Shown: positions 1-64,000 of the stretch, in pieces | How the letters are laid out: each line of letters opens with the position of its first letter | Position numbering within the stretch: the stretch's first letter is position 1 | Source: Yuukianura sp. NJ FZ-2021 | Taxonomy: Eukaryota | DNA length: 64,000 nucleotides | Reading direction: 5' to 3' | Assembly (NCBI GenBank): GCA_046563655.1 | Contig: CM102288.1 | Span: 186,001 to 250,000, forward strand | Position numbers and translations under genes: made by a program | Notes under the pieces: model-generated | The model's database searches: none | The model's input: only the letters and a program-made list of their open reading frames with translations | What the model was told of the DNA's origin: nothing

Positions 1-128
1 TCCGACAACGGAAAAAACCCGGCAATATTCAGTTTCGGTTTTTGCTTTCCTCCAGTCAAGGTCAATGCTCCCAGGAGCATCGTTAGCACAGCTACTGAAA
101 AGACGGTTCCACTCCTCCAGCACCCCAT
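1..128 (-). CDS. 5' end (truncated by window) of a signal-peptide protein, possibly a class C GPCR / ANF-receptor-domain protein (GABA-B-like)
   Basis: Manual translation from ATG 128: MGCWRSGTVFSVAVLTMLLGALTLTGGKQKPKLNIAGFFSVVG. This is a hydrophobic signal followed by LNIAGFF, resembling the first strand of Venus-flytrap/ANF domains. A splice acceptor lies at about 151-152, upstream of the ATG. Only 42 codons are visible. Confidence 0.4.
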   Translation of the reverse strand, partial: MGCWRSGTVFSVAVLTMLLGALTLTGGKQKPKLNIAGFFPLS

Positions 129-829
129 TGCTACCCACCAACACCCCGCCCTAAAGGCAAAGGTCAAAGGTCACTGACCTCTACACTCTGCACAAGAGCA
201 GTTCCGAACAGTGTGAAGAACTGGATCAAACTGGATACTTTGGAGGTGGAAAGTGAAAGTGTTTTTGAAAATCAATAGAGCATGGGGCCTGGAAGGAGGC
301 GCGGTTTTGGAACTCTGGAAGGAAGCTGCTCCTGGATTTCCAACTTCCATATCTTCACTTTCCGAAAAGTTTCACTTTCAGTACGCAGGTTGAAATGATA
401 TTGATTCAGTGTATTGTTGTTCCAGTAACTTGGTTTAAGCTTCACCCCCCCCCCCCCTTCCCTTGAAAGGGGCGGGGCTTAAACCAATTAAGGAAGACAA
501 AGGAAGCTCCTAGCGGCAACGGAACTTTCACCTTTCAAACTTTCACTTTTGCTTTTCCACTTTTCCAAGCCGAAACTGGACAAAGTTAGAAAAGCTTCTT
601 AAGAAAAATTTCGGAAAAGCCTAATTTTATCCCCCAAAATTCCATTACTTTTTACCAATTTTACCTTGCTAACCTTACAACACTTTTTACCAGGATTGGC
701 AAAAATGTCTGTTAGAAAAAAAATCCTGAAATTTTTTTTTGAAGCACGGACGTTCAAGGAGAAAGTTTTTTGGTTGATTTTATTCAAGTCTTTGGGAAAA
801 TAATTTCAAGAGTAAAAACATAAAAGTTC

Positions 830-2049
830 TCAGCGCATAGAGACTTGAGACTGCGTTTTTTGAAGTTCCTTTTGTTGAGTTATTGAATGCTTAGACTTGT
901 CTTTGATGCTGGCCCTTGAAGGGGTGGGGGTCAAGGGGTCCTTGACCTCTAGGGGCTGACTAAGGTCAGCCTTGGGGTCAGTCCAGTTGAGGGGCACTTC
1001 CACTCTGTTCATTTTGCCTGAGGAAGTCCACCAATGTCGTTTGGTTATGGGGGAATCGGCGATGGGGCGAGCATAGTAAGGGAGGGGGTCAAGGGACGAC
1101 AGAGGGGGGTACTTCCCACCCCCAACAATCTCCATCTCCTTGTACAGCATCTCTGCTGAATCCTCTTCTTCTACGAAGAAAGCAACCACGAAAGCCATGA
1201 ACAAGTGAAGGAAAGTGTTGAAGATGCCCAGTATCTAAAAAGAAGTTAAGGGGTCATTGACCTCTGGGTCACACTAAAGTTGACCTTAAATCAGGGTCAA
1301 TGACTTACAATGACGAATATTTTGGTCCAGGACTCTTGACATGCGTAGGGCCTTCCCGTGAAGAGTTGGATGAAGCCTGATTCCAACTGTGGGAATTTGC
1401 AGGGGTGCCAAGGGACCCTGTCTGAAGGGACCCCTTCATACAGGATTTCAAAATGGCGGTTGTACTGCTCGTTGTTGTGGGCGAAGGACGTCGTGTAGCA
1501 AGCAGTTCCCACCAGAATAACAATGCAACCGAAGAGGTGAAAGTACATGTTCTAGAAGTGAAAAACTAAAAAGGTCAAAGGTCAAGGTCAAAGGTCATTG
1601 AGTTCTTACGATGTTCTTCCGGTAGTAGAGGTATGAGAGGAGGAAGCAGAGGTAGCAGTGAATGAGTGCCACTATGAACATGAATCCCCAAATGGCCAAC
1701 GCTGCTACTTGCGTGTCGTACTCTCGTTCCAGTGCTCGTTCAATGATAATTTGTTCTTCAAAGTTCAACCATTTGGACAACTTGTACTTTTTGTGTAAAA
1801 GCGCCAAGCGATCAGCGCTGTACACGTTTTTATTCCAGCGATAGTCGGCATTTGCACATAAAATTCCGAACAAGAGACAGACGATTTCGATTATCTAAAA
1901 AAACAGCAAAAAAAAGTTTTTGAATTTGTCCTAAAATATTTTGAAATTTTCAAATTTGGAACAAAATGAAAGTTTGTTCAAACATATTTGAACAAGGAAC
2001 TTACAATGGTAGTGAACTGGATAACTTTTGGTTGTTTCGGGTACACCAT
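830..2049 (-). CDS. Four-TM membrane protein (MARVEL/tetraspan-like topology), uncharacterised; 4 exons
   Basis: Exons 2049-2005, 1894-1610, 1551-1309 and 1234-830 join in frame via GT-AG introns (MVYPKQPKVIQFTTI|IIEIVCLLFG...|NMYFHLFG...|ILGIFNTFLHLFMAF...). Four hydrophobic segments, then a Pro/Ser-rich tail. Confidence 0.7.
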
Positions 2050-2159
2050 CTCGGTTTAACGCAGCAGCAGCAGCAGCTTAGTAGTTTCCGTTTTTCTTTT
2101 TTGAATCGTTAAAAAAATGCAGTTTTTAAAAAATTGATTCAAAACGCCCGTTTAAAAAA

Positions 2160-4139
2160 ATGTACAGAAAAGCACTGTTTGTTTTACTCCGTACGTAATT
2201 GACAACAATTTTTTTAAAAAGCAAAGGCGTTCATCAAGGCAACTTTAAATTTTATTTTTTACTAATTTTTAAAATTATATTTATGTTTTTATGGTATATT
2301 TTTGTTTTAGGTGCTCCACTACAAATTGAAGTGAACACGTACATTGTTGAGCTGCTGCATGTTGATGAATTTAACGAAGAGTTCACCCTTGACCTCTTCA
2401 TTCGTGAGTACTGGGTAGAACCACGCTTGACCTTTGTACCCAAACCAAACATCGGATCAACAATACATGTGAAGAAACCAAATTACACATTTTCAAACTT
2501 TGAAATCTAATTTTTTGAAAAATGAAAAACAATTAAAAATTGTGTCCTTAGCTGGATCCTGAACACTCTGCTTTAATCTGGTACGGAGCTCTGGGTGAAC
2601 TAGTAACTGAACTAAAGAGTAAATTATCAATTTGTAAATAAGTGTAAAGATTTGAATGGATTTGATGTTGGCCCTTAAGGGTCCCAGACACGTTTGTGGC
2701 CAATGAACGCAAGGAATCCTACTACGTGGACACCGTCATGCAGGAATGGATCCGAGTCAAATCAGATGGAGAAGTTCGCAGATCAGTCCGGTAAGGCAAA
2801 AATAAGTTTTAACAAAATCCTTTTTCAAAGAAGCAGTTTCGTTTTGAGAATTTTGACTTTTGTTAGTTTGCAATTTTTTGAATTTTGTCAACTTTAGAAG
2901 AACACTCACGGCGGCATGTCCAATGACATTCGTGATGTACCCATTCGACAGACATCTCTGCACTTTGGACATTGAGTCATGTATGACCTTTGACCTTTCA
3001 ATGACCTTTGACCTTGACATGTCAATGTTTTTGAGTAGTTCGGCAGGACAGTGAGAGTGTGCATTATGGATGGCGTGGAGGGTCAATCACGCCTGAACTC
3101 TTTTCCGCTGGAATTGCCTGGAATGCCACGAATGGAACTGTGGTGCCCTTCCGTGTGATGGCACTCCATGCAACGCAACATGAAATTGAATTCTCCAGTG
3201 GTAGGTCAATGACCTTTTAGTCCCAGAGGTCAGAGGTCAAATCTTTTGAATTTCAGGAAATTTTTCCCGTCTTGCTGTGGAAATTACTTTGAGGAAGTTC
3301 TGGGGCGTGTATTTCTCCAAGTACTACGTTCCGCTCTTCCTCTTTCTCTTGATTTCATTTGCAACTCTGTTCATCCGCACGGCTACGTTGAATTTCGCCT
3401 TGAATTTTGTTACTGTAAGTTCTACTTTTTAATAAAGGTCAAAGGTCAACTGAGGTCAATGACCTTTCACTTTCTAGTTGGTGACCTTTCACCTCTTCCT
3501 GCTCATCCCTGACATCGGAGCGAGTGTACCTAGAACAGAGTACTACAAAGCCAACGACATCTACCTCTACATCCACCTCGTCTTTCTCTACGTTTCATTT
3601 CTTGGTAAATTTTGTCAATTTCATAATTCAAAATTTTGAAAAATTCTAAACTTTGAAAACTCAAAAATCGAAATAATTTCAGTGAGTTTGGCAATTCTAA
3701 TTGGAAGGAAGAACCAGGAGCCAGGCTTTGAAGTAATACTAATTTAAAAAAAAGTTTTCGAAAAAAAAAATTGATTGGAAATTTCCAAATTTTTAAATTT
3801 TTCTAAAGTTTCATGAACCGAAGACGTATGTTCGCGTGAGCAAAGATCCAAGTCCAGATGAGAACAGCGGTGGAGACAAGTCAAAATCTCTTCATCACAC
3901 GCAGACGCAAACCACTTTTGAGAGTTCCATCCACAAGATCCTCAAGTAAGATTCAGTTTTTAATTAACTAAGTTTTTAGATTTAATTAATTAATTAACTT
4001 TAGGGTGTGTTCAATGCTGCGTTGGATCCTGACTGTGTCCTACTTTGTATTTCAATTTGTGTTCTGGATGGTCGTGCTCATTTGGGCACAAGCATACCTC
4101 TTGCCCGAAGAACTCGTTCTAGTGGACTACGACTTCTAA
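2160..4139 (+). CDS. Divergent Cys-loop ligand-gated ion channel subunit (anion-channel-like branch)
   Basis: Spliced translation gives FTLDLFIREYWVEPRL, WVPDTF (loop A), Cys-loop CPMTFVMYPFDRHLC, GNFSRL, M1 YFSKYYVPLFLFLLISF, PRTEYYKANDIY before M3, and M4 ending FWMVVLIW...DF*. The putative first exon 2160-2190 (MYRKALFVLL) is less certain. Confidence 0.85.
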
Positions 4140-4416
4140 AGGTCAACGACCCCATGACCTCTTGACCTTTGTATTACTCATGTACATCGTTCTTTTTAAA
4201 GTTAAGTACATGTCCCAACACAATTCTAACAAATTATAGTATTCAAACTAAATCTCACCTAACACACTGCCTTCCGATTCTTATTGAGTGCATTATGTTT
4301 ATTTGTACGCGTTTAAATGTAAATTAAATGTTAATTAAAATTAACCAAGTGAAAAGAACTTTGATTTTTCTCATTTGATTTCTGCAAAGAGAAAAAAACC
4401 CAGTATTGAAAAATTA

Positions 4417-6501
4417 CTACTGAAGATAGTGAATAGACAGCATCGTAATCCAGAACACGAAAACGAAGAGGAGGTATGTAGACAGAAGTGCCCAATGGGA
4501 ATTTCTCCGCACTCTAAAAAAAATACAAAATTACTTTTCACTTTTGAATTTTGAGAAAAGAATTTGACAAAACTCATTTTTTTTTGAAAGTTGAACTGAA
4601 ACTTGTTGTTTACCTGTCCATGAATTTTTGTTTGAGGATGACCCATGTTGAGGGGGAGTGACTATTGTTAGATGTGGTTGGTCCAAGGTCATCCTCCACT
4701 GACCCCCCTCTGTTCAGGGTCGTGGCCAACGAAGGCGGAATGAACTTAATGTCACTTCGGATGTTCAGATCATACGCTCTGCGGCGACGCGCTTTCTAAA
4801 CAACCAAACACAATTTCAAAATTTCAATTTGGCTAACAAAATTTTAGTGTTTTCCAATAGCTCTCACCTCTTCATCATCTTCCTCTTCGCACTTGATGTA
4901 GTACAGCACGTAGACGTTAACTGGAAGTGATAATTATTAGTTAAAATATATTAATTGTAATTATAGTTAATTAATATGTAAAATCGTTTGAGCACTTTAC
5001 CTAGGAGGACCAAGACAATGAAGAGGATAGCTACTGCAGAATTGACGCTCATGGCAGTGGCGTAGTACACTTTCGGAATGTCCAGGCCACTTCCATGAAT
5101 TACCAAAAATATGTTCACGATGATAATCTGAAATTACAAAATTCAAAACTTTCACACTCGAAAATAAATCAGGCAAAAAAATACCCTAAATTACATTTTC
5201 CTAATTTATGCGAATTTTAAAAATTCCAAAATATTGTTTTTTGAAAACATCATCACACCATCACACTTTCTACAGTAGGGCTTTTGGAAAAAGTCAGGAT
5301 CATAATCTCAAACAGAAAAATTTCATAAACTTACGTTCATAAAGTTAACAATGACGCTGATTTTGGGATAGACGAGCCAAAGTGTAAGTAATGAAATGAA
5401 AACAAAGAATGAGATTGGAACGAAGTAGGAACCGAAGTATGCTCCATAATTTCTGCGGCTGTGAACATGGACCACAAAGTTCCTCATTCCTTCTGAAATT
5501 GAAATTTTAACATATATTTAATACATTAATACATTTTACTATTTTAAAACATATATTTAAATATACATTACCATTTACATTACCCGTTTCTTTTGAATCT
5601 TGAATCGACGATGTTATTCTGACAATGGAAAATGGAGACACGAAAATTCTGGATTCAATCTGATGTGGATTTTCGTCCTTACTCAAATTACTTCCGTGGC
5701 CCCACGGTGTAAACTGGACAAAAACTGAAATTTCGAAACTTTTAAAAAGTTTTAAATTTTTGATGACAAATTTTGTCTAACCATTTTTTGATCGTAAATC
5801 AAGAGTGCACCGCTGATGATCAAATGGGTACATGGAAAAGTCCAAGAGGCATCCCATCCTAACTGCTACTCTAAATCCAAAAGTCTTTCTTCAAAATTTT
5901 AAAAATACTTTTCATAATTTCAAAAAAGTACTTACGTGTCTCTTGCAGTATATCGTTGTCCAGTAGCGGAATTTGAATTCCATTTCATCGTTCGTGAAAT
6001 CCTGGTTTCCCTTCCATTGGCCGCATAGACTTGAGGAGGCCAAAGGTCATCGTCATGACCTTTGCTGTTTGACCTCTCTGAAGCGTCATTGGACATGCTC
6101 GGCTCAACTTCTGGGAGAATCCAGGACTGCTCAAGGTCAAATCGCACCCTCACTTCCTAAAAACCAACAATTTACTTAAACATTAATTTTCAATCTAAAT
6201 AAATTATTAATTAAATTAATTTGAATTAACTAAAATCTCACCATTTTGAACGCATCAATTTCCTCTACTTCCACCGACATCAGTCGAATCTCAATTCTCT
6301 TCGATTCGCCCGTTTCTTCAAAATCTACACGAAAATCATAAAATTAAAACTTTTTAATTTCAAAAATCTTTTTATACTTATAATTTTACACTTATTTTTA
6401 CCTGTGGAGGTAGTAGTATCCGTAGCCCAAATTTTCTTAAAATCTCCAATTACTATTAAAAATGCACAGCACAAAACTAAAATGCGATGCTTTCCGTTCA
6501 T
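4417..6501 (-). CDS. Second divergent Cys-loop ligand-gated ion channel subunit, tail-to-tail with the first
   Basis: Signal peptide MNGKHRILVLCCAFLIVIG, then LWPPQVY (loop A-like), Cys-loop CLLDFSMYPFDHQRC, RNYGAYFGSYFVP (pre-M1/M1), IPKVYYATAM before M3, and M4 YLLFVFVFWITMLSIHYLQ*. About 10 exons with GT-AG boundaries. Confidence 0.8.
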
Positions 6502-7953
6502 CTTTCACTTCGTCTCTCACATCATCTGAATCTGAATTGCTACCAAATCTGCCTCTTTTTGTCAAATCGATCTTGGCTAGTCGTAATTGAATTGACAAAT
6601 TGATTCTGCCCACATCACTCGCAACATTAACATAAAGAAAACGCAATCTACTCTATTCCACTTTTCTAAAAATATCAAACTAATTCCCAAAATTGGTTTT
6701 CCAAAAAACGGAAACTTTTAGCCGCTAAACTTTAGCGTCAACAAACCAAGCCCCGGAAACTATTGACAAATCTACTTAAGTTTCCTCCTAAACTTTCCTA
6801 TGCTCAAAATTCGTTTTGTCCAGCAGCAGAAACAGCTATCTTGCCCAATGACGATAAAAATGTAAAGTAAATTCAATTAAGGACAAAATCCTTGGAGTCA
6901 ATTTACTTGTGTGTGGTCAACGCAAGATGCAAGGACTGACCAAGACTGAAAAGCGACTATAAAATTCAAGAGTTGATTCAAATTTAGACGAAGCTGGTCT
7001 TTTCTTTATTCCAAACACAAGTTGTGGACAAAAGAGGAATCAAAGAACGTGACTATTCAACACTAAAACTAATATAAAATTACCTTTCTGCTTCTTCAGC
7101 CACAAAGTAGTCAGAGTAACTTGGTGCGTTGACCTCTGACCGTGTCACTTGGTGGAACATCAAGCGTTGCCCATATAAACTCTTCAATATCATATTTAAC
7201 TCACATTTTTTTAAAAACTAAGGCCTTAACTTACAAAGGAGTCGGAGAAAGTAAAATTAAAGTTATTTAGTCATTTCAAATCCAAACCATCCGGAAAAAT
7301 TAATTTTACGGTAGAAAAAGACGAAAGAAATTAAAAATTAAGTTTCATGGGAAAGCATGCTGTATATTGGTAATACTATATTTTAGTAAACACTAACATT
7401 TATAGACACTTCTTGATTTTTTTAGACATTTAACATTAAACATCCTATTTCGTAATTTTTAGACTTTTTTGAGCTAAATGAAACTAACCTGGTAGGTTAA
7501 GGGAGTCTGGAGACGAAGAAATTAGAAGACAGTTTTCTCCCACAATTTTTCGGAAAATCTGAAATCAAAATCAAGCAAAATTAGAATCTTGTTAGAAAAG
7601 AGTTTTTTCTTAGAGTTCCCTTAAGCATAACGTATCGCTGCAGAAATCCACGACACTTTCGTTTTCTGTTTTCAAATTGTCTAACCTGGACATTTCAATT
7701 TTGGACTGACCACCCCATGATTGATAAATGACTCCATTTTGGAAAAGACACACCCTAAATTTCCCAGCGTTTCAGGCGGAACATGAAGGGATTTTAAAAT
7801 TTAAACTTAACCGAGGAACGTACGTTTTACATGGAGGCCGGAGATGAGCGTTAAGTTTCCAATTAGCACAAGAGTTAACTCACTTTTTAAATTGATTGAC
7901 TTACCTATGAGCCATGCTCTCAACGGTTACCGATCAATTTGAAGACTTTTTTC

Positions 7954-9746
7954 CTAGACTGACCCAGAAGATGCTGGACTTCCCCTTCCCTGTCCATCAT
8001 TGTCACCTTCTTCTGCAAAACTGGAAGAGTCCGGATGCGGCGACGGTTGGCGACGTGCTGGATCGTCTGCTTTTTCAGTCGTGTCCATGTCTTCTGATTC
8101 ATGATTTGTAACTACTGGTTCCTTGTCTTTTTCAGGAGAAACTTCCTTATCTGCAAAGTTAAAAAAAGTGTTACTTTTTTATATAACATTTTATTAATAT
8201 ATTTATACATCCAATCATGGATGTAGATTGTAGAATACTGACCTTTGTCTTTGTCGTTGTTGCGATCACGGTGTCTACGACGCTCCTTACGATCACGATC
8301 ACGGCTCTTGCTCCTTGATCGACGACTTTTTCTGTCACGGCTCCGACTCTTAGACCGACGGTCCTTCCGATCACGACTTCTGCTCCGTGAGCGACGGCTC
8401 TTCCGATCCCGACTTCGGCTTCGAGACGACCGCTTTTTGCTCTTACTCTTGCTCCTGCTTCGAGACCGTTTGGATCGTTTCTTCCTATCCGAACTACGCT
8501 TCCGGTCTCTGAAAAATAAAACTAATCTTGAATCGATTTGAACGACAGTGCATGATAAATTGATTGATTACCTGGACGAATTCCGCTTTCGATCTCGCTC
8601 TTTGTCTTTATCCTTATCCCTGGAACGATCCTTATCCTTATCCTTCTTATCCTTGTCACGGGATCGGGAGCGATGTCGTTTCCTATCTCTGTCTCTGTCA
8701 CGATCAACATCTTTATCGTCACGACTGCGGCGACCACTATCACGTCCTCCACCGCGACGAAAACTGTCGTCCTTTCGTCGGTCGGAAGAAGAACGTTCTT
8801 CTCTTCTGCTGCTCAGTCTCCGCTCACGTTCAAGTTCCACTTGTTCGCGTTCATCCTCATCACGCTTCTGGAGTGCCTTTCGAACGTCTTCCATGCTTTT
8901 GCGCAACATGGCAAATCCAACATGCTGTTTTCCCATTATATGGTCATCAAGGCGATGTTGAGCCTCACCGATTATCAAGTATGATCCACAAACTTCGCAA
9001 ACTTGCATGGCCTTGTCAGGATTCCAGGGATGTGCAATTTCATTTGATCTAAACATTAATAACATCGTTAAAGATTAAACATCGTTAAGATTAATATCAT
9101 AAGGCACAGAGTGTATGAAACTGTACTCACTTTAGCTTTTCCCGTTCCTCCTTAATTTGGTCACAAAGTTTCATGATCCCCTGCGCCTTCTCGACGTCAC
9201 CTTCACATCCTGCTGCTTCAGCTTCTTCCAGAAGAGCATTGATCCTGTCCGTAAGAAGCACAATTTCTTCAGCATTCCTACTCCCCGGTCCAGCATAGAT
9301 TCCACCATCAGCTCCATTAGCAGCAGCTATTCTGTGTTTTCCTCTCTTAATCTTGCCCTCGATGTCGGACAGCATCTTCTCAGCAAATCGCAAGAACTCC
9401 TTCTCAAATTGGGATCTTTTGTAAGATGGAGCTTCCTCCTGGTACTTCTTGCGCAATTGATCATCGTGGAATTTGGAACAAGAACCCAGATCCGCCTTCG
9501 TGTTGACGAACAGTTCATGTGGACAGAAACAGACAAGGTAGTATGGACAAATCTAGAATCAGAAATGATTCTAATTCAACCTAATTGATGTTAATTAATC
9601 TTTCCAATCCAATTGTAAAAATCTATCGTAGCTACCTCTGGATCGTCCCACTGTATTTCCTTTGGAACGTCAGTTGGCAATGCATCGCGATTTCTTCCCA
9701 TGAGTTCATCCAAAATATTGGACATGAAATTTTTAGAAGCCATCAT
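7954..9746 (-). CDS. LUC7L3: Luc7-like protein 3 (U1 snRNP-associated splicing factor, RS domain)
   Basis: LDELMGRNRD N-terminus; zinc finger 1 CPHELFVNTKADLG; zinc finger 2 MQVCEVCGSYLIIGEAQHRLDDHIMGKQHVGF; long RS/RD-rich C-terminus. Exons join in frame; stop TAG at 7954-7956. Confidence 0.9.
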
Positions 9747-10137
9747 TGATAACTTTAGAATTGAAGATGAATTAGAATTAGAGCAAAAGGTGACCACCAC
9801 CGCGTTTCCGCTTGGCACCGGACACACAAAAAGTTAAGCTTCTTCGGTTTCCGGCGTTGGCTACTTCCGGGTCAATCACCAAATCAAAATTCGAAATGTT
9901 TGGAACAGAATCAGGATAGATTTAGTTAATTAACTAAAACCAATTAGCGAAAGTGTGAATAAAATGTAAAATCAAAACGCGAACGCGAAGCGAACCAATG
10001 CAGTCTGCAATCAGTAGCGTATAAGGTAAATGATTGCGAAACAAAAATTATATTTTTTAAATAATAAAAAAAAAATCAAACTTTTTCAAAAGCAGCGCCT
10101 AAATGTGAAATTTGGCAAAAATAGTTCAAAAGAGCTC

Positions 10138-10150
10138 CCACTAGATGGCG
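10138..10150 (+). promoter_or_regulatory. CTCF-like motif CCACTAGATGGCG
   Basis: Close match to the canonical CTCF core, lying between the divergent LUC7L3 promoter and the secreted-gene cluster. Motif match only. Confidence 0.4.
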
Positions 10151-10651
10151 ATATGCAAAGGCGTCTCATTTTTGAATTTTTTTTTGGTTTTCAAGATTTC
10201 GTCACATGCAAACTCAAAAATGAAGATCTCTGTGTCAAAAGGTCAACTTGGAAACCTTGTTAAGTGAATCGATAACTTTGAATGAATGAACAATTTTTGC
10301 TTTTTGGTCACTTTTCTCCTTAGCTATCTCAAAAGCAACTTACCTCTTGCATTTTGCAACAACAAATTTTGTGCAAGTTTTCACTTTTCAGGATTTGCAC
10401 TTAATCTATATCTGTGTCCAAGTCGCTTTCTCCTGAATTTGCACAAAATTTTGATATCAAATCTTTCAATTTTCACGAATTTTGCAAATCTGCTTCATTC
10501 TAAGTTGAACTTTGCCCAATTAATCTTTTTGGACTTCAATTCTCAGGTCACCAACCAGGTATAAATAGACTTTACTTTTTTGGAAATAGAAAGTTTAGTT
10601 TTTTGGAGAAACAGAAATTGTATCCAAAATTTGTTCATTTTGAAGTAAAAA

Positions 10652-11383
10652 ATGAAATTGTTGTTGTTGGTAGCCCTGTGCGTGGCTGCTGCTGCTGCTG
10701 CCGGGTCTTCCCAGGGCAAGAACCAGCAAAATGGTCGCTTCTACTTTTACAAAGTGAGGCCAAGGAATGCCCAGCAACTTGAAGTTCTGGTCCAGGAGCA
10801 CCAAGAATACGTAATGTCACTTCAACTTTAACATTTCCAAAATTTCGAATTTCTGAACTTTTGAAAATTTGAAATTTAAAAATTTTGAAGACTGTATTCT
10901 ATTTCAGGGAGACCATCCACCAGTGTGGGTCAACTCGTTCCGAGCTGGAGAATCCGCCTACTGTTTTGTGGACCAATCAAAAACGAGCTTCTTCGAACGT
11001 CTCCTTCGCCAGAACAAAATTCGGTGGGATTCCAAGGGCCTGTCTCTCGTTGAGTCCATTACTGCCAAGCAACCTAGTGCCGCTCAAGGTGAGTAGAGGT
11101 CAAAGGTCAAATGTCAAATATCAAATGTCAGGTCAGAGGTCAAAGGTCGTTGACTTGTGTTTCAGCTGAACCGAAGAACCCGTCGTGTGACTGTGACTAC
11201 CACTCTGGTGGGTGCATGATCAGTGAGCCACCACCGGAAGGCTATGCTTGCAAGTGTGTGTACAAGGGAGCATGGACTTGCACTGGCTACGCCTTCTCCT
11301 GTGACCCCGGAGTTCAGTGCCCTGCAAACTGCTCATCACTCGAATGCTGCAAAACTGGACGCGGAGACTGCGGCGGATACTAA
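10652..11383 (+). CDS. Secreted protein: signal peptide + M14 carboxypeptidase activation-peptide-like domain + 12-Cys C-terminal domain; 3 exons
   Basis: TATAAA at about 10560. Exons 10652-10810, about 10908-11088 and about 11166-11383: MKLLLLVALCVAAAAAAG...FYFYKVRPRNAQQLEVL...VWVNSFRAGESAYCFVD...CDCDYHSGGC...GDCGGY*. Confidence 0.75.
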
Positions 11384-11903
11384 AATTTCAAAAAATATCA
11401 ATTTTCAAAATCGACTACTATTTCGATTTTTCAAATTTAAATTATTTCAAATCCACTTTCCTCAAATGTCTCCGCTCAATGGCTCAATCCACGATCTTAG
11501 CTACAGCCCGAAAATTAGAAATTTCAGCCTTTCTGCAATAAAATTCTTAAACGACGCCAAAATTTGAAAATTATTTTAAAATGGTAACTGTGGAACAATA
11601 AAATTTAATCTGTACGGAAAAAACATCTTTCAAATTCTTATTTGAAATTGCTTTTTAGACAAAATCTGATTGACCCTGAGCGTTTTATGGTCAATTTCAA
11701 TTCACAGAATTTTTGTGACGTGCAAAGATTCATGTTGATTCATAATTTTTGCAGTTTCAAAGGTTAATTAAGCGCTAATTTAATCTATATTATTTTGAAG
11801 ACGTGATTTGTACTAATTAGAGGGAAAATATAAAAGTCCTGCTACCTTTCTTATTCTTCGCAGTTTTCAAAAAAAAATAATTGAAATTACACTTTTTACC
11901 ACG

Positions 11904-12266
11904 ATGAACAAAAATTTATTTTTGGTTTTCGTTACACTACTCTTCGTAGTGATTGTGTGTTGCTCTATCGCTGAAGTGGAGTCACGATGCGGTGAGAATC
12001 TCATTGAAAAAATAATTTAAAAAAATTATTAATGTAAATACATTTAATTCTTTGCTTAAAAAAATTAAAGCACGGCCTGGGAGATTCTGTATCAATCGCT
12101 TTTGTAACCTCTGCTGCGGAAACACACGTAAATTTATACTACAATTAATTAATTTATTATTAATTTTTAATGATTAATTTATATTATAAAATATTTAATT
12201 CATTGAAATTCATTTAATTCAGGAGGCTTCCCTTGTCTCAACGCCTTACGGAGACGCTGTTGCTAA
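11904..12266 (+). CDS. Small secreted cationic 8-Cys peptide precursor (62 aa), antimicrobial/knottin-like; 3 exons
   Basis: TATAAAA at about 11829. Exons 11904-11991, 12071-12127 and 12223-12266 (189 nt, two phase-1 GT-AG introns) give MNKNLFLVFVTLLFVVIVCCSIAEVES-RCARPGRFCINRFCNLCCGNTRGFPCLNALRRRCC*. AATAAA about 20 nt after the stop. Not in the ORF track. Confidence 0.8.
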
Positions 12267-12477
12267 CAAAACCAGAGCCGTTCAAAATAAAAGCAGTAAT
12301 TTAGCTCAAAGAAATTTTAATTTTGTTACAGATAAAATTGAAAATAAATTAGGCGGAGTTTAATTCATAAAATTTTAATTTTAATTACACCTTTACAAAT
12401 TCGAATTACTTTTGTCATGAAACATGAATTACTCCCGAATTACTTCTGAATTAGGTTTGTCATGAATTATTTGCGAA

Positions 12478-14494
12478 TTACTTGAAAAGGCGACGTAGAA
12501 ATGAATTTGTAAAAACTTGTTCTGGGTCATATTTTTTGAAAATTCGCGTACTGTACTCCCAATCTTCTCTTCCATAAACTTCCGGTGGATAATTGTCCAG
12601 AAAGTCCCAGTTGTCCCACCCAGCATCTTTAGAGTAAGCATAGCCCTTGGACCATTCTGGACGCACGATGACCCCTGACCTTGTCAAATTCTGCACCAAG
12701 TACTCCTCCACTCGAGCCATGAACTCCGCCATGTTTGGTGAATTGGGGTAGGTCAAACAGTCAATCCAAATGGCCGTGTCGTAGTCCTTTTTCCCTTCAA
12801 TTGGTTTAATCGGAGACAGAGCTGGTGACCTCAAGGTCAAGCCAGGGTCATCGTCTAATCCGGAGACCCTGATTTCCAGTGGACCATTCACAGGATACTT
12901 CCCAGCATCTGCATAATCCTGGATCAAATCTTCGTAAAATTTAGTAAATTCATGAAGTGTTGATTGGACCCTAGACCTTGGCAGTATCAGTGCATATCCA
13001 TTGGCTGTTACTCGGAGTGTTGTTGGTTTGACGTAGTGCAGAAGGTGGTATGAAGGACCCCAGAGGTCAAACGTCAATGTAGTTGCGAGTCCTGTAACCA
13101 AGGTTCGTAAATAAAAAAAAAACTTTTCTAGACTAGGTTGTCCAATAACTCGAAGTTTTAAAATTTGTTTGAAAGTAGCTTTGGCTTTTTTGCATGTATA
13201 ATAAATGGGATTAAAAGTTGTCTGGAGCAAGATTTTTGAAAACCCAGAGTTATTGGACAACCTGTTGTAGGAAATACAAGTCGGTTGTCAAGGAACCTTG
13301 CCTGTAGCAATGATGCTGATTTGAAGATTTGCAAAAGCTGGAGCCATTGACCATGACCCTGTGACGAGTTTATCTGCTAAGTTGTTGACTGGTTCTGGAA
13401 TGTTGTCTGTAAAAACGTAGTTGTAGGGCGCATGCGTGCGGCGGGAAAGTAACGGTTTTGTGTCTGCGACGGACCAAACTTTGAGCCACGGATTCAATGT
13501 AAACGGAAACCAAATTGCTTCGAGACTGCCGTAAGAGTCTAGGAAAAAGCTTAACGGTGTGTCACCAAATTTCAAGTTTTTGGGACTTTGAAATAGCGTT
13601 TTAGCTGAAATGTCAACTCTGCTTATACATCTTAGGTAGGTCAATGGGGTCACTTCAAGTGTCACTTTGGTAATAAAAAGACGACCGAGATTCAGAATCA
13701 AAGCGCGGGAATCGGGATGTGAGCGATGAAAAGTTTGAATTTCAAATTCTTCCGCGTCGGCATTCCACACGACAAGGTCGATTGACAAAACCAAGTTGCT
13801 CAAAGTACCGCGGTTGCCGGTTTGACCTTCCATAGGAATTCCTGTCCCGTGACCTCCAATGGCAATGACCCCTCCGACAGTAACGTCGCCCGGTGCTGGA
13901 TGACCCAGAATGCCGTGACCTTTGACCTCCAGAAAAGCAAGCAGATCTTCCCAAAGAACGCCAGATTCCACCGTGACTGCTTTTATGCCGTGATGAGTTG
14001 TCATTTTAATAGAGGTCAAATTTTTCGTCGTGTCCACCAGAATGGTGCGACTGCAGTGCCCTTCTTCTCCGGTGATAGTAAGAGGTGACCAGTTGTGCAT
14101 TTGACCCAGTGGTCGAACGTTGTAGCGATGGCGACGTGCCCAGTTGGCTATGGCGACAATGTCGCCAGCACTTTGAGGCGTCACGGTCCAAATGTGGTCC
14201 AGTTCGATTTGTTTGGCCCAGTTGAGATAAGAACTTTCTTGGACAGAGAGATGCTCGGGAAAGTTTGAAAGACCATTGCAAAGCAGTTCTATTAAGAAAT
14301 GAAATGAAATTCAAAATCTCAAAATTTCAAAATTTTTGAAAAATGTAAATTTTGAAGTTACGTTTCGGGGGAATCTGATGGAAACGAGTTTGAGAGGTGA
14401 CAACTTGTTCCTGATTGGCACAAATCCGGGTATTGTTAACAATGGACCAAACGAGACAAGGAATCAAAGAACTTGGGAGCAAACTAGTCTGCAT
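12478..14494 (-). CDS. Class II (covalent-FAD, VAO-fold) cholesterol oxidase-like enzyme, bacterial type; 3 exons, 577 aa
   Basis: Exons 14494-14362, 14288-13302 and 13091-12478 join in frame. Motifs RPLGQMHNWSPL (FAD-linked His), PAPGDVTVGGVIAIGGHGT, APYNYVF, YPVNGPLEIR and RPEWSKG match the Brevibacterium/Burkholderia-type cholesterol oxidase family as I recall it. Confidence 0.85.
13099..13300. mobile_element. 202-bp non-autonomous TIR element (hAT-like MITE) forming intron 2 of the cholesterol oxidase gene
   Basis: TIR CAAGGTTC (13099-13106) / GAACCTTG (13293-13300). Symmetric subterminal inverted 17-mer AGGTTGTCCAATAACTC (13135-13151 vs 13247-13263). Flanking 8-bp direct repeats CCTGTAAC (13091-13098) / CCTGTAGC (13301-13308). 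Confidence 0.85.
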
Positions 14495-15474
14495 TTTTTA
14501 AAATTTTGAAAACTGTTGCTAGAAACGAACAACTTGAATCCTGGTTTAGAAATGACTTGAAATGAAAAAGGTAAGCTGTAAGCTTTTTTGAGTTTTGAAA
14601 TAGTAAGGATCCTTTCGAAATGTTTCAAAATCTTGAAATAGCCTATATTGAAACAAGGTTTTAAAAAAGAAGTAACAAAAATGGATTACGTTTTAGGTGG
14701 TGAAACAACCTGCTGTATGTTCTTTTTAGATTTTTAACGAACTGACGATTGACAAAAGAATAATTAAAAAACAACAATGCAAGATTATTGCGTAATTTAC
14801 GCAACGTCTAAGAAGAAATGGAATTCCGCATCTAAATGTTCGTAGCTAAGTAGTTTCTCAATCGTGAGATTATGTTTAACATTAGTGATTTTAGGAAATA
14901 AGATGAAATTTTGAAATTCAGATATTTAGTTTATAGTTGTACAAATTAACGTCTACATGAATACAATATCTGTATTAAATTTAAAAAATGCTAAAAGCTA
15001 AAGAAAAAAGTTCTAAAAATTAGACTTAATTTATAAATGCTTATTCACTAGCGCTTTGGCTAGACATGTGCACACGTTTGCTCCAATTTTCGTCTTAATC
15101 ATGTCGTAAATTAAATGGCATCAAACAGGATTTCAATGTACCCTGTGATATTTTATAAAAATTAAGAGTATGTGCTTAGTAATTACAGAAATAAATTACT
15201 AATTAATAGACAGTTTAACAACTCTATTCATGGTTACTAATCTTGTTTGAAATATTTTATCAGCGGTGCACATATCTAATAGACTTGGAAATTACTTCAA
15301 GGGAAATTTGAATTCCCGCCTTTCTTAAAACTCTTTTGCATGCTGTTCTGTGTGACTCAATTTCCTCTCCTCTTTCTTTTGACCTCAACTTCCTTCCTCG
15401 TGTGGACGTCCACTTAACTCCCCTCTGATTAATCGATTAATTAACACAAGTTTAACTTAACTCTACAATTAAGA

Positions 15475-18400
15475 ATGGGCAGTGAAGAAGAGCAATTCGG
15501 ACAGATCGTCAATACGTTCCTGTCAACAGACAATGAAGTCAGAGTCCAGGCAGAGGTAGGAATTTAATTATTGCAATTTAACAACTTATCATTTTAACAA
15601 CTCACCACGTGTTTCATCAGTTTCCTTGCTTATGGAGTTATGGATGTGTCAATCATGTCAACATTTTATGAAATATCAGATTAAACTCAACGATTAACGT
15701 TACCCAACACACGGTTATAAAATGTTTTATCTTTCATTTCAAGAAATTGCGTAATTGATTTGACGGATCAGCGATAGTTTTCCAAAGTTAAGCACCGGCG
15801 CAGCTGTTTAGTCATGTCAATTTTGTTATTTAATTAGTCTATTATTTAATTTAATTCTAATATAATTAATTGTTGATTTAGGCAAGCTACGATGGTATTC
15901 CAGCTGACAAGAAGATCTTCTTCCTCCTAACACTTCTTCGAAATGGTGATTTGGCAGAAGACTTTCGTCAACTCTGCGCTGTTTTACTCCGACGACTCTT
16001 CGTCGGTAATTTTGAATTTGCATGGAACTTGGTAAGTACATAACGAATCTATCGAACTTCATGAGGTTTATTTTAGTTTCATAATTGTATTTCTTATTCC
16101 AGCTTTCACCAGAGCATCAGAAGCAAGTGAAAGATGAAATCAGCGCCCTCGTTTCGCGAGAGAACGAGAGCATGACGATGCGGAAGAAGATGTGTGATAT
16201 GGTAGCCGAACTCGTCCGAAATCTAATTGATGACAATGGGAACAATACGTGGGGAGAATTTTTGACTTACTTGTTTCAACTCGTCAACAGTCCAGTTCCA
16301 GCTCTCAAAGAAAATGCTCTCCTCATCTTTGCCGCCGTTCCAGGAATCTTTGGAAACCAACAAGTCAATTACCTGGACTACATCAAACAAATGCTGGGAC
16401 AAGCTTTTCAGTCTGAAGTGTTCTCGGTCCGATTTCATGGAGCTCGAGCTCTGGCTTACTTTATCGTGGACAATGAAACGCAAGAACCAGTTCTCAAACA
16501 CTTCTCGGACCTTCTACCACACTACTTGAAAGTCATGCAAGAATCTGTTACGCAACAAGAAGATGACGACTTGCTAAAGATGGCAATTGAGCTCATCAAC
16601 GGAACTCCGAAGTTCGTGAGACCATTCTTAGCTGACTTTCTGAACTTGAATCTCCAAATTGCCAAGGCAGGAGAAATCGACGAAGACTGGAGACATTTAG
16701 CCATTGAATGCTGTGTAACTGCATCAGAAACGTTACCAGGAGCTGTCAAGAAAGTTGCTCCAGAATTTATTCCATTGCTGGTTCAAACGGTAATTATTAA
16801 AAAAACTTTGACCTTTGCCCTGACTCTGATTGTGATTGCATGTCTTCTTTTTGATCAGCTGTTGAGCATGATGACTGAATTGGACGAAGAGGATGACTGG
16901 GCCACGTCAGATGAGCCATGCGATGATGACTCAGATAGCAATGCGGCAGTGGGAGAATCTAGTTTGGATCGTTTGGCATGCGGATTAGGAGGAAAGACGA
17001 TTCTGCCAATGGTTATGGCTCAGGTTCAAACAATGTTGGGACATGCCAATTGGCAACATCGATATGCTGGTCTCATGGCCGTGTCAGCAGTTGGAGAAGG
17101 ATGTCTCAAGCAAATGGAACCAATGCTACAGCAAATCGTGGATCCAATCCTGGGATTCCTTCGTGATCCAGTAAGATTCAAGTTTTTCTTTTTACAATAA
17201 AACTGAATTATGATTCAATTTTAATTAATTTTGTACAATTAGCATCCTCGTGTTCGATACGCCGCTTGCAACGCCTTAGGCCAAATGGCAACTGACTTTG
17301 CTCCTTCGTATGAAAAGAAGTTTCATGCCAAGATTCTGCCAGGCTTGACATTCCTCTTGGACGACTACAGCTGTCCACGCGTTCAAGCCCATGCTGGTAC
17401 GAAAGTTCTTTTTCAAAATACTTTTCAAAAAACTGAAAACTGAACTGTTTCTAAAAAGTATTTCCATTGCCAATATGTTTAGGTGCTGCGTTGGTAAACT
17501 TTTGTGAAGAATGTCCGAAGGACATCCTCAAGATGTACTCGGAGGCTCTTTTGTCCAAACTGGAGAGTTGCTTCCAACAGAAGCTGAAGGAATTGGCTGA
17601 GAGCAACAAGAAATTGGTACTGGAGCAGTTGGTGACAACGGTTGCCTCTGTTGCCAACACACTGGAAACTGACTTCATTCCTTACTACGCAAGATTCATG
17701 CCCTGCATGAAGTATATCATGCAACATGCAAATGCTGTGGAACTTCGTTTGCTTCGTGGAAAAACGATCGAGTGTGCTTCATTGATTGGACTGGCGGTGG
17801 GTGCTGATCAGTTTACGAACGATGCTTCGGACATCATGGATCTCCTTCTGCGTACTCAAATTGACAATGGTAAATAAATGTGTTAAAAATGAGTTATAAA
17901 AATAGCATTACTTTTGAAATGAGATTTTCACTTTCAAATTTTCACTTTGACTTTCAGGAGGAGTACACATTGCCGATGATGATCCACAACTGTCCTACAT
18001 GATTACTGCGTGGGCAAGAATCTGTCAAATTCTAGGTAATAATTTGCCTAATTTGATCTTCCGAAATCCAATTCAACTAACAAACTTTTTTATGAGTTTT
18101 TTTTGTTCAACTTTTATGTTCTAACTCAAAGGTGATCGGTTCGCACCATATTTGCCGATGGTCATGGCCCCCGTGCTAAGAACTGCTGCTGTCAAACCCG
18201 AATTGGCTATGCTGGATTCTGATGAAACTGAGGTAAGAAAGTGACTTGAGACTTGGACTTCAATTTTTTCTGCCTCATGTTCAAAAAATATTCAGAATTC
18301 AAAAAATTCTCTACGTTTTGTGTTGATTTTAGGAAATCAAGGGAGCTGAAGATTGGGAGTTGATTCAGTTGGGAGATTCGCAAAGTGTTGGTTTGCATAC

Positions 18401-19987
18401 GGCTAAGCTGGAAGATAAGTCCATGGCTTGTCAAATGTTGGTCTGCTACGCTCGTGTCATGAAAACTCACTTTCGACCATTCGTCGATGAGGTATTTATT
18501 ATTGAATTAATGCGTTTTGTATAATTTTACTTAATTTTTTAATTTTATATTTTAGGTTGTCAAAATCATTCATCCGTTGTTCAAGTTTTACTTTCACGAC
18601 TCGGTGCGTTCGTCTGCTGCAGAATTGGTTCCATACCTTCTACAATGTTTGGAAGGAGACCAATCTGCGCAAGTGATGCTGTGGAATCACATCAAGGGAG
18701 AACTGTTTATTGCAACAGAGGCAGAAGTGGAACCGGAAGTCAAGAGTGAGCAATTGGCAGCAATTGCAGCAGCAGTGGACATTTTACCCAAAGAAGCCTT
18801 TGATACAGACACAATTCAGAAGATGACAGGCATAGTGGAGAAAGTGTTCACAGAACATTTTGAGCGGTCAGCAGAGCGAGCAGAGACACGGAAGGATGAG
18901 GACTTTGATGAAGTTGTGGAGCAGCAACTGTGGGATGAAGCGGAAGAGGACAATTATGTTCTCACGAAAGCAGCCGACATCACGCACGCCTTTCTCAAGT
19001 CTCATGGAGAAGCATACTTGGCCTACTTGGAGCCGAAAGTGCTTGAGCAAGTGACGAAACTCATTGCACCGGACAGACATTGGCAAGAGAGACAATGGGG
19101 CATCTGTATCTTCGATGACATTATAGAATTCACTGGACCAATGGCTGCCAAATACTACCAGCTCTTTGTACCCCAATTGCTGCAGTATGTCTCGGACTCA
19201 ACGTCGGAAGTACGACAAGCAGCAGCATACGGATGTGGACTCATGGCTCAATACGGGGGAGTACCATTTGCAGGTATTTTCAAGTTTTCGCACTTTCTTA
19301 TAAGCAAAAATACCGTATTTCCTCGCCTAAAAGCCTAATTTATACTCGGTTTTCCCGGGAAAATTTTTCGAAATTTCTCAGATAACACGTAGTCTTACAC
19401 GGTAGTATTATGTAAAATGTAAAACTTTGAATTTTGAATTTGTTTGAACAGAAACATGCTCCCAGGCGATGCAACTTTTGGTCAGAATTGTGACTGCACC
19501 GGATTCACGTGAAGAGGAAAACATCTTTGCCACTGAAAACGCCATCTCTGCTGTTGGAAAAATCATCAAATACTCCCCGACGAACTTGAATCCGACAGAA
19601 GTTATTCCGATGTGGTGAGTGGAAAAAAATTACGCTAATTTTTAAATTTTTGGAAAAGTATAATGGTTTTCATTTTTTTTAACGTTTAGGCTCTCCTGGC
19701 TCCCAATTTGGGAAGACAAGGATGAAATGGAATCCGTTTTTGGATTTTTCTGTGAACTTTTGGAGACGGATTCCCCAGCAGCCATTGGAACGAACGGAGC
19801 CAACCTTCCTCTGATTGTGCGTATTATCGCTGATACTTTTCTGCGTCAAGTCCTTCCGGATGACTCACCCATTCGACCAAGATTGATTCAATTGCTAACC
19901 AAGATCCGAGGAAATGCAGAACTCTTTCAATATTGCTTCAATCAATTGTCACCGGAACAGCAGACTGCTCTCCATCAAGCAGTTTGA
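15475..19987 (+). CDS. IPO5: Importin-5 (karyopherin beta-3 / RanBP5), multi-exon
   Basis: HEAT-repeat protein with [83 protein letters not shown] and [12 protein letters not shown]. Confidence 0.95.
19311..19404. mobile_element. Degenerate Tc1/mariner-type MITE in an IPO5 intron
   Basis: Starts TACCGTATTTCCTCGCCTA, nearly identical to the TIR at 20617, and ends ...GTCTTACACGGTA. Confidence 0.5.
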
Positions 19988-20616
19988 ACTAAAAAGCACA
20001 GTTCTGACACTAAAATACTTTAGCAACTTAAGGAAGTCGTCGCCTGCAAACGTTGCAACTTGCAAAACTATGCTTATACTTTTTAGAAAGAGATCGCTAT
20101 TTACGCAATCAGGTTTAAAAATTATCTTTTTTGGTTCATGTTATAATTGGAGACAGTTTTCTTTAAAATCTTTTCTCTTTTGTGTTTTCTTGTTGAAATC
20201 CGAGGTTGCCAGTTTTCGTTTTTTGGTTGAAACATTCGACGTTGCCTTTTTTGTTTTCTATTGTCATTTTGGTTTTAGAAATCAAGATTATTTAAAAATT
20301 GAAAAACTATTGAATTTCAAAATTTTGTTAGAATATTATGAGGGTTTCAGGGTGGTTAGGGCAGGCTTGTGAAGAAAGTGAAGTGATATTGGGTCATATA
20401 GTGGAAAAAATTGTTGTTTTGTTTCTTGAAATGAAATTTTATCGGTGGAAATATTATTAAATTGACTTGAAATAAATGTATAGTCGGACTATATTCCTTT
20501 TTAATAAGTTCGGAATGAATAATTTAATAGTTTTAGTCTTAATTAAATAAGCTTGTTTGAAGGGCTACTAGGCTTAGAATGAGGAACTTGGCGAGAGGAC
20601 TTGTTTAGGAAGGAAT

Positions 20617-20670
20617 TACCGTATTTCCTTGCCTATAAGAAACGCGTCTTATAAGCGAGGAAATACGGTA
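20617..20670. mobile_element. 54-bp palindromic mini-MITE with TA ends (Tc1/mariner-like CCGTATTT TIR)
   Basis: TA-CCGTATTTCCTTGCCTATAAGA-AACGCG-TCTTATAAGCGAGGAAATACGG-TA: near-perfect inverted arms flanked by TA. Confidence 0.65.
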
Positions 20671-20701
20671 GTTTGTGTTGCAGGCGAGGAAATAGGGTAG
20701 T

Positions 20702-21521
20702 TTAGACATTGTGGAGTCTCTCGCAACTGGAACTGCGTGAACTGAGGATGAGGAGCATTGAAAAGCGAGAAGTTCGCAAGTAGTCAAAGATTATCCAGAT
20801 TTCGTAGATTCGGACTGCTGCAAAGAGGAGGAGGAGGAGCCAGTTGATGTTGGTTGAAATTATGGTAACCACGGATACCGTAATCACTCCGAGTAAGGTC
20901 AGAGTGCAACAGTAGATGAGCCACGCTTTGATTGGAAACGCCCAATCCTACATATACATAAAATTTTAAATTACTTTCCCAAAAATTTAACAAAACTTTT
21001 CCAAAAGTTGTGGAGAACTGTAAGCTGGAAGAAGTTGAGTAAATTTTTGAAATTCCGCAAACCTTTCGAACGCCAAAGAACAATCCGAGTGCCAAAATGA
21101 GGAACACGACGCTGAGGATGAGGACTAAAATCATTTGATCGTGCAATCCTGAAATTCACAGAATCAGATTTGGAAAATTTTTTAACCAATTTTTAAAAAT
21201 TTGTACTAGTCGAAGTGTCTTACGCCCAAAAGTGTCGAGTCGTGACTGCAAATTTGCAATACTGTAGTGGTCACTCCCAATTTCATTTTCAAATTCTGAC
21301 TCCAAAGGACCAAAAACTTTTTCCAAGTCACACAGAGCTACAATACTTAGGATGAGGGCCACAGTTCCCAAAATCTGTTCACAATTTCCAAGAAACACAA
21401 ATTATGAAAAGAATAACTTTCAAAATTTTGGAGTTTTTTTTTAATTTCTTACGATGTCCACAATGGCTATGAGGTAGGCGGCTGGTTTTGGCGGAAGGGC
21501 ATAACAATACGTTCTTGTCAT
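20702..21521 (-). CDS. Small four-TM protein (LAPTM/DUF4728-like topology); 4 exons
   Basis: Spliced MTRTYCYALPPKPAAYLIAIVDI|ILGTVALILSIVAL...|LHDQMILVLILSVVFLILALGLFFGVRK|DWAFPIKAWLIY...RIYEIWIIFDY...*. The LFFGVRK-x-PIKAW pattern is typical of such tetraspan proteins. Confidence 0.65.
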
Positions 21522-22007
21522 TTTGAACTGTTTACATGTATTGAAGTGACAGTTAATTGATTAGTTAATTGCTCAAGGATTAACTAACTTTGATCCAGGT
21601 AAATAATTAATGAAACTACGCCTTGTTCTTTTATTTTTTGGCACCTCCTCAAAACAGGGAACCGTTTGTCTACTCAAGTATTGATTTTCACCAAAGAGAA
21701 AGCTATCATGCGCTTCACTTTTTATAAGTGTTTTTATACCGCACTGTTCCGAGTAAAGTCGAAAGGAAAGTTGTGTTTTCCGCATTTAGAAAAAAAACAT
21801 CTACAAAATTTTGAAATTTTGAAAAGTGAGAGATGCACGACAAAGAAATGTTGGGATGATGACGTTCATGTAAAAGTAAAAGCTTTTCATTTTATTTGTG
21901 AATAGTTTCAACTTTGAAACGTATATTAAACAATGTAGTTTACATAATGAGCAGAGGAACAAAGTTACAGAAAATTTAGATTAAGATGTTTTTGATGATT
22001 TATGAAA

Positions 22008-22677
22008 TTATTGTGGCGTAGTTTTTCCAGGGCGGCAGATGAACTTTGACCCCTTGGCAGTAGGCTTTGACGGAGACGGTTTGAATGCGCATGCTTCGCA
22101 TTTGCCACAAGGTTGGTACATCGGAGGAGGTGGAGTGGGGAGCATGACGATTCTGGGTTCAGAGTTGACCTTTGACCCTGCACTGTCTCCTCCCCCGAAT
22201 CCTTGACCTTGACCTGGAGAAGCGAAGCCGCCGTGACCTTGGCTCAAAAACTGGCCCAAATCGCCAGGATTCCCAACAGCAATTCTGAAAGTGGCTGGCT
22301 GTTGACCTTCGACCTCTGCAATAAAAAGACAAGGTCAATGACCTCTGTTACTATAATGCTTTGGTTTATGTTAAAAGTGTTTGACCTTCTCGGATTCCAG
22401 TGCCAGTGTAATATCCAGAACTTTGTTGACCTTGACCTTGACCTTGGAAGGGGTAGGGGACTGCACTGATGCCGTTGTAGGTGCTGTTTGCATTGGGAAG
22501 GACGAAGGGTGAAGTTCTAGAGGTCGTTGACCCTCCTTGACCTTGAGCTGCCCCCAGAATGTCTCTCCAGTCCATCGTCACCACTTGGACATTCCGCTGA
22601 TCTTGGAGGCCATTTTGGTTCGACTGTTGATTATGTCCAGCCACACAGTTCCAATTCCAGTTTCCAGCATTCATCAT
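22008..22677 (-). CDS. Gly/Gln-rich low-complexity orphan protein with CxxCxxC near the C-terminus; 2 exons
   Basis: ORFs 22366-22677 and 22008-22259 join through an intron at about 22385-22317. It shares the motif NVQVVTMDWRDILG with the gene at 47481-48480. Confidence 0.55.
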
Positions 22678-23615
22678 TGGAAAAAGTGTGAAACTACTTG
22701 TTCAGAAGAGGTGTAAAAACTATTGATTCCTTCACTAGTAATTAAAAAAAATTGAGCTATTCAATTAAAAAAATGAACTTTTCAATTGAAAAGGTACGAG
22801 TCTTTTAATTCCAATGTTTATAATGTCTAAGTTTCAAACATGTTTTGTTCACATGGCAACAAAACAAAATTAAAATGAAAGGCATTTAAAAAGAGAGGGC
22901 GACAACAAATAAAATTTCCAATGTTTTCTCGCTTTCAATAAAAATTTTACTTTCACTGTGCGTTGGCTTACATCTCAGACAAGGTTAATCATCATTCACT
23001 TGTCCATTTGGTCGAAGTAAACTTTATGGTGGGCAATTGTTTTCCAATTTCGGGAACAAATTCGGCAAAACGGCCACTCGATTTTTTACGATTAAAATTT
23101 CGTTTTATATCAACTTTTGGGTGTAGATTCCGAATCTGAAATCCGTTTAATTGTTGCTGTTAAATGCTAACCAAACCTAAAATATAAGCCCAATTTCGAA
23201 ATTTCAAGTATAAAGGTTTTGTTGACTTCTACCGTTGGTTTTGTATACGCATTAAATCGATTTACACATATAGTTCAATAGAGTGCTGAAAAACGCTGAA
23301 AATGGTTTAAGTACATAAAGTCATTGCTTTTTCTTGATCAAAACGCACTAGAAATTGAAATTTTAAGAGGACAGTTTGGACTGAACCATTTTAGGAGACG
23401 ATTATGATCTTTAATTAAAACACTTCCATAAAAACCCGAAAATTACTCCCAATTTGAGCTTAATTGAAAAAGAAACAATAAACTTCCTATTCAATTTTGA
23501 TCACTTTTTATTTAAAAGGGACGCTGCCTTTTTTTAGTGAAAGTCAGCCAACCAGGTCCGTGTTTTGCTAAAAGAAAATTTCTCATTTTTTGAACAGAAT
23601 TTTTCAAAATTGAAA

Positions 23616-24942
23616 ATGGCCGTTGAAGAAATGGAGAAGAAGAGTAATCGGTTGGCTCCAATATTTGGGTTGTACAAATCCTACTTTGCTGCAATAAGGC
23701 TCATGGGCATATTTCCATACGAAGTTAACGTTGACCTTGCTCAAGTTGACCTGCGTAAAGGTCACCTCTGGACAGCATTCAACTACTTTAACTTTGTCTA
23801 CATGACTCTCTACTGCATCAAACCACAAATACTGTTCTATCTCAACCATCGCTCCAACTACCAATTCGAAACTGTCCAAAATGGATACATTTTCCAAATG
23901 ATTTGGATTTTCGGATTCTTCACTGTCACGCCCATCTTCATGACGTTTTTCTTCTACTCCGAAATCATCCGGACCACAACTTCAATCTGGCTCAGACTTG
24001 AACAATATGTAGCAGGTTTTACAAAAATTTCAAAATTTAAAAAAAAAATCAAACTTAAAAATTTTTTAATATGTTTTGATTCTTTTAAAATCAGACCATC
24101 TGAAGGAAAGCGATGAAGGAATTGCAAAACGCACAACTTTTTTAAAACATCAACTTTTGTGCTACGCTGGAGCTTGGTGGGGCTGTTTGCTAACGATGAT
24201 CCCCATCACATACATCATTCCCCGCTTCCCGCCATTTCTCAATTCAATTTACTTGGATGACCCCAAGGTCAACCCCGAAGCAGGGTCAAGGTCACCGGGT
24301 CAAATTTTGATCCAATTCACTTTTTCCACTTTGGAGCTCCACATAAGCATCATGGCTTGGGGGCTCATCGGAGGGTTTGATGTCCTGGTGAGCATGATTT
24401 GCCGAAGTCTGTACAAGATCATAGATCGCCTCAAAGTAGAGTACATTCTAAGGGTCAGAGGTCACCAAGAGGTCAGTGACCTCATCTCCATCTACCGCTC
24501 ATGCCAAATAGTTGCTACTCAATTCGGAACTATTTTTTCGCGCCTTTTGTTTTTCCAAGAAATGACGAACCTTGTTTTGTCGGTGTTTTTGCTGGTGGGG
24601 GCCCTTAATGGGGACAACGCCATTCTGAGTACGTTCTGCCTCTGTAATACATTTGGAGTCACTCTGCGCATGTACGTGCTGTATCTCCCCATGGCCAAAC
24701 TGGCTGTCAAGTCAAAGTCGTTTGTTCAATTTCTACGCAGAGAGAAGAAAGGTCAAGGTCAAAGGTCAGGGAGGTCATTGACCTTGGAGGAAAAGAGACT
24801 CCTGGATTCTGCTAAACCGTTTGCTATAAAAGCTTGGGGGTTCCATAAAATAACGCCTACGTCTATTCTGGACTACACGCTGGCCCTTGTCTCCTACTAT
24901 GTCACCATCAAACAGGTCAAGGCCGCTGAATTTCTGGAGTAG
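23616..24942 (+). CDS. Gustatory-receptor-family (7tm_7-like) chemoreceptor; 2 exons
   Basis: RLMGIFPY near the N-terminus, multiple TM segments, and C-terminal AWGFHKITPTSILDYTLALVSYYVTIKQ matching the GR TM7 signature. Phase-1 intron 24016-24094. Confidence 0.8.
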
Positions 24943-25369
24943 TTTCAAAATTTTAGTTTCTTTCAAAATTTCCATAGTTGCTATCTCAAATTTGAAGGGC
25001 ATTCAGTTTAGCATGCAGTAGAATATGTGAACTCAACAAATGAAAATAAAGTTACAGCTTTTGTTCTTCCACAATCCCAAAACAACTCTACAGCTTTATT
25101 ATGCAATTTAAAAAGATGACAAGCAAAAAAGAGGAAGGATTTATCGCATCTCGAGGTTTGACCTTTGACCTTCTCTGTTCTTAAAGTACATCTTCCACTT
25201 CCAGCATAGCCTAATCTCCTATTACATGCTACATACTACTTTGTTCTAAGAAACCACACAGTTATGTACAAAGTGTATTCAGAGTGCAAAGTTGTTATGT
25301 GCAAAGTTCTGAATAGAAAATAAAACCAAATTGACCGATTTGTATAGTTTTGCTCAAAATTTTGAAATT

Positions 25370-27217
25370 ATGGAAATGGGGGAACATAGTCGAAATGTCA
25401 AAAGTGAGGACAGAATTGAAGTTGTTGAAGACGAGACAAGGATACCCAAGGAGGATTCCATAAGTAAGGAAAATTGGTTTTGAATTTTGAAAAATTTGTC
25501 AAAAAATGGCAGTTTTTTTTTGAAATTTTTGTTTAGTTCCACTAGAACGATGTGCGTGGTGTTTCAGTTTGCGGGGAGTTGCCATTTCCAGTATCACAGT
25601 CATGGTGGTTGTGGCCATTTTGGTTTTTGTTTTGGATTTTACCGTTCTCGAAGTTCATCGTATGAAAAAAATAGAATATGAAACAAAGAAATTTGAGATG
25701 TTTCAAGATGGCGGACGACTTGAAGCAGAACCGACATTCCAAAACACTTTTTACTTGAAAACGATTGACCTCAACCAAGTAGAGGCAAATGTATCTGTCC
25801 TCTATGACTTCATGACCTCGACTGGATATTCACTCGAGGTCATTCGTCTCCGAGATTTAAAACTTACCGGGACTCTACCAAATAAGTACAGAGGTCACAC
25901 AAAATCACAAAATCATTTTCACAAATTCTAAAATTCAGTTTGATTTCTTCCAAAATTTTAAAAATTTGGTTTCTCTTTCAAAATTCAGAGCATGGACTCA
26001 GTCGGTACGCCCTGAAAGAATTTGTGTTTGAATCCAACGAGCCGATTGGTCCAACGGCCAATTTTCAACTTGATGACTGCGACGAATGTATCGTGGAAGG
26101 AGTAAATTCAAGTTTCGCCGCAATTCAAAAGTTGCGCTGCCTTCCTTCGCTTCTGTTCCACCTAAAGAGTGCAGAGGTGATTTGGTTGGGAATTCATCCG
26201 TCTGACCCCATGATCATGGACGGAAACATTACGCTAAATATCTACGGTCGATCGCTTCTGCGCGTCATACACTCAGATTCCAGAGAAGACTATGACGTCA
26301 CAAGCATGATCAGCGACTGTGAACCAATCATCGGCTGGTACAGGTTCAACCTCAAAAAGTTAGCACTCAGTGGATGCACTTTAACTGCAAACACTTTAGC
26401 AGCTATTCTGCGCACTGGAAAATTAACCCACTTGACCCTGGACCGGGTCAACTTGACCGAGTTCCCGGGAGGCGTGAGGATGTCTCAACTTTTTCAAAGT
26501 GCTTTAAATTTAGAACAACTCACGATCAAAATGCATGCATTCAAAAGCAACGGAATCTTACAAAGATCACACTTCACAAATCCACAATACGCTGTTTTGA
26601 TGACAGACTTTCCACGTTCGTTGAAAACTTTAATTTTGGCAGGAGTTTTCATTTTGAGTCCAAAGCTTGACCCTATCAGAACCTATTTGACCTTGGACAC
26701 TCTCAGACTCAGCGACATCAACTTTCAAAATCAATATGCATTGGACTGTTTTCAAAACGGAATTGAGTTCAAAAAACTTGCTTTTCGACAAGTTCAAATT
26801 CAAAATGGAAGCCAAATTGGAAATATTTTGGAGGATTCAACAGTTTGGATTCCGTTTTTGGACAAAGCGATGGAGAAAGCAAACTGGATTTGGATTGAAA
26901 ATCCTTTCTATAGACCGTACAGTTTTTGGTACAGAAATAAAGTGGAATCTGCTGGAAATCCAGGAACTTTAAAACCAACCATCGATAACGAATTAGCGGC
27001 ATGGAAAACTTGGCTGCGAAAAAGAGGAATTGACGATCTGCTTCTACACGATGACCCAGCTTTTAAGTTAATAAAGTCTGAAGGTCAAGGGTCATGGGAA
27101 ATGGAGACAAGCCATGACGGGTCACCGCCAGAAACTCCAAACGCTGCACTTTGGTTCCACTTTTTACGAATGGGCACGTTTCTCAGAGAAAATCTATGGA
27201 ATATAGTCGATTGGTAA
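25370..27217 (+). CDS. Uncharacterised type II-like membrane protein with LRR-like repeats; 3 exons
   Basis: Short acidic N-terminus, one TM (ITVMVVVAILVFVL), then repeated LxxLxL units (LKKLAL, LTHLTL, LEQLTI, LKTLIL, LDTLRL) in the 425-aa ORF. Confidence 0.6.
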
Positions 27218-27375
27218 AAAAAATGAAGAGGTCAAAGGTCATTGACCTTATAACTTGCCAAGGTCATTGACTTTTTGACTTGCCAAGGTCCAAATCTATG
27301 GAATATAGTCGATTGTTAAAGAAAACTGGAAGGTCAAAGGTCATTGACCTTTTAACTTGCCAAGGTCATTGACCT
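27190..27375 (+). repeat. About 100-bp-period tandem duplication spanning the stop codon
   Basis: AAATCTATGGAATATAGTCGATTG...AGGTCAAAGGTCATTGACCTT..AACTTGCCAAGGTCATTGAC occurs at about 27190 and about 27292. Confidence 0.8.
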
Positions 27376-27519
27376 TAAACATTTACGTCCACTCTTGGGG
27401 TCAAAGTTATTTGTGGCAAAATGGTTCATTTTACTTAACTTTTAGTTTTTCTCACAAATTTTTCAGTAGTTCAGTAGAGGTCAGAGGTGAGGTTTACTCT
27501 TGTTAATTGTGAATCATCC

Positions 27520-27593
27520 GTAAATTGTAAATCTGTAAATTGTAAATCTGTAAATTGTAAATCTGTAAACTGTAAATCTGTAAATTGTAAATT
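27520..27593. repeat. Minisatellite, 15-bp unit TGTAAATTGTAAATC (about 5 copies)
   Basis: Directly visible tandem array. Confidence 0.9.
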
Positions 27594-30500
27594 AGAAATT
27601 CTTAAATTGGACTAAGATCTGAGGTCATTGCCTTTTTTTGAAAAACGTGATGTTCGTGTTCCATAAATTGTGATTTGAGGAAGTCGCTTCAAGTACCTCC
27701 AGAAGAACCACGGTGAGTCACGATATCATTGTGGGACGAAAAAGTAAAATCGAAAATTGAACTTTGGCGGTTTTTTGGCAATTTCGAAAAACGAGAATGG
27801 CTGTGCTGTCGTGGACAAAAGGGGGTGTTGGTTTTTTGAAGTAGGAGAAATAGGGTTATTGCTGCGTAAAGCGCCAATTTTTGGACGCCGAGATTTGACT
27901 TTCTCCCTACGCGAGATTTGAGCTTTCTCCAAAAATTTTCGTAAGGAAAAAAAGTTTCCCAGAAAACAGTGCCTTGTGCTGCACAGTGCCGAGTTCGTTG
28001 GAAAGATCGTCTCATTGCATCCTCCACCGTGACGCTGAAAACATCACTTCCGCTTATACTGCCGTCGCTCGCTCGCTGCAAGTCAAACCATTTCTGTAAA
28101 GTGTCACTAAATCAAAAGTAAGAGGAACACTAAGCTGTCACCAACGCTTTTCGTCGCATACCTTACTCAAATCAAGTTAGTCCACAAAAAATTTTGAATA
28201 CTTTTACTATAATTTTTAGAAAAAGGAAATTAAACTTTCTGCTTTCACTTTTCTCCTTTTTAAACATTCGCTTCTATAAAAAGAAGTGGAGAAATTCAAA
28301 GTTTTGAATAGTCTCATAATTTCAAGTTGGAGGCAAAGGAAAGAAGCTAAAAAATTCATCTTTCTTGGGAATTCGCTTTTTTCTTCGGTTTTTGAAAACT
28401 TTTTTTTAGCCTGGGGAAAGTAATTTTAGTCAAAATCATAATAAGGAGAACTTTCACCAACTTTGTCCTTATAAGAACCAATAACCGTCAACATTAGTCT
28501 TCTTTTCTCTCTTTTTTGGTTGAAATTCGGAGGATGAAATTGTTGAGTATTTTTCTTGTGCGAAGAACTTTACAACTTACGTACTTGAGGAAAACCAATT
28601 TTTATGGTTGAAGTACGGCCGGCTCTTGTACCCACCCACACATGGGAAGGACGAAAAGTTGGTTGAAGTTGAATAGAGTTGTGTACGAGTGACAAGTGTG
28701 TTTTTGCCCAACTTTCTCCAATCTGCAAACATTATTCACTCAGATCTGACAACAGACAAACCTAACAAGATTTAATATCAGATCCTACTCTTATGTTTTC
28801 TTTAGAAAAGGAGGACACAAAGTCGATCAGACAAGAAACATTTTTTAGATGTTCTAAAACTGACATGAAAACATAAAACCAAAATTTTGAACAAAGCGTT
28901 TTTCTTAATTTGAAACGTCCGTCAAAAATTAAAAACTTGAAGTTTAAGTTTAACATTCTCTAAGAATTCTGCCCTCTTGATCATAAGTGAAAGTGAAGGT
29001 GAAAGTCCTACTTTTGATGAAAATTCAAAGTTTCAACTTTCAATTTCAACTTATTTTAACTGTTTCTCACCTTCCCTTCAGTTCCTGAAATTGATTCTTC
29101 AAACACAAAATGAAATCAGATTTGGAAAAAAAGCTTTTTAGTTTTATTTCTGTCACAAAAGCTGCTTGTCATCGCGTCCTCTTTCAAATCATAATAATGT
29201 TTTTCGTCATTCCCTCTTCTCCTAATGAAAATAAAAGTGAACTACATAAATTCCCAGAGAAATCACTTTCACCCTCTCACTTTCTCCAATCTTAGTCTCT
29301 CCCTTGCTTTGATGGGATTGACGTCAATTGACTCCAAAAACCAAAATAAAAGCAAACACAGTTTCATTTTCTCTTGATTTCGGTGAGGACCTAGCAAACG
29401 CAGCAGGAGATGTGTTCCGTTTGTCATTTTTGCAAAATCACAGATTTCCCAGGGATTCGCAAATTTGCGAAAAACGTTCTCATGTAAGTCAATATGAAAC
29501 AAAGATAGTCATCTTCCACTCCCACGCAAACTGTTTTATTTTATCTTTATTCCAAAAACCAAAAAGTTGCAACTTCCCAGAAAACAGAAAATGTACAGAG
29601 TGAAACAATAAAAACGAAAAATAACCTAAAATGCCCTATTAGTTGTAGAAAGTTGTTTGAAGAAATCAAAATTTCGAACCTTGAAACTTTTGAAACGGAA
29701 ATGACGCTGTAAAAGGCGGTATTTTTGAAGTAAATTAAACATCGTAATACACGATAAACAAAAATGAGGTTCAGAACATTAAGCGCTGGAGGCGTTTTGG
29801 CGGCAATTCCATTGCATTTTATTTGTTGGAAACAGAATGGAACAGGAAGGGAGAAAATAGCTGTTAGCCAAAACCGGAAATGTACCATTCAATTACTTCA
29901 GCTCCAAAAAGTTTCAATATAGAATTCGAATTTCATTTTGGAAAAATTTTAAATACGATATGAAGCCGTTATTTCCAAAAATTTATTAAACTTGTCCTAC
30001 CAACGTGTGTTTGGGATAATATGAAATGGAAAATAAATTTCGTGTGTCATGAACAGGCAAAGAGAAAGTACGAAGATAAACAATTCGTGAAAAAAAAACG
30101 CAACGGGGGAGAAATGAATAGTTCACAAATCAACAAGATTTCAAGAATTTCATTTCAAAACTTCAAAAGGCTTATTTAAAATTCCATTTTTCAAAATTGA
30201 CTTAGTGTTGACTTTTGAACTTCAAATTGCATTCGATTCAAATAACTATTATAACAAGATTTATTCAAAGTGAAAGCAGAGAAGAATGGTAGGACGATGT
30301 AGTACACCATGGTTCAAAATCTTATGGATTTTCTGGAAAGTAAAAAGAATTTTCCGTTCTTTCATAAATTTCTAAATTCAAATTTTGTGAACCACCCTGT
30401 ACTGTATAAGAGGAGACACATAAGGGAGATGTTCATTGACTTTCTCCACCCAAGCGTCCCTTATTGCCTAAGTTATGACGCCTTTTCCTGACTTCCGATT

Positions 30501-33500
30501 AGGCACATAGTCACACCATCATTTTATGTCGTAAAGAACCAACTAAATTTTGTTTTTCAAAAATTCACACTTCTTTAGGCTATACAATGTTATGTAACTT
30601 GACACTTTTGTAAGAAAAAGTGCCGTTTTTCAAAAACCGAAAAAGTATAAATTGGAAGTGTTTGACTTTCACTTCCTTTCAATTTCCTGGAGTGTTGCAT
30701 GAAAATGCCGAAGGAAATGGGGGGTCATTTCCTCTTAAGGGGAAACGGGGGGTCATTTCCCCAAGGGGGAGAAGGTCAAAAGGGGGTTTTCAAAGGATTT
30801 GAGAGGAAATGTTTCGAATTTAGCCGCCTTTTCCTTTGACATGGAAAACAAATTTTCCAAGAGGTTCTTCTGGCTACTTCAAACTAAATTGAAGATGACA
30901 CTTCAAGTTGACGCCTGGGCGGCGGTGACCTTTGACCTCAAAAATTAAAAAATTTCTTGGCTTCTGTGCTTTCTGGTGAGAGAATGCTTTGTTGGTAACT
31001 TGCATAACGGATGTTTGCATTTCCATTTTCCAGAGAGACCTGGCGGGTGAGTGACAAGTCCAGTTGGAATCCGGAACTTGTTCAGTGCAATTTCCTGTTT
31101 GTTTTTAGTGTACTTAAAATTCCAAATTTAACTTTAATTTAAATTAAAATCCAATTTGAAAGTTAAATCAGTTTGAAATTAAAGTTATGTCAGATGCTTA
31201 GCGAAATTGGAAAATTAATCTATGTAGTACTTAATCCTTACTTTATTTTTCAATTTTGAACATACTTCAATTTAGGTTAAAGGGTTTCATAAGTGCTTTT
31301 ACTTCTTTCACTTTTTTCTTCTATGAAAAAAGCAACCAAATATGCGACGTCCTTGAAATTTGTTTTTCTCTTCGCGATTTTTGTGAACTTTTACTTTTGT
31401 TCCTTTGACCTGGAAAAAGTCCAAAATTTTGATTCTCCGTCTCAAAATTATACAGTTAGAACTTAATACTTCAACTTTGCATTTTCTTTTGTAAAATCAG
31501 GTTCTTCTCCTAGTCGAAAGTTTTTGGAGCCAAAATAATCTTTCCGAAATTTCAAAGTTCCTTGACTTTTGAGCATTAGAGTATTTGTATCTGTGAGTGA
31601 CTCTTGTGCTTTCGAGTCAACAACAGAGAAAGTAACTTCATCTAGACATTTCTTTAAAAAGTTTCCGAAAAGTTTAAAAAACTTTGCCAAGTTGTAAAAC
31701 ACTTAAAAAATAAACCAGATAGCACAAGCCCACTAAAACATTTTAAAAAAGAGAGGACCTCAAAACTTTTGGAAACAAATTATGGAAAACGTAATGAATC
31801 AATGTCAAGAGTGGATCGAAAAAATATGTTTCTTCGACATCAGTACACGAGTTTAATAGTGTTAGTGTCAAACTTCATCAAAGTAAAGTCAAATTCAATT
31901 TAACTTTGCTAAAAGTTTCGTTTTTAGACTTTCCTTTTCAAAAAGTGTGAGGTTAGCATTTTCCACGTCGCTCATCACTTTTCTTTTTCCAGTTTCGGTG
32001 CACTTTCTCCAGTTTTAGTCTTTTCCGCTCCTGGAATTCTTCGTTTTAGTATTTCCAGGTTTCACGCGAACTCCTTTTTGCTTTCTCCTCTTTTATTTTC
32101 ATTTTCTGCTCCACAGTCCTTAACTTTCCGCCGAGTTCTTTTGTCTTTGTGGCTTTCCTTCTTAAGTTGAAGTTTGGATTTGGTTTAAAGAGATCTGGTG
32201 AGAATGAGGTTGTGGGAACTTGCGGTGGGTTTTGTCCCACCAACTTTTCAAGTCCTGGCCCCACCAAAGTGCCACCTAACCCAACCACTATCACGCACAC
32301 CATCCTTCTCCCAGAGTGTTTTATGGGTTTTGTGGGAGAAAAGACGGTTTCCAAGTTCAAACAAAGGGACCAGCAGAGAGCTACAAATTACGATTATGTG
32401 AAATCTCACTTTCTCTTTTCTCTGCTCGAGGAGGAGCCCTTCAAGGGACGCACAAAGCAAGACAATGGAAGAAATGGACACAGGACTCTATTTTTTTTGG
32501 TTCTTTGTCCTCAAGGGTCGGTTTTAAGGGATTAGCCACTACAATGCACATGAAAGCAAAAAGAGGAAGCAGGGAATATCCAATGACTGCACTGGATTAA
32601 AAAAAGATTCGGTTTCAAAAAGTCAGATTCCAATTTCAAAGAATTTTGTTCCAAAAAAGTTTCTTTTTGTGAAACAAATCTCAAATGAAAAGCCGGATTT
32701 TGAAAACTGAGGGAAAAAATGAATTGGAAAGGTTAAACTAGAAGAACTTAAAAGAAAATTATAAAGAAAGGAGAGATGGAAAGGTGAAAGCCTATTTTGT
32801 CTCTTCGTTTATTATGACGTTAGGTTTCAATTTCAAAGATAAAATGTTCAATTTGTACAGTAAAAAGTGTTTCAATGTGTTGGAAAATTTGAAAATGATC
32901 AAATGAACCAAAATGTCCAAAAAAGCCAAATCCAATTTTCCGGAATTTTGATTTGGGGCAAAGATTTCATTGTCAGTTTTCTCTTGTTGTGAGTTGAGAA
33001 TGAAATTGTTTGTTGAATTCCATTGCTTTCTCGTTACGTTCCATTGGATTTGGAACTTTTCCTGGAAAAATGTCTAGGAAGCAGTAAACTGAAACTGAAA
33101 AGGATTTCACTGACTCAAATCCTTTACAACGTAACACGCAACATGAAACGGTATTAGTTTTCTAACATGAAAGGAGATTCGACTAATTTGGACAAACTAG
33201 TAACTGTCCTGCCTAATTTCAAAAATGAGAAAGAGTTTTTCTGAAGTGAATTTCAAAAAAGTTGTTCACAGTCACTTTGATCTCATTAATTTCGCCATTA
33301 CTCATCAAAGAGGATTCACTAAATTTCTCAGACCTTGTTACTATAAGCTTATGCTGCTTTGATGTTTTTCCACGAAAATTCCTTATGTCAATTAATTTTC
33401 TGCGTCAACACCTTCTCAACTTAAGTGGTTGCGATGTTAGGTTTAGAAATGACTTAAGGCGTATTGCATAACTAAATGTTAATATTAAATATTAATATTA

Positions 33501-35817
33501 AATGCTCATATATTTGGAAAGGGGGAAACTAAAATCCCGGGATTAAAATTCAGGATTCTTTGAGAATTATTTGAAGCAGGAACAAGATTATGTTGCAATT
33601 TCCGGGAATTGTAATGCGCGCGTGCAGCTTTTTTTTTGTAAGTGAAAGTGAGATAAGATCTGAACAGGCTACTTCAGTAGTAACTCGAACTGTAGTAATA
33701 CATTTGTGCTTTTAGTTGAGTAAATACACAAATTCCTTTGAAGCAATATGAACTTTACATGGAGAAATAAGCATCAAGTCATCGTCCAAGGCTCGTCTCC
33801 TTCGTTGCTATGTTCAAAATGACATGATTTTTCAAAAAAAAAAATAGAAAGCAAAGATTTTTGTATTGAAAGTGAAAGTTCTTTTCACTTTTCATCTGAA
33901 TTCGGGATGAATTTTTCCAGGGTTGTGAACTTCTCACTCTTAAGTGGTTCCATTAACGCTGATTTCAAAAGGAAATGTGTCTTTGACATGCAAACGCAAT
34001 GTGACTAGAGTTGTTTTGAACTAAGCTAAGGCGTTCATATTTTTTAAAAACTCACACGTGGAATTTTTTTTTCAAAAAACAGAAGTTTTTTTGACGGCTT
34101 GGCTTTGATTAAATTTTTGAGACCTGAGGGGAAAGTTTGAGCCTGTCGAGATTTCTTTACATTCGTTTCAGCAGCACTGCTTCCCCCTAATGAGTTTTTT
34201 TTAAACAGAAAAAAGAAAGTTGTTCGTTTTTCTAAGAAGAAAAAAACGAAACTTCAAAAAAAATGTAGAAGATGAAGCGAAACGAAGTGTTGAGATGTTA
34301 TGTTAAATGAATGTTAGTAGCAGCTTCAACTCTCAAAGTTGCAACTCTTGCTGTTCATGTCAGTTTACGTGATGCTTCGTTTTTTTAATTATGTGAAACA
34401 CTTAATGAGATCTTGTCGCTCTGCTTTCAAAAAAAGAGTTCCGATTTTTTGAAGAGAAAGTTAAGATTTGTTTAGATTTTGGTAGAACGTCGTAGAGTGC
34501 ACAATAAGCTTTTAGAAGAGCGTCAAGAGACTGTACCACCAGCGAAGATAATTTCCTGGTCGTAATGACTCCAGGCACAAGTTAGGACAACATTAAGAAA
34601 TGAAAGAGACATTACGCGAGCTCCTTCTGATTTTAATGGCATGGATCATCTCCAAAGTACCCGCGTTTCGGACCTAACCAAACGAAGACCCGGGTAGTTC
34701 GGATTAATCCGAGAATTCGAGAAAAAATTGATAGTACCAAAAAAATTCTAATTTTTTCCGAAAAAGCTCAAATCCGAAAAGCCCGATTCCAAAACAGGTA
34801 TTTGATTCTGTTTCCGGACCGAAACTCGAAACGAGTATTCCGGACCGGGAGATTCCCGAACTCTGGATTTTCTTGTAATGGTTTTGCACTCTCTCGACGC
34901 GAGAAGTCAAAGTCTTTTGCATGTTTAAAAAACACAAAAGCCTAATCTGAAGTTGGCCTAAAAGTTGTTGCAACTTGCAAATCCGTTTTCCCGGACAATT
35001 CCCCGAATTTCGGGGAGCTTTTGTTGCATGAAGTTCCAGTGATGGCTCATTTCCTCATTCAAATTAAACCCAAATAGGAAACAGACTGTAAAATTATACA
35101 AAAGAGAGAATTAAACAACAATCAACTGCTTTTAAGTAGCTCCACTCCAAACGCTGCACCAAAAACATAAAAAGTAACAAAAATATTTAGCAAAACCAAA
35201 AAAAAGCTTCCCTTTTCCATCTCTGCTTTCGCAGAATCTGGAGGGCTTAAAATTATTTCAAAATTGAACTCAAAAGGTCACCCTTAAAAGCTTTCCCATC
35301 AGACTCGGCTTAGTGTCTCTTCACTGAACTGAAGGTAATAGAGATTGACATAAGATGTTCAAATTGGAAAGTACAACTTATACTTTCTTCTAAAAGAAAG
35401 TTTTGAAAAAAAATTGGAAAATTGAGAAACGACAAAGCTCTCTGAAAATGACGCGCACAAAGCGGATTAAGAGCTTGAAATTTGAACTTTTCAAAAAGCA
35501 CCGAAAAGCTTTCAGAAGCAGATTAGAAAATAAACTTCCGAAAACCTCTTAAAAGTTAGTCAAATCCTAAGCGTAATTGATACCACATCATTCCTACTCT
35601 CTTCCAGAGCCACAAAATCTTACAACTTTTTCCTATCGAAAGGAAACTTTACGAATCCAAACATTTACACTGAAAAAAATTCCGTTAAAAAGCTAAAAAG
35701 TCAAACTCCACAATTTCATTTAATTGGAAATGCATAGAAGCTTAGAGAGTAGAAACTTTACTTTGTAAACCAAAAAATTGAAAATATCTAAACTGTTTTT
35801 GTTTCTATAGACAGAAA

Positions 35818-38800
35818 ATGTCTATTTTGGAAGACTATTTGGACGTCCCAACTGGAACGACTGGAGATATGAATTCCAGTGGTGAAGATGGAGGGAGTAA
35901 CTATGATCCTCCTGAAGATGAGTATCGCGTGTCTCTTCCAGCCGGCATCTTCTTAGTTCTCTCCTATGGAATCATCTTCCTAATGGGCATTATCGGGAAT
36001 TCATTCGTTGTGGCTGTAGTCGTGAGATCACCCCGAATGCGAACCACCACCAATTTCTTCATTGTCAATTTGGCTCTGGCGGATCTGCTCGTCGTTGTGC
36101 TCTGTCTCCCCACCACACTCATCTCCAACATCTACTCATGTAAGGAAATGTCTAACAGCACTTGTCATTAGTCACATTTTTACATTTTATATTAAACTTT
36201 AAACTTATATTAATCCTTAATGGAAATGCGGCACAAGCTGGTGAAAGTTGGGGATGAGAACAAAGTTTTGTGGGTAGAGAAAGTTGAGTGTTTTACAATT
36301 CTTTTTCAAGAGAAAGGAGAGACGCCGCTCGACTTTAATTTTCACCAAAGACAAAATTGGTCCCGTCACTCCGCATATTTTCAAAAGTGTAAAGCGTAGT
36401 TCACACTCCTCATTTTTTCACGCCCGATTCGCGTTCCGCAAATTCGCGAAGGAAGACGCAACTGAATTCCTGCGTAAACGTACACCTCAGTTTGACTCAT
36501 GAAGTGAAAAAAAAATCACAAAATAAATATTAATGTACAACTTTTTTTATTGCGAAACAAATATTAAAACAAGAGAAAATATTTAAAAATTACTAAACAG
36601 AACGCACAAATGCATACACGTTTCGTTTTTTCAAGAATGCATAAGAGGTGCAAACGAAAGTTGAAGTTTGAAAATTCAAATTTTCGAAGTTTTTGTGAAT
36701 GGATGAGGTGAAAGTGTAAATACTTGAAATAGAAGAGCAGAGGAACGCCTACACGTTATTTGGAGGGTGTAAAGGGGGCTTAAGGTTACAAATTGAGATG
36801 GTTGGAGATGAGATGAGATCTGAGTGGAGATAGTGTCAGTTGGAAGTGGGTGGTCGTCACTTGTAGACGCGGCGGTGTTTTTTCCCACCGTGGTGGGTCA
36901 GCGTTAAGTGTCCCACCACTAGAAATGGAACCGTACTTCCGCTACTCTCTGCCTGTGTCCCTAATCTGGATCCTCATGTACGCCTTTGTGTTTATCTCTG
37001 GGATCATTGGGAATTCAGTTGTGACTCTTGTCATTCTGAGAACTAAAAAGTCAGTGACGGATTACTTCCTCCTTAACTTGGTGCTCGCTGACCTACTCGT
37101 CCTCATCTGCTGTCTCCCATTCACACTTCTAGCAAATCTCATCAACCGTAAGACCATGGCCTAACACAACCTAAGCACACACTTACTGGCAAAAACAGTT
37201 TAAAAAATAACTAAAAACTCAATTTTAGCGAATTCGCGAATTTAATTAATTTCGAATTACCTAAGAGAATTAGAAAGAAAGTGAAATCCTGGCTTAATTT
37301 TAAATGGGAAAGGATTACTACATCTGCAGACTAAACTTTTAAACAGAAAAGAGCAATAGCTTAGAACTTTAGGGAAAACTTATACTAAAAAATGAATGCC
37401 GAAGTTGCAAATTGAAGCGTTGTGATTTTTGATGGAAGAATTTGTGTGGGGATGCGTTAGGATTTAGCGCTTGTAGGTTCCGATATGATGCTTACAGTGT
37501 GGACAGTAGCTGTTTCAATTAAAAAAGAAAGTTGAGTCCGTTTTTGAAACTTTGATGAATGAATATGAGTAAAACTTACTGCGATGCATCTTTGGCACAA
37601 TCGGTCAAGTATGGAATACAAGCACAAGGCCAGCACAAACTGAAATAATCAGATGTAGATTAATAAGGGGTAAAAATAGTTCACAAAATGACTAATGGGC
37701 AAATGATCTGAAACTTACAAGCAGCAAATCCTGTTGGAAACAAGATAAAAAATCAAAATTAGTCATCAACTTTTCGGAAAATTAGTTTTTAATTGAAAAC
37801 TACTATTTTCACACGGAATTTGAAAGCGAATTTTGGTGAATGACTTACACGAGGCAGCAGATATGTGTCATCATTCCTGTTTCATAAGTGACCCGGGTAG
37901 TGATGTCAGCACGACAATGTGGACATGTCGTTCTGACGGGTTCTGATCCCAGTCCGACGACCGGAGTGACAATTATGGTCGTCGTCCCATGTCGCCCTGT
38001 CGTGGATGTCGGCTGAATTTGGATTGTCTGTGGAGCAAAAGTGGCGTGGTGGTTGTTTCCATAGATGGTTGTGATCGTTGGGTGGGGCGGTGGTGGGCCA
38101 CATGGTTGTGTTGGTGGGCAATAGGTTGGTGGGTCTGTGGGGTATGGTGGGGGTGGAGATGCGTAGGATCCAAATCCGGCTGGTGGTGGAGCTGCCCCAC
38201 CTTGTCCAGGGGCATGATCTTGCTGTTGCGTTTCTTGTGCCTTGAAATTTGGGTTTTCCATGTCCAAGGCGTCACTAGACAAACAGATTTGCAAAAAAGT
38301 GTTGTTTTTTTTAAATTCTGCAATTCATTGTGAATTTTTATTTTGATTAACGCCTTCCGTCAGTCTTACACACGTTAAAACCAAAACGCCTGAATTCCAT
38401 GATGAAATTTCTGTTGAACTCACCTTAACGTTTCAATTAACTTGAGAACTTGAAAAATCCCACTCTTTTAAGTAAAGTTTTCCGAAGGTGCAAACTTTTC
38501 TAAAGTGTCGCAGAACTCTTTTTGTTAGGATGCGTTAAATGCTCAGCCTGTTGGATATCTCTTGTACTTCTGCAACTGTTCGGATATTGAAAAATGAGGA
38601 AACTAATTTGTCACTTCCAGCGATTGACGTCAGATCTAAAAAGTAAATACAGATACGTTTATGATTACAAATGTCACAAAATTGAGCTTACCACACCTTT
38701 GTAGCAGCATAAAGTCAATGCACAATACATTTAGAACTCTCCATTTAATAACCTTTCCCCACTTTTATCTCTAGCTTTTATAAAGTAGATTCTAAAAGGA

Positions 38801-41800
38801 AAACCATGAAGTATGGATTCAGCGTTACGCTGAATCCATACTTCGTGGTTTTCCTGTTCCATTCCCGTTGCATTATTCCATTCAATTGTGCATCCACGGC
38901 ACCATCCATACTTTTCATCGAGAATAATTCTCGTAGAAATCGAAAACGGCATGATACTATTGTGGAAATGTCGCAGGAATGCAATCGTAGTATGGATGAC
39001 AACATGCATTAGTAATGGAATGGAACGGGAATGGAATGAGAACGGAAATGTAAAATGAAAAAGTATGGATTCAGCATAAGGTTATCTTCACATTGCAACT
39101 TCAAACGGTAGATTCTAATTATTTTCAATCAAATTTTAGTCACATTTAAAGCAGCTGCTTTGAACAGTATGATAAATAATTCAAACAAATTATTGCAATC
39201 TGAAAAGGGAATCATTTTACTGTTGTAAATACGACGGCATATTACTTTCGGTAAAACTTATAGCAAAATATTTTGAATTTTAATATGAAAGTGCTAATTT
39301 AAGTAAAATATGACCCCCAGCAAAGGCGTTGTGGTCTGCGATCGAAGAATTAGCGCTGGTGGGTTCCGATATATTTTTTGCAGTTTGGACAGGAGCTGTT
39401 TGAATTAAAAAAAAGCTTTGTCAATGTTTTGTTGAAGTTTGAAATTTGAGTAAACTTACTGTACTGCATCTTTGGCACAATCGGTCAAGTATGGAATACA
39501 AGCACAAGGCCACCACAGACTACAAAGTCATAATCATCGGATTTAAATTAAAGATTTAAAATGAGTAATTGTTAAATGATGTGTGATTTTAATCAAAACT
39601 TACCAGCAGCAAATCCTGGTAGGAAACAGGATAAATAGAATTAAAAATTAGTTATAAATTTCGTAATTTCTGGACAATTGCAAATGTGAATTTCAAAATT
39701 AGTTGTGTTTAATTGCTTACACCATGCAGCAGAGATGTGTCATCATCCCCGATTCATATGTGACGCGGGTAGTAATATCAGCATGGCAGTGCGGACATTC
39801 TGTTCGGATCGGTGCCGATCCAAGTGCGACGGCTGGGGTCACAATGATTGTCCTCGTGCCAGGACGACCTGTGGTGGATGTCGGTTGAAGATGGATTGTC
39901 TCTGAGGTCAAACCAGCGTGGTTTCTATTTCCATACATAGTTGTTAGAGTTGGGTGGAGCGGTGGTGGGCCATATTCTGCTTGCAATGGCGGGTAATAGG
40001 CTGGTGGCTCCGTAGGGTAAGGTGGTGGAGATGTGTATGGAGCAAATCCTGGTGGTGGTGGTGCCGAGCCATCTTGTCCCGATGCATCGCCTTGCTGCTG
40101 CGCCTCTTGTGCCTTCGAATCTGCATTTTCCATCTTGAAGAAAGAAAAAGTTTGTGTAACTAAATTCTGCAATTCATTGTATTTTTATTTACCCTACATA
40201 AATCCTACTCACCCTAAAATTAAAAGGCGGAAATTAATCATAATTGTGTACTCACCTTAATTGCTTGATTACTTTCAAATTTCCACTGCTTTTAATCCGA
40301 GTGTTTGTGTCTCCGGAAGATCAAAAACGTTTGCTAAACTGCTGTAGGGTCCACTTTGTTTCACACCTTGTTGCTTGTCTGTTGTTCTTCAGCAGTACTC
40401 TTTTGTCAATCGAAATGATTGTCACTTTGAGCGATTGGCGTCAGATCTAAAAGATAATCTTGTGCCGCAGAGATATGACACAAATCATCATACGTTGTAA
40501 GAGTGAATGCACAATTCATAATGGAACTCAAATCAGCAACCTACGCAACTTTTCCCCACTTAAATCCCTTTGATGCTACTTTTAACAAGAATAGCTTTTA
40601 ATGTTACACCATACTTCTTATAATTGCAACCTCAAATTAGATTCTCAGAAATGAACTTCGTCAACCTAATGTACATCAACAAATCCACCTCATACAAGTT
40701 CCAAACTTCTCTTTTTGCAATTTTTACTTTAAACTAAAAACAGTTCTCAGAAGTGTGCTCTGAAGGGGTTCAATTGCTTACAAAAGTTTTTAAAACGTGA
40801 TTTTCAGGACAGTATTTGTCGAAATGAAGCGTGAGAGAGACAATGATGCTGAAAAATTGGAAAATTTTCATTTCTTTTGTGTCAATACTCAAATGGAAAT
40901 TGATACCTGCGGGCTTTTAGAAACATGTAAAAAGGCGAGTCGGCAGATTTCATTTTTGTGAATTTAGCAATAATGGTTTTAGTCGCCCTCCTTTTTCAAA
41001 GTTTGCCCCCTGTCTCCATTAAACGTGTCTTGTGAAAACTGTGCTAAGTGGTCCCCAGCGTCTCGTAATTTTGGATCCTACTCAGGCGAATAAACGCATT
41101 TCAAATGTACTCACATAAAACCAACTCTTGAGCCAAACGATTTTGGCGGATTTCAAACATTTAAACACAAAGACTACGCAATGACCTCATTCCTTCTTCT
41201 AATTCTCGGAAATATTGCTGTACCTTCGATGTAAAATAGAAAGTTAATTAAAATTGAGAAAAACGCAATTAGCGAGAAGATTCTGTTTCACTCCGCCTGT
41301 CTGCGTTCATTTCCTTTGAAAAGTAAACATCAAAGTCAATTCAAAAAATAAAAGGGGCCTCCGGTTGTTATTTGATGGTTTGTAGACAATGTGGGAAGTT
41401 TTCACATGAAAAGTGTGTTTTCGGTTTCCAGTTGGTTTAAATTCCCAATTTACGAGAAGAATCTAGAATGTAGATGAGTTCATGTGGGCGTTGCTAGGTA
41501 ACTGGATAGATTCTTCCTCCGTATCTTCATGTGGTTCCTACAGAATAAATCAAATTGAGGACATAAACTCAGAGACAGTGGTGGCGACTGAATTTTATGT
41601 GGTGACACAATTTATGTCCAAATTTGAGTCAACCCGCCCTTTCACACACTAAACCCTCACTTTTTAGCAACTTGGTCACCGGGAGACTTAGAACTTAACG
41701 CGTCTAGGATCTGATTATTAATTGGTCTATATTAGCAAAGTGACAAGGCAACTGGAAATGGGCGGAGACAGACGCAAAGACTTGGACTTTAGTCAAAAGC

Positions 41801-44800
41801 TATTTGAAAACTTAGTTTTCACATTTTGACAAAATATGGAACCCATTGTATCTGTCACCACCTCGCATCTCTATTAAAGTGTCTATTATTAGCTTCATTT
41901 GTCTCATTTCAGAATGAATGAGCAACTGGAGATGTGTCGTCATTTTTGTAGGTTAAATCTGAAACTAAAATTACACTTTGTATTTCCTTTCTTTTATTGT
42001 CCCATTTTTTCATGCTACTTCAAATCCACAGCACGCTTTCTCCCTTTCTCCGTTCATCACAGCTTTTCAGGAGAAAGTTCATTTTTTCCAATTTGTGAAA
42101 ATCTTTTGAAGAGGACGGAGAAACGTGACGTGATGTGGGATTGGAATGAAGTAGTCCATTTGAGTGCGTGTCCTCATAAACTTGTGATGAACTGTGACTT
42201 TCTTCTGGTGACCTCCATAAAAACCATGTCTGAACTACGCATTTATGTTCAGGATTTCCGGCTTAATTTAATATCCAACCTCCCATGCGTGTTCATCAGT
42301 GCTGTCGCCAACTGAATTCCAATGCCGTTTTCCCCAATACCGATCAGAGCTTTTTTCCATTTCGATTGAACAATTTCATTCACTTTCCAAAACTATCCAA
42401 GACTTTCTCCCAAATTAAACTAAACTTTTACCGAAATACACAAAAGAAAAAGTTGTAACTTTGAATTTATTTGGAGATGGGTGAAAGTGCGGCTATAAAA
42501 GAAAGTAGTAATTATTTTGAAATTCAGTTGGAGTCCACTTGGGATAAGAACGAGTCATTAGTAGCACAGAGGAGAAAGTTACAAATGTAAAAAGTTCAAC
42601 TTTGTAGCAGTCAGCTTGGTTACTTTCTCTACTCAATTTCCCTATCAAAATGACCATCAGAAAGAACTAGTCTGGGAAGGATTAAGTCTCAAAATAGTTT
42701 CGGATTTAGAAGATTCAATCCTAAATTCACTTTTCTACTAAAGGGAAAGTAGGTTAAAAATATTCAGGAAGTTAGACAATTTTTTCCTTTTCTAAACTTT
42801 TTACTTTAGTATTTTTAGTGACAAGTTGTGAAATCTGTCAGACAAAAACGATTTTGGTTTTGTGAGGAAGCAAAGCTAAAAAGAATTTTTCGGAGACTCA
42901 TAAATTGAGTTTCAGATTACAAAAACATACGAGATAAAAGATATTTGGATCAGAGGAAGTAAACAACATAAACATAAAGTTTTTTTTTAGTTTAGCAAAA
43001 TACGCACTACTGTCAAAAAAGTTTAAGAAATTTTGAATTCCCGGAAATCTTATTTTGAAAAGGCAAAACTTGAATATCCACAGGAAGAGAAAACGACGAT
43101 TTTGTCAGAGAAAATTTTACTTTCATCGGAGTTTCTTATGACATTTTACAAATATGTATTCGTTGACCGTGAACTAAATTCTTATGTAAGACAAGGATAA
43201 TCTTGATGATTCAACAAGAAAGAAAATTGAGTCAAAACTGTTAGTTTTTTGGACGAAAATTTAAACCAGAAGTAAAAGTTTTCTTGGCTACGCAGTTAGT
43301 AGCTATCAAACGCAAGTCGCAAGTAAAAGGTTCTTCGGTCCAAATTTTATTGAGAACCGAATTATATCACCCGCCTGTCTCCAAAACTCCCGCATTTTTC
43401 TGCCTTCCTTCTCCGAAGGTTGGCTTTCTCCAACTAACGTAAGTGCGTAGAGATGACACGCACATAAAAACGAACCAGTATTATTTATGGTCCTATCCAT
43501 TTACAACCTCCTTTAACGCTGCGTCAACAAAAAGTAAAAGAAAACGAATGAGACTTTACACAAAAAAGGTTTCTTTTTACAAAACAAGAAAAAGAAAAAA
43601 GATTCTCTGGTTAAAACGTTTTTCTTACCATGAAATACCGGAAATCTAAATCTAAAATTTTTGCTTTATGAAATTCTGTGGTTTATAAATTTTTTCTTTT
43701 TGTTTTTAATTTCAGCGTGGATCCTTGGAGAATGGATTTGTAAAATTGTTCCATACCTTCAGGGTGTGAGTGTGTCAGCATCCATTGATACGTTAATTGC
43801 CATTGCCATGGAACGCTACTTGGCAATCTGTCATCCCATGAAATGCCAGATCTCGTCCAGTGGATGTCGCCTCATCATCTGCATCATTTGGACTTTCTCC
43901 ATCTCCATCACACTCCCTTGGGCCATCTTCTTCAAACTATCTCCCGTCAACAGTGGATCTGATCTACTCGTAAGATTTCCTTTTTCATTTCAACTAATAT
44001 CTGACAGGGTTAGTCAGTTCAGTGCCCAATTCCCCACCACGGGAAGTACCCAGTTTTGAAACTTAAAAGTTTTAAGTTAAAACAGATATAATTTTTTAAA
44101 GCAAGCATATTTTCAAAAAGTTTTTAATCAACTATGAAAAGTAGATGAATTTAAATCGGATTATTTACTTTCGGCAGTACTAATCCTCTTACAAGATGCC
44201 CTCCAAAGAAGTGGGTATTACCCTCTGGGCATTTAAAAATTAATATTTATTTTAACAACTGAAAAAAATTATGGACAAAGAAACCTGAGTGTATTTTTAT
44301 TTTCTCGTTGTCTACACTGGTGATTTGCAACTTTCATTGATCCGTCTGGGATTTCCCCACTTGAATTATGTGGTAGTGAGTAGGCGAACCCTGAATGGAC
44401 TTAGACTTTAATTAAACTAGTTCCTGCTACAAGTTGCTGGAATTGGTTGTAGAATTCATGTTGGTTGCCATAGGTCACTTCCAAATGATCCTTCGTCTGG
44501 ACATACAGATCATGCATTGTTTCCGGTGGAACACATCTACCCTGTTTCTTGCAAATCTCCACTAGCTTAGTAGTAGTCCAATGTAATTGATTTGTAATCC
44601 TCTCATCATACTCCCAGTAAATCATCCGAAAGCTACTCATCAACTCACGATGGACTTGAATCACTTGGGTCCAGGAACTTGTTTCAACAAATTCCGAACT
44701 TTTTTCCAGTAATTCCTTCAGCCGATCCGGATTTACGGTATCGCCATGCTCAGCTTCCAATTCGCATCGTTCGCATCGGCACACGAAATTGTAGCGTTCA

Positions 44801-46971
44801 AGGAGAAAGTGCTGCCGATCCTTTCTTGCACGATGAGCCAAAGTGTAGGAAATCAAGGGGCGTTGGCCGGCAGGAATCGCGCCGATGGCGCGGATTTGAA
44901 TTTCGGATCCGCTTCTACCCGTGAGGAAAAATGCAGTGGGTTTGCAGGAATGATCAAAAATTGAAGTTTGAATATAAAGGCCAGCTCCGATTCGCTCTGT
45001 TTTGTCTGGAGTGTAAATGCAAAATGCATTTGTTTTAAAAATTCCGCTGATTTTTAAAAAATATTGAAGAAGAGGCTCTGCATCGGTGGAATTGAGGCCA
45101 AGCGTTTCCTCTACAAGCAAATTTGAAACGATTTCTGAGCAGTAGTTTCGAAATTCAGGGACCTAAAAACCAACAAAATTTTAGGAAAAAAAACTTCGTT
45201 TTTTGAAATTTTAGTTTTTGAAAACTAACCTGTCCCAAATGATGTTGGTGTGACATGAGGTCATTGAAGCATCTAGTTGAGCCGTCATACAAATCAAATT
45301 CTTTTTGAGCCAACTGAGGTTGCAATTTGAGGATGGCAAAAAGTCGCAAAAGTCGAAATTTGAAATCGATGTTTTTGGGGGTAAAAAGAGACGTTTGGTG
45401 GTTGAGGTCAAGTTGTCGAAATGAGGTCAATCCACATTCTACTTTATGAGCCAACTTCCAATCAGACACTTGACATGACTTGGAGCAGTAAAACACTTGG
45501 TGACAACATGTACAACGACGAAGCGTAGTTGAAGTTTTGAAACAAAAGTCACAACGACTTCCTAAAAAACAGAAAAATAGGAGAAATTTTTAAGAATCGG
45601 TAAAAGAAAGTTTTGAGATGGAGTTTTTTAAGACTTTGTTTAAAACCTTTTTGTTCATTGTACAGAATTTTCATAAATGGTTTACAGTAATCTTGAATTA
45701 TATCGCCAGGTTTGAATTTCAGAATCGAACAATTTTGTGAGGTGGGGGGAGTAGACATTTTTAAATTTGAAACTTCACTTTTTGAAAAGATTTTTTTTTC
45801 AAAATAGTACTTGACGAACTACCGTGACTCTTAAACTATGTTATCCCACCACAACATTTTAAACACAGTTTTCGCATTTTATAAATATCCTCCAACTCTT
45901 GCACAAAGTTGTGGTTTCAAGTAAGAGTCGAAAGACGAAGAAGTAGAGATGTTCTCAACATTTCTAAAAATAGCGACTTTTAGCAAAAAAAAACCTCCTT
46001 GTAACTTTTTTTTTGAAACCATAAAACTCACTCCGCAATCTCACTTTTCATTCTCTAGTATGTAGGCTATTTTCTAGAAATTCATGAAACATTTTTTTTT
46101 TCAAAAATGTAAATTTTGCTTTTTTTTTTCAAATTTGTAGGTGTGTACTGAGCAGTGGCCGGATGCTGGAGCTGGAAACATTTACTTCATCGTGGCTCAT
46201 CTGTGTCTGTGCTACCTTCTTCCGTTGATTCTCATTACAATTTGCTACGTACTCATTCTGAGACGCGTGTCAAACAGACACATTCCCCAAGAAACTAAAA
46301 ATCTAACCACGGAACTCATTGTTCAAAGGTAAGTTTTTAAAAGAAGTAAAAAAATATTGAGTAATTTGAAAAAAGTTTTTAAAATTTGCAGATCCAAGAT
46401 CAAGGTGATCAAGATGCTTCTGGCCGTTGTGATTTTGTTTGCCCTGTCCTGGCTTCCCCTGTATACGATTTTCACACGCGTGAAGTGTGGTCCTCAGCCA
46501 ATCAGCGAATGGGAAGATCAACTAATTCGCACCATCACGCCAATTGCTCAGTGGTTGGGCAGCTCCAATTCATCCATCAACCCACTCCTCTATGCCTTCT
46601 TCAACAAAAAATACAGATCTGGATTCAAAGTAAATTAATTATTATATTAATTAATTTAATTATATACTTATACTAATTATGTCATGTTTTGGAATAGGCC
46701 CTCCTCACTAGTCGTTCCTGCTGCTCCACTCTCAGAATCGATCTGAGCAAAAGTGACTCCACGTCCCGCAGTTCTAATCGTGTCAACCACTCTACTCGGG
46801 TTTGAATTAATGAATTTAACTATATTTAAATTAATCATTAAATCAATTATAAAAAATGATTAAATGATGCTAACATTTGCCTTTTTTCCAGTGCAGAAGT
46901 TGAATAGAAGCAGATCAAGTCACCCTAACATTTCAATGCGTCCGCTCGAACAGAATTCAGTCAAAAAATGA
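35818..46971 (+). CDS. SIFaR: SIFamide-receptor-like rhodopsin GPCR, isoform A (first coding exon 35818-36139)
   Basis: [117 protein letters not shown]. Shared exons 43716-43969, 46141-46328, about 46392-46629, 46698-46799 and about 46897-46971; the last exon is less certain. Confidence 0.85.
36925..37147 (+). CDS. Alternative (duplicated) first coding exon B of the GPCR, encoding N-terminus, TM1 and TM2
   Basis: [33 protein letters not shown]...[29 protein letters not shown]. Ends in a phase-1 GTAAG donor at the same aligned position as exon A and is in frame with exon 43716. Confidence 0.75.
37464..38261 (-). CDS. LITAF-domain protein, copy 1 (nested antisense in a GPCR intron)
   Basis: PPPY-rich N-terminus, CPHC...TRV...G, hydrophobic Cys-rich stretch, then [15 protein letters not shown]. 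4 coding exons including a 12-nt microexon at 37719-37730. Confidence 0.9.
38797..39079. mobile_element. MITE-like TIR element with an adjacent inverted terminus, upstream of LITAF copy 1
   Basis: TIR CGCTGAATCCATACTT (38828 onward) vs AAGTATGGATTCAGCA (39061-39076), with subterminal TTCCATTCCCGTT/AACGGGAATGGAA. 28-bp-arm palindrome 38797-38855 around TTA. Confidence 0.65.
39350..40133 (-). CDS. LITAF-domain protein, copy 2 (tandem duplicate, nested antisense)
   Basis: Same exon structure as copy 1, including a 12-nt microexon at 39604-39615. [12 protein letters not shown] ... [15 protein letters not shown]. Confidence 0.9.
44401..45758 (-). CDS. SMYD-family SET and MYND domain lysine methyltransferase (nested antisense in a GPCR intron); 3 exons
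   Basis: FKPGDII; MYND finger CDFC...[47 protein letters not shown] and LISY; post-[13 protein letters not shown]. Confidence 0.85.
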
Positions 46972-47122
46972 AAACGAAACCACGCGAGTGCAATGAGAAT
47001 GAACTTTTTTATTTCAAAAAGATGAAGAATACATCGCAATTTCGCAATTGTAATTCAACTAAAAACTAAATGTTGAAAGTATTAAAATTAATAATATTAA
47101 TAACATTACGGAGTTAAACTAC

Positions 47123-47267
47123 AGAAGACATTGTAAAATACAAACTAAAAACCTCATCCTTTTCTCCACTCCCTCCAATGAGGCCTCCTTTAAGTTTTGT
47201 GTGAGGACCTATGAGATGGAGTGGAGAAAAGAATGAGGTTTTTAGTTTGTATTTTACAATGTCTTCT
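47123..47267. repeat. Long inverted repeat (about 50-bp arms, one mismatch) between convergent genes
   Basis: AGAAGACATTGTAAAATACAAACTAAAAACCTCATCCTTTTCTCCACTCC vs GGAGTGGAGAAAAGAATGAGGTTTTTAGTTTGTATTTTACAATGTCTTCT. Confidence 0.85.
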
Positions 47268-47480
47268 TATACCTAAGCTACCTAAGATTTATGAGGACTC
47301 TGTGTTCGTGACGTTGTTGCACTGGTTAGTTAGAAGAGGTACATACATTTATTTGTGCAAAATAAAATCAACATTTTTCCATTATCACATTCTTTTTTTC
47401 AAAATGTACAAAATTGTTTTCGTTTCTGTTGTAATTGCAAGTGAGTTTTGATTTTTTGTGTAATTAGTGACTGGTAAAAT

Positions 47481-48480
47481 TTAGCGACGATTGTTTCCAG
47501 CGTAGACGTTGCCCCAAGATTGTGCTTGACCTTGTTGTTGCTGTGAGGTCATTGTTTGACCTTGACCTTGACCTTGAGGGGATCCCGTGTAGACACTGAA
47601 TTTGGGTTGCCCTGGTTGAACTGCAGTGGGCTCCTTGAGTCCACTGTAGTTAGCCACTGGCTCAAACGACACAATTCGCAGTGGAGTGGAACCATCTTCA
47701 GGTTGAGCTGCTCCACCTACAAGAATAAAAAAAATGAAATTTTGATTTTTGACCTTTGAACTTTCCAATTTTTTAAATTTTTACCCATTCCAATTCGAAT
47801 TTGGCGGTTGGCATTTGGATCGCCATTTCCCGGAGCCATGCTCACTTGCAACCCTTGAAGCCCCGTCTTTCCTCCAAGAAGGTCTTCCCAGTTCATACGA
47901 ACGTACTGGACATTCGGATTGGCTGAAAAATAATCCAAAAAATTCACAATTAAAAAAAAATTAAAATTTTGAAGAAAATGTTCGAGAACAAAAAGTTACA
48001 TTCAACTTCTGGTGGAATTCCGTTTGTCGTGGCGTACGTCTTCATGCCAGCCGGCATCACCATTTGTCCACCGCTCCCGCCAGATTGAGCCACCGCCTGG
48101 GCATGCTGTTGTTGTTGTTGTTGCTGTTGTTGTTGTTGCTGTTGTTGTTGTTGTTGCTGTTGTTGGTGCCCATATCCGGGGGGTGTCGATCGTGCACGGG
48201 CCATCGATCCACCATTTGGTGGCGCAGCGTAGTAGCGTTGCTGTTGCTGCATCTGCTGCGGAGACTGTTGCGTCCAGTTGTGTCGCTGCTGCTGCTGCTG
48301 CATTCCGTAAGGCATGCTGCCATAGACAGAATTGGACGAGCCGATCCGGTTCATGGACCCTTGACGACGAATCGCTGCCGATCCGGGAGGGTAGTTGTAC
48401 GCAGTCTGACTCGGCACAGGAGTAGCCGTGTACCGTCCTGCTGGACAGCCTTGACGTGACGAATAAGAGTTGTTGTACAT
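47481..48480 (-). CDS. Gln/Gly-rich low-complexity orphan protein with a polyQ tract; 3 exons
   Basis: ATG at 48480 (MYNNSYSSRQG...), about 20 Gln (CAA/CAG, 48106-48165), then exons carrying NVQYVRMNWEDLLG and ...WGNVYAGNNRR*. GT-AG introns. Confidence 0.65.
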
Positions 48481-49273
48481 TTTTACTTTACTTGGTTTCA
48501 ACTTTCAAAATTACGAAAATTCAAACGGAAAGATTAAGTTTTCAAAATTGAAAAATTGTCTGACAAAAATACGTCCTGCTTCTAGCTTGCCTAAACTTAT
48601 ACTGAAGATGGAAAACAGACCTAGAACATTGGCATATCCAACTGAAATTTTTCAACAAGCTATTAGGTTTGCTAACAAACAGAATGTTAACAGGCGTCAT
48701 GGTAACAGAAGTTTTGAAAATTTTTGAGACAACTTATACAGTTTTTGGATTGTCTTTTCTTTAATTTTTTTTCCAAAAAGTGACAGTGTTACAAAAGTGG
48801 CTAAAAGAGAGAATTGCTAAATTTGAAATTGTATAATGTTTCAACCACGATTTGGCTAGCATTCTTTGGGTTTTGTGTTTCAGAATTTCAACAAGGTACA
48901 TTTTAGATGTCTAACAAGGGACTTTTCAAAAAAGTTTTTTTCTTTTTGAAAAAAAAATTGAGCTCTTCTCATTTGCTTCCTCATTTTTTCTACTTGTCGT
49001 CAATCTCATCCGACCTTTTTCTACCGAATTCTTCCGATTGCTTCCGAACTCTTCCGATTTCGCAATTCGTTCTGTTGTACTTTTAACTTGGTGGAGGGAA
49101 GTGAACACTTTTTGAATTTGGCACAGAATGGATTGGAAGTGCTAAGGACTAATGAACAAGTTGACCTCGTGTGCATTAGAGGTCATTGACCTCGGGGTCA
49201 TTCGAGGTCATTGACCTCATACGGTTGTTTCCCTGTCGATCCTTATGTACTCGACTGCTGAATGGGCGTTGTA

Positions 49274-52200
49274 TCAGGAGTCGGGGTCATGCGGATCCAG
49301 AAACAAGTCACGCGGTGGGGGAAGGCGTCTTCGGGAATCAATCGTGCTCGTTCGGCTGCTTCCGCTGCCGTGACCTTTGGTTGACCCCAGGCAGAGTCGG
49401 CGCAATCCAATGCAAATGAGGACCAAGAGGCAACAGACGATTGCTGACGTTAGAGCGGCAGCGATTGGTAAATAGACTGCTGGCGACATGAACTGGTTCA
49501 CAGTGAGCCAAAAAGAGTCACACGATTTTTCATCCTGCAGAGACACGGGACAGTCCACTATACCATTGCACCTGAAACCAAACAATCAACAGCAAAATGA
49601 TCAACAGAAATTAGGCAAACATTTTTATGTAATTCATTTTTACCATAGCTTTTCACTAATACAAGCCTGGAGTTCTGGACAAAAGTACTGACACACTTCG
49701 GCATAACTCGGAATCGGTTTGGTGGCTGTCGGCCCCACAAGATGTGAATTTTCAGTGTCTGTTACCCCCGGGGGACCGCCGATGGATCGCCCAAGGTCAT
49801 CGCCATTTTCAAACATTGACTTAAAAAATGGGTCATCGAAGGGACTAAAAATGTCTTTTTTGTCTACACTCGTTCGGTTGAAATTTGCCGCCGCTGCATG
49901 TGCTGCAGCTCCCATTCGTGTTGACTCTTTTTCCATTGCTTGAACTGCCGCCTTCATTTTTATCGACATCACTTCCAACCAGTGGATTCTGTACGATCCC
50001 AATTCACGTCCAACGAATTCAATTACTGAAAAAAAAATCAAAATTTTGAAATCTTTCAATACATTTTTCAAAAAATAAATTTTTCAAAAATATTTCATAA
50101 ATAATTTTTTGCTAATTTCTTCAAAAATGTTTCAAAAATTATTTTTGATCATGTTGCATGTTTACCAAATTGAATTTTGGGTGGAGGGTAGAGCGGAGAC
50201 ATGAATTTGCTAAAATCTTCTGAATAAATTTCGACAGTTTGAGGCGGAGGGCGAGACGTCATTTGGTGTGCCGATGCTGGACAAATTTTCTGGACAAGTT
50301 GTCCGTCTTGATTGTACACAAAAATTCTGTTTTTAGTTGTAGCACATTGTCTTTCTTGTATCGGAATGAGTGGAACGTGACTACTGCCAGTAGTTCCAGT
50401 AGTACTGCCAGTACTTTTTGTGTAAGTAGGTAGCGTTAGTGATCCGTTTCGACCAAATGACATGCTAGGAGTATGTTTCCGTTCGTCCATCATTGGTGAT
50501 CCAGGCACTCTGACATACAAACTGTGTCCATCTGAGGCTTCAATGAGCCATGGATAATAGTCACACGATGGCGGTCGATCTCTGACTCCATTTAAAAACG
50601 TGCTAGAAAGCGAAATGAGGCCAGCCTCAGTCCGCATGAAGTGATTGTCCGAGTGACATCCACCAGAACCAATCAAGTAGTTGAACAAAGCAAAAAACGT
50701 TTCGTGACTGTCTTCGTTCCGCATATTTTCAACAGTAAACACAAACTCTACTTTTCTTCCCAAAAAAGTGACGGATTGTCCCGAAGTGTTGCCACAAATA
50801 CAGTGATGGTGAGAACTCAAGTTGGAATTTGTCCAAATGTACTCGTAAAGTCGTATTTCTGCCTTGACTGGTTGACCTTGACCTTCTGCAGCAGAACTAC
50901 TGGCAATACTGGCAGAATACTGGCAAGTATAACGACCAGTTTCAGCATCCACGACAGTTTTGCATTGCCTGTCACCGAAAGATGTGTTGGTGACAGTGAG
51001 GTGTAGACTTTCGTACGGCGCAAGACTAATTGTGTAAACACAAAAAAGTTTCGTTTTGCCGCCTCGACCAAAATCAAAAACGTTGTCGGTGGTTCGAAAA
51101 GTTCCGCGTTTTTTCATTTTTGCCGTCGTGTAATGCCGGTGACACGTTCCGTCGTTTCCGACGTGACGCGTCACGAATTCGTAGTTGAATTGGTAGTGAA
51201 GCGGCCTCAGAGCAGTGCCCTGCAAAAATTTAAAAACAATTTTAGAATTTAGAATTTCATTTTTTGAAATATGAATTTAGAAATTGAATTTCGTACATGA
51301 TGAAACTGTTGTTCGACGATGAGACGCGAACCGGCTGAAATGTAGGATTCATTGCCCGTACAAGCTCTAACGTCTCGCGTTCCGTTGGCCAAGGCTTTGT
51401 GGTCACAGAGTCTAGGGAGGTCCGTATCACAGTACGTTCCGAGCAGAACTTCATTGCGCATGTCCAGTCCATCCATAATACGCAGACGCGTGGAACAGTT
51501 TCCACTCATGTCCTTTGAATCCTACAAAAAAGTTAACAACCAACAATGTTAGGCTTATGTAAAAAAAATTGTGAGGCTAAAGTTAGGCTAGGTTAGGCTA
51601 AAAAGTCTTAACACTCCAGTGCCAATGAAAAAGTTGAGTAGCGATCCCTTTAGCGTCAAAGCTACAAAAACTTGTGAAGCACTTTGGTCCAAATCAATTA
51701 GAAGTTTGGAGTTGGTTTTACTCTGTTTTCAAAGGGGTCAAAGTGGAGACTAATTGGATCGCTACGCACTTTCTCTTTGAATAGCCTTCCTCTTTTTTTG
51801 ACTTTCTTTCAAAAAGTTGGTTTCGTTTGATGTAACAGGAGTTGAAAGGATAGTTGTTGATGAGATCTTACTTTGAGTGGCTGTCTTGTGTAGGCTACAA
51901 AGTAGATCCATATGTTTTCGTACTTGGATCCTCTGAACTCGTAGCGACAAGTTGTGCGTGGAGACAGCGTGTGTCGTGGACTTGTAACTGTTCCGTACTT
52001 CCGGGCTATCCAGTTCCCACCGTACTCCTGCGCCTTGTACTCACCTCCTCCACTCGCCTCATTCCCCTTCTCACTCACAAACTAAGCACATCAAACATTA
52101 ATATGGTAGTTATGTAATATAAAATATTTTATAAAAACGTTTTTTAATAAAAAAAATTATAATTTAACAAAAAATTGAAAATTTAGCCATCTTCTCAGTC

Positions 52201-55200
52201 AAAACAAGTCGTTAAAACCGTTGAACCTGACGTAAAAATAATTTGACCTTATCTACGATTTCGAGGAAAAGTTGAATGGAGTTGAGTTTCTCTGGAGAAA
52301 ATGACGAGAGAAAAAGGAAGTGAAAGTTGGTCATGGTGTTGTTAGGCTAGGTTTTCCTTTAATGTTATGTTGAGGAGAAAGTGCACTAAGGTGAAAGTGC
52401 GAAGAACATGATGAAAATAAGACAATAAAAGCGGGTTCAATTCATATTTTATGGGACGTCGTTGGGGCCTCTCGAGGAACCAACAACGGCACTTCCAATG
52501 ACTTGTTAAAAAACGAACTAACTTCCACCTTCCTCGCAACGCTTACTCTCCACTTCAAAAATTTCACAAAAATTAATCTTAAAATTTTTATCTACCTTCC
52601 AACAGTTTCTTATGAATCTTTCGTTTCAATGAATAAAAACAAATTTCTTGTAAAACGACATTTTTGACACGCATCACGCATTGTTTTTAAACCCTAAAGA
52701 ATAATGGTGAAAGTAAAGTGAAAACAATTTTTAGTTTTGAAAAAATTAACCCCAAAAATTGTGTTTCTAGCTTACGTAAAATGTGCAATTGTAATTTTTG
52801 TTTGAATAATCGGCACTGAGTGAGTCAACAATGACTACATCAACGTCCAGCTCAAAACCGCTTAGAGACATGGGATATGGCGGTGGCGGTTTTGATTCTA
52901 GTGGATTTCCATAAGGTGTCGCGTGAAAGGCAACTAGAACTTCCGGACCTGAAAACAAAAATTTGAAATGTTTGTGAAGGAGAAAATTGTTTATAAGCGA
53001 GGATTTAGGGTAACTCGATTAATTTTCAGGAACTAATTACATGGACAAAGTAGTTCACTATTTTGTTCCTTACCGGAAGAAGTAATTGGTGGAAGCGTAG
53101 CAGTGGAGCATATTTTGAGTAGAACGGGGTCATCTGTGGTCGTTCCGTCGTAAATGATGAGTGTATCCGTAGTTCCTGTACAGTCATCCCAGGCCATAAA
53201 TGTGTCAGCATGGCTCGACAACTCACTCGTCACTCCACTACCCGCCCGCCCGCCGGGTATTCCCCGCAGTTGAACTTTGTGTGGATTCGGTTGCGAAATT
53301 TGAATTAGCACGCGTTTGCACGTCGGGATTTCCCGTTGTCTTATGGTAAAGTAACAAGTGACGTTTCGCGGGTAGAGACCCGGGTAATTCGGGGTTTGGA
53401 GTTTGCAGGGTTTCTGGTGACAGGTATCGAATACCCGGCTACAATAAGTTCCGGGTACAAGTTCCCCTCTTTCGATGGGGTTCGACGGTACTCCATACCT
53501 GTCGAAACAAAACCCAGCATGGGTTAAATTGACCTTTGACCTTTATTCAGGGTTGACGTACCGTACTAATGCAAGGCCACGAGGTATAAATTTGTAGCGG
53601 ATTTTAAATTCGAATTCCAAAGGTTGTTGGCTCGACGTTCCCGAAATGACGGTTTTGTCACCCTTGGTCATCGTGCGTACCGTTTCGGAACCGGACTTTT
53701 GAAACGTTTCGGATTCGTTTTTCCCGCTGGCGGTATTTCCTCCGATACTAAGCGTAAGTGCTACGGCACTCATTTCCGAGTAGTACACTGCGTATCCGGA
53801 ACCAAATCCACACCACTGACCGCCCGTGATTGGACGACTAATTTCAGCCACCTAAAACACACAGAAAAACAATAAAACACAGTGTTAAGACCGTAAAACA
53901 CAAAAACAGTGTTAAAACGGTAAAACACAACAAGTAAAAAACACAGTGGTGAAAGCGTAATAAAATCAAAAGAAAAGAGTCAGTGTTGAAAACTCGAATC
54001 ACAAAAATGAATTAATAGAAGCAATAAGACTTATTGCTTCTTATTATTACTTATACGTATACTTAATTAAACTTCAGAATCAATAACTGCGTAAAATACA
54101 AGGAAAAAAAAATTGTTTTTCATGGCTCAAAGAACGCACAAAGGTGAAAAGTGTACAACCTTTAAAAAAAACGCCAAAAAAATTTTTTTAGCACAAATTG
54201 CTCGCAATTTATTTCTTTTCTTTAAAAAAGAACACGCCAGAAATCTATCCGTTTCAGCACAAATTGGTGCCCTAATTTTTTTTTTACTTTTTGCCCACGA
54301 AATTTGAAGATGTGTATCTCACACCACTTTTGGGTCAAAATGGTTTTAGCTTTCACTGACTTTCATCGACCGAAATCGGATGAGTTTGTGCTTTCTCCAA
54401 TGCAGCTACACTTATACTACTACACTCCTCAAATTTTATGGAAGTCTATTGACGTTTATGGTTTCATTCCCTCTCCTCCTTTTTTTTCTTTTCTTCCAAT
54501 TCACTCAACTGGAAAACTAGGCTCAACTTTCTTTTTCACATAAAAAAATTTCAGCTTTCCTTCTTACGTCTTTCAGTTTCCTAAAAACTTCACTTTTCTC
54601 TCTACAAAACAAGTCTTCTTTTTTTACAAAACAAGAAAGTAATTGCCCTCCAGCAACAACGGAACTCGTCACTTTCATGGCACAAAAAAACTTTCACCAA
54701 ACTTGAAAACACTTCCAGAAAAAAGTGCTTTTCAACAAAAGCTAAAAGAAAAAGTTGTTCAAAATTTTGAAAACCAAAATTCGAATTTCAAAAAAAAAAC
54801 TACCTGCAATGATCCATCCGAACATCCATCGACTGTAGGAGACGTGAGTTGGCCAATGTTAATCGAATCAAAGATGATCTGAAACGTTAAACAAAATACA
54901 AAATAAGACAATAAGTAAAGCACAAGAGTGAAAGTGAGGTGTGAATTAGTTATTCGAGTTAATTAATTTTTAATTAGTCTTAACACAGAAGTTGATCAAG
55001 TAAAGTGTTTTAGTAAGTGTTGGATTAAGTATACGTTAGGTCCATTTCTAAACCGAGTCGTAACTAATCTTTTGTGGGTGGATTTAAGTGTCTCTGGAGA
55101 AAAGGCGGGAATCTGAGAACGAGGATTTATGCCTTTCACTTGTGGAAAACGAAACTCCTTTCTCCAAATTTCAAATTAGTCCACTTAACCCGCCTTTTCT

Positions 55201-58200
55201 ACTTGTACTCTTTTTCTAAAAAGGAAGTTTTTGAAATTCGTTTTTTGAAAAGTTTTTGTATCAAAAAACCATCTTGAAATAGTAATTACGGGAGGTGAAT
55301 TAAAATTTTGGTTAGTTTGTGAATTAATTATGAGTTGTAAATTTAATCAAGTTTGAGCGTGTGTAATTAATTTTGGCTCAAATGCTAACAAATGACACGA
55401 GAGAAGTGAAACGGAATTTGAAAAAGTGAAAGTTTGCTTTCTGCGAGTTCTCTTTGTTGGCTGCTCTTACAAAGGGGGAGCCTGGAGCGTGTGTAGCTTA
55501 ATTGTACAACAGAGGAACATAATGGCACGTGACAGGGGCGGAGCTACGTTCGTTTTAGCTGGAATTTGGTGGAAGGTGAGAGCCAGTAAAAGACAATGGA
55601 CAAAGTTGGTTTTTAGTCTGGGAAGGAAGGAAGTTTGTGTTATTTGGTCGTAGGGAAACGTCAACGGAGAGGAACTAATTGCTTGTCTCTAGTGACACCT
55701 CGTGTAACTAAAGAGCCAGGAGTCATGGGACCCATAACCATTTTAGGCCAGGTCAAAGGTCATCATGACCCATTTCCATCAAAATTTATATCCAAACCAA
55801 AATCCTCCCTCCGTTAACCAAACGACCTCCTACATGCTAATAGTATATTTTAAGTTTGGTGTAAAATAAATGCAAAGCTTTCAAAAAAATTCAAAACTTC
55901 ATCAATTTCGTAACCTCCGAGCGAGACGCCAAGATTGCTTTTGAAAAACATAAAAATCAAAAACTAGGAGAAAGTGCTTAAAAAAATGGAATATGTAAGA
56001 ATTTTTTTTCTGATGTTTTTTTTTCAAGCTGTATTATGCCAATATTTTTCAAATTTTGTGAATTTTTGAACCATGAAAGGCGTATGGTAAAAGTTAAATA
56101 CCCAAAACGAGTCTTTTTTTATTTTAAAATCGTTAGCTCCAGGGACAAACGACCCGGATTTTCACCGACTTTTTTCGAAAGAAGAGAAAGCGGAAAGTGA
56201 AAGGACAAAGTCTGGAGTAATGAGAGCTCTTGCCGCTCTTGACTTTTGGAATTTGAATTTTCCGTCCACCATTAAATTCCAAATCTGGTTTTGTGTAACC
56301 TCGGGAGGAAGGTGATTGGTGGAATGTCAATAAGGAAAAACCACTTTGGCAGCACGACATTCCAGGAGACTCACGCAGTGTCAATATTTCTACTCACTCC
56401 AAATTGCCAAACCTCAAATTCAAAGTGTACCAAAATCCCTGGACGAGATGCCACTCTGTCACTGCTAAAGCGTAACCATCCAAATCCTTACCTCAAGTAA
56501 CCATGCGAAACATAGCTTTTAGTTGGAGTTTATACCAAGAGTCACTGAACCCAAGGTCATTTGTCAGTCCAAAACTCTGTGGTACAAAGTTAGCTTTGAA
56601 ATGTCTCACAATTTAATTTGATATGAGATTTGTAATTCCGTTTTTGATTTGATTTCATTTCTTTTTGGTTCATCTTTTGTGATTGCAAATTGATGCATGT
56701 TTGAGTGGAAATAGAAATCTTGATGAACTTTTTTGGTTTGAGGTTATTGAAGGTGTGTTGATGAGTTTTAGGTTTGATCGAAAGCGTAATAAATCACTGT
56801 ACGGAGAATCGGTTTGTGCCGTTTCCATTACTTCTCAGACATTTCGTGTCGAAGGGCTTGTTTTTGTTCAAATGATTGATTACTTTTAGTTGGTCACACG
56901 GAAGTAAACCACTCATACTAAAAACACACGTTTCATTTAAAAAGAAAACTTTCTAAAAGAAGCCAGTTTCACATTTCGCCAATTTCCATTTATCCTGTGA
57001 TAGAAAAGTCAGCAAGGGAAAACTTTTGCACATTTTTGAAAACTGTTGTAGAAGAAGCTAAATATGACCAAGATATTTACAAAAACTAACAAAAATTGGG
57101 GGGAAAATAGTCTAAAAAAATATGTAATTCGGAAAAGTAGACATTATAAAATTTGGAGAACATTTTATGAAATTGGAACTGTGCCAATTAAGAAATTTAA
57201 AAAGGAACAAATTAGATAAATTAGAAAATGTGAGAGTAGGAGAAAGTACTGTCAAGCTGGAAAACTCAGAAAGGGAGAAAACTCTTGCTAAAAGAAGTGA
57301 GCGGGAGTAAATGTCAAAGAAAACGGAGGGAGTAACTATAAGTGGAGGAGAAAGTAAGATGAAATGGGCGACAGAGATGGAGGGGACGAGTGGAGGTTGA
57401 GTTGAGATATGTTGTGTCCCTCTCTGTGTCCTCCGTCATCATCATCATCATCTTCTGTCCCACTTTCTTTTGATCTGTCCAGTGTCATGATCCTCTTCTT
57501 CTTTTTCCCATTGCACTACACACTACTAAAAGTAGGAGTGAGTGAAGAAGATTGAAGGGTTGTAGGATTTGGTAGATGATTTGGAAAGCCGTTTCGTCTT
57601 TCGTCTCCAAACTCACTTTTTCCTCCACTCAGACCAAATTGACCAGAAGATTGAAAATTTCTTTCCACAAAAACACGTTTCTCAAAATTTAGAGCCCTCA
57701 ACAACTACTGAGAGTAGAAACTAGAAAAACTTTCTCTGGGTTCTTAAATTTCATTTTATATTTTCCGATTTTTTAAGCTTAGGGTTTCCCAGTAACGTTT
57801 AAAAAAGTTTGGTCTTTGTATTCAATTTTAATCGAGTTGACATTTTCATTGAGAAAAAGTTCAAAAGCTTTTTTCAAATTTTTCCGCGAACAAAGTTGAC
57901 CGGGCACAGGAAGGAGAGTGGTTTTGAGGGTTTTTAACAACGAAGTGGAAATGTTGTCAATTGGATTGTATGCTGTTTCAAAGAGAAGGACAGGAAACAG
58001 GTCTTTTCACTTGGACTTTTCTCTTTCCGCCAAAATTCAAACAACTCAATTTCAATTTCAAACTTCCTCCTCGTCCCTCCAAATCCACAGTTATTCGTGT
58101 TTGGACTTTGGCTGAAAGTAAACTTAAAATGGAAAATAACACAAAATCAAATCCCGTTGCAGAAGTGCTAATAATGAAAGTTGTAAAGGAAAGTTCAAGT

Positions 58201-61200
58201 TTAGGAATGTTCACTTTTTAGCAAAACTGCTTGGAGAAGTTTTCATACATAAGTTAAAAGTTAATCGTCCTCATCGGAGTATTTTCATCGCGTTATGTTG
58301 AATAAGAATAACGCGTTTTCTTATTTTATTTTTTGCATTTTTAAATTCTAGTCAGGGCTGGTTCGCATTTAGCGTTAGCATTTTTTCTTAGTAATTATTT
58401 TTTATTATTATTTTCTTTTTCCGCTATATGATTTGTTAATTTATTGATTCTAGTCTAGTTCTTCACGAGAAATATTTTCTTTGTGTTACCTGGACTAAAT
58501 CTCCGAAATCGTCTCCAGCAGCGGCAAATGTGAGTTGGCATACGAAGTGGTTTGAGAGTTTGGGTGGTTTGGATGGACTGGAAGGTGGTTGGTGGTTAAG
58601 TGGATGGTGGTAACCACCCGACATGGACTCAGATGACAACGAAATGCTATAAGTCGATCCCCATTCTCCATAATACGTTCTATTACAAGCTGTAATAATA
58701 TAATACAAATTAATTATAAATCAATCTCACATACAACTAACTTATTTCTCTAAAAAATAGGCCATGAACCGCCCCAATTGAATTTCCACAAGCATCTTCC
58801 ACTTTCGGTTTGATTTTTTAAGGCTTAAATTAATCTGGAAAAACTGGGTTGAAATCACGTTCTTGGCAGCGGGAATTCCCCGAAGGGGAGCGAAAATGGA
58901 GCTAATGGAAAAGCAAATAGTGCAAGACGGAAATTCCCGCCAAAGTTCAAACGCTTCCTTTCTCCTGCCAATTGTGTTATTAAGGCACCCAATTCCAAAT
59001 GCTTTACTTCAATCTCCTTCCAAGCAAACCAAAGATTTGTTTAGAATGCCAGGAGCTTCATGTCACAAGGGACATCACATAAGAAACGAGATTCTACTTT
59101 CTATGCCTTAAAATTCAGTAGGGAATTTGAATCATTTTTGAATTTGAATCCATTTCTCAGTTTAAACAAGAAAAAAGGACTCTACAATACAAAAAAAGAG
59201 AGTTTTATTTAGTAGCGAAAGCTACTTTATATATCGAGCTTGTCTTTCTGTCTGTCCAGCCTTCTGTTGGCGGCAATTGCAATTCAAAATTGACGAAAAC
59301 ACGGTGCCACTTCAACCAACTCATTGAAAGTTCAAAGGGAAAGCAAATTGGGAGTTGGTTGAAGTAAGGCAGACCCATCCATTTGTACCCAACAGACTTG
59401 AACAATTTCCTGCTCCTTTCAGAATCCCGGGCAGGTGAAGCTCACTTTGCTTTTCAAATTCAAATTTCCGATGGATCCCTCCAGGAACTTTCTCTTTTTA
59501 GGCCAGAGTTAGCAGTACTCTGTGCTTCCAAATGTGAAGTTGGCGACCTCAAATCCCAGAGCGGTGGTGGAGGTCGTGGTGGCCCTCCAGAACTCTGTGG
59601 CCTCAAATGCTAATCCAGGACTTAAATCAATTATTCATGTTTTAGATGAAAACCCGCTCTCTGCCCTCAACACTTTTCACCAGAAGGGACTGAGTAAACA
59701 CCTTCAAAATTGAAAGCATAATCAAAAGGAAAACCCAAATTTATGGAGGTCTCTCCGAAAAGTGGACTGAAAAGTGAAAATTTTACTCTTTTCTTCCTGT
59801 TTTCACTTTTACTCGTTTTTGACCTACTCAACTTTACCTTTTTATCATTTTTTTTCTGTACATTGGCGGTGGTACTAATCCATTAATTTATAAAATTCCT
59901 TTTAAAACAACCCAAAATTCACCCGTTAAGCTAAACACTCAATTTGTTGATCAAAGAAGGCTTTAATTGGATTTAGGGGAGGAAAGAATTTTCTTTGTAA
60001 AAATGGAAAGTAAAGAAAATACTTCCTCTTTTTTTCACTTTCTGAGAACCCTTAAGTAAACATTTTCCGCGTTTTGTTCGGAAATGAAAATTTTGAAAGA
60101 AAGAGAAGCGCGAGAAAAACCGCGGGAGTGGTGGAGAGAGGAGCCCAATTGATTGCGTTGTCACGAGATGAAGGAGAAAGTAAAAAGAGCCACTTTCTTT
60201 GCGTTTTCTTTGAAGATCCCAATTCCCAGGGAAACATTTCCATAATTTCCTCCCCCCATCACCACCCACCCTGCCCCCTCAACCCCCCCCCCACCTTACC
60301 TTTATAACTAAAGCTCCTTTCGTCTCTTACGAACAATGTTATGAAAGGTCCTTTTGTTACTTTGTGTCGAAAGACTAAAAAGAGAGAAGATTCTTTCTCC
60401 TGCTTTCTCTTTTTTAGTCCAGGGATCGAATCTCCGTCTCATCTTCAATTTGAAAAGAGAAAGAAAGTGTATGTTGCTTACGCGTGCACCGAAGAGGTTC
60501 GTCTGAGGCCAATCCATCCTGACAGTCGTCTGTTCCATCACAGTACTTCGAACTCGGAATGCACTTCCCCTTCCCACAACTAAATTCAGATATTCTGCAC
60601 ACGCTTCGGCTCAAACGACCTGCAAAAAAGTAAAAACCAAGTTCTTTATGGAAAACACAAAAAATAACGAATTTGTTTTTCGAATTTGGAGATTTTGTGA
60701 AGCTCTTGATCCTTTTTAGTTCAAAGACAGCACAGGATTCGCCTGATTTGACATTCAATGCCACAAAGTGTAGGGTTCCTACATATTTTCAAAAATCTCA
60801 ACAACATTCGTAAAGCTTCAACAACTCCAACCTAAATCCCAATTTCAGTTTGTTAACCTTACGATAGTGTCTTACATAAAAATGACAAAAATTTCATCAA
60901 AGGGAAACGAATTTTGTCAAGTTCCAAGAGAATCTTCTTGAGTAGAAAATGAAAAATTTTGTCTTTTAAAAAAGAAAAAAAAACTTCAAAACTAGTTTTC
61001 TGAAGAAGCCATTTTTCTGCCACTTTCACCAGAAGAGAAAACAAAAGCAAAGGAACCTAAGCTTTGTTAAAGCAAAGCTTGAAAAATTTTTGTTTAAAAA
61101 AGTTAAATTTTCCCTTCTTTTTTTGTCACATCTTAAATTTTTTTGAACTTTATCAAATAAAAACGTTGAAATTTTAGCTTACGGTTGGTAGATTTTGTTG

Positions 61201-61492
61201 AATTTGGTGAAAGGAGGATGGAGTGAGCCCAGTTGTCGACTTTCTCCTTGAACAGTTCCACTTGTGCCTCTTCTCTAATTTGAGTGGCTCTGGATTTTTG
61301 AATTTGGCGGGTTTTTGAATTTAGAATTTTGTTGGGTTTTGAAAGGACGTAGAGGAGGTGAGTGACCTCCGGCGGATGAGTGGCAGTGGTTGACGTTACA
61401 TAAAGGTCACTTGGGCTTTGAGATGCTGGAAGGGAGTGGAGAGGCCTTATGCCTCCCAGAATCAGAACTAAGACGAGTCCAACCCAGTTCAT
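49274..61492 (-). CDS. Large type I membrane protein with LDLa and multiple CUB-like domains (uncharacterised arthropod-type family); about 12 exons
   Basis: Signal MNWVGLVLVLILGG (61492). LDLa CRISEFSCGKGKCIPSSKYCDGTDDCQDG (about 60482-60620). CNRTYYG (58690), GCSDG (54830), GQWCG...YAVYYSE (53800), CRYEFRG (51950), LGTYCD (51430). Second LDLa CISEKLWCNGIVDCP, TM LPIAAALTSAIVCCLLVLI and a short tail. An in-frame upstream ATG at 61636 is an alternative start. Confidence 0.8.
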
Positions 61493-64000
61493 GTCCGTCT
61501 GCCTTCTGGCGGGAAGTGGAGCAGAACTGATGGAAGAAGACAGACAGTGAAAGTTTGTGTAAGGGAGAAGATGGGATTTGACTTTTTCATAAAGTGGAGG
61601 ACACTCATCATGTTCTGTCGAGGCGTCAACCCGCATCACTCCTCTCCTTCCACAAGACGCTCTTCTTCCGAAGGCTGTTGTTTCTAACTTATAACCGGAG
61701 AAAGCAGGAAAGAAAGTCCCGGGATTAGCTCAACACGAACTTGGTTCATTTCGTTTCTGCTGCGACGGAGCTCCGTTCTTGAGGAAAAATGGAAGAGGTT
61801 ACGTGCTGTCCCATCCACTTTTTCTCTGGAAGGCGAACGAGGAAAAGTCAACAGCTTTTTCTCTATTTTCTCGTCTTTCTCCCTAGAGATGAGTTTGAGC
61901 GGAGGAAAAAGCGCGGGAACTGGAAAAAATGAAGGAATTAAATCTTGCTGGTTACGGTGCTACTCCAAGGTAAAAACTTTTCTCTTCCAAAACGTTACAT
62001 CAGCAACTTTTTTAACTTGTGTTGAAGTAAAACTAAAAAAGTGGAATAATGAAAAGGAAAAGTTGTTCTGGACACTTTCACATAAAAAAAGCAACACTTA
62101 ATCAAAATAAAAGTCAACTGGAGAAAGTCCATCTCTCTTCATTCTGATTCCACTGCAGATCTTAATACCTGAATTAAAGACAAAAAATCAGTTAACTCAA
62201 ATCCCACCAGATTTAAAACTAAAACGTAAATCCACGAAGAGGTCAAAGGTCATTGACCTTTTCCACATTTCAGTTTCAGCAGTCGTTTTAAATTACATGC
62301 CTGAATATATATTCTAACTTTGCATGTTCTAACTCTGTCCTTTCCGTAAATCTTAATTTTGTTAAAAGATCCGTCGGAGAAGAATTTTCAAAAAGTAATT
62401 GGCAGTGAAGGCACAAAATTTTTCAAAAAACTAAAAATGCCGCTTTTCTGTGAGAAAAGCTAAATATGCGTAATTTCAAAAAGACGGAGGGAAAACGGAA
62501 GAGAAAACTTTTTGGAACATAATTTCCTTCTGCAAAAAGTAAAAAAAAAGTTTACGAGTAGGAAATTGGAGCAAGTAAAAGCAAATTTATGAGAACGAGG
62601 AAGAGATAGGGCGGACCCCGAGTTAACTCTGCGCCAAATAAGCAAAAAAGAGAACTTTTGAATTGCTACTTTCTCCTACATAACGCCGGGAACTAGCAGA
62701 AACATAGCCTTACTTCCCATTAATTTGTACCTTGTTTAGGAGCCTACAAGCAGCTTAACGCTACTTCCAAAAACTACGGCCAAAAACTCCGTGTGTGGTT
62801 TAGACAAGAAACAATTGAGGGTCATTAGGCTTCCAGAAAGAGAGTTTCATCTGGTGAAAGCACCGACTTCACATCATTAACCGAACCGTTTCTAGAATTC
62901 TCAAACGCTCAACTTCGATTTCTGAATTCCAACTTTCACCAACTCCTACTTTCTCTTTCACTTGAATTCCACATATTTGAAACTCCTTTGTAGTGAAAGT
63001 TGTTTTGTGTTTTGGTGGTGTTGGAAAAGTTGTGTTGTGTAGCGAAGTTGATGGGTTGCATGACAAGGAGTTTATGATCCCTTGACATGCAATCAGACAC
63101 ACTTCAAGTCCCACCTTACTTCCTTGTTTACATTCAAAATAGGATGTTTCCGAGGAAAGGACAAAAGGGCTCGTAAATTGCAAAGACGTTTTACCACACA
63201 CACACACTTCCACTTCAAAGATTTTGTTTCCAGGGTTTACAGATTTTCAAAGGTTTGGAGTGCCAAAGTGAAAGTGAGACTCAATTCAAGCAGAGAAAGC
63301 TGCGTCAACACTTACACAACACAAAAAAATGCTTCGCAGGTTAGAAGCCTTAAGGCGAGCTGCCAGCTCTGCAAATTCTAGAAATTCTAAGCTTTTAAGT
63401 TGAATTTTTAAGAAATTTTGCGTTGAGTTGCATCGACTTTACACTGAAGTTGGTTTTACTGCGAGTGAAAGCGAGCTGCCGCATGCATTTCTTTGTTCTG
63501 CTTTCGACAAAGATAAATTGGGCGTGACAACCTAGGGAAAGAACGCATTTTCCAACATTACGGTGCAGCCAAGGGAGGGATTGAAGCAGAGATCACATTT
63601 ATAGTATGAAGAGATTAACAAACAAAAAGTCATGCAGAATTTTTTAACAAAGTTTAGATTTCTGAACCGTAAGGAGTGATTAGTTTCCTCCAATTTCGTC
63701 AACAGTTTTTCTATTGCTAGAATTTGTTTGTTGAACTTTTGAATTTTGAACTTATTTTGGATAAGACGAGAAAAGAAAGTTATGATGACACTTCTACCCA
63801 TTGAAAGTCTTTTGAATTTTATGAATTTCTACATTTTTGTCCGCAAAGATTCCATTATTTTCCATTTTGCTTTTCAGCGTCTCCTTTGCCTTGGCTGTGG
63901 TGGGCTGCATGTCACATATTTCATTCACTCTTTTTTTCCTTTCTTTCTTCAAATCAAATGAAGTATGACTGCTGCTGCGTTCTGTCGACACAGCACAAAT

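Follow-up and report, generated by a model that had tools for sequence, protein, structure and literature searches.

Homotypic AGGTCA arrays occupy introns, 3'UTRs and coding exons of gene blocks in a 64-kb stretch of Yuukianura sp. DNA

Here, we report that one hexamer, AGGTCA, is crowded into arrays over parts of a 64,000-nt stretch of the Yuukianura sp. genome (the window), and we tentatively favour the reading that these islands are dense binding-site platforms for a putative factor of nuclear-receptor-type specificity, which would label multi-gene domains. The motif, the geometry of its pairs, its statistics and its uneven regional distribution are all seen in the window, as is substitution as the source of some coding sites; that a protein reads the sites, which protein that would be, and any effect of the arrays, we infer from sequence. 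The RGGTCA pattern is unexplained by any known repeat. The host, a hexapod, stands closest to springtails.

Our sample is this single 64-kb window, with 100 dinucleotide shuffles as the background for AGGTCA and RGGTCA counts. AGGTCA occurs 142 times, versus 29.6 ± 5.3 in the shuffles, and is the top hexamer of the window for both enrichment and clumping. When all 18 of its one-letter variants were counted, GGGTCA was enriched (2.7x, z 6.5, with AGGTCA itself at 4.8x, z 24) and the other 17, transitions included, stood at 0.3x-1.2x; there is therefore no halo of decayed copies. The half-site pattern RGKTCA is represented by AGGTCA and GGGTCA, with AGTTCA, the other classical half-site variant, flat at 1.18x, which counts against the receptor-platform reading. 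Tight RGGTCA clusters number 43 and hold 130 of the 195 sites (shuffle mean 0.83), and singletons number 65 versus 48.9 ± 7, so that the excess resides in pairs and arrays. Density peaks at 7.5 AGGTCA/kb over 6 kb, and positions 150-4170 hold 29 copies (7.2/kb versus 0.46/kb). The preliminary description of this DNA had judged the density to exceed that of normal enhancers by far, and by the counts it is far over chance. Chance, or a by-product of base composition or codon usage, is next to impossible as an explanation: it fits the sparse regions, which sit at about chance level (13 AGGTCA in 28-47 kb, where ~9 are expected), but none of the 100 shuffles reaches 142 (largest 46) or exceeds 4 clusters, and the excess survives synonymous-codon shuffling.

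Adjacent pairs in the window mostly fall into the DRn and IRn geometries of receptor dimers, DR being used as defined for receptor half-site pairs in an excerpt of PMC1785376 and IR-1 as the receptor site in an excerpt of PMC2952856. Among the 66 adjacent AGGTCA pairs no more than 30 nt apart, 18 are DR1, 12 are IR1 and 8 are DR0, DR2-DR5 are nearly absent (5 of 66), and none is everted with a spacer of 0 or 1, the nearest everted spacer being 2. The DR1 spacer base is A in 16 cases and G in 2. In at least seven places (161, 3436, 24750, 27229, 27331, 55750 and 62240) a palindrome has two direct units next to it, on one and the same side every time. Relative to transcription, 83 sites are sense and 58 antisense, the sense surplus being owed largely to Gly-Gln codons; the want of a strong strand bias is as expected from a double-stranded DNA signal. 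Thus the earlier likening of the islands to nuclear-receptor sites stands in both sequence, as only RGGTCA is enriched, and geometry, as DR1, DR0 and IR1 dominate.

Table 1. Features bearing RGGTCA sites in the window (strand "." where none is assigned)
Position	Strand	Feature	Context
161-180	.	AGGTCA-a-AGGTCA-c-TGACCT (DR1 plus IR1; DR1 161-173)	Uncertain
1235-1308	-	74-nt intron, 5 RGGTCA sites at 1251-1299	Unnamed membrane-protein gene, ~830-2050 (predicted)
1552-1609	-	58-nt intron, four AGGTCA at 1572-1597, spaced 7, 6 and 7 nt	Membrane-protein gene, ~830-2050
~2981-3035	+	55-nt intron, four TGACCT at 2984-3014	Ligand-gated ion channel gene, just after Cys-loop exon
3201-3256	+	56-nt intron, IR1 AGGTCAaTGACCT 3203-3215, DR1 3227-3239	Channel gene; GT-AG, ORF continuity
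3415-3477	+	63-nt intron, DR1 3436-3448, IR1 AGGTCAaTGACCT 3453-3465	Channel gene; GT-AG, ORF continuity
4140-4168	+	Three sites, first 2 nt past TAA stop of channel gene	3'UTR-like
11089-11165	+	77-nt intron, 7.7-copy heptamer array (AGGTCAA)n 11097-11148; cluster 11097-11142	GT-AG, ORF continuity
12481-14310	-	19 RGGTCA sites, two DR1s (13916-13928, 12669-12681)	Bacterial-type cholesterol oxidase CDS
22008-22701	-	Exonic (AGGTCA)n, read (GGT CAA)n; islands 22166-22543	Gly-Gln-rich protein gene; islands mostly exonic
23616-24942	+	Islands 23732-24919; cluster 24258-24784; in-frame arrays 24258-24302, 24452-24482, 24750-24784	Multi-pass membrane protein gene; no Pfam family, 20 homologues
25159-25171	.	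DR1 TGACCT-t-TGACCT	~220 nt downstream of stop of gene 23616-24942
25886-27217	+	10 RGGTCA sites	443-codon open frame (stop 27215-27217); no Pfam family
27190-27376	+	102-nt tandem duplication; islands 27229-27375	From last codons of 443-codon frame to past its stop; islands 3'UTR-like
47527-47574	-	(AGGTCA)3 read as QGQGQGQ; cluster 47557-47574	Exonic, near C-terminus of Gln-rich protein
49162-49217	-	Two IR1 palindromes and further sites; cluster 49180-49217	60-110 nt after stop codon; 3'UTR-like
53499-53561	-	63-nt intron, DR1 53530-53542	CUB/DUF7805 gene
55750-55771	.	AGGTCA-a-AGGTCA-tca-TGACCC	Uncertain
62240-62259	.	AGGTCA-a-AGGTCA-t-TGACCT	Probably intronic

Clusters are concentrated at 1-4.2, 10-14, 22-28 and 47.5-50 kb. 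Per 4 kb their variance is 8.63 for a mean of 2.69, an over-dispersion reached by none of 5000 uniform placements, and singletons co-vary regionally with clusters (rho 0.71). LUC7 (8.1-9.7 kb), IPO5 (15.5-20.0 kb) and the LITAF pair hold a single AGGTCA each. Their near-lack of the motif, together with that of most of 28-47 kb, had been noted by eye, as had the uneven spread between genes; the counts agree, and every array and cluster named at that time is present at its given coordinates (Table 1). The supposition that genes are labelled one by one found no support, as the labelled unit looks like a 4-6 kb block of two or three genes, on both strands, rather than a single gene. The array-rich genes are mostly lineage-restricted or fast-evolving, with a Pfam family only in the channel (Neur_chan_LBD) and the oxidase. 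Three rhodopsin-type receptor ORFs (35.7-44 kb) sit within a motif-poor stretch, so that gene classes sort imperfectly, which counts against the platform reading.

Islands had been described as filling small introns. This is true of eight of the 30 curated introns (called from GT-AG ends and ORF continuity, and accurate to about ±2 nt), including 7 of 16 in dense-block genes and 0 of 11 in LUC7, IPO5, polyQ and MYND; the arrays are not confined to introns, however, as exons and 3'UTRs also hold islands. Within the Gly-Gln-rich protein gene, an IR1 (22332-22344) lies in an intron of ~69 nt (about 22317-22385, - strand). Some units of the heptamer array at 11097-11148 are degenerate (ATGTCAA, ATATCAA). 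Each copy of the 102-nt duplication carries AGGTCA-a-AGGTCA-t-TGACCT and a further IR1-like unit, all past the stop codon.

Might the arrays act in RNA? Complementary AGGUCA and UGACCU arrays in one transcript could pair and steer splicing by exon looping or back-splicing, or UGAC-containing units could supply branch points in minimal introns. The three consecutive channel-gene introns are of opposite sense (TGACCT x4, mixed, and AGGTCA x3 plus TGACCT), arrays that include IR units have predicted folds of -6 to -15.6 kcal/mol (z -2.7 to -7.8, the strongest predicted hairpin being the 49162-49217 array), and TTGAC fits the yUnAy branch-point consensus. We nevertheless consider an RNA-level role of either kind very improbable: the word turns up in genes unrelated to one another and, within coding sequence, in every one of the three frames and in either orientation, its orientation relative to transcription is inconsistent, DR-only arrays are unstructured (z -0.4 to -1.1), and pairing needs no fixed hexamer common to all genes. 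A search of the whole window with Rfam covariance models gave no match at the gathering score.

Coding sequence also bears on how sites arose; there the motif occurs in all three frames and both orientations. The cholesterol oxidase gene, apparently a horizontal transfer from bacteria, carries 11.5 RGGTCA/kb, versus 2.64 for the same protein re-coded from its own codon set (no trial of 500 above 6.07) and 1.65 when 30 bacterial homologues are given that codon usage. In view of this apparent origin, and with its 19 sites far above either expectation, their gain most probably took place in the lineage of the host, and the process is therefore directional. Under synonymous-codon shuffling, a null that disregards codon-pair context, AGGTCA is in excess in the two oxidase ORFs (5 and 6 versus 0.93 and 1.81) and in the 24070-24942 ORF (11 versus 1.36), adjacent DR/IR pairs within open frames number 2, 6, 1 and 2 versus at most 0.12 per frame, and no AGGTCA excess is found in IPO5, LUC7, the polyQ ORF or MYND. 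Where the oxidase DR1 at 13916-13928 codes for E-V-K-G-H, a solved bacterial enzyme has E-K-A-G-L, and the alignment needs no gap there; with the oxidase excess, this means that slippage or insertion is not the whole story. In the 24070-24942 ORF, the three array-coded stretches line up with unrelated residues of a homologue that is 68% identical, their lengths agreeing to ±1. As judged from these alignments, the origin of some coding sites was substitution.

Several arrays look as if small duplications had made them (TRF gives periods of 6, 7 and 13; the 7.7-copy heptamer array has degenerate units; the 102-nt duplication carries arrays). Mutation therefore accounts for part of the excess, which counts against the platform reading and in favour of a motif that, once seeded, spreads locally without benefit to the host. 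It would do so by duplicating in small steps, by slippage during replication, and by short templated copying or gene conversion with nearby arrays as donors, in whichever orientation. Such a non-functional drive is the main rival, possible though somewhat less likely than the platform. Local copying predicts the observed regional co-variation of clusters and singletons, strings of 21-25 nt recur (25 identical nt at 27225-27249 and 62236-62260; introns at 1568-1601 and 2998-3031), the array-rich genes are mostly of the lineage-restricted or fast-evolving kind, and short-patch templated copying fits the equal-length replacement of coding loops as well as selection does. A neutral repeat, however, should leave a halo of mutated copies, and none is found among the one-letter variants. 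Inverted units are impossible by slippage, yet the window has 12 IR1 and no everted pairs of spacer 0 or 1; a 7-nt duplication in coding sequence would shift the frame, yet DR1s occupy open frames, one of them gapless to homologues; and the introns of IPO5, LUC7, polyQ and MYND, which should be no less free to vary, are devoid of arrays. Arrays of period 6, 7 and 13 coexist with inverted junctions and with coding-frame arrays gapless to homologues. We know of no established animal mechanism that drives one hexamer by point substitution.

Another option is that insertion has scattered the arrays as remnants of a mobile element, either very short MITE copies or footprints or the 3' tail of a retroposon, with its hairpin and repeat; we regard this as quite unlikely. 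The single architecture of a palindrome with two same-side direct units would suit such an origin, as would exact matches to its 20 nt in 16 metagenome contigs, some with further arrays (L001, L009, L014/L015). Against it, no sequence is shared past the motif units, terminal repeats and target duplications were not found, no reverse transcriptase or transposase family was detected in 62 ORFs scanned, coding sites arose without change of length, and at 3203-3239 the palindrome and the direct units come in reverse order. Three of the 16 metagenome matches are prokaryote-like and due to chance, and Pfam was blank for 19 ORFs from 8 of the other 13 loci.

Tests for two classes of element came out negative. 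For a dispersed transposable element family, repeat-search families D5 and D12 contain nothing but motif units and share no flanks, and the spectrum of mutated copies is absent (17 of 18 one-letter variants unenriched). For introner-like elements, the eight array-bearing introns have in common only the splice consensus and motif units. Enrichment is thus present, distribution is non-uniform, and no single longer dispersed repeat underlies the arrays, so that none of the three outcomes named beforehand as refuting the earlier proposal, a possible gene-body chromatin mark or self-propagating motif, came about.

In the platform reading, homotypic RGGTCA half-site arrays (DR0/DR1 and the palindrome AGGTCA-n-TGACCT) have accumulated over stretches of 4-6 kb, each with two or three adjacent genes, a predicted DNA-binding factor of nuclear-receptor-type specificity would dock on them, and the exactness of the sites would be upheld by selection or by a binding-dependent fixation bias. 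The outcome would be a regulatory or chromatin label at the level of the domain. Arrays stand out most in the tiny introns and 3'UTRs, whose sequence can vary freely, and the coding text of such blocks has also been recoded toward the motif. Candidate hexapod readers would be the USP/HNF4/Svp class for DR1, EcR-USP for IR1, and the FTZ-F1/ERR/HR38 class for extended single sites.

The arrays share with nuclear receptor response elements the RGGTCA half-site, the DR1 with an A spacer, the IR1 palindrome and the double-stranded character. Ordinary elements come one or a few per enhancer, whereas here up to 7-20 sites/kb extend across gene bodies, exons and 3'UTRs included; a density and exon occupancy so far beyond those of ordinary hormone response elements count against the platform reading. 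Unlike the repertoire of response elements, the window has AGTTCA unenriched and DR2-DR5 nearly absent. Receptor sites borne by Alu (Alu-driven DR2 retinoic acid response elements and HNF4alpha sites, going by excerpts of PMC1785376 and PMC3252374) are similar in that half-site pairs were multiplied to high genomic copy number by a repeat process. On those excerpted accounts, Alu sites ride in a 300-nt element with recognisable flanks, whereas the window arrays have only motif units in common and some of their sites arose by substitution in coding sequence. Like micro- and minisatellites, the arrays repeat a unit head to tail (6, 7 or 13 nt long, 2 to 7.7 copies), but ~14 independent window arrays use the same unit where other units of the window occur once each, and inverted junctions are common and one-sided, with arrays in open reading frames without indels.

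Homotypic clusters of fly enhancers, GA-rich MSL/CLAMP recognition elements and PATC introns of C. elegans are systems in which a dense short motif marks a gene subset or chromatin domain, some of them expanded via simple-repeat growth. Our arrays are alike in the high local density of a short motif in a gene subset; motif, organism and the invasion of exons differ. A bolder version, which we think unlikely, is that RGGTCA arrays are a genome-encoded address label, through which a cooperatively bound, abundant zinc-finger protein of receptor type would set the chromatin state of multi-gene blocks, and which would be strong enough to reshape the synonymous codons and loop residues of the enclosed genes. 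It might, for example, serve as a dosage-compensation or chromosome-specific entry system, or license or silence genes that are lineage-specific or came by horizontal transfer. If true, it would be the animal counterpart of motif-saturated genomes, to our knowledge so far known mainly from bacteria.

Should neutral drive prove to be the explanation, it would be unusual in that substitution has spread a hexamer in an animal, and predicting enhancers from motifs in small arthropod genomes would call for care. The bacterial-type oxidase gene offers a rare internal clock for site gain. If the pattern is genome-wide, a transcription-factor word can saturate selected animal gene blocks, exons included, and there would be a testable link of a simple sequence label to gene class, chromatin state or chromosome identity.

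Here, we tentatively propose that the AGGTCA arrays of this window are densely set platforms of binding sites marking blocks of several genes, and that selection, or a fixation bias dependent on binding, keeps them exact. This reading, drawn from sequence, is favoured by five features: the specificity of the word RGGTCA (a nuclear-receptor-type half-site), the geometry of its pairs (DR1, IR1 and DR0, with inversion of one kind only), the lack of decayed copies, the lack of a strong strand bias, and coding sites made by substitution. Recognition by a protein of nuclear-receptor-type specificity accounts for all of these features better than a decaying repeat does. The scope of every conclusion is this single 64-kb window.

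AGGTCA occurs 142 times on both strands, against 29.6 +/- 5.3 in dinucleotide shuffles (top shuffle 46). The enrichment over background expected in the preliminary description is thus real within the window, and chance is excluded as its explanation. AGGTCA is the most enriched hexamer on base composition (5.4x); 29 sites fall within 150-4170, and each array that the preliminary description had named was found in its place. Among the 18 one-letter variants, GGGTCA alone is enriched (2.7x, z 6.5), while the remaining 17, the five other transitions included, stand at 0.3x-1.2x. The word is therefore RGGTCA, with no halo of decayed copies. The preceding base is a purine at 129 of 142 AGGTCA sites and the following base is A at 85 of 142.

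The sites are strongly paired. Sixty-six of the 141 adjacent AGGTCA pairs lie no more than 30 nt apart, compared with 9.2 (maximum 20) under random placement, and the close pairs include 18 direct repeats spaced by 1 nt, 8 without a spacer, and 12 palindromes (AGGTCA-n-TGACCT); everted TGACCT-n-AGGTCA pairs with a spacer of 0 or 1 are absent among adjacent pairs. The architecture AGGTCA-a-AGGTCA-w-TGACCT is present at at least seven places. Clusters, 43 in number where 0.83 are expected, hold 130 of the 195 RGGTCA sites, and the 65 isolated sites only slightly exceed the expected 48.9 +/- 7, so the excess consists of pairs and arrays. At 6-8 nt spacing AGGTCA forms 40 close pairs (0.94 expected), by far the most among the hexamers compared (those with at least 40 copies and at least three different letters); similar ratios were reached only by ATTTAC, a 7-pair local tandem repeat, and by AAGGTC, which is the motif itself in shifted register. 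A second word family, GAAAGT/ACTTTC, is also enriched (153 versus 43 expected), often in the form GAAAGTGAAAGT, which occurs in either orientation upstream of the first genes (240-560 and elsewhere), as are the TTCAAA/TTGAAA words that fill AT-rich introns. GAAAGT/ACTTTC and TTCAAA both fall outside the top 40 clumped hexamers at 6-8 nt spacing; hence the clumping is specific to AGGTCA.

The window is AT-rich animal DNA (38% G+C) with very short introns. Pfam was run on 62 of its long ORFs (see table), and the top similarity of an importin exon is a springtail protein (Orchesella, 56% identity), with other insects at 48% or less, which places the host among hexapods, closest to Collembola. For 11 ORFs from the dense blocks, Pfam at E up to 1 returned no real family. 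The LITAF genes stand in tandem about 1.87 kb apart, sharing 76% identity in a 288-nt stretch and 93% in one of 70 nt, which points to a local gene duplication, and neither holds motif arrays. Between them lie a 32-nt palindrome that is nearly perfect (94% complementary, 1-nt spacer) and a second, 50-nt inverted pair (38794-38858, 38825-39079).

Genes and array positions in the window, with AGGTCA counts in five ORFs observed and after synonymous codon shuffling
Feature	Position	Strand	Basis	AGGTCA observed	Shuffle mean
Ligand-gated channel	2.2-4.1 kb	+	Pfam
LUC7	8.6-9.6 kb	-	Pfam
Cholesterol-oxidase-type FAD enzyme	about 12.5-14.3 kb	-	Pfam
Oxidase, first ORF				5	0.93
Oxidase, second ORF				6	1.81
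Importin-5 (IPO5)	15.5-20.0 kb	+	Pfam
ORF of a multi-pass membrane protein gene	24070-24942	+		11	1.36
Gly-Gln gene, first ORF				5	1.69
Gly-Gln gene, second ORF				5	1.08
Rhodopsin-type receptors	35.8-44 kb		Pfam
Two LITAF genes	37572-38103 and 39452-39975		Pfam
MYND-finger gene			Pfam
CUB/LDLa/DUF7805 gene			Pfam
Arrays just after stop codons	4140-4168, 27229-27375, 49162-49217
Exonic (AGGTCA)n read as (GGT CAA)n Gly-Gln repeats	22.0-22.7 kb and 47557-47574

Along the window, AGGTCA reaches 12-17 per 2 kb in three stretches (0-4, 12-14 and 22-28 kb) and 6-7 in a fourth (46-50 kb), and drops to 0-2 across 14-22 kb and most of 28-44 kb. Cluster counts in 4-kb bins are over-dispersed (variance 8.63 versus mean 2.69, reached by none of 5000 uniform placements), and singleton density co-varies with cluster density (rho 0.71). 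The genes of a dense block, two or three in number, use both strands. Rich in arrays are the channel and a membrane protein, the acquired oxidase, the Gly-Gln protein, a multi-pass membrane protein restricted to its lineage, and an orphan ORF of 443 codons. Poor in arrays are conserved housekeeping genes, but also three receptor ORFs. The earlier suggestion of a label on possibly tissue-restricted genes is therefore, as a simple rule, an imperfect fit.

Where do the arrays lie within genes? Automatic intron candidates (393) were too noisy and were replaced by 30 introns curated by hand from GT-AG ends and ORF continuity, with coordinates within about 2 nt. Arrays occupy 8 of these 30. Contrary to the preliminary description, however, the islands are no intron feature as such: they also lie after stop codons and inside exons. 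In genes of the dense blocks, 7 of 16 curated introns bear arrays, compared with 0 of 11 in the LUC7, IPO5, polyQ and MYND genes. Three consecutive introns of the channel gene, its shortest (55-63 nt), hold four sites each, and no site occurs in its other six (58-107 nt, G+C 0.16-0.37). The motif also seems to form the exon-intron junction at 22317-22385 (-) and 92-178 (-), as AAG|GTCAAA and AG|GTCAGT, where, to judge from ORF continuity, AGGTCA would be an unusual GTC splice donor. A minus-strand Gln-rich protein has a long CAA/CAG run (48107-48165, about 20 glutamines), and its C-terminus holds (AGGTCA)3, read as QGQGQGQ.

Sites in coding sequence occupy all three frames and both orientations, and over ten gene regions sense and antisense sites number 83:58, which argues that the signal acts as double-stranded DNA. 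A role in RNA pairing or as a branch point, which we regard as very improbable, would leave unexplained why a single fixed word recurs whatever the frame or orientation. Rfam gave no match in the window. A hairpin or cruciform was rejected as the common denominator, since in three of eight arrays the folding did not surpass that of shuffles (z -0.4 to -1.1). Arrays of direct repeats only fold about as shuffles do, and those with inverted units form modest hairpins, one of them strong. The longest inverted repeat of the window, at 47123-47267 (65 nt, 89% complementary, 15-nt spacer), is likewise without an Rfam match and may represent a MITE or a gene for a hairpin RNA.

Synonymous codons were shuffled 1000 times within each ORF. 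In all five ORFs of the table with counts, the observed number was reached in at most 2 of 1000 shuffles, and no excess was found in IPO5, LUC7, the polyQ ORF or the MYND ORF. Adjacent direct or inverted pairs within open frames number 2 (oxidase), 6, 1 and 2, versus at most 0.12 per frame in shuffles. The ORF at 24070-24942 holds three in-frame arrays. A search of 1.84 billion representatives gave 20 homologues of it (best 68% identity), which marks it as a real gene. Against its closest homologue, the three array-coded stretches face unrelated residues of equal length (+/-1).

The bacterial-type class II cholesterol oxidase gene at 12481-14361 (-), with FAD_binding_4 and Chol_subst-bind domains, provides a second comparison. 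It matches a solved bacterial enzyme (PDB 3js8), with E 2e-83 over its N-terminal half and 3e-48 over its C-terminal half, and all named proteins among the 240 homologues listed are bacterial (best identity 49%). As it is flanked by animal genes and contains introns, it was most simply, and to judge from these matches probably, acquired by horizontal gene transfer. An in-frame stop (13288-13290) probably lies within an intron of about 180 nt, which contains the two arms of a 40-nt inverted repeat at 13124-13163 and 13235-13274. The homologous coding sequence (1647 nt) holds 19 RGGTCA (11.5/kb), compared with 2.64/kb when the protein is re-coded randomly in its own codon usage (maximum 6.07, 500 trials), and with 1.65/kb and 0.78/kb for 30 bacterial homologue proteins in oxidase and IPO5/LUC7 codon usage, respectively. 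The residues E-V-K-G-H, encoded by the DR1 at 13916-13928, line up with E-K-A-G-L of the bacterial enzyme, and the alignment has no gap there. These gapless or equal-length alignments indicate that the coding sites concerned came about through substitution of bases or exchange of stretches of equal length; insertion and slippage do not account for them. The site-making process in coding sequence is directional.

A serious rival, in our view only somewhat less likely, is a non-functional local drive through templated copying or conversion. Small duplications clearly add to array growth. The 102-nt duplication that bears arrays is followed closely downstream by a 15-nt tandem repeat, ATCTGTAAATTGTAA (27516-27609, about 5 copies, 95% match). 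Origin from a mobile element is improbable, as the copies share no flank. Nor are the arrays a single dispersed repeat family within the window, the alternative foreseen in the preliminary description: the repeat-family search found none reaching past the motif units, and families D5 and D12 end there. TRF resolved about 14 separate arrays on one 6-7-nt unit, with other tandem units found once each.

Hormone response elements are among the closest known counterparts of the arrays, as are homotypic site clusters and gene-body recruitment motifs. So are receptor sites multiplied by Alu repeats, as described in two papers (PMC1785376, PMC3252374). Titles and abstract openings in the literature yielded no report of dispersed RGGTCA arrays in an arthropod genome. 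For the binding-platform reading, both the candidate reader protein and the role of the label are what we infer. A metagenome scan for the 20-nt DR1+IR1 architecture gave 16 loci, three of them prokaryote-like by ORF length and GC (L004, L006, L011); Pfam found no family in 19 ORFs from 8 of the 13 others. Similar DR1/DR0/IR1 AGGTCA arrays stand on eukaryote-like contigs (L001:842-1798, with 12 AGGTCA sites in 2.7 kb; L009:715-1158; and L014:1516-2072, of the L014/L015 pair). These contigs hint that the array phenomenon may be present in other organisms.

What the first reader, a model, noticed from the sequence alone, without database searches (positions are those of the whole stretch)
13091..13308. 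Introner-type intron gain caught in a bacterial-type gene: intron 2 of the cholesterol oxidase is a MITE plus one TSD copy
On the coding (-) strand the sequence reads ATT-GCTACAGG-[CAAGGTTC...202 bp...GAACCTTG]-GTTACAGG-ACTC. The 5' splice site is a non-canonical AG|GCAAGG: the G comes from the first target-site copy and the C from the TIR. The 3' site is the CAG| inside the second target copy. Removing 13301-13092 (210 nt = element + 8 nt) restores one target copy and the frame IIATG-LATTLTFDLWG, in line with the intronless bacterial enzymes; unspliced, a stop follows three codons later (GKVP*). Symmetric subterminal 17-bp inverted repeats 36-37 bp from each end support a TIR element, and an 8-bp TSD is typical of hAT. 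Seen: TIRs, TSD, frame. Known: the Introner mechanism of TIR transposons creating introns. Inferred: that it is spliced in vivo and that a family of such elements exists in this animal.
Basis: partly seen in the sequence, partly recalled or inferred. Interest (0 to 1): 0.92.

Follow-up and report, generated by a model that had tools for sequence, protein, structure and literature searches.

The report
Transposon-made intron in borrowed bacterial gene
A small jumping-DNA element that is present in hundreds of copies in this arthropod's genome landed inside a gene the animal once acquired from bacteria, and the element plus its duplicated landing site now look exactly like a removable intron, a rare clear view of how new introns are born.

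Summary
On the minus strand a 202-bp element (13300..13099) has perfect 8-bp terminal inverted repeats and 17-bp perfect subterminal inverted repeats. It is flanked by GCTACAGG / GTTACAGG, a 7/8 match.

The element belongs to a high-copy family. In public DNA runs hundreds of contigs match it and lose similarity exactly at 13300 (176, 117 and 77 contigs in three runs).

Removing 13301..13092 (210 nt, GC..AG) gives a product colinear with 40 of 40 bacterial homologues and with solved cholesterol oxidase 3js8. Best protein matches are bacterial at 49% identity or less, and the gene lies between animal genes. The intron was therefore gained after a horizontal transfer.

Splicing is inferred, not shown, because no RNA run was available. 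Indirect support: 10 of 15 exonic variants are synonymous, including variants downstream of the intron in a haplotype that carries the element.

hAT affiliation fits (8-bp duplication, CAAGG terminus) but is unproven. Whether other copies also form introns could not be tested.

Verdict: a real transposon-derived intron, a new member of a known kind.

The parts
13099..13300 (-). 202-bp non-autonomous TIR element (MITE), an imperfect palindrome with no coding capacity
   Evidence: Its ends are confirmed by other genomic copies: loose ends at 13300 number 176 contigs in X1, 117 in X2 and 77 in X5, and loose ends also fall at 13098/13099.
13293..13300 (-). 5' terminal inverted repeat, CAAGGTTC on the coding strand. 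It supplies positions +2 to +6 of the splice donor.
   Evidence: pair I5, 8/8 complementary.
13099..13106 (-). 3' terminal inverted repeat, GAACCTTG on the coding strand
   Evidence: pair I5.
13301..13308 (-). Upstream copy of the target-site duplication (GCTACAGG). Seven bases are exonic (codons Ala-Thr-G). The last G is the first base of the intron.
13091..13098 (-). Downstream copy of the target-site duplication (GTTACAGG). It supplies the acceptor CAG, and its last G is the first base of the next exon.
   Evidence: The match to the upstream copy is 7/8, P = 5.5e-4 at fixed ends.
13092..13301 (-). Inferred GC-AG spliceosomal intron, 210 nt, phase 1. The donor is CAG|GCAAGG and the acceptor is TTACAG|G.
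   Evidence: Removing it gives an open 1596-nt frame colinear with 40/40 homologues and with 3js8. Splicing itself was not observed.
13113..13122 (-). T10 run inside the element, 21-30 nt upstream of the acceptor. It is the probable polypyrimidine tract and is present only in this orientation of the element.
   Evidence: Sequence. Its function is inferred.
13124..13163 (.). Subterminal inverted-repeat arm, paired with 13235-13274. This copy differs from the family majority at 13131 and 13134.
   Evidence: (pair I1, 40 nt, 80%) and table 3.
13235..13274 (.). Second subterminal inverted-repeat arm
   Evidence: In the RNA fold it pairs with the other arm.
13302..14288 (-). Exon before the intron: the FAD-binding PCMH domain and the first third of the cholesterol-oxidase substrate-binding domain. 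The 5' limit is approximate.
   Evidence: Pfam PF01565 (1.2e-15) and PF09129 profile positions 2-107. It aligns to 3js8_A residues 2-324.
12478..13091 (-). Exon after the intron: the rest of the substrate-binding domain, including the stop codon at 12478-12480
   Evidence: Pfam PF09129 profile positions 111-320, E = 2.6e-62. It aligns to 3js8_A residues 331-536.
14400..14494 (-). Putative first exon: ATG at 14494-14492 followed by a hydrophobic, signal-like start. The donor position is not settled.
   Evidence: Sequence and ORFs. The downstream exon has no start codon of its own. This part is inferred.

Best explanation
An arthropod acquired a bacterial type-II (covalent-FAD, PCMH-fold) cholesterol oxidase gene by horizontal transfer. 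The nearest named relative of the neighbouring importin-5 gene is from a springtail.

Later, a 202-bp MITE of a high-copy family inserted into the codons Ala-Thr-Gly and duplicated the 8-bp target G(C/T)TACAGG.

The insertion built a complete intron by accident:
- The last G of the upstream target copy plus the element's terminal CAAGG make a GC-type donor, CAG|GCAAGG. This matches the U2 donor consensus at 7 of 9 positions.
- In this orientation the element brings a T10 tract to just upstream of its 3' end.
- The downstream target copy supplies the acceptor, ACAG|G.

Splicing therefore removes the element plus exactly one target copy (210 nt). That restores the original reading frame without adding or losing a residue.

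Shown here: the element, its family, its exact ends, the duplication, colinearity after removal, and the bacterial affinity of the gene. Inferred: that the spliceosome uses these sites, that the gene is functional, and that the element is of the hAT superfamily.
For: 1. **Anatomy.** Perfect 8-bp TIRs, 7/8 flanking direct repeat and a palindromic body.

2. **Family.**
 - Contigs laid: 1817 in X1, 891 in X2 and 435 in X5.
 - Summed depth over the element against the flanks: X1 58,000-134,000 vs about 230; X2 9,800-23,000 vs about 32; X5 1,300-3,000 vs 3.6.
 - Loose ends at 13300: 176, 117 and 77 contigs. Their flank consensus has low agreement (0.4), which means many different loci.

3. **The insertion is real at this locus.** Independent short-read contigs bridge both junctions:
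 - X1 record 4, 12760-13164
 - X2 record 10, 12459-13164
 - X2 record 15, 13259-14700
 - X5 record 20, 13250-13645

4. **Colinearity after removal.**
 - The Pfam profile runs from position 107 to 111 across the junction.
 - 40 of 40 full-length bacterial homologues align without a gap.
 - 3js8_A runs through residues 328 | 329 | 330.

5. **The gene is of bacterial type but sits in an animal chromosome.**
 - The best 120 hits are at 49% identity or less, and every named one is bacterial.
 - Its neighbours are a LUC7-like gene and importin-5.

6. **Coding constraint with the element in place.**
 - Of the 15 exonic variants shown, 10 are synonymous and 5 are conservative.
 - The expected synonymous share is 0.23-0.29, giving P = 0.0004-0.0025.
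 - The X2 record-10 haplotype contains the element's 3' part and has 5 synonymous and 2 non-synonymous differences in the downstream exon (P = 0.009-0.023).

7. **RNA fold.** The intron RNA folds with the two TIRs paired, which brings the splice sites together. MFE is -47.6 kcal/mol, z = -4.62, and 0 of 200 shuffles fold as well.

8. **Precedent.** Introners that carry one splice site and co-opt the other from the target duplication are described in PMC9860276 (passages read).
Against: - **No transcript evidence.** Expression and splicing of this gene are unobserved.
- **Non-canonical donor.** It is GC, and in the folded RNA it is paired with the 3' TIR.
- **Imperfect duplication.** It matches at 7/8. 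Five of its bases (ACAGG) also resemble generic exon-end/acceptor consensus, so its weight rests on the family-defined element ends.
- **Small variant sample.** There are 15 variants, taken from a truncated table (40 rows shown, 95 not shown).
- **Uncertain independence of the runs.** Organisms A and B share haplotype variants, so they may be one species.
- **Weaker support for the left element end.** 19 contigs in X2 end at 13098 and 4 in X5 at 13099, probably because the T-run stops alignments earlier.
- **Superfamily unproven.** No autonomous partner was found in the window.
Confidence: 0.78

Rival explanations
1. Disrupted gene. The MITE insertion is a plain insertional mutation that is not spliced out, or only inefficiently. 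The protein then ends at GKVP*, and the locus is a pseudogene or is becoming one.
For: The donor is non-canonical (GC). No RNA evidence exists. The unspliced frame stops three codons into the element. The family's other copies sit in AT-rich, apparently non-coding flanks, so the element is not specialised for genes.
Against: Both exons are fully open and in compatible phase. 10 of 15 exonic variants are synonymous (P = 0.0004-0.0025). That count includes 6 of 8 in the exon downstream of the element, in haplotypes that carry the element. The donor matches the consensus at 7 of 9 positions, with a T10 tract and a CAG acceptor in place.
Confidence: 0.14
2. Another in-frame splice is used. For example, the same donor with the acceptor at 13128|13127 (tctag|aaaag) would leave 36 nt of the element in the mRNA and add 12 residues.
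For: The alternative model is also open in frame (1632 nt, no stop). Introners that add codons are known (Aureococcus example in PMC9860276).
Against: The 12 extra residues are absent from all 40 homologues. No pyrimidine tract precedes that acceptor, because the T10 run lies downstream of it.
Confidence: 0.04
3. An older intron already sat here, and the MITE later inserted into it.
For: MITEs often sit in introns. This copy is not brand new, with 5 or more differences from the family majority.
Against: Only 8 nt of the 210-nt intron lie outside the element, and those 8 repeat the exon's last 8 bases. An 8-nt intron cannot exist. The ancestral gene type is prokaryotic and intronless.
Confidence: 0.02
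4. Chance or artefact: a palindromic intron that only looks like a transposon, or an assembly error that placed a repeat here.
For: The TIR+TSD pattern occurs at 4 places in the window. There is no second copy of the element in the 64-kb window.
Against: Hundreds of contigs from three runs match the element and end at its termini. Contigs from runs that differ from the window at nearby exon positions bridge both junctions.
Confidence: 0.01

Closest known systems
Introner elements with TIRs and target-site duplications that co-opt a splice site from the duplication (Micromonas/Aureococcus type; survey in Gozashti et al. 2022, PMC9860276, passages read; review PMC11282704, passages read)
   Same: A short non-autonomous DNA transposon carries part of the splicing signals, and the rest comes from the duplicated target. 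Splicing removes the element plus one duplication copy, so mRNA length does not change. GC-AG borders are common among such introns in some lineages (PMC11282704).
   Different: Only one intron-forming copy is documented here. Flanks of the other copies are AT-rich and give no sign of gene preference. [quoted passage not shown] Both splice sites are composite or derived from the duplication: the donor G comes from the duplication and CAAGG from the TIR.
hAT-derived introners and hAT MITEs (Dataset S2 of PMC12130899 lists DNA/hAT families such as Salvia splendens fam1, passage seen; hAT features in PMC3014272, passage read)
   Same: 8-bp duplication, a terminal motif that fits YARNG (CAAGG), short TIRs with subterminal repeats, and high copy number.
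   Different: No transposase or autonomous partner was seen. The duplication length is known from one locus only, so superfamily membership is not established.
Maize Ds insertion spliced as a new intron (Giroux et al. 1994, PNAS 91:12150). Seen only as a reference entry in PMC2586383; the content is recalled and the paper was not held.
   Same: A hAT-family non-autonomous element inserted into an exon and is removed by the spliceosome, creating an intron de novo.
   Different: That case is a laboratory or recent mutant allele in a plant. The present case is a natural allele present in all sampled haplotypes of an animal, in a gene of bacterial origin, and excision appears exact.
MITE-derived non-canonical introns of the tunicate Fritillaria borealis (Henriet et al. 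2019, known here only through the review PMC11282704)
   Same: Introns in an animal genome that trace to transposon insertions and use non-GT donors.
   Different: In Fritillaria the phenomenon is genome-wide, with AG-AC/AG-AT borders and a modified spliceosome. The border here is the ordinary minor GC-AG class and needs no special machinery.
Type-II bacterial cholesterol oxidases (PDB 3js8, 1i19)
   Same: PF01565 + PF09129 architecture. Full-length colinear alignment (E = 7e-83 and 3e-47 for the two exons). The GGHG histidine motif is conserved.
   Different: The gene is encoded in an animal chromosome with at least two introns and a eukaryote-style signal-like first exon. Identity to any database protein is 49% or less.

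Membership tests
Transposon-derived spliceosomal intron (introner mechanism) | Intron borders coincide with the borders of a transposable element plus its target-site duplication | tested here: met
   The intron 13301..13092 equals the element 13300..13099 plus 8 nt. The element ends are fixed by other copies.
Transposon-derived spliceosomal intron (introner mechanism) | The element belongs to a multi-copy family of similar sequences | tested here: met
   1817, 891 and 435 contigs were laid in X1, X2 and X5. 176, 117 and 77 of them diverge at 13300. In X1, 132 are at 99% or more and 341 at 95-99% likeness.
Transposon-derived spliceosomal intron (introner mechanism) | The intron is absent from the ancestral or orthologous gene | tested here: met
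   40/40 bacterial homologues and 3js8 are colinear across the site. No eukaryotic orthologue was available to compare.
Transposon-derived spliceosomal intron (introner mechanism) | The element is removed from the transcript by splicing | not testable with these tools
   No RNA run holding the gene was listed. There is indirect support only, from synonymous-biased variation.
Introner family in the strict sense (Gozashti et al. 2022/2025) | Many copies of the same family form introns in different genes | not testable with these tools
   No genome is held. The window holds only one copy. Flank consensus of the other copies is AT-rich with 0.4 agreement, which does not suggest exon targeting.
MITE | Short, non-coding, with terminal inverted repeats, a flanking duplication and high copy number | tested here: met
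   202 bp, 8/8 TIR, 7/8 8-bp duplication and hundreds of contigs.
hAT superfamily | 8-bp target-site duplication | tested here: inconclusive
   One locus only, with a 7/8 match over 8 bp (6 bp are perfect). Family-wide lengths could not be measured.
hAT superfamily | Terminal motif YARNG | tested here: met
   The termini read CAAGG. The motif is as stated in PMC3014272.
hAT superfamily | Autonomous partner encoding a hAT transposase with the same termini | not testable with these tools
   No transposase domain was found among 32 ORFs of 110 aa or more in the window. The rest of the genome could not be searched.
GC-AG class of U2-type introns | GC donor with otherwise strong consensus, a pyrimidine tract and an AG acceptor | tested here: met
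   CAG|GCAAGG, a T10 run 21-30 nt before TTACAG|G. Use in vivo was not tested.
Type-II cholesterol oxidase (PCMH/VAO fold) | FAD_binding_4 plus the cholesterol-oxidase substrate-binding domain, colinear with solved enzymes | tested here: met
   PF01565 at 1.2e-15. PF09129 at 4.9e-29 and 2.6e-62. 3js8_A at 7.2e-83 and 3.3e-47. Enzyme activity was not tested.

The most novel reading that the evidence does not exclude
This MITE family may be an active intron-maker in a land arthropod. With a GC-donor-ready terminus (any target ending in AGG yields CAG|GCAAGG ... CAG|G) and hundreds of copies, it would have seeded further exact, frame-neutral introns in other genes, including other horizontally acquired genes. 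That would be the first introner-like family in a terrestrial hexapod, and a route by which bacterial genes acquire animal-style introns.
Probability: 0.2. Interest if true: 0.8.

Novelty: new member of a known kind. Interest (0 to 1): 0.6.

Why it matters
How new spliceosomal introns arise is a long-standing question. Transposon insertion is now the leading answer, but well-resolved single events in animals are few. Known introner-bearing species are almost all aquatic, unicellular or fungal (PMC12130899). That survey lists the two springtail genomes it screened with zero families (Dataset S1 passages).

Here the ancestral state is certain, because the gene type is prokaryotic and intronless. 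Every piece of the new intron can be assigned to a source: the duplication, the TIR, or the element's T-run.

The case also shows how a horizontally acquired bacterial gene becomes 'domesticated' with introns. It gives a directly testable system through RT-PCR, minigenes with the element in either orientation, and a genome-wide census of the family.

Tried and rejected
- **Whole-genome search for copies.** No genome is held for this window.
- **Second copy in the window.** None was found, only the element's own inverted arms.
- **Earlier notes of this scan.** Nothing was found for this genome or for look-alike sequence.
- **RNA evidence.** No RNA holder was listed. The one run guessed to be RNA (X6) laid only 2 contigs, on 14235-14560 and away from the intron, so it says nothing about splicing.
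- **Empty-site allele.** None of the 15 joints shown skips the element. A further 89 joints were not shown, so absence cannot be claimed.
- **Metagenome scans for copies with flanks**, to measure duplication length. A 24-mer pattern gave 0 hits. An 18-mer gave 13 single hits that match only 17-30 nt and have GC 0.34-0.70. These are chance matches, not copies.
- **Autonomous transposase in the window.** None was found among 32 ORFs.
- **Raised depth over intron 1** (14244-14405). It traces to a 40-nt low-complexity motif with weak copies elsewhere in the window, not to a second MITE.
- **Giroux et al. 1994.** The paper could not be read because it is not held.
- **Search for 'introner' with 'Collembola'.** It gave one incidental paper.
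- **Search for 'cholesterol oxidase' with horizontal transfer and springtail.** It gave no report of such a gene.
- **Supplement file 13 of PMC12130899.** It was not searched.
Full report
**1. The observation**

The minus strand at 13308..13091 reads GCTACAGG | CAAGGTTC ... GAACCTTG | GTTACAGG, followed by ACTC. The repeat finder reports two inverted pairs:
- the 8/8 terminal pair at 13099-13106 / 13293-13300;
- a 40-nt, 80% pair at 13124-13163 / 13235-13274, placed symmetrically about 25 nt in from each end, with a 17-nt perfect core.

The 202-bp element aligned to its own reverse complement gives 138 identical of 219 columns. The score is 100, against a mean of 2.3 (sd 14.9, max 56) for 300 shuffles.

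The two 8-bp flanks match at 7 of 8 positions, not 8 of 8. For ends fixed in advance, P(8/8 inverted repeat) = 2.3e-5 and P(7 or more of 8 direct repeat) = 5.5e-4.

A window-wide scan for the same pattern found 4 places. My arithmetic from those probabilities expects about 0.3. The pattern alone is therefore not decisive.

**2. The gene**

Two long open frames on the minus strand, 14310..13288 and 13287..12478, abut at the element.
- The first carries PF01565 (FAD_binding_4, 1.2e-15) and positions 2-107 of PF09129 (cholesterol oxidase substrate-binding).
- The second carries positions 111-320 of PF09129 (2.6e-62).
- Against solved structures, the first exon aligns to 3js8_A residues 2-324 (7.2e-83) and the second to residues 331-536 (3.3e-47). 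Counting the unaligned end residues, the junction falls at 328 | 329 | 330 with nothing missing or extra.
- Unspliced, the frame ends ..IIATGKVP followed by a stop.

A database search with the first exon gave 543 hits among 1774 candidates. The best 120 are listed at 49% identity or less, and every one that carries an organism name is bacterial: Micromonospora, Plantactinospora, Sorangium, Streptomyces and others.

The gene lies between a LUC7-like gene (8.1-9.6 kb, minus strand) and importin-5 (16.1-20.4 kb, plus strand). GPCR, LITAF, MYND, CUB and LDLa exons lie further on.

The importin-5 exon's best named match is the springtail Orchesella dallaii at 56%. Insects follow at 48% or less. The host is therefore an arthropod, probably a non-insect hexapod. 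The oxidase is a horizontally acquired gene integrated in an animal chromosome, so any intron in it was gained after the transfer.

**3.

No genome was available, and the window has no second copy. One sequencing-run search found four DNA runs of organism A, one of organism B and one doubtful RNA run. I laid X1, X2, X5 and X6 on 12300-14700 at 80% likeness.

| Run | Contigs laid | Summed depth, three element bins | Flank depth |
|---|---|---|---|
| X1 | 1817 | 57,911 / 134,463 / 62,607 | about 220-320 |
| X2 | 891 | 9,768 / 23,197 / 10,531 | about 23-40 |
| X5 | 435 | 1,363 / 2,966 / 1,323 | 3.6 |

The tool warns that summed depth is not a copy number. The contig counts make the same point:
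- Loose ends pile up at 13300: 176 contigs in X1, 117 in X2 and 77 in X5. One base further on there are 30 in X1 and 24 in X2.
- The flank consensus has only 0.4 agreement and is AT-rich, which means many different loci.
- At the other end, loose ends are listed at 13098 (19 contigs, X2) and 13099 (4, X5). More stop at 13113, beside the T-run.
- Only 18 of 449 loose-end rows were shown.

In X1, 132 laid contigs are at 99% or more likeness and 341 are at 95-99%.

Most copies differ from this one at 13131, 13134, 13222, 13225 and 13246. The central 50 nt or so (about 13165-13215) is covered at only 84-486, so the family shares the arms and varies in the core.

**4. The insertion is real at this locus and in all sampled haplotypes**

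Contigs bridge the right-hand junction (X1 record 4, 12760-13164; X2 record 10, 12459-13164). Others bridge the left-hand junction (X2 record 15, 13259-14700; X5 record 20, 13250-13645). X1 record 5 has only 30 letters inside the element, one short of the tool's bridging rule.

All three runs differ from the window at 13345, 13347, 13357 and 13360, so they are not simply the window's own reads. X2 and X5 share further variants, so organisms A and B may be the same or sister species.

No empty-site joint is among the 15 joints shown. A further 89 were not shown.

**5. Removal of the element plus one duplication copy restores the gene**

In a script I removed 13301..13092 and aligned the product with homologues. 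These were the first 40, by id order, of the 120 proteins listed whose length is 540-580 aa.

All 40 are colinear across the junction, and the Thr-Gly-Leu at the junction is conserved. The only gaps in the +/-10-column window are the columns opened by an alternative model, which used an acceptor at 13127 and would add 12 residues absent from all 40.

Only 8 nt of the intron lie outside the element, and they repeat the exon's last 8 bases. A pre-existing intron is therefore excluded.

**6. How it most likely works**

The intron reads CAG|GCAAGG ... T10 ... ACGAACCTTGGTTACAG|G.
- The donor's first G is the last base of the upstream duplication copy. CAAGG is the TIR.
- The donor matches the U2 donor consensus CAG|GTAAGT at 7 of 9 positions. 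This is typical of the GC-AG class, whose members compensate for the C with an otherwise strong consensus (established knowledge).
- The T10 run at 13113-13122 is internal to the element and lies upstream of the acceptor only in this orientation.
- The acceptor CAG is in the downstream duplication copy.

Any insertion of this element, in this orientation, into a target ending in AGG would therefore create an exactly excisable phase-neutral intron.

The intron RNA folds with the TIRs paired to each other, which brings the two splice sites together. MFE is -47.6 kcal/mol, z = -4.62, and 0 of 200 shuffles fold as well.

None of this was observed in RNA.

**7. Indirect evidence that it is spliced**

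Of the 40 variant rows shown (95 more were not shown):
- 15 lie in the two exons;
- 10 of those are synonymous;
- 5 are conservative replacements (V>M, V>I, I>V, and two in one codon that together give M>L).

The expected synonymous share is 0.23-0.29. That gives P(10 or more of 15) = 0.0004-0.0025.

In the exon downstream of the intron, 6 of 8 variants are synonymous (P = 0.003-0.009). The X2 record-10 haplotype includes 66 nt of the element and has 5 synonymous and 2 non-synonymous differences there (P = 0.009-0.023).

A frame that is read only after removal of the element is thus under purifying selection in chromosomes that carry the element. The sample is small and the table is truncated.

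**8. Age**

This copy differs from the family majority at 5 or more positions, its duplication has one mismatch, and all sampled haplotypes have it. The insertion is recognisable but not brand new, so 'caught in the act' overstates it.

**9. Comparison with what is known**

- Gozashti et al. 2022 (PMC9860276, passages) describe introner families that carry one splice site and take the other from the duplication. They also describe families that take both from the target and families that add codons.
- The review PMC11282704 (passages) notes GC-AG predominance among introner-derived introns in some dinoflagellates. It also notes MITE-derived non-canonical introns in the tunicate Fritillaria.
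- Gozashti et al. 2025 (PMC12130899, abstract and sections 5-6) find 1,093 families in 201 species. [quoted passage not shown] TIR transposons make up about 82% of the classified families.
- In that paper's supplements (passages only), Dataset S2 contains DNA/hAT families. Dataset S1 lists Folsomia candida and Orchesella cincta with zero. File 13 was not searched.
- hAT elements are characterised by 8-bp duplications and YARNG termini (PMC3014272, passage). CAAGG fits.
- A maize Ds element spliced as a new intron (Giroux et al. 1994) is recalled. I saw it only as a reference entry, and the paper was not held.
- A search for 'introner' with 'Collembola' gave one incidental paper. A search for cholesterol oxidase with horizontal transfer and springtail gave no such report.

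**10. Verdict**

This is a MITE-derived, duplication-assisted GC-AG intron in a bacterial-origin gene of an arthropod.

It is a new member of a known kind, not a new mechanism. Its value is the clarity of the case and the unusual host.

Still open: splicing in vivo, hAT membership, and whether other copies of the family also form introns.

Noticed in passing
window 12478-14494 (minus strand), neighbours at 8112-9552 and 16085-20372: The cholesterol oxidase looks like a lineage-restricted horizontal acquisition. No database protein exceeds 49% identity and all named hits are bacterial. It sits between a LUC7-like gene and importin-5. Literature searches found no report of such a gene in springtails.
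   Followed up: partly
window 13165-13215: The centre of the element is rare in the family. Depth is 84-486 there, against 24,000-145,000 on the arms. Many contigs join the arms with other or shorter cores (joints skipping 33-105 nt). The family shares its arms and has variable cores.
   Followed up: no
window 14244-14405: The presumed first intron shows 3-5 times the flank depth in the DNA runs. This traces to a 40-nt low-complexity motif at 14315-14356, which has weak copies at 3617, 46097, 47932, 50067 and elsewhere.
   Followed up: yes
window 3210-3441, 22310-22526, 23335-23503: Three more places have a perfect 8-bp inverted repeat 80-420 bp apart, flanked by a 7/8 8-bp direct repeat. These may be other MITE families. 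None has a second copy in the window, and their relation to exons was not examined.
   Followed up: partly
window 13345, 13347, 13357, 13360: All three DNA runs differ from the window at these four exonic positions. Two are in one codon (M>L) and two are synonymous. The window therefore represents a haplotype not seen in those runs.
   Followed up: partly
window 14235-14560: The run guessed to be RNA (X6, another organism label) holds two contigs identical to the window over the first exon, the presumed first intron and the start of the next exon, and nothing else of the gene. This could be DNA carry-over or intron retention, and it was left unexplained.
   Followed up: no
window 11093-11383 (plus strand): A 96-aa open frame rich in cysteine (CxC, CC motifs) lies between the oxidase and the LUC7-like gene. 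It was not searched.
   Followed up: no

Follow-up and report, generated by a model that had tools for sequence, protein, structure and literature searches.

A class II cholesterol oxidase family gene of probable bacterial origin between animal genes in the springtail Yuukianura sp.

The window analysed here, a stretch of 64,000 nucleotides from Yuukianura sp. NJ FZ-2021 (assembly GCA_046563655.1, contig CM102288.1, positions 186,001 to 250,000; coordinates below are counted within this stretch), harbors on its minus strand a predicted oxidase gene whose ends coincide exactly with positions 12478-14494, from the ATG at 14494-14492 to the TAA at 12480-12478. Consistent with the initial annotation, the gene is placed between conserved animal genes, with a gene of the LUC7 family on one side and a complete IPO5 gene on the other. 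The latter (15475-19984, plus strand), encoding importin-5, is multi-exon (Pfam TPR_IPO5, 5.7e-56, and others) and is oriented head-to-head to the oxidase gene, the two ATGs being 980 bp apart. Residues 1-1095 of the IPO5 of Orchesella dallaii were covered by the window in eight tblastn segments, and this species also provided the best database match to the IPO5 of the window (56%), a result that places the animal host among the hexapods, probably the springtails. Downstream of the oxidase gene and on the same strand, the LUC7-family gene (8571-9833, minus strand) was recovered as three ORF pieces (Pfam LUC7, 2.6e-43, 2.4e-20, and 2.8e-4). Host genes thus flank the oxidase gene on one sequence, LUC7 within 2.7 kb and IPO5 within 1 kb. 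Among the sequencing runs compared, the four of one sample (X1-X4, organism A) contained 0.66-0.90 of the sampled words and may be the source of the window; the share was 0.40 in X5 (another study, organism B) and 0.09 in X6, and the conclusions below draw on none of these runs.

The coding sequence of the oxidase was modeled as three exons with a total of 1734 nt, which once spliced contains no internal stop and encodes 577 aa, the same protein length as had been given initially. Exon 1 (14362-14494, minus strand) comprises the ATG, 44 codons in all plus 1 base, and specifies a leader whose hydrophobic core (residues 9-19) is uncharged. Exon 2 (13302-14288, minus strand; residues 45-374) spans the FAD-binding domain and reaches through the first third of the substrate-binding domain, the remainder of which is encoded, together with the TAA, by exon 3 (12478-13091, minus strand; residues 374-577). 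Both introns were placed by homology and splice consensus, and the first exon is likewise a prediction. An exon upstream of exon 2 is required because the frame of exon 2 stays open no farther upstream than 14310 and contains no ATG there; among the ATGs upstream, that of exon 1 alone is followed by a good phase-1 donor (AAC/GTAACT, the slash marking the exon border). The only other candidate first exon, from the ATG at 15102, also has a phase-1 donor but consists of 12 codons with a poor site, and it was rejected. The predicted intron 1 (14289-14361, minus strand) is a phase 1 intron of 73 nt (GTAACT...AG) with 18% GC.

Intron 2 (13092-13301, minus strand; 210 nt, phase 1, 34% GC) is predicted to have a GC-AG border (CAG/GCAAGG...TTACAG/G), and an in-frame TGA is located within it at 13290-13288. 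The sequence CAG/GCAAGG agrees with the usual consensus of GC-AG introns. The resulting junction (IATG/LATT) aligned without a gap to PDB entry 3js8, which we take to be the cholesterol oxidase of Chromobacterium sp. DS-1, and the spliced model aligned to the metagenome fragment P0291 as a single segment of 392 aa across the junction, again without a gap. A GT-AG reading of the same intron (AAG/GTTCCT) was rejected, being of phase 0 with no phase-0 acceptor that restores the frame. The two spliceosomal introns of the initial annotation were therefore retained, both on homology and consensus, except that the donor of intron 2 is GC and not GT.

For the family assignment, Pfam FAD_binding_4 (the PCMH-type FAD-binding domain) was detected on exon 2 (E 1.1e-15; 58 bits, cut-off 26.4), and Chol_subst-bind (PF09129) was detected on exon 2 (1.3e-29, profile positions 2-110) and exon 3 (2.6e-62, positions 111-320), the two exons together covering positions 2-320 of the 321 of this profile. 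All PDB matches at E<=1e-3, three chains, were cholesterol oxidases, and the matches of 3js8_A to exon 2 (E 2e-83, query 3-330) and exon 3 (E 2.7e-48) exclude a chance resemblance to these solved enzymes. An L-gulonolactone or D-arabinono-1,4-lactone oxidase was considered as an alternative identity and rejected, as the ALO profile matched exon 3 at 6e-08 versus 2.6e-62 for Chol_subst-bind; closest matches of this type, which had been named as grounds for abandoning the assignment, were not found. The Protein Atlas returned generic FAD_binding_4 clusters only.

The active-site motifs reported initially are intact in the predicted protein. The MHNWSPL motif (14080-14100, minus strand) occupies residues 108-114, and its His109 (14097-14095), corresponding to H64 of exon 2 and invariant across the 13-row alignment A1, aligns with His121 of the Brevibacterium sterolicum enzyme (1i19_A). 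Similarly, Glu446-Ile447-Arg448 (12868-12876, minus strand) align with Glu475-Ile476-Arg477 of the same chain. PMC7588053 describes His121 as the residue of covalent FAD attachment in the B. sterolicum cholesterol oxidase and assigns catalytic and gating roles to Glu475 and Arg477. With both domains present and class II cholesterol oxidases as its nearest solved structures, the gene is, as judged from its predicted product, a member of the class II (VAO-family, covalent-FAD) cholesterol oxidase family, in line with the identity first proposed.

The N-terminus of the predicted protein has a different character from that of its bacterial relatives. In alignment A1, an N-terminal leader was found in 12/12 bacterial rows and a twin-arginine RR in 11 of the 12, and exon 2 of the window gene begins where the mature part of these proteins begins. 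The Tat motif SRRxFL that bacterial homologues carry there is absent from the window protein, in which the two Tat Arg columns, 99% conserved in 80 bacteria, have become Asn-Thr. The separate first exon instead encodes the weakly hydrophobic leader noted initially, with a Kyte-Doolittle mean of 2.13 over residues 9-19 and zero charged residues among the first 22; it has neither a basic n-region nor an obvious cleavage site of the Ala-x-Ala type, and no further membrane-like segment was found in the 577 aa. The Tat leader is a trait of the bacterial members and not of the catalytic family, and its absence is expected in a eukaryotic host.

Homology searches returned 931 proteins at E<=1e-10, and among the best 120 of these all rows with an organism name were bacterial (42-49% identity), which supports the horizontal transfer suggested initially. 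In addition, 589 relatives were detected in prokaryote genomes (39-47% identity over the best segment for the best 80) and 227 in metagenomes (41-48% for the best 80). No bacterial sequence more than 49% identical to the window protein was found in the collections searched. An exhaustive search yielded 523 representatives at E<=1e-3, and of the 20 checked by name the only one labelled as eukaryotic came from the springtail Allacma fusca. A search with exon 3 among near-length proteins gave two matches, P0398 (42%) and P0399 (53% over 46% of the query).

The Allacma sequence (CAG7719742.1, P0268; "unnamed protein product, partial") is a new, annotated homologue in a second springtail, so the window gene is not unique. 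Like the window protein, it contains FAD_binding_4 and Chol_subst-bind (4.9e-95), lacks a Tat leader, keeps the MHNWSPL and EIR motifs, and has a raised share of the residues FYMINK (0.268). Its identity to the window protein is 38%, below that of the bacteria, and it does not share a deletion of four residues present in the window protein. The annotated Allacma model is fused to a Peptidase_M28 gene, and because of this merging its neighbors differ from those in the window. Like the Allacma protein, two fragments from metagenomes, P0291 (396 aa) and P0392 (284 aa), retain the catalytic residues of the window protein. The nearest relative found was P0291, with 50% identity to the window protein over 392 aa and a shared C-terminal ...VFTNxFLxxLFK. 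It is uninterrupted across the site of intron 2 of the window gene, and its homology ends upstream at a different place; that of P0392 also ends at a different place. In these two protein sequences, such features suggest introns at other positions.

Base composition and conservation point to long residence in the host. The oxidase gene has a GC of 0.465 and a GC3 of 0.460, compared with 0.454 and 0.451 in host exons, whereas 80 bacterial homologues have a median GC of 0.72 and a median GC3 of 0.94 (GC3 range 0.66-0.99). The FYMINK share is 0.244 versus 0.134 in bacteria, indicating that the amino acids have drifted toward AT-rich codons. Despite this drift, the bacterial consensus is kept at 54/57 invariant columns, 79/109 columns conserved at >=90%, 54/121 at 70-90%, 35/112 at 50-70%, and 27/141 below 50%, a stepwise drop from 95% at invariant to 19% at variable columns. 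Conservation in the window protein thus follows the bacterial family's own constraint, and by this pattern the oxidase may be called domesticated, as the initial annotation did. Ten columns at least 97% conserved in the 80 bacteria are altered, eight of them in the catalytic domains (e.g., Glu to Gln200, Arg to Ser299, and Trp to Tyr524) and two being the twin arginines of the leader. Moreover, the four-residue deletion lies beside the GGHGTG loop and is common to the window protein and P0291.

In the phylogenetic analysis, the window gene split off at the base of the main bacterial clade and had a long branch (2.03 changes per column; median of the 97-row tree, 0.14). Its neighbor in the first tree was a long branch of metagenome origin, and the placement was flagged with a long-branch warning. 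P0291 and P0392 form a clade with the window gene, in which the window protein and P0291 were starred sisters in the amino-acid tree (support 95), and P0392 joined the pair after Dayhoff-6 recoding (support 90). Allacma joined this clade in the amino-acid tree (SH-aLRT 83), and the grouping was lost after recoding (support 23). Midpoint rooting placed the animal-like clade, on its long branch, in a starred (96) set of 59 rows, with seven deeper rows outside, one of them from an Actinomycetota MAG. With a branch of this length and a midpoint root, the nesting among bacteria that the initial annotation looked for is at most suggested, and the tree names no donor. As the four animal-like sequences make up one side of a branch in the unrooted tree, the tree alone would also fit a very old vertical origin, and the case for transfer therefore rests on the patchy distribution.

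Taken together, the bacterial identity of the named close homologues, the position between intron-bearing animal genes, and the host-like base composition agree with the horizontal acquisition first suggested, and they support the reading of the gene as an old, maintained bacterium-to-springtail transfer. We consider it likely, with a probability of roughly 0.7, that a bacterial class II cholesterol oxidase gene was acquired long ago by a hexapod, probably a springtail, was integrated and refitted, and may now serve as a secreted sterol oxidase. After horizontal entry of the bacterial gene into the springtail lineage, its base composition and codon third positions would have shifted to those of the host, two spliceosomal introns would have been gained, and the Tat leader would have been swapped for a new first exon with a eukaryote-style hydrophobic leader. 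The predicted protein would then enter the secretory pathway, attach FAD covalently to its own His109, and, outside the cell, convert the 3-beta-hydroxyl of sterols and O2 to 3-ketosteroids and H2O2. Cholesterol, phytosterols, or fungal ergosterol are candidate substrates, and the role may lie in the handling of dietary or fungal sterols, or in a membrane-damaging, peroxide-producing enzyme of defence or digestion. According to Table 4 of PMC7588053, related cholesterol oxidases accept cholesterol, sitosterol, stigmasterol, and ergosterol.

The very long branch of the window gene means that its function may have shifted. Under this alternative, which we regard as rather unlikely, the fold and flavin chemistry were kept while the substrate or role changed, for example to the inactivation of ecdysteroids at C3 or the oxidation of another secondary alcohol, maybe within the cell. 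Besides the branch (2.03 versus 0.14), the eight altered catalytic-domain columns, the deletion by the GGHGTG loop shared with P0291, and the atypical leader are consistent with such a change. Insects oxidize ecdysone at C3 by means of an unrelated oxidase of the GMC family, and chemistry of this kind would therefore be useful in hexapods. However, the match between the substrate-binding domain and the Pfam cholesterol-oxidase model runs over the full length, the Glu and Arg with gating and catalytic roles are retained along with 54 of the 57 invariant columns, and no sequence feature points to a specific new substrate. Still less probably, the gene is a relic of transfer, silent or in decay, whose intact-looking frame is unexpressed or misspliced. 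The non-canonical GC donor of intron 2 with its in-frame stop and the weak leader would fit a relic, but the donor fits the GC-AG consensus, and the 1734-nt frame has stayed free of stops through a full compositional shift (GC3 from about 0.94 to 0.46). In addition, neutral decay would not produce the stepwise conservation, and the same catalytic residues are shared by P0291, P0392, and the Allacma protein.

An ancient eukaryotic gene of vertical descent, lost nearly everywhere else, appears very improbable. The root of the tree could lie on the branch that sets apart the four animal-like sequences (SH-aLRT 83), but one springtail was the sole eukaryote name seen among the homologues checked, the midpoint root leaves the seven deeper rows outside the 59-row set, and the relatives differ in exon structure, P0291 being uninterrupted where the window gene has intron 2. 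Bacterial contamination misjoined to animal DNA in the assembly, for which the general frequency of such artefacts is the sole support, is barely credible given two AT-rich introns that break the reading frame, a GC3 equal to that of host exons and far from the bacterial range, the lack of any bacterial sequence above 49% identity in the collections searched, the absent Tat leader, and host genes within 1-2.7 kb on both sides.

Within the preferred reading of transfer and maintenance, a more specific history is advanced only tentatively, namely a single capture by an early springtail, followed by retention over hundreds of millions of years in several lineages (Allacma, the window species, and the organisms behind P0291 and P0392). 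The product might act as a secreted sterol oxidase against fungal ergosterol membranes during feeding or defence, or on dietary sterols or ecdysteroids in a sterol auxotroph. Allacma and the window species may reflect one acquisition or two, a single origin being supported by the SH-aLRT of 83 in the amino-acid tree only. If an early single capture with a secreted role were true, an animal would be employing an enzyme that is known elsewhere for its toxicity to the insect gut. Arthropods cannot synthesize sterols. Moreover, insecticidal activity is cited for bacterial cholesterol oxidases in PMC7588053. For both reasons, an arthropod that keeps a cholesterol oxidase raises testable questions, such as where the enzyme is produced, which sterol it oxidizes, and how the animal's own membranes are protected. 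The gene would also offer a clean example of the fate of a bacterial secreted enzyme after transfer, in which the Tat leader gives way to a new first exon, introns arise at different sites in each lineage, and composition changes fully while the catalytic core is kept.

In the literature searched, with the supplements of a metazoan HGT compendium (PMC13342648) outside its scope, no report of a class II cholesterol oxidase from an animal was found. In particular, "cholesterol" occurred zero times in two supplement files of the Folsomia candida genome (PMC5490193), and "cholesterol", "sterol", and "oxidase" occurred zero times in the main text of the Orchesella cincta genome report (PMC4987106). 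Among characterized enzymes, 3js8 (VAO-family, class II) aligns with the window protein end to end in both domains, and the two are alike in the His, the Glu-x-Arg pair, the EAIWFPFT block, and the position of the C-terminus. Unlike 3js8, the window protein has lost the four residues after the GGHGTG loop, and its gene is AT-rich, contains two introns, has an exon of its own for a leader that is not of the Tat type, and resides in an animal host. The B. sterolicum enzyme BCO (1i19, with 2i0k as a variant) is more distant from the window protein (E 1.4e-66 and 1.2e-37), and the alignment of 1i19 is interrupted near query residues 277-282, which leaves it in two stretches; His121, Glu475, and Arg477 of BCO nevertheless correspond by alignment to His109, Glu446, and Arg448. 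As for the event itself, the F. candida and O. cincta genome reports (PMC5490193, PMC4987106) describe many genes of microbial origin in springtails, and the transfers described there are of the same type as the one proposed for the window, in which a gene for a bacterial enzyme, now bearing introns, is found in the neighborhood of host genes.

The putative class II (covalent-FAD) cholesterol oxidase gene occupies 12478-14494 on the minus strand, where the ORF scan found two stop-free stretches in one frame (14310-13291 and 13287-12481) separated by a lone TGA. In the frame of exon 2, which opens no further upstream than 14310, no ATG precedes the FAD-binding histidine. The gene must therefore have a separate first exon, and ATG 14494 was chosen as the only upstream ATG with a good phase-1 donor. 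The model consists, on the minus strand, of exon 1 (14494-14362, from the ATG 44 codons plus one base), intron 1 (73 nt, GTAACT...AG), the predicted exon 2 (14288-13302), intron 2 (210 nt, GCAAGG...TTACAG) and exon 3 (13091-12478, ending in TAA), with 44-47% GC in the exons compared with 18% and 34% in introns 1 and 2. Joined by coordinates with a script, the exons gave 1734 nt encoding 577 aa with zero internal stops, reproducing the extent and the 577-aa length in the initial annotation; its two introns stand as predictions, but it had missed the GC donor of intron 2. The GC-AG junction (IATG/LATT) is gapless against the solved enzyme 3js8, and the spliced model aligned with its nearest relative, the metagenome protein P0291, as a single 392-residue segment spanning this junction. 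A GT donor three codons further on was rejected for its wrong phase. Just past the stop codon, six copies of the hexamer TAATTC within ~90 bases (12395-12480, minus), followed by a candidate ATTAAA-type poly(A) signal near 12385, were noticed by eye.

FAD_binding_4 was detected by Pfam at 1.1e-15. The substrate-binding domain of cholesterol oxidases was matched as well, in two parts separated by intron 2: profile positions 2-110 at 1.3e-29, and 111-320 of 321 at 2.6e-62. An oxidase of the L-gulonolactone/D-arabinono-1,4-lactone type, the alternative raised in the initial annotation, fails on the ALO domain score of just 6e-08 against 2.6e-62 for the substrate-binding domain. In the Protein Data Bank, three cholesterol-oxidase chains and no others were matched at E<=1e-3, namely 3js8 (2e-83 and 2.7e-48), the Brevibacterium sterolicum enzyme 1i19 (1.4e-66 and 1.2e-37) and its variant 2i0k, with scores nearly equal to those of 1i19. 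The identification as a cholesterol oxidase was therefore confirmed by the three-exon model, the Pfam domains and the structural matches. Counted along the alignment, His109 (MHNWSPL) corresponds to 1i19 chain residue 69 and Glu446 and Arg448 (EIR) to chain residues 423 and 425, which with an offset of 52 become His121, Glu475 and Arg477, in agreement with the FAD-histidine and EIR motifs first read as intact; Glu301 of EAIWFPFT aligns with the residue that we take to be Glu311. His121 is the covalent FAD site, and Glu475 and Arg477 are crucial for catalysis, according to PMC7588053. In the predicted protein the catalytic core of a class II cholesterol oxidase is complete, and the histidine for covalent FAD is present together with the Glu/Arg pair.

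The position claimed for the gene between LUC7 and IPO5 held, both being found by Pfam, LUC7 as three ORF pieces (8571-9833, minus) and IPO5 with importin repeats (16085-19335, plus). Eight tblastn segments (15475-19984) cover residues 1-1095 of Orchesella dallaii importin-5, so IPO5 is complete in the window; IPO5 and the oxidase gene are arranged head-to-head, with the ATGs 980 bp apart. Because the largest IPO5 exon matched the springtail O. dallaii best (56%) and insects next among named matches (<=48%), the host was placed in the hexapods; on the best match of this one gene, it is most likely a springtail with its own proteins absent from the database. The arginine/serine-rich tail of LUC7 (8115-9074) produces long ORFs in at least four frames on both strands, which are repeat by-products and not genes. 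Between LUC7 and the oxidase, a stop-free stretch at 11093-11380 (plus), preceded by a pyrimidine-rich AG, has a cysteine-rich tail with 14 Cys in ~66 residues (...CDCDYHSGGC...CKCVYKGAWTC...CCKTGRGDCGGY, then stop) and no Pfam match at E<=0.1; a small secreted protein rich in cysteine may have its last exon here. A short ORF at 11817-12020 (plus), had no Pfam match; its start, MNKNLFLVFVTLLFVVIVCCSIAEVES..., resembles a signal peptide, and another small secreted protein may begin with this exon, which lies on the opposite strand and 460 bp from the oxidase 3' end.

Elsewhere in the window, Pfam identified further host genes, namely a zf-MYND protein (45158-45589, minus; 6.1e-11), a DUF7805 protein (50152-51276, minus; 1.5e-16) and a weak CUB match (53036-53542, minus; 5.4e-06). 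Long ORFs of 191, 290 and 443 aa within 23541-24939 and 25886-27214 (both plus), the first with a hydrophobic, membrane-protein-like start, had no Pfam match at E<=0.001 (all three) or E<=0.1 (two), and are probably lineage-specific genes. Two similar ORFs ~1.9 kb apart (37848-38324 and 39720-40184, both minus), starting MEN(P/A)..KAQE.QQQ and then proline-rich (...APPPP.GF..Y.SPPP), look like a tandem paralogue pair of no assigned family. A triplet-repeat tract at 47953-48504, where long ORFs with runs of Leu, Val and others overlap in several frames of each strand, is a low-complexity coding or non-coding repeat.

Exon 2 searched against 5.8 billion proteins yielded 931 matches at E<=1e-10; the best 120 share 42-49% identity, and every organism-named one among these is bacterial, including Micromonospora, Plantactinospora, Sorangium, Solimonas and Burkholderia. 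Metagenome contigs contained 227 relatives (41-48% identity in the best 80) and prokaryote genomes at least 589 (39.3-47.3% over the best tblastn segment in the best 80). The best 80 of these at least 589 prokaryote-genome homologues have a median GC of 0.72 (0.59-0.76) and GC3 of 0.94 (0.66-0.99); the oxidase coding sequence has a GC of 0.465 and GC3 of 0.460, and pooled LUC7 and IPO5 exon pieces, as the host comparison, 0.454 and 0.451. In parallel with base composition, FYMINK shifted to 0.244 in the window's protein from 0.134 in bacteria, and GARP was 0.237 against 0.362. The named close relatives (best 120 of 931), the host-like GC3 and the animal flanks support the horizontal acquisition proposed initially.

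All 12 bacterial sequences aligned with the window's protein carry an N-terminal leader, with a twin-arginine RR in 11, and the start of the window's exon 2 coincides with that of their mature part. PMC7588053 describes the role of the Tat motif. Exon 1 encodes zero charged residues in the first 22 positions and, as assessed by hydrophobicity alone, a hydrophobic core that spans residues 9-19 (Kyte-Doolittle mean 2.13), beyond which no second membrane-like segment was found in the protein. The predicted leader is non-Tat, hydrophobic and encoded on its own exon.

A first tree of 97 rows (IQ-TREE quick, PMSF) comprised the window's protein, 80 genome loci and 16 proteins picked from the exon 2 search. 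The window's protein had an end branch of 2.03 changes per column, where the median was 0.14, joined a long metagenome row with a long-branch warning, and fell outside a starred clade of 59 rows, of which 52 are labelled Actinomycetota and 7 are unlabelled; from these 97 rows a donor lineage could not be named. An exhaustive search returned 523 representatives at E<=1e-3, of which 144 reached <=1e-30; identity was 40-44% for the best full-length sequences and higher for a few shorter ones. One of the relatives, P0268 (CAG7719742.1), is publicly recorded as 'unnamed protein product, partial' from the springtail Allacma fusca; its model combines a cholesterol oxidase (PF09129 4.9e-95, residues ~30-580) with Peptidase_M28 (772-974), and probably represents two adjacent genes merged by annotation. 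The 396-aa P0291 shows 50% identity with the window's protein across 392 residues and resembles it in a deletion of 4 residues following the GGHGTG loop and in the same C-terminal ending, and the metagenome protein P0392 is an N-terminal fragment of 284 aa. In P0291 and P0392, family homology ends inside the reading frame at sites other than the window's introns; judged from the protein alone, unrecognised introns would look like this.

A second tree of 66 rows comprised these four animal-like rows (trimmed), 37 loci out of the 80, picked by eye so that each clade of the first tree was represented (43 omitted), 23 of 150 listed representatives, with full-length and distant ones favoured, and two exon 2 search proteins. 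The window's protein and P0291 were sisters (95, starred), and the four animal-like rows formed one group nested in a starred (96) 59-row set, with seven deeper rows outside, one of them in a cluster that takes its name from an Actinomycetota MAG. Under Dayhoff-6 recoding, a composition control, the window's protein, P0291 and P0392 still grouped (90), and Allacma was no longer included (23). The window's gene belongs to a small clade whose copies are AT-rich and leader-swapped and probably carry introns, and relatives occur in at least one other springtail; a possible common origin with the Allacma copy (SH-aLRT 83 in the amino-acid tree) was lost on recoding. Since the tree is unrooted, with the animal-like rows on one side of a branch, it is alone no proof of the direction of transfer, which follows from the distribution (hundreds of bacterial lineages versus one or a few springtails).

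Columns were classed by conservation among 80 bacterial proteins aligned with the window's protein, which kept the bacterial consensus in 54 of 57 invariant columns (95%), 79 of 109 in the >=90% class (72%), 54 of 121 at 70-90% (45%), 35 of 112 at 50-70% (31%) and 27 of 141 below 50% (19%). The three losses among invariant columns are all conservative (Leu to Ile, Ala to Leu, Ala to Val). Such a gradient, retained after full composition turnover, reads as the footprint of purifying selection on the same structure; neutral decay would not give it. As counterpoints, eight catalytic-domain columns >=97% conserved in bacteria are altered, and the branch is very long. Overall, the analysis supports the view that this springtail-like genome contains a class II cholesterol oxidase that came from bacteria long ago and has been maintained.

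The protein would enter the secretory pathway and self-attach FAD; secreted covalent-FAD VAO-family enzymes, such as berberine-bridge-enzyme-like oxidases, exist in eukaryotes. It would oxidise the sterol 3-beta-hydroxyl with O2 to 3-ketosteroids and H2O2. In a soil hexapod unable to synthesise sterols and often eating fungi, the enzyme would most likely either act on sterols from the diet or from fungi, or damage membranes and form peroxide in digestion or defence. A changed substrate in the animal, for example ecdysteroids, is a live alternative, favoured by the long branch. Regarding sterol oxidation, the bacterial relatives act on cholesterol, sitosterol, stigmasterol and ergosterol (PMC7588053, Table 4), with cholest-4-en-3-one or its 6-hydroperoxide as products (same source). 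No literature mention of a class II cholesterol oxidase in any animal was found, with the supplement of a 2026 metazoan HGT compendium outside the scope; 'cholesterol' is absent from two supplement files of the Folsomia candida genome paper (PMC5490193), as are 'cholesterol', 'sterol' and 'oxidase' from the main text of that of Orchesella cincta (PMC4987106). These two genome papers document well that springtails have acquired microbial genes horizontally, and the present gene, encoding a functionally intriguing enzyme, belongs with such springtail genes of microbial origin.
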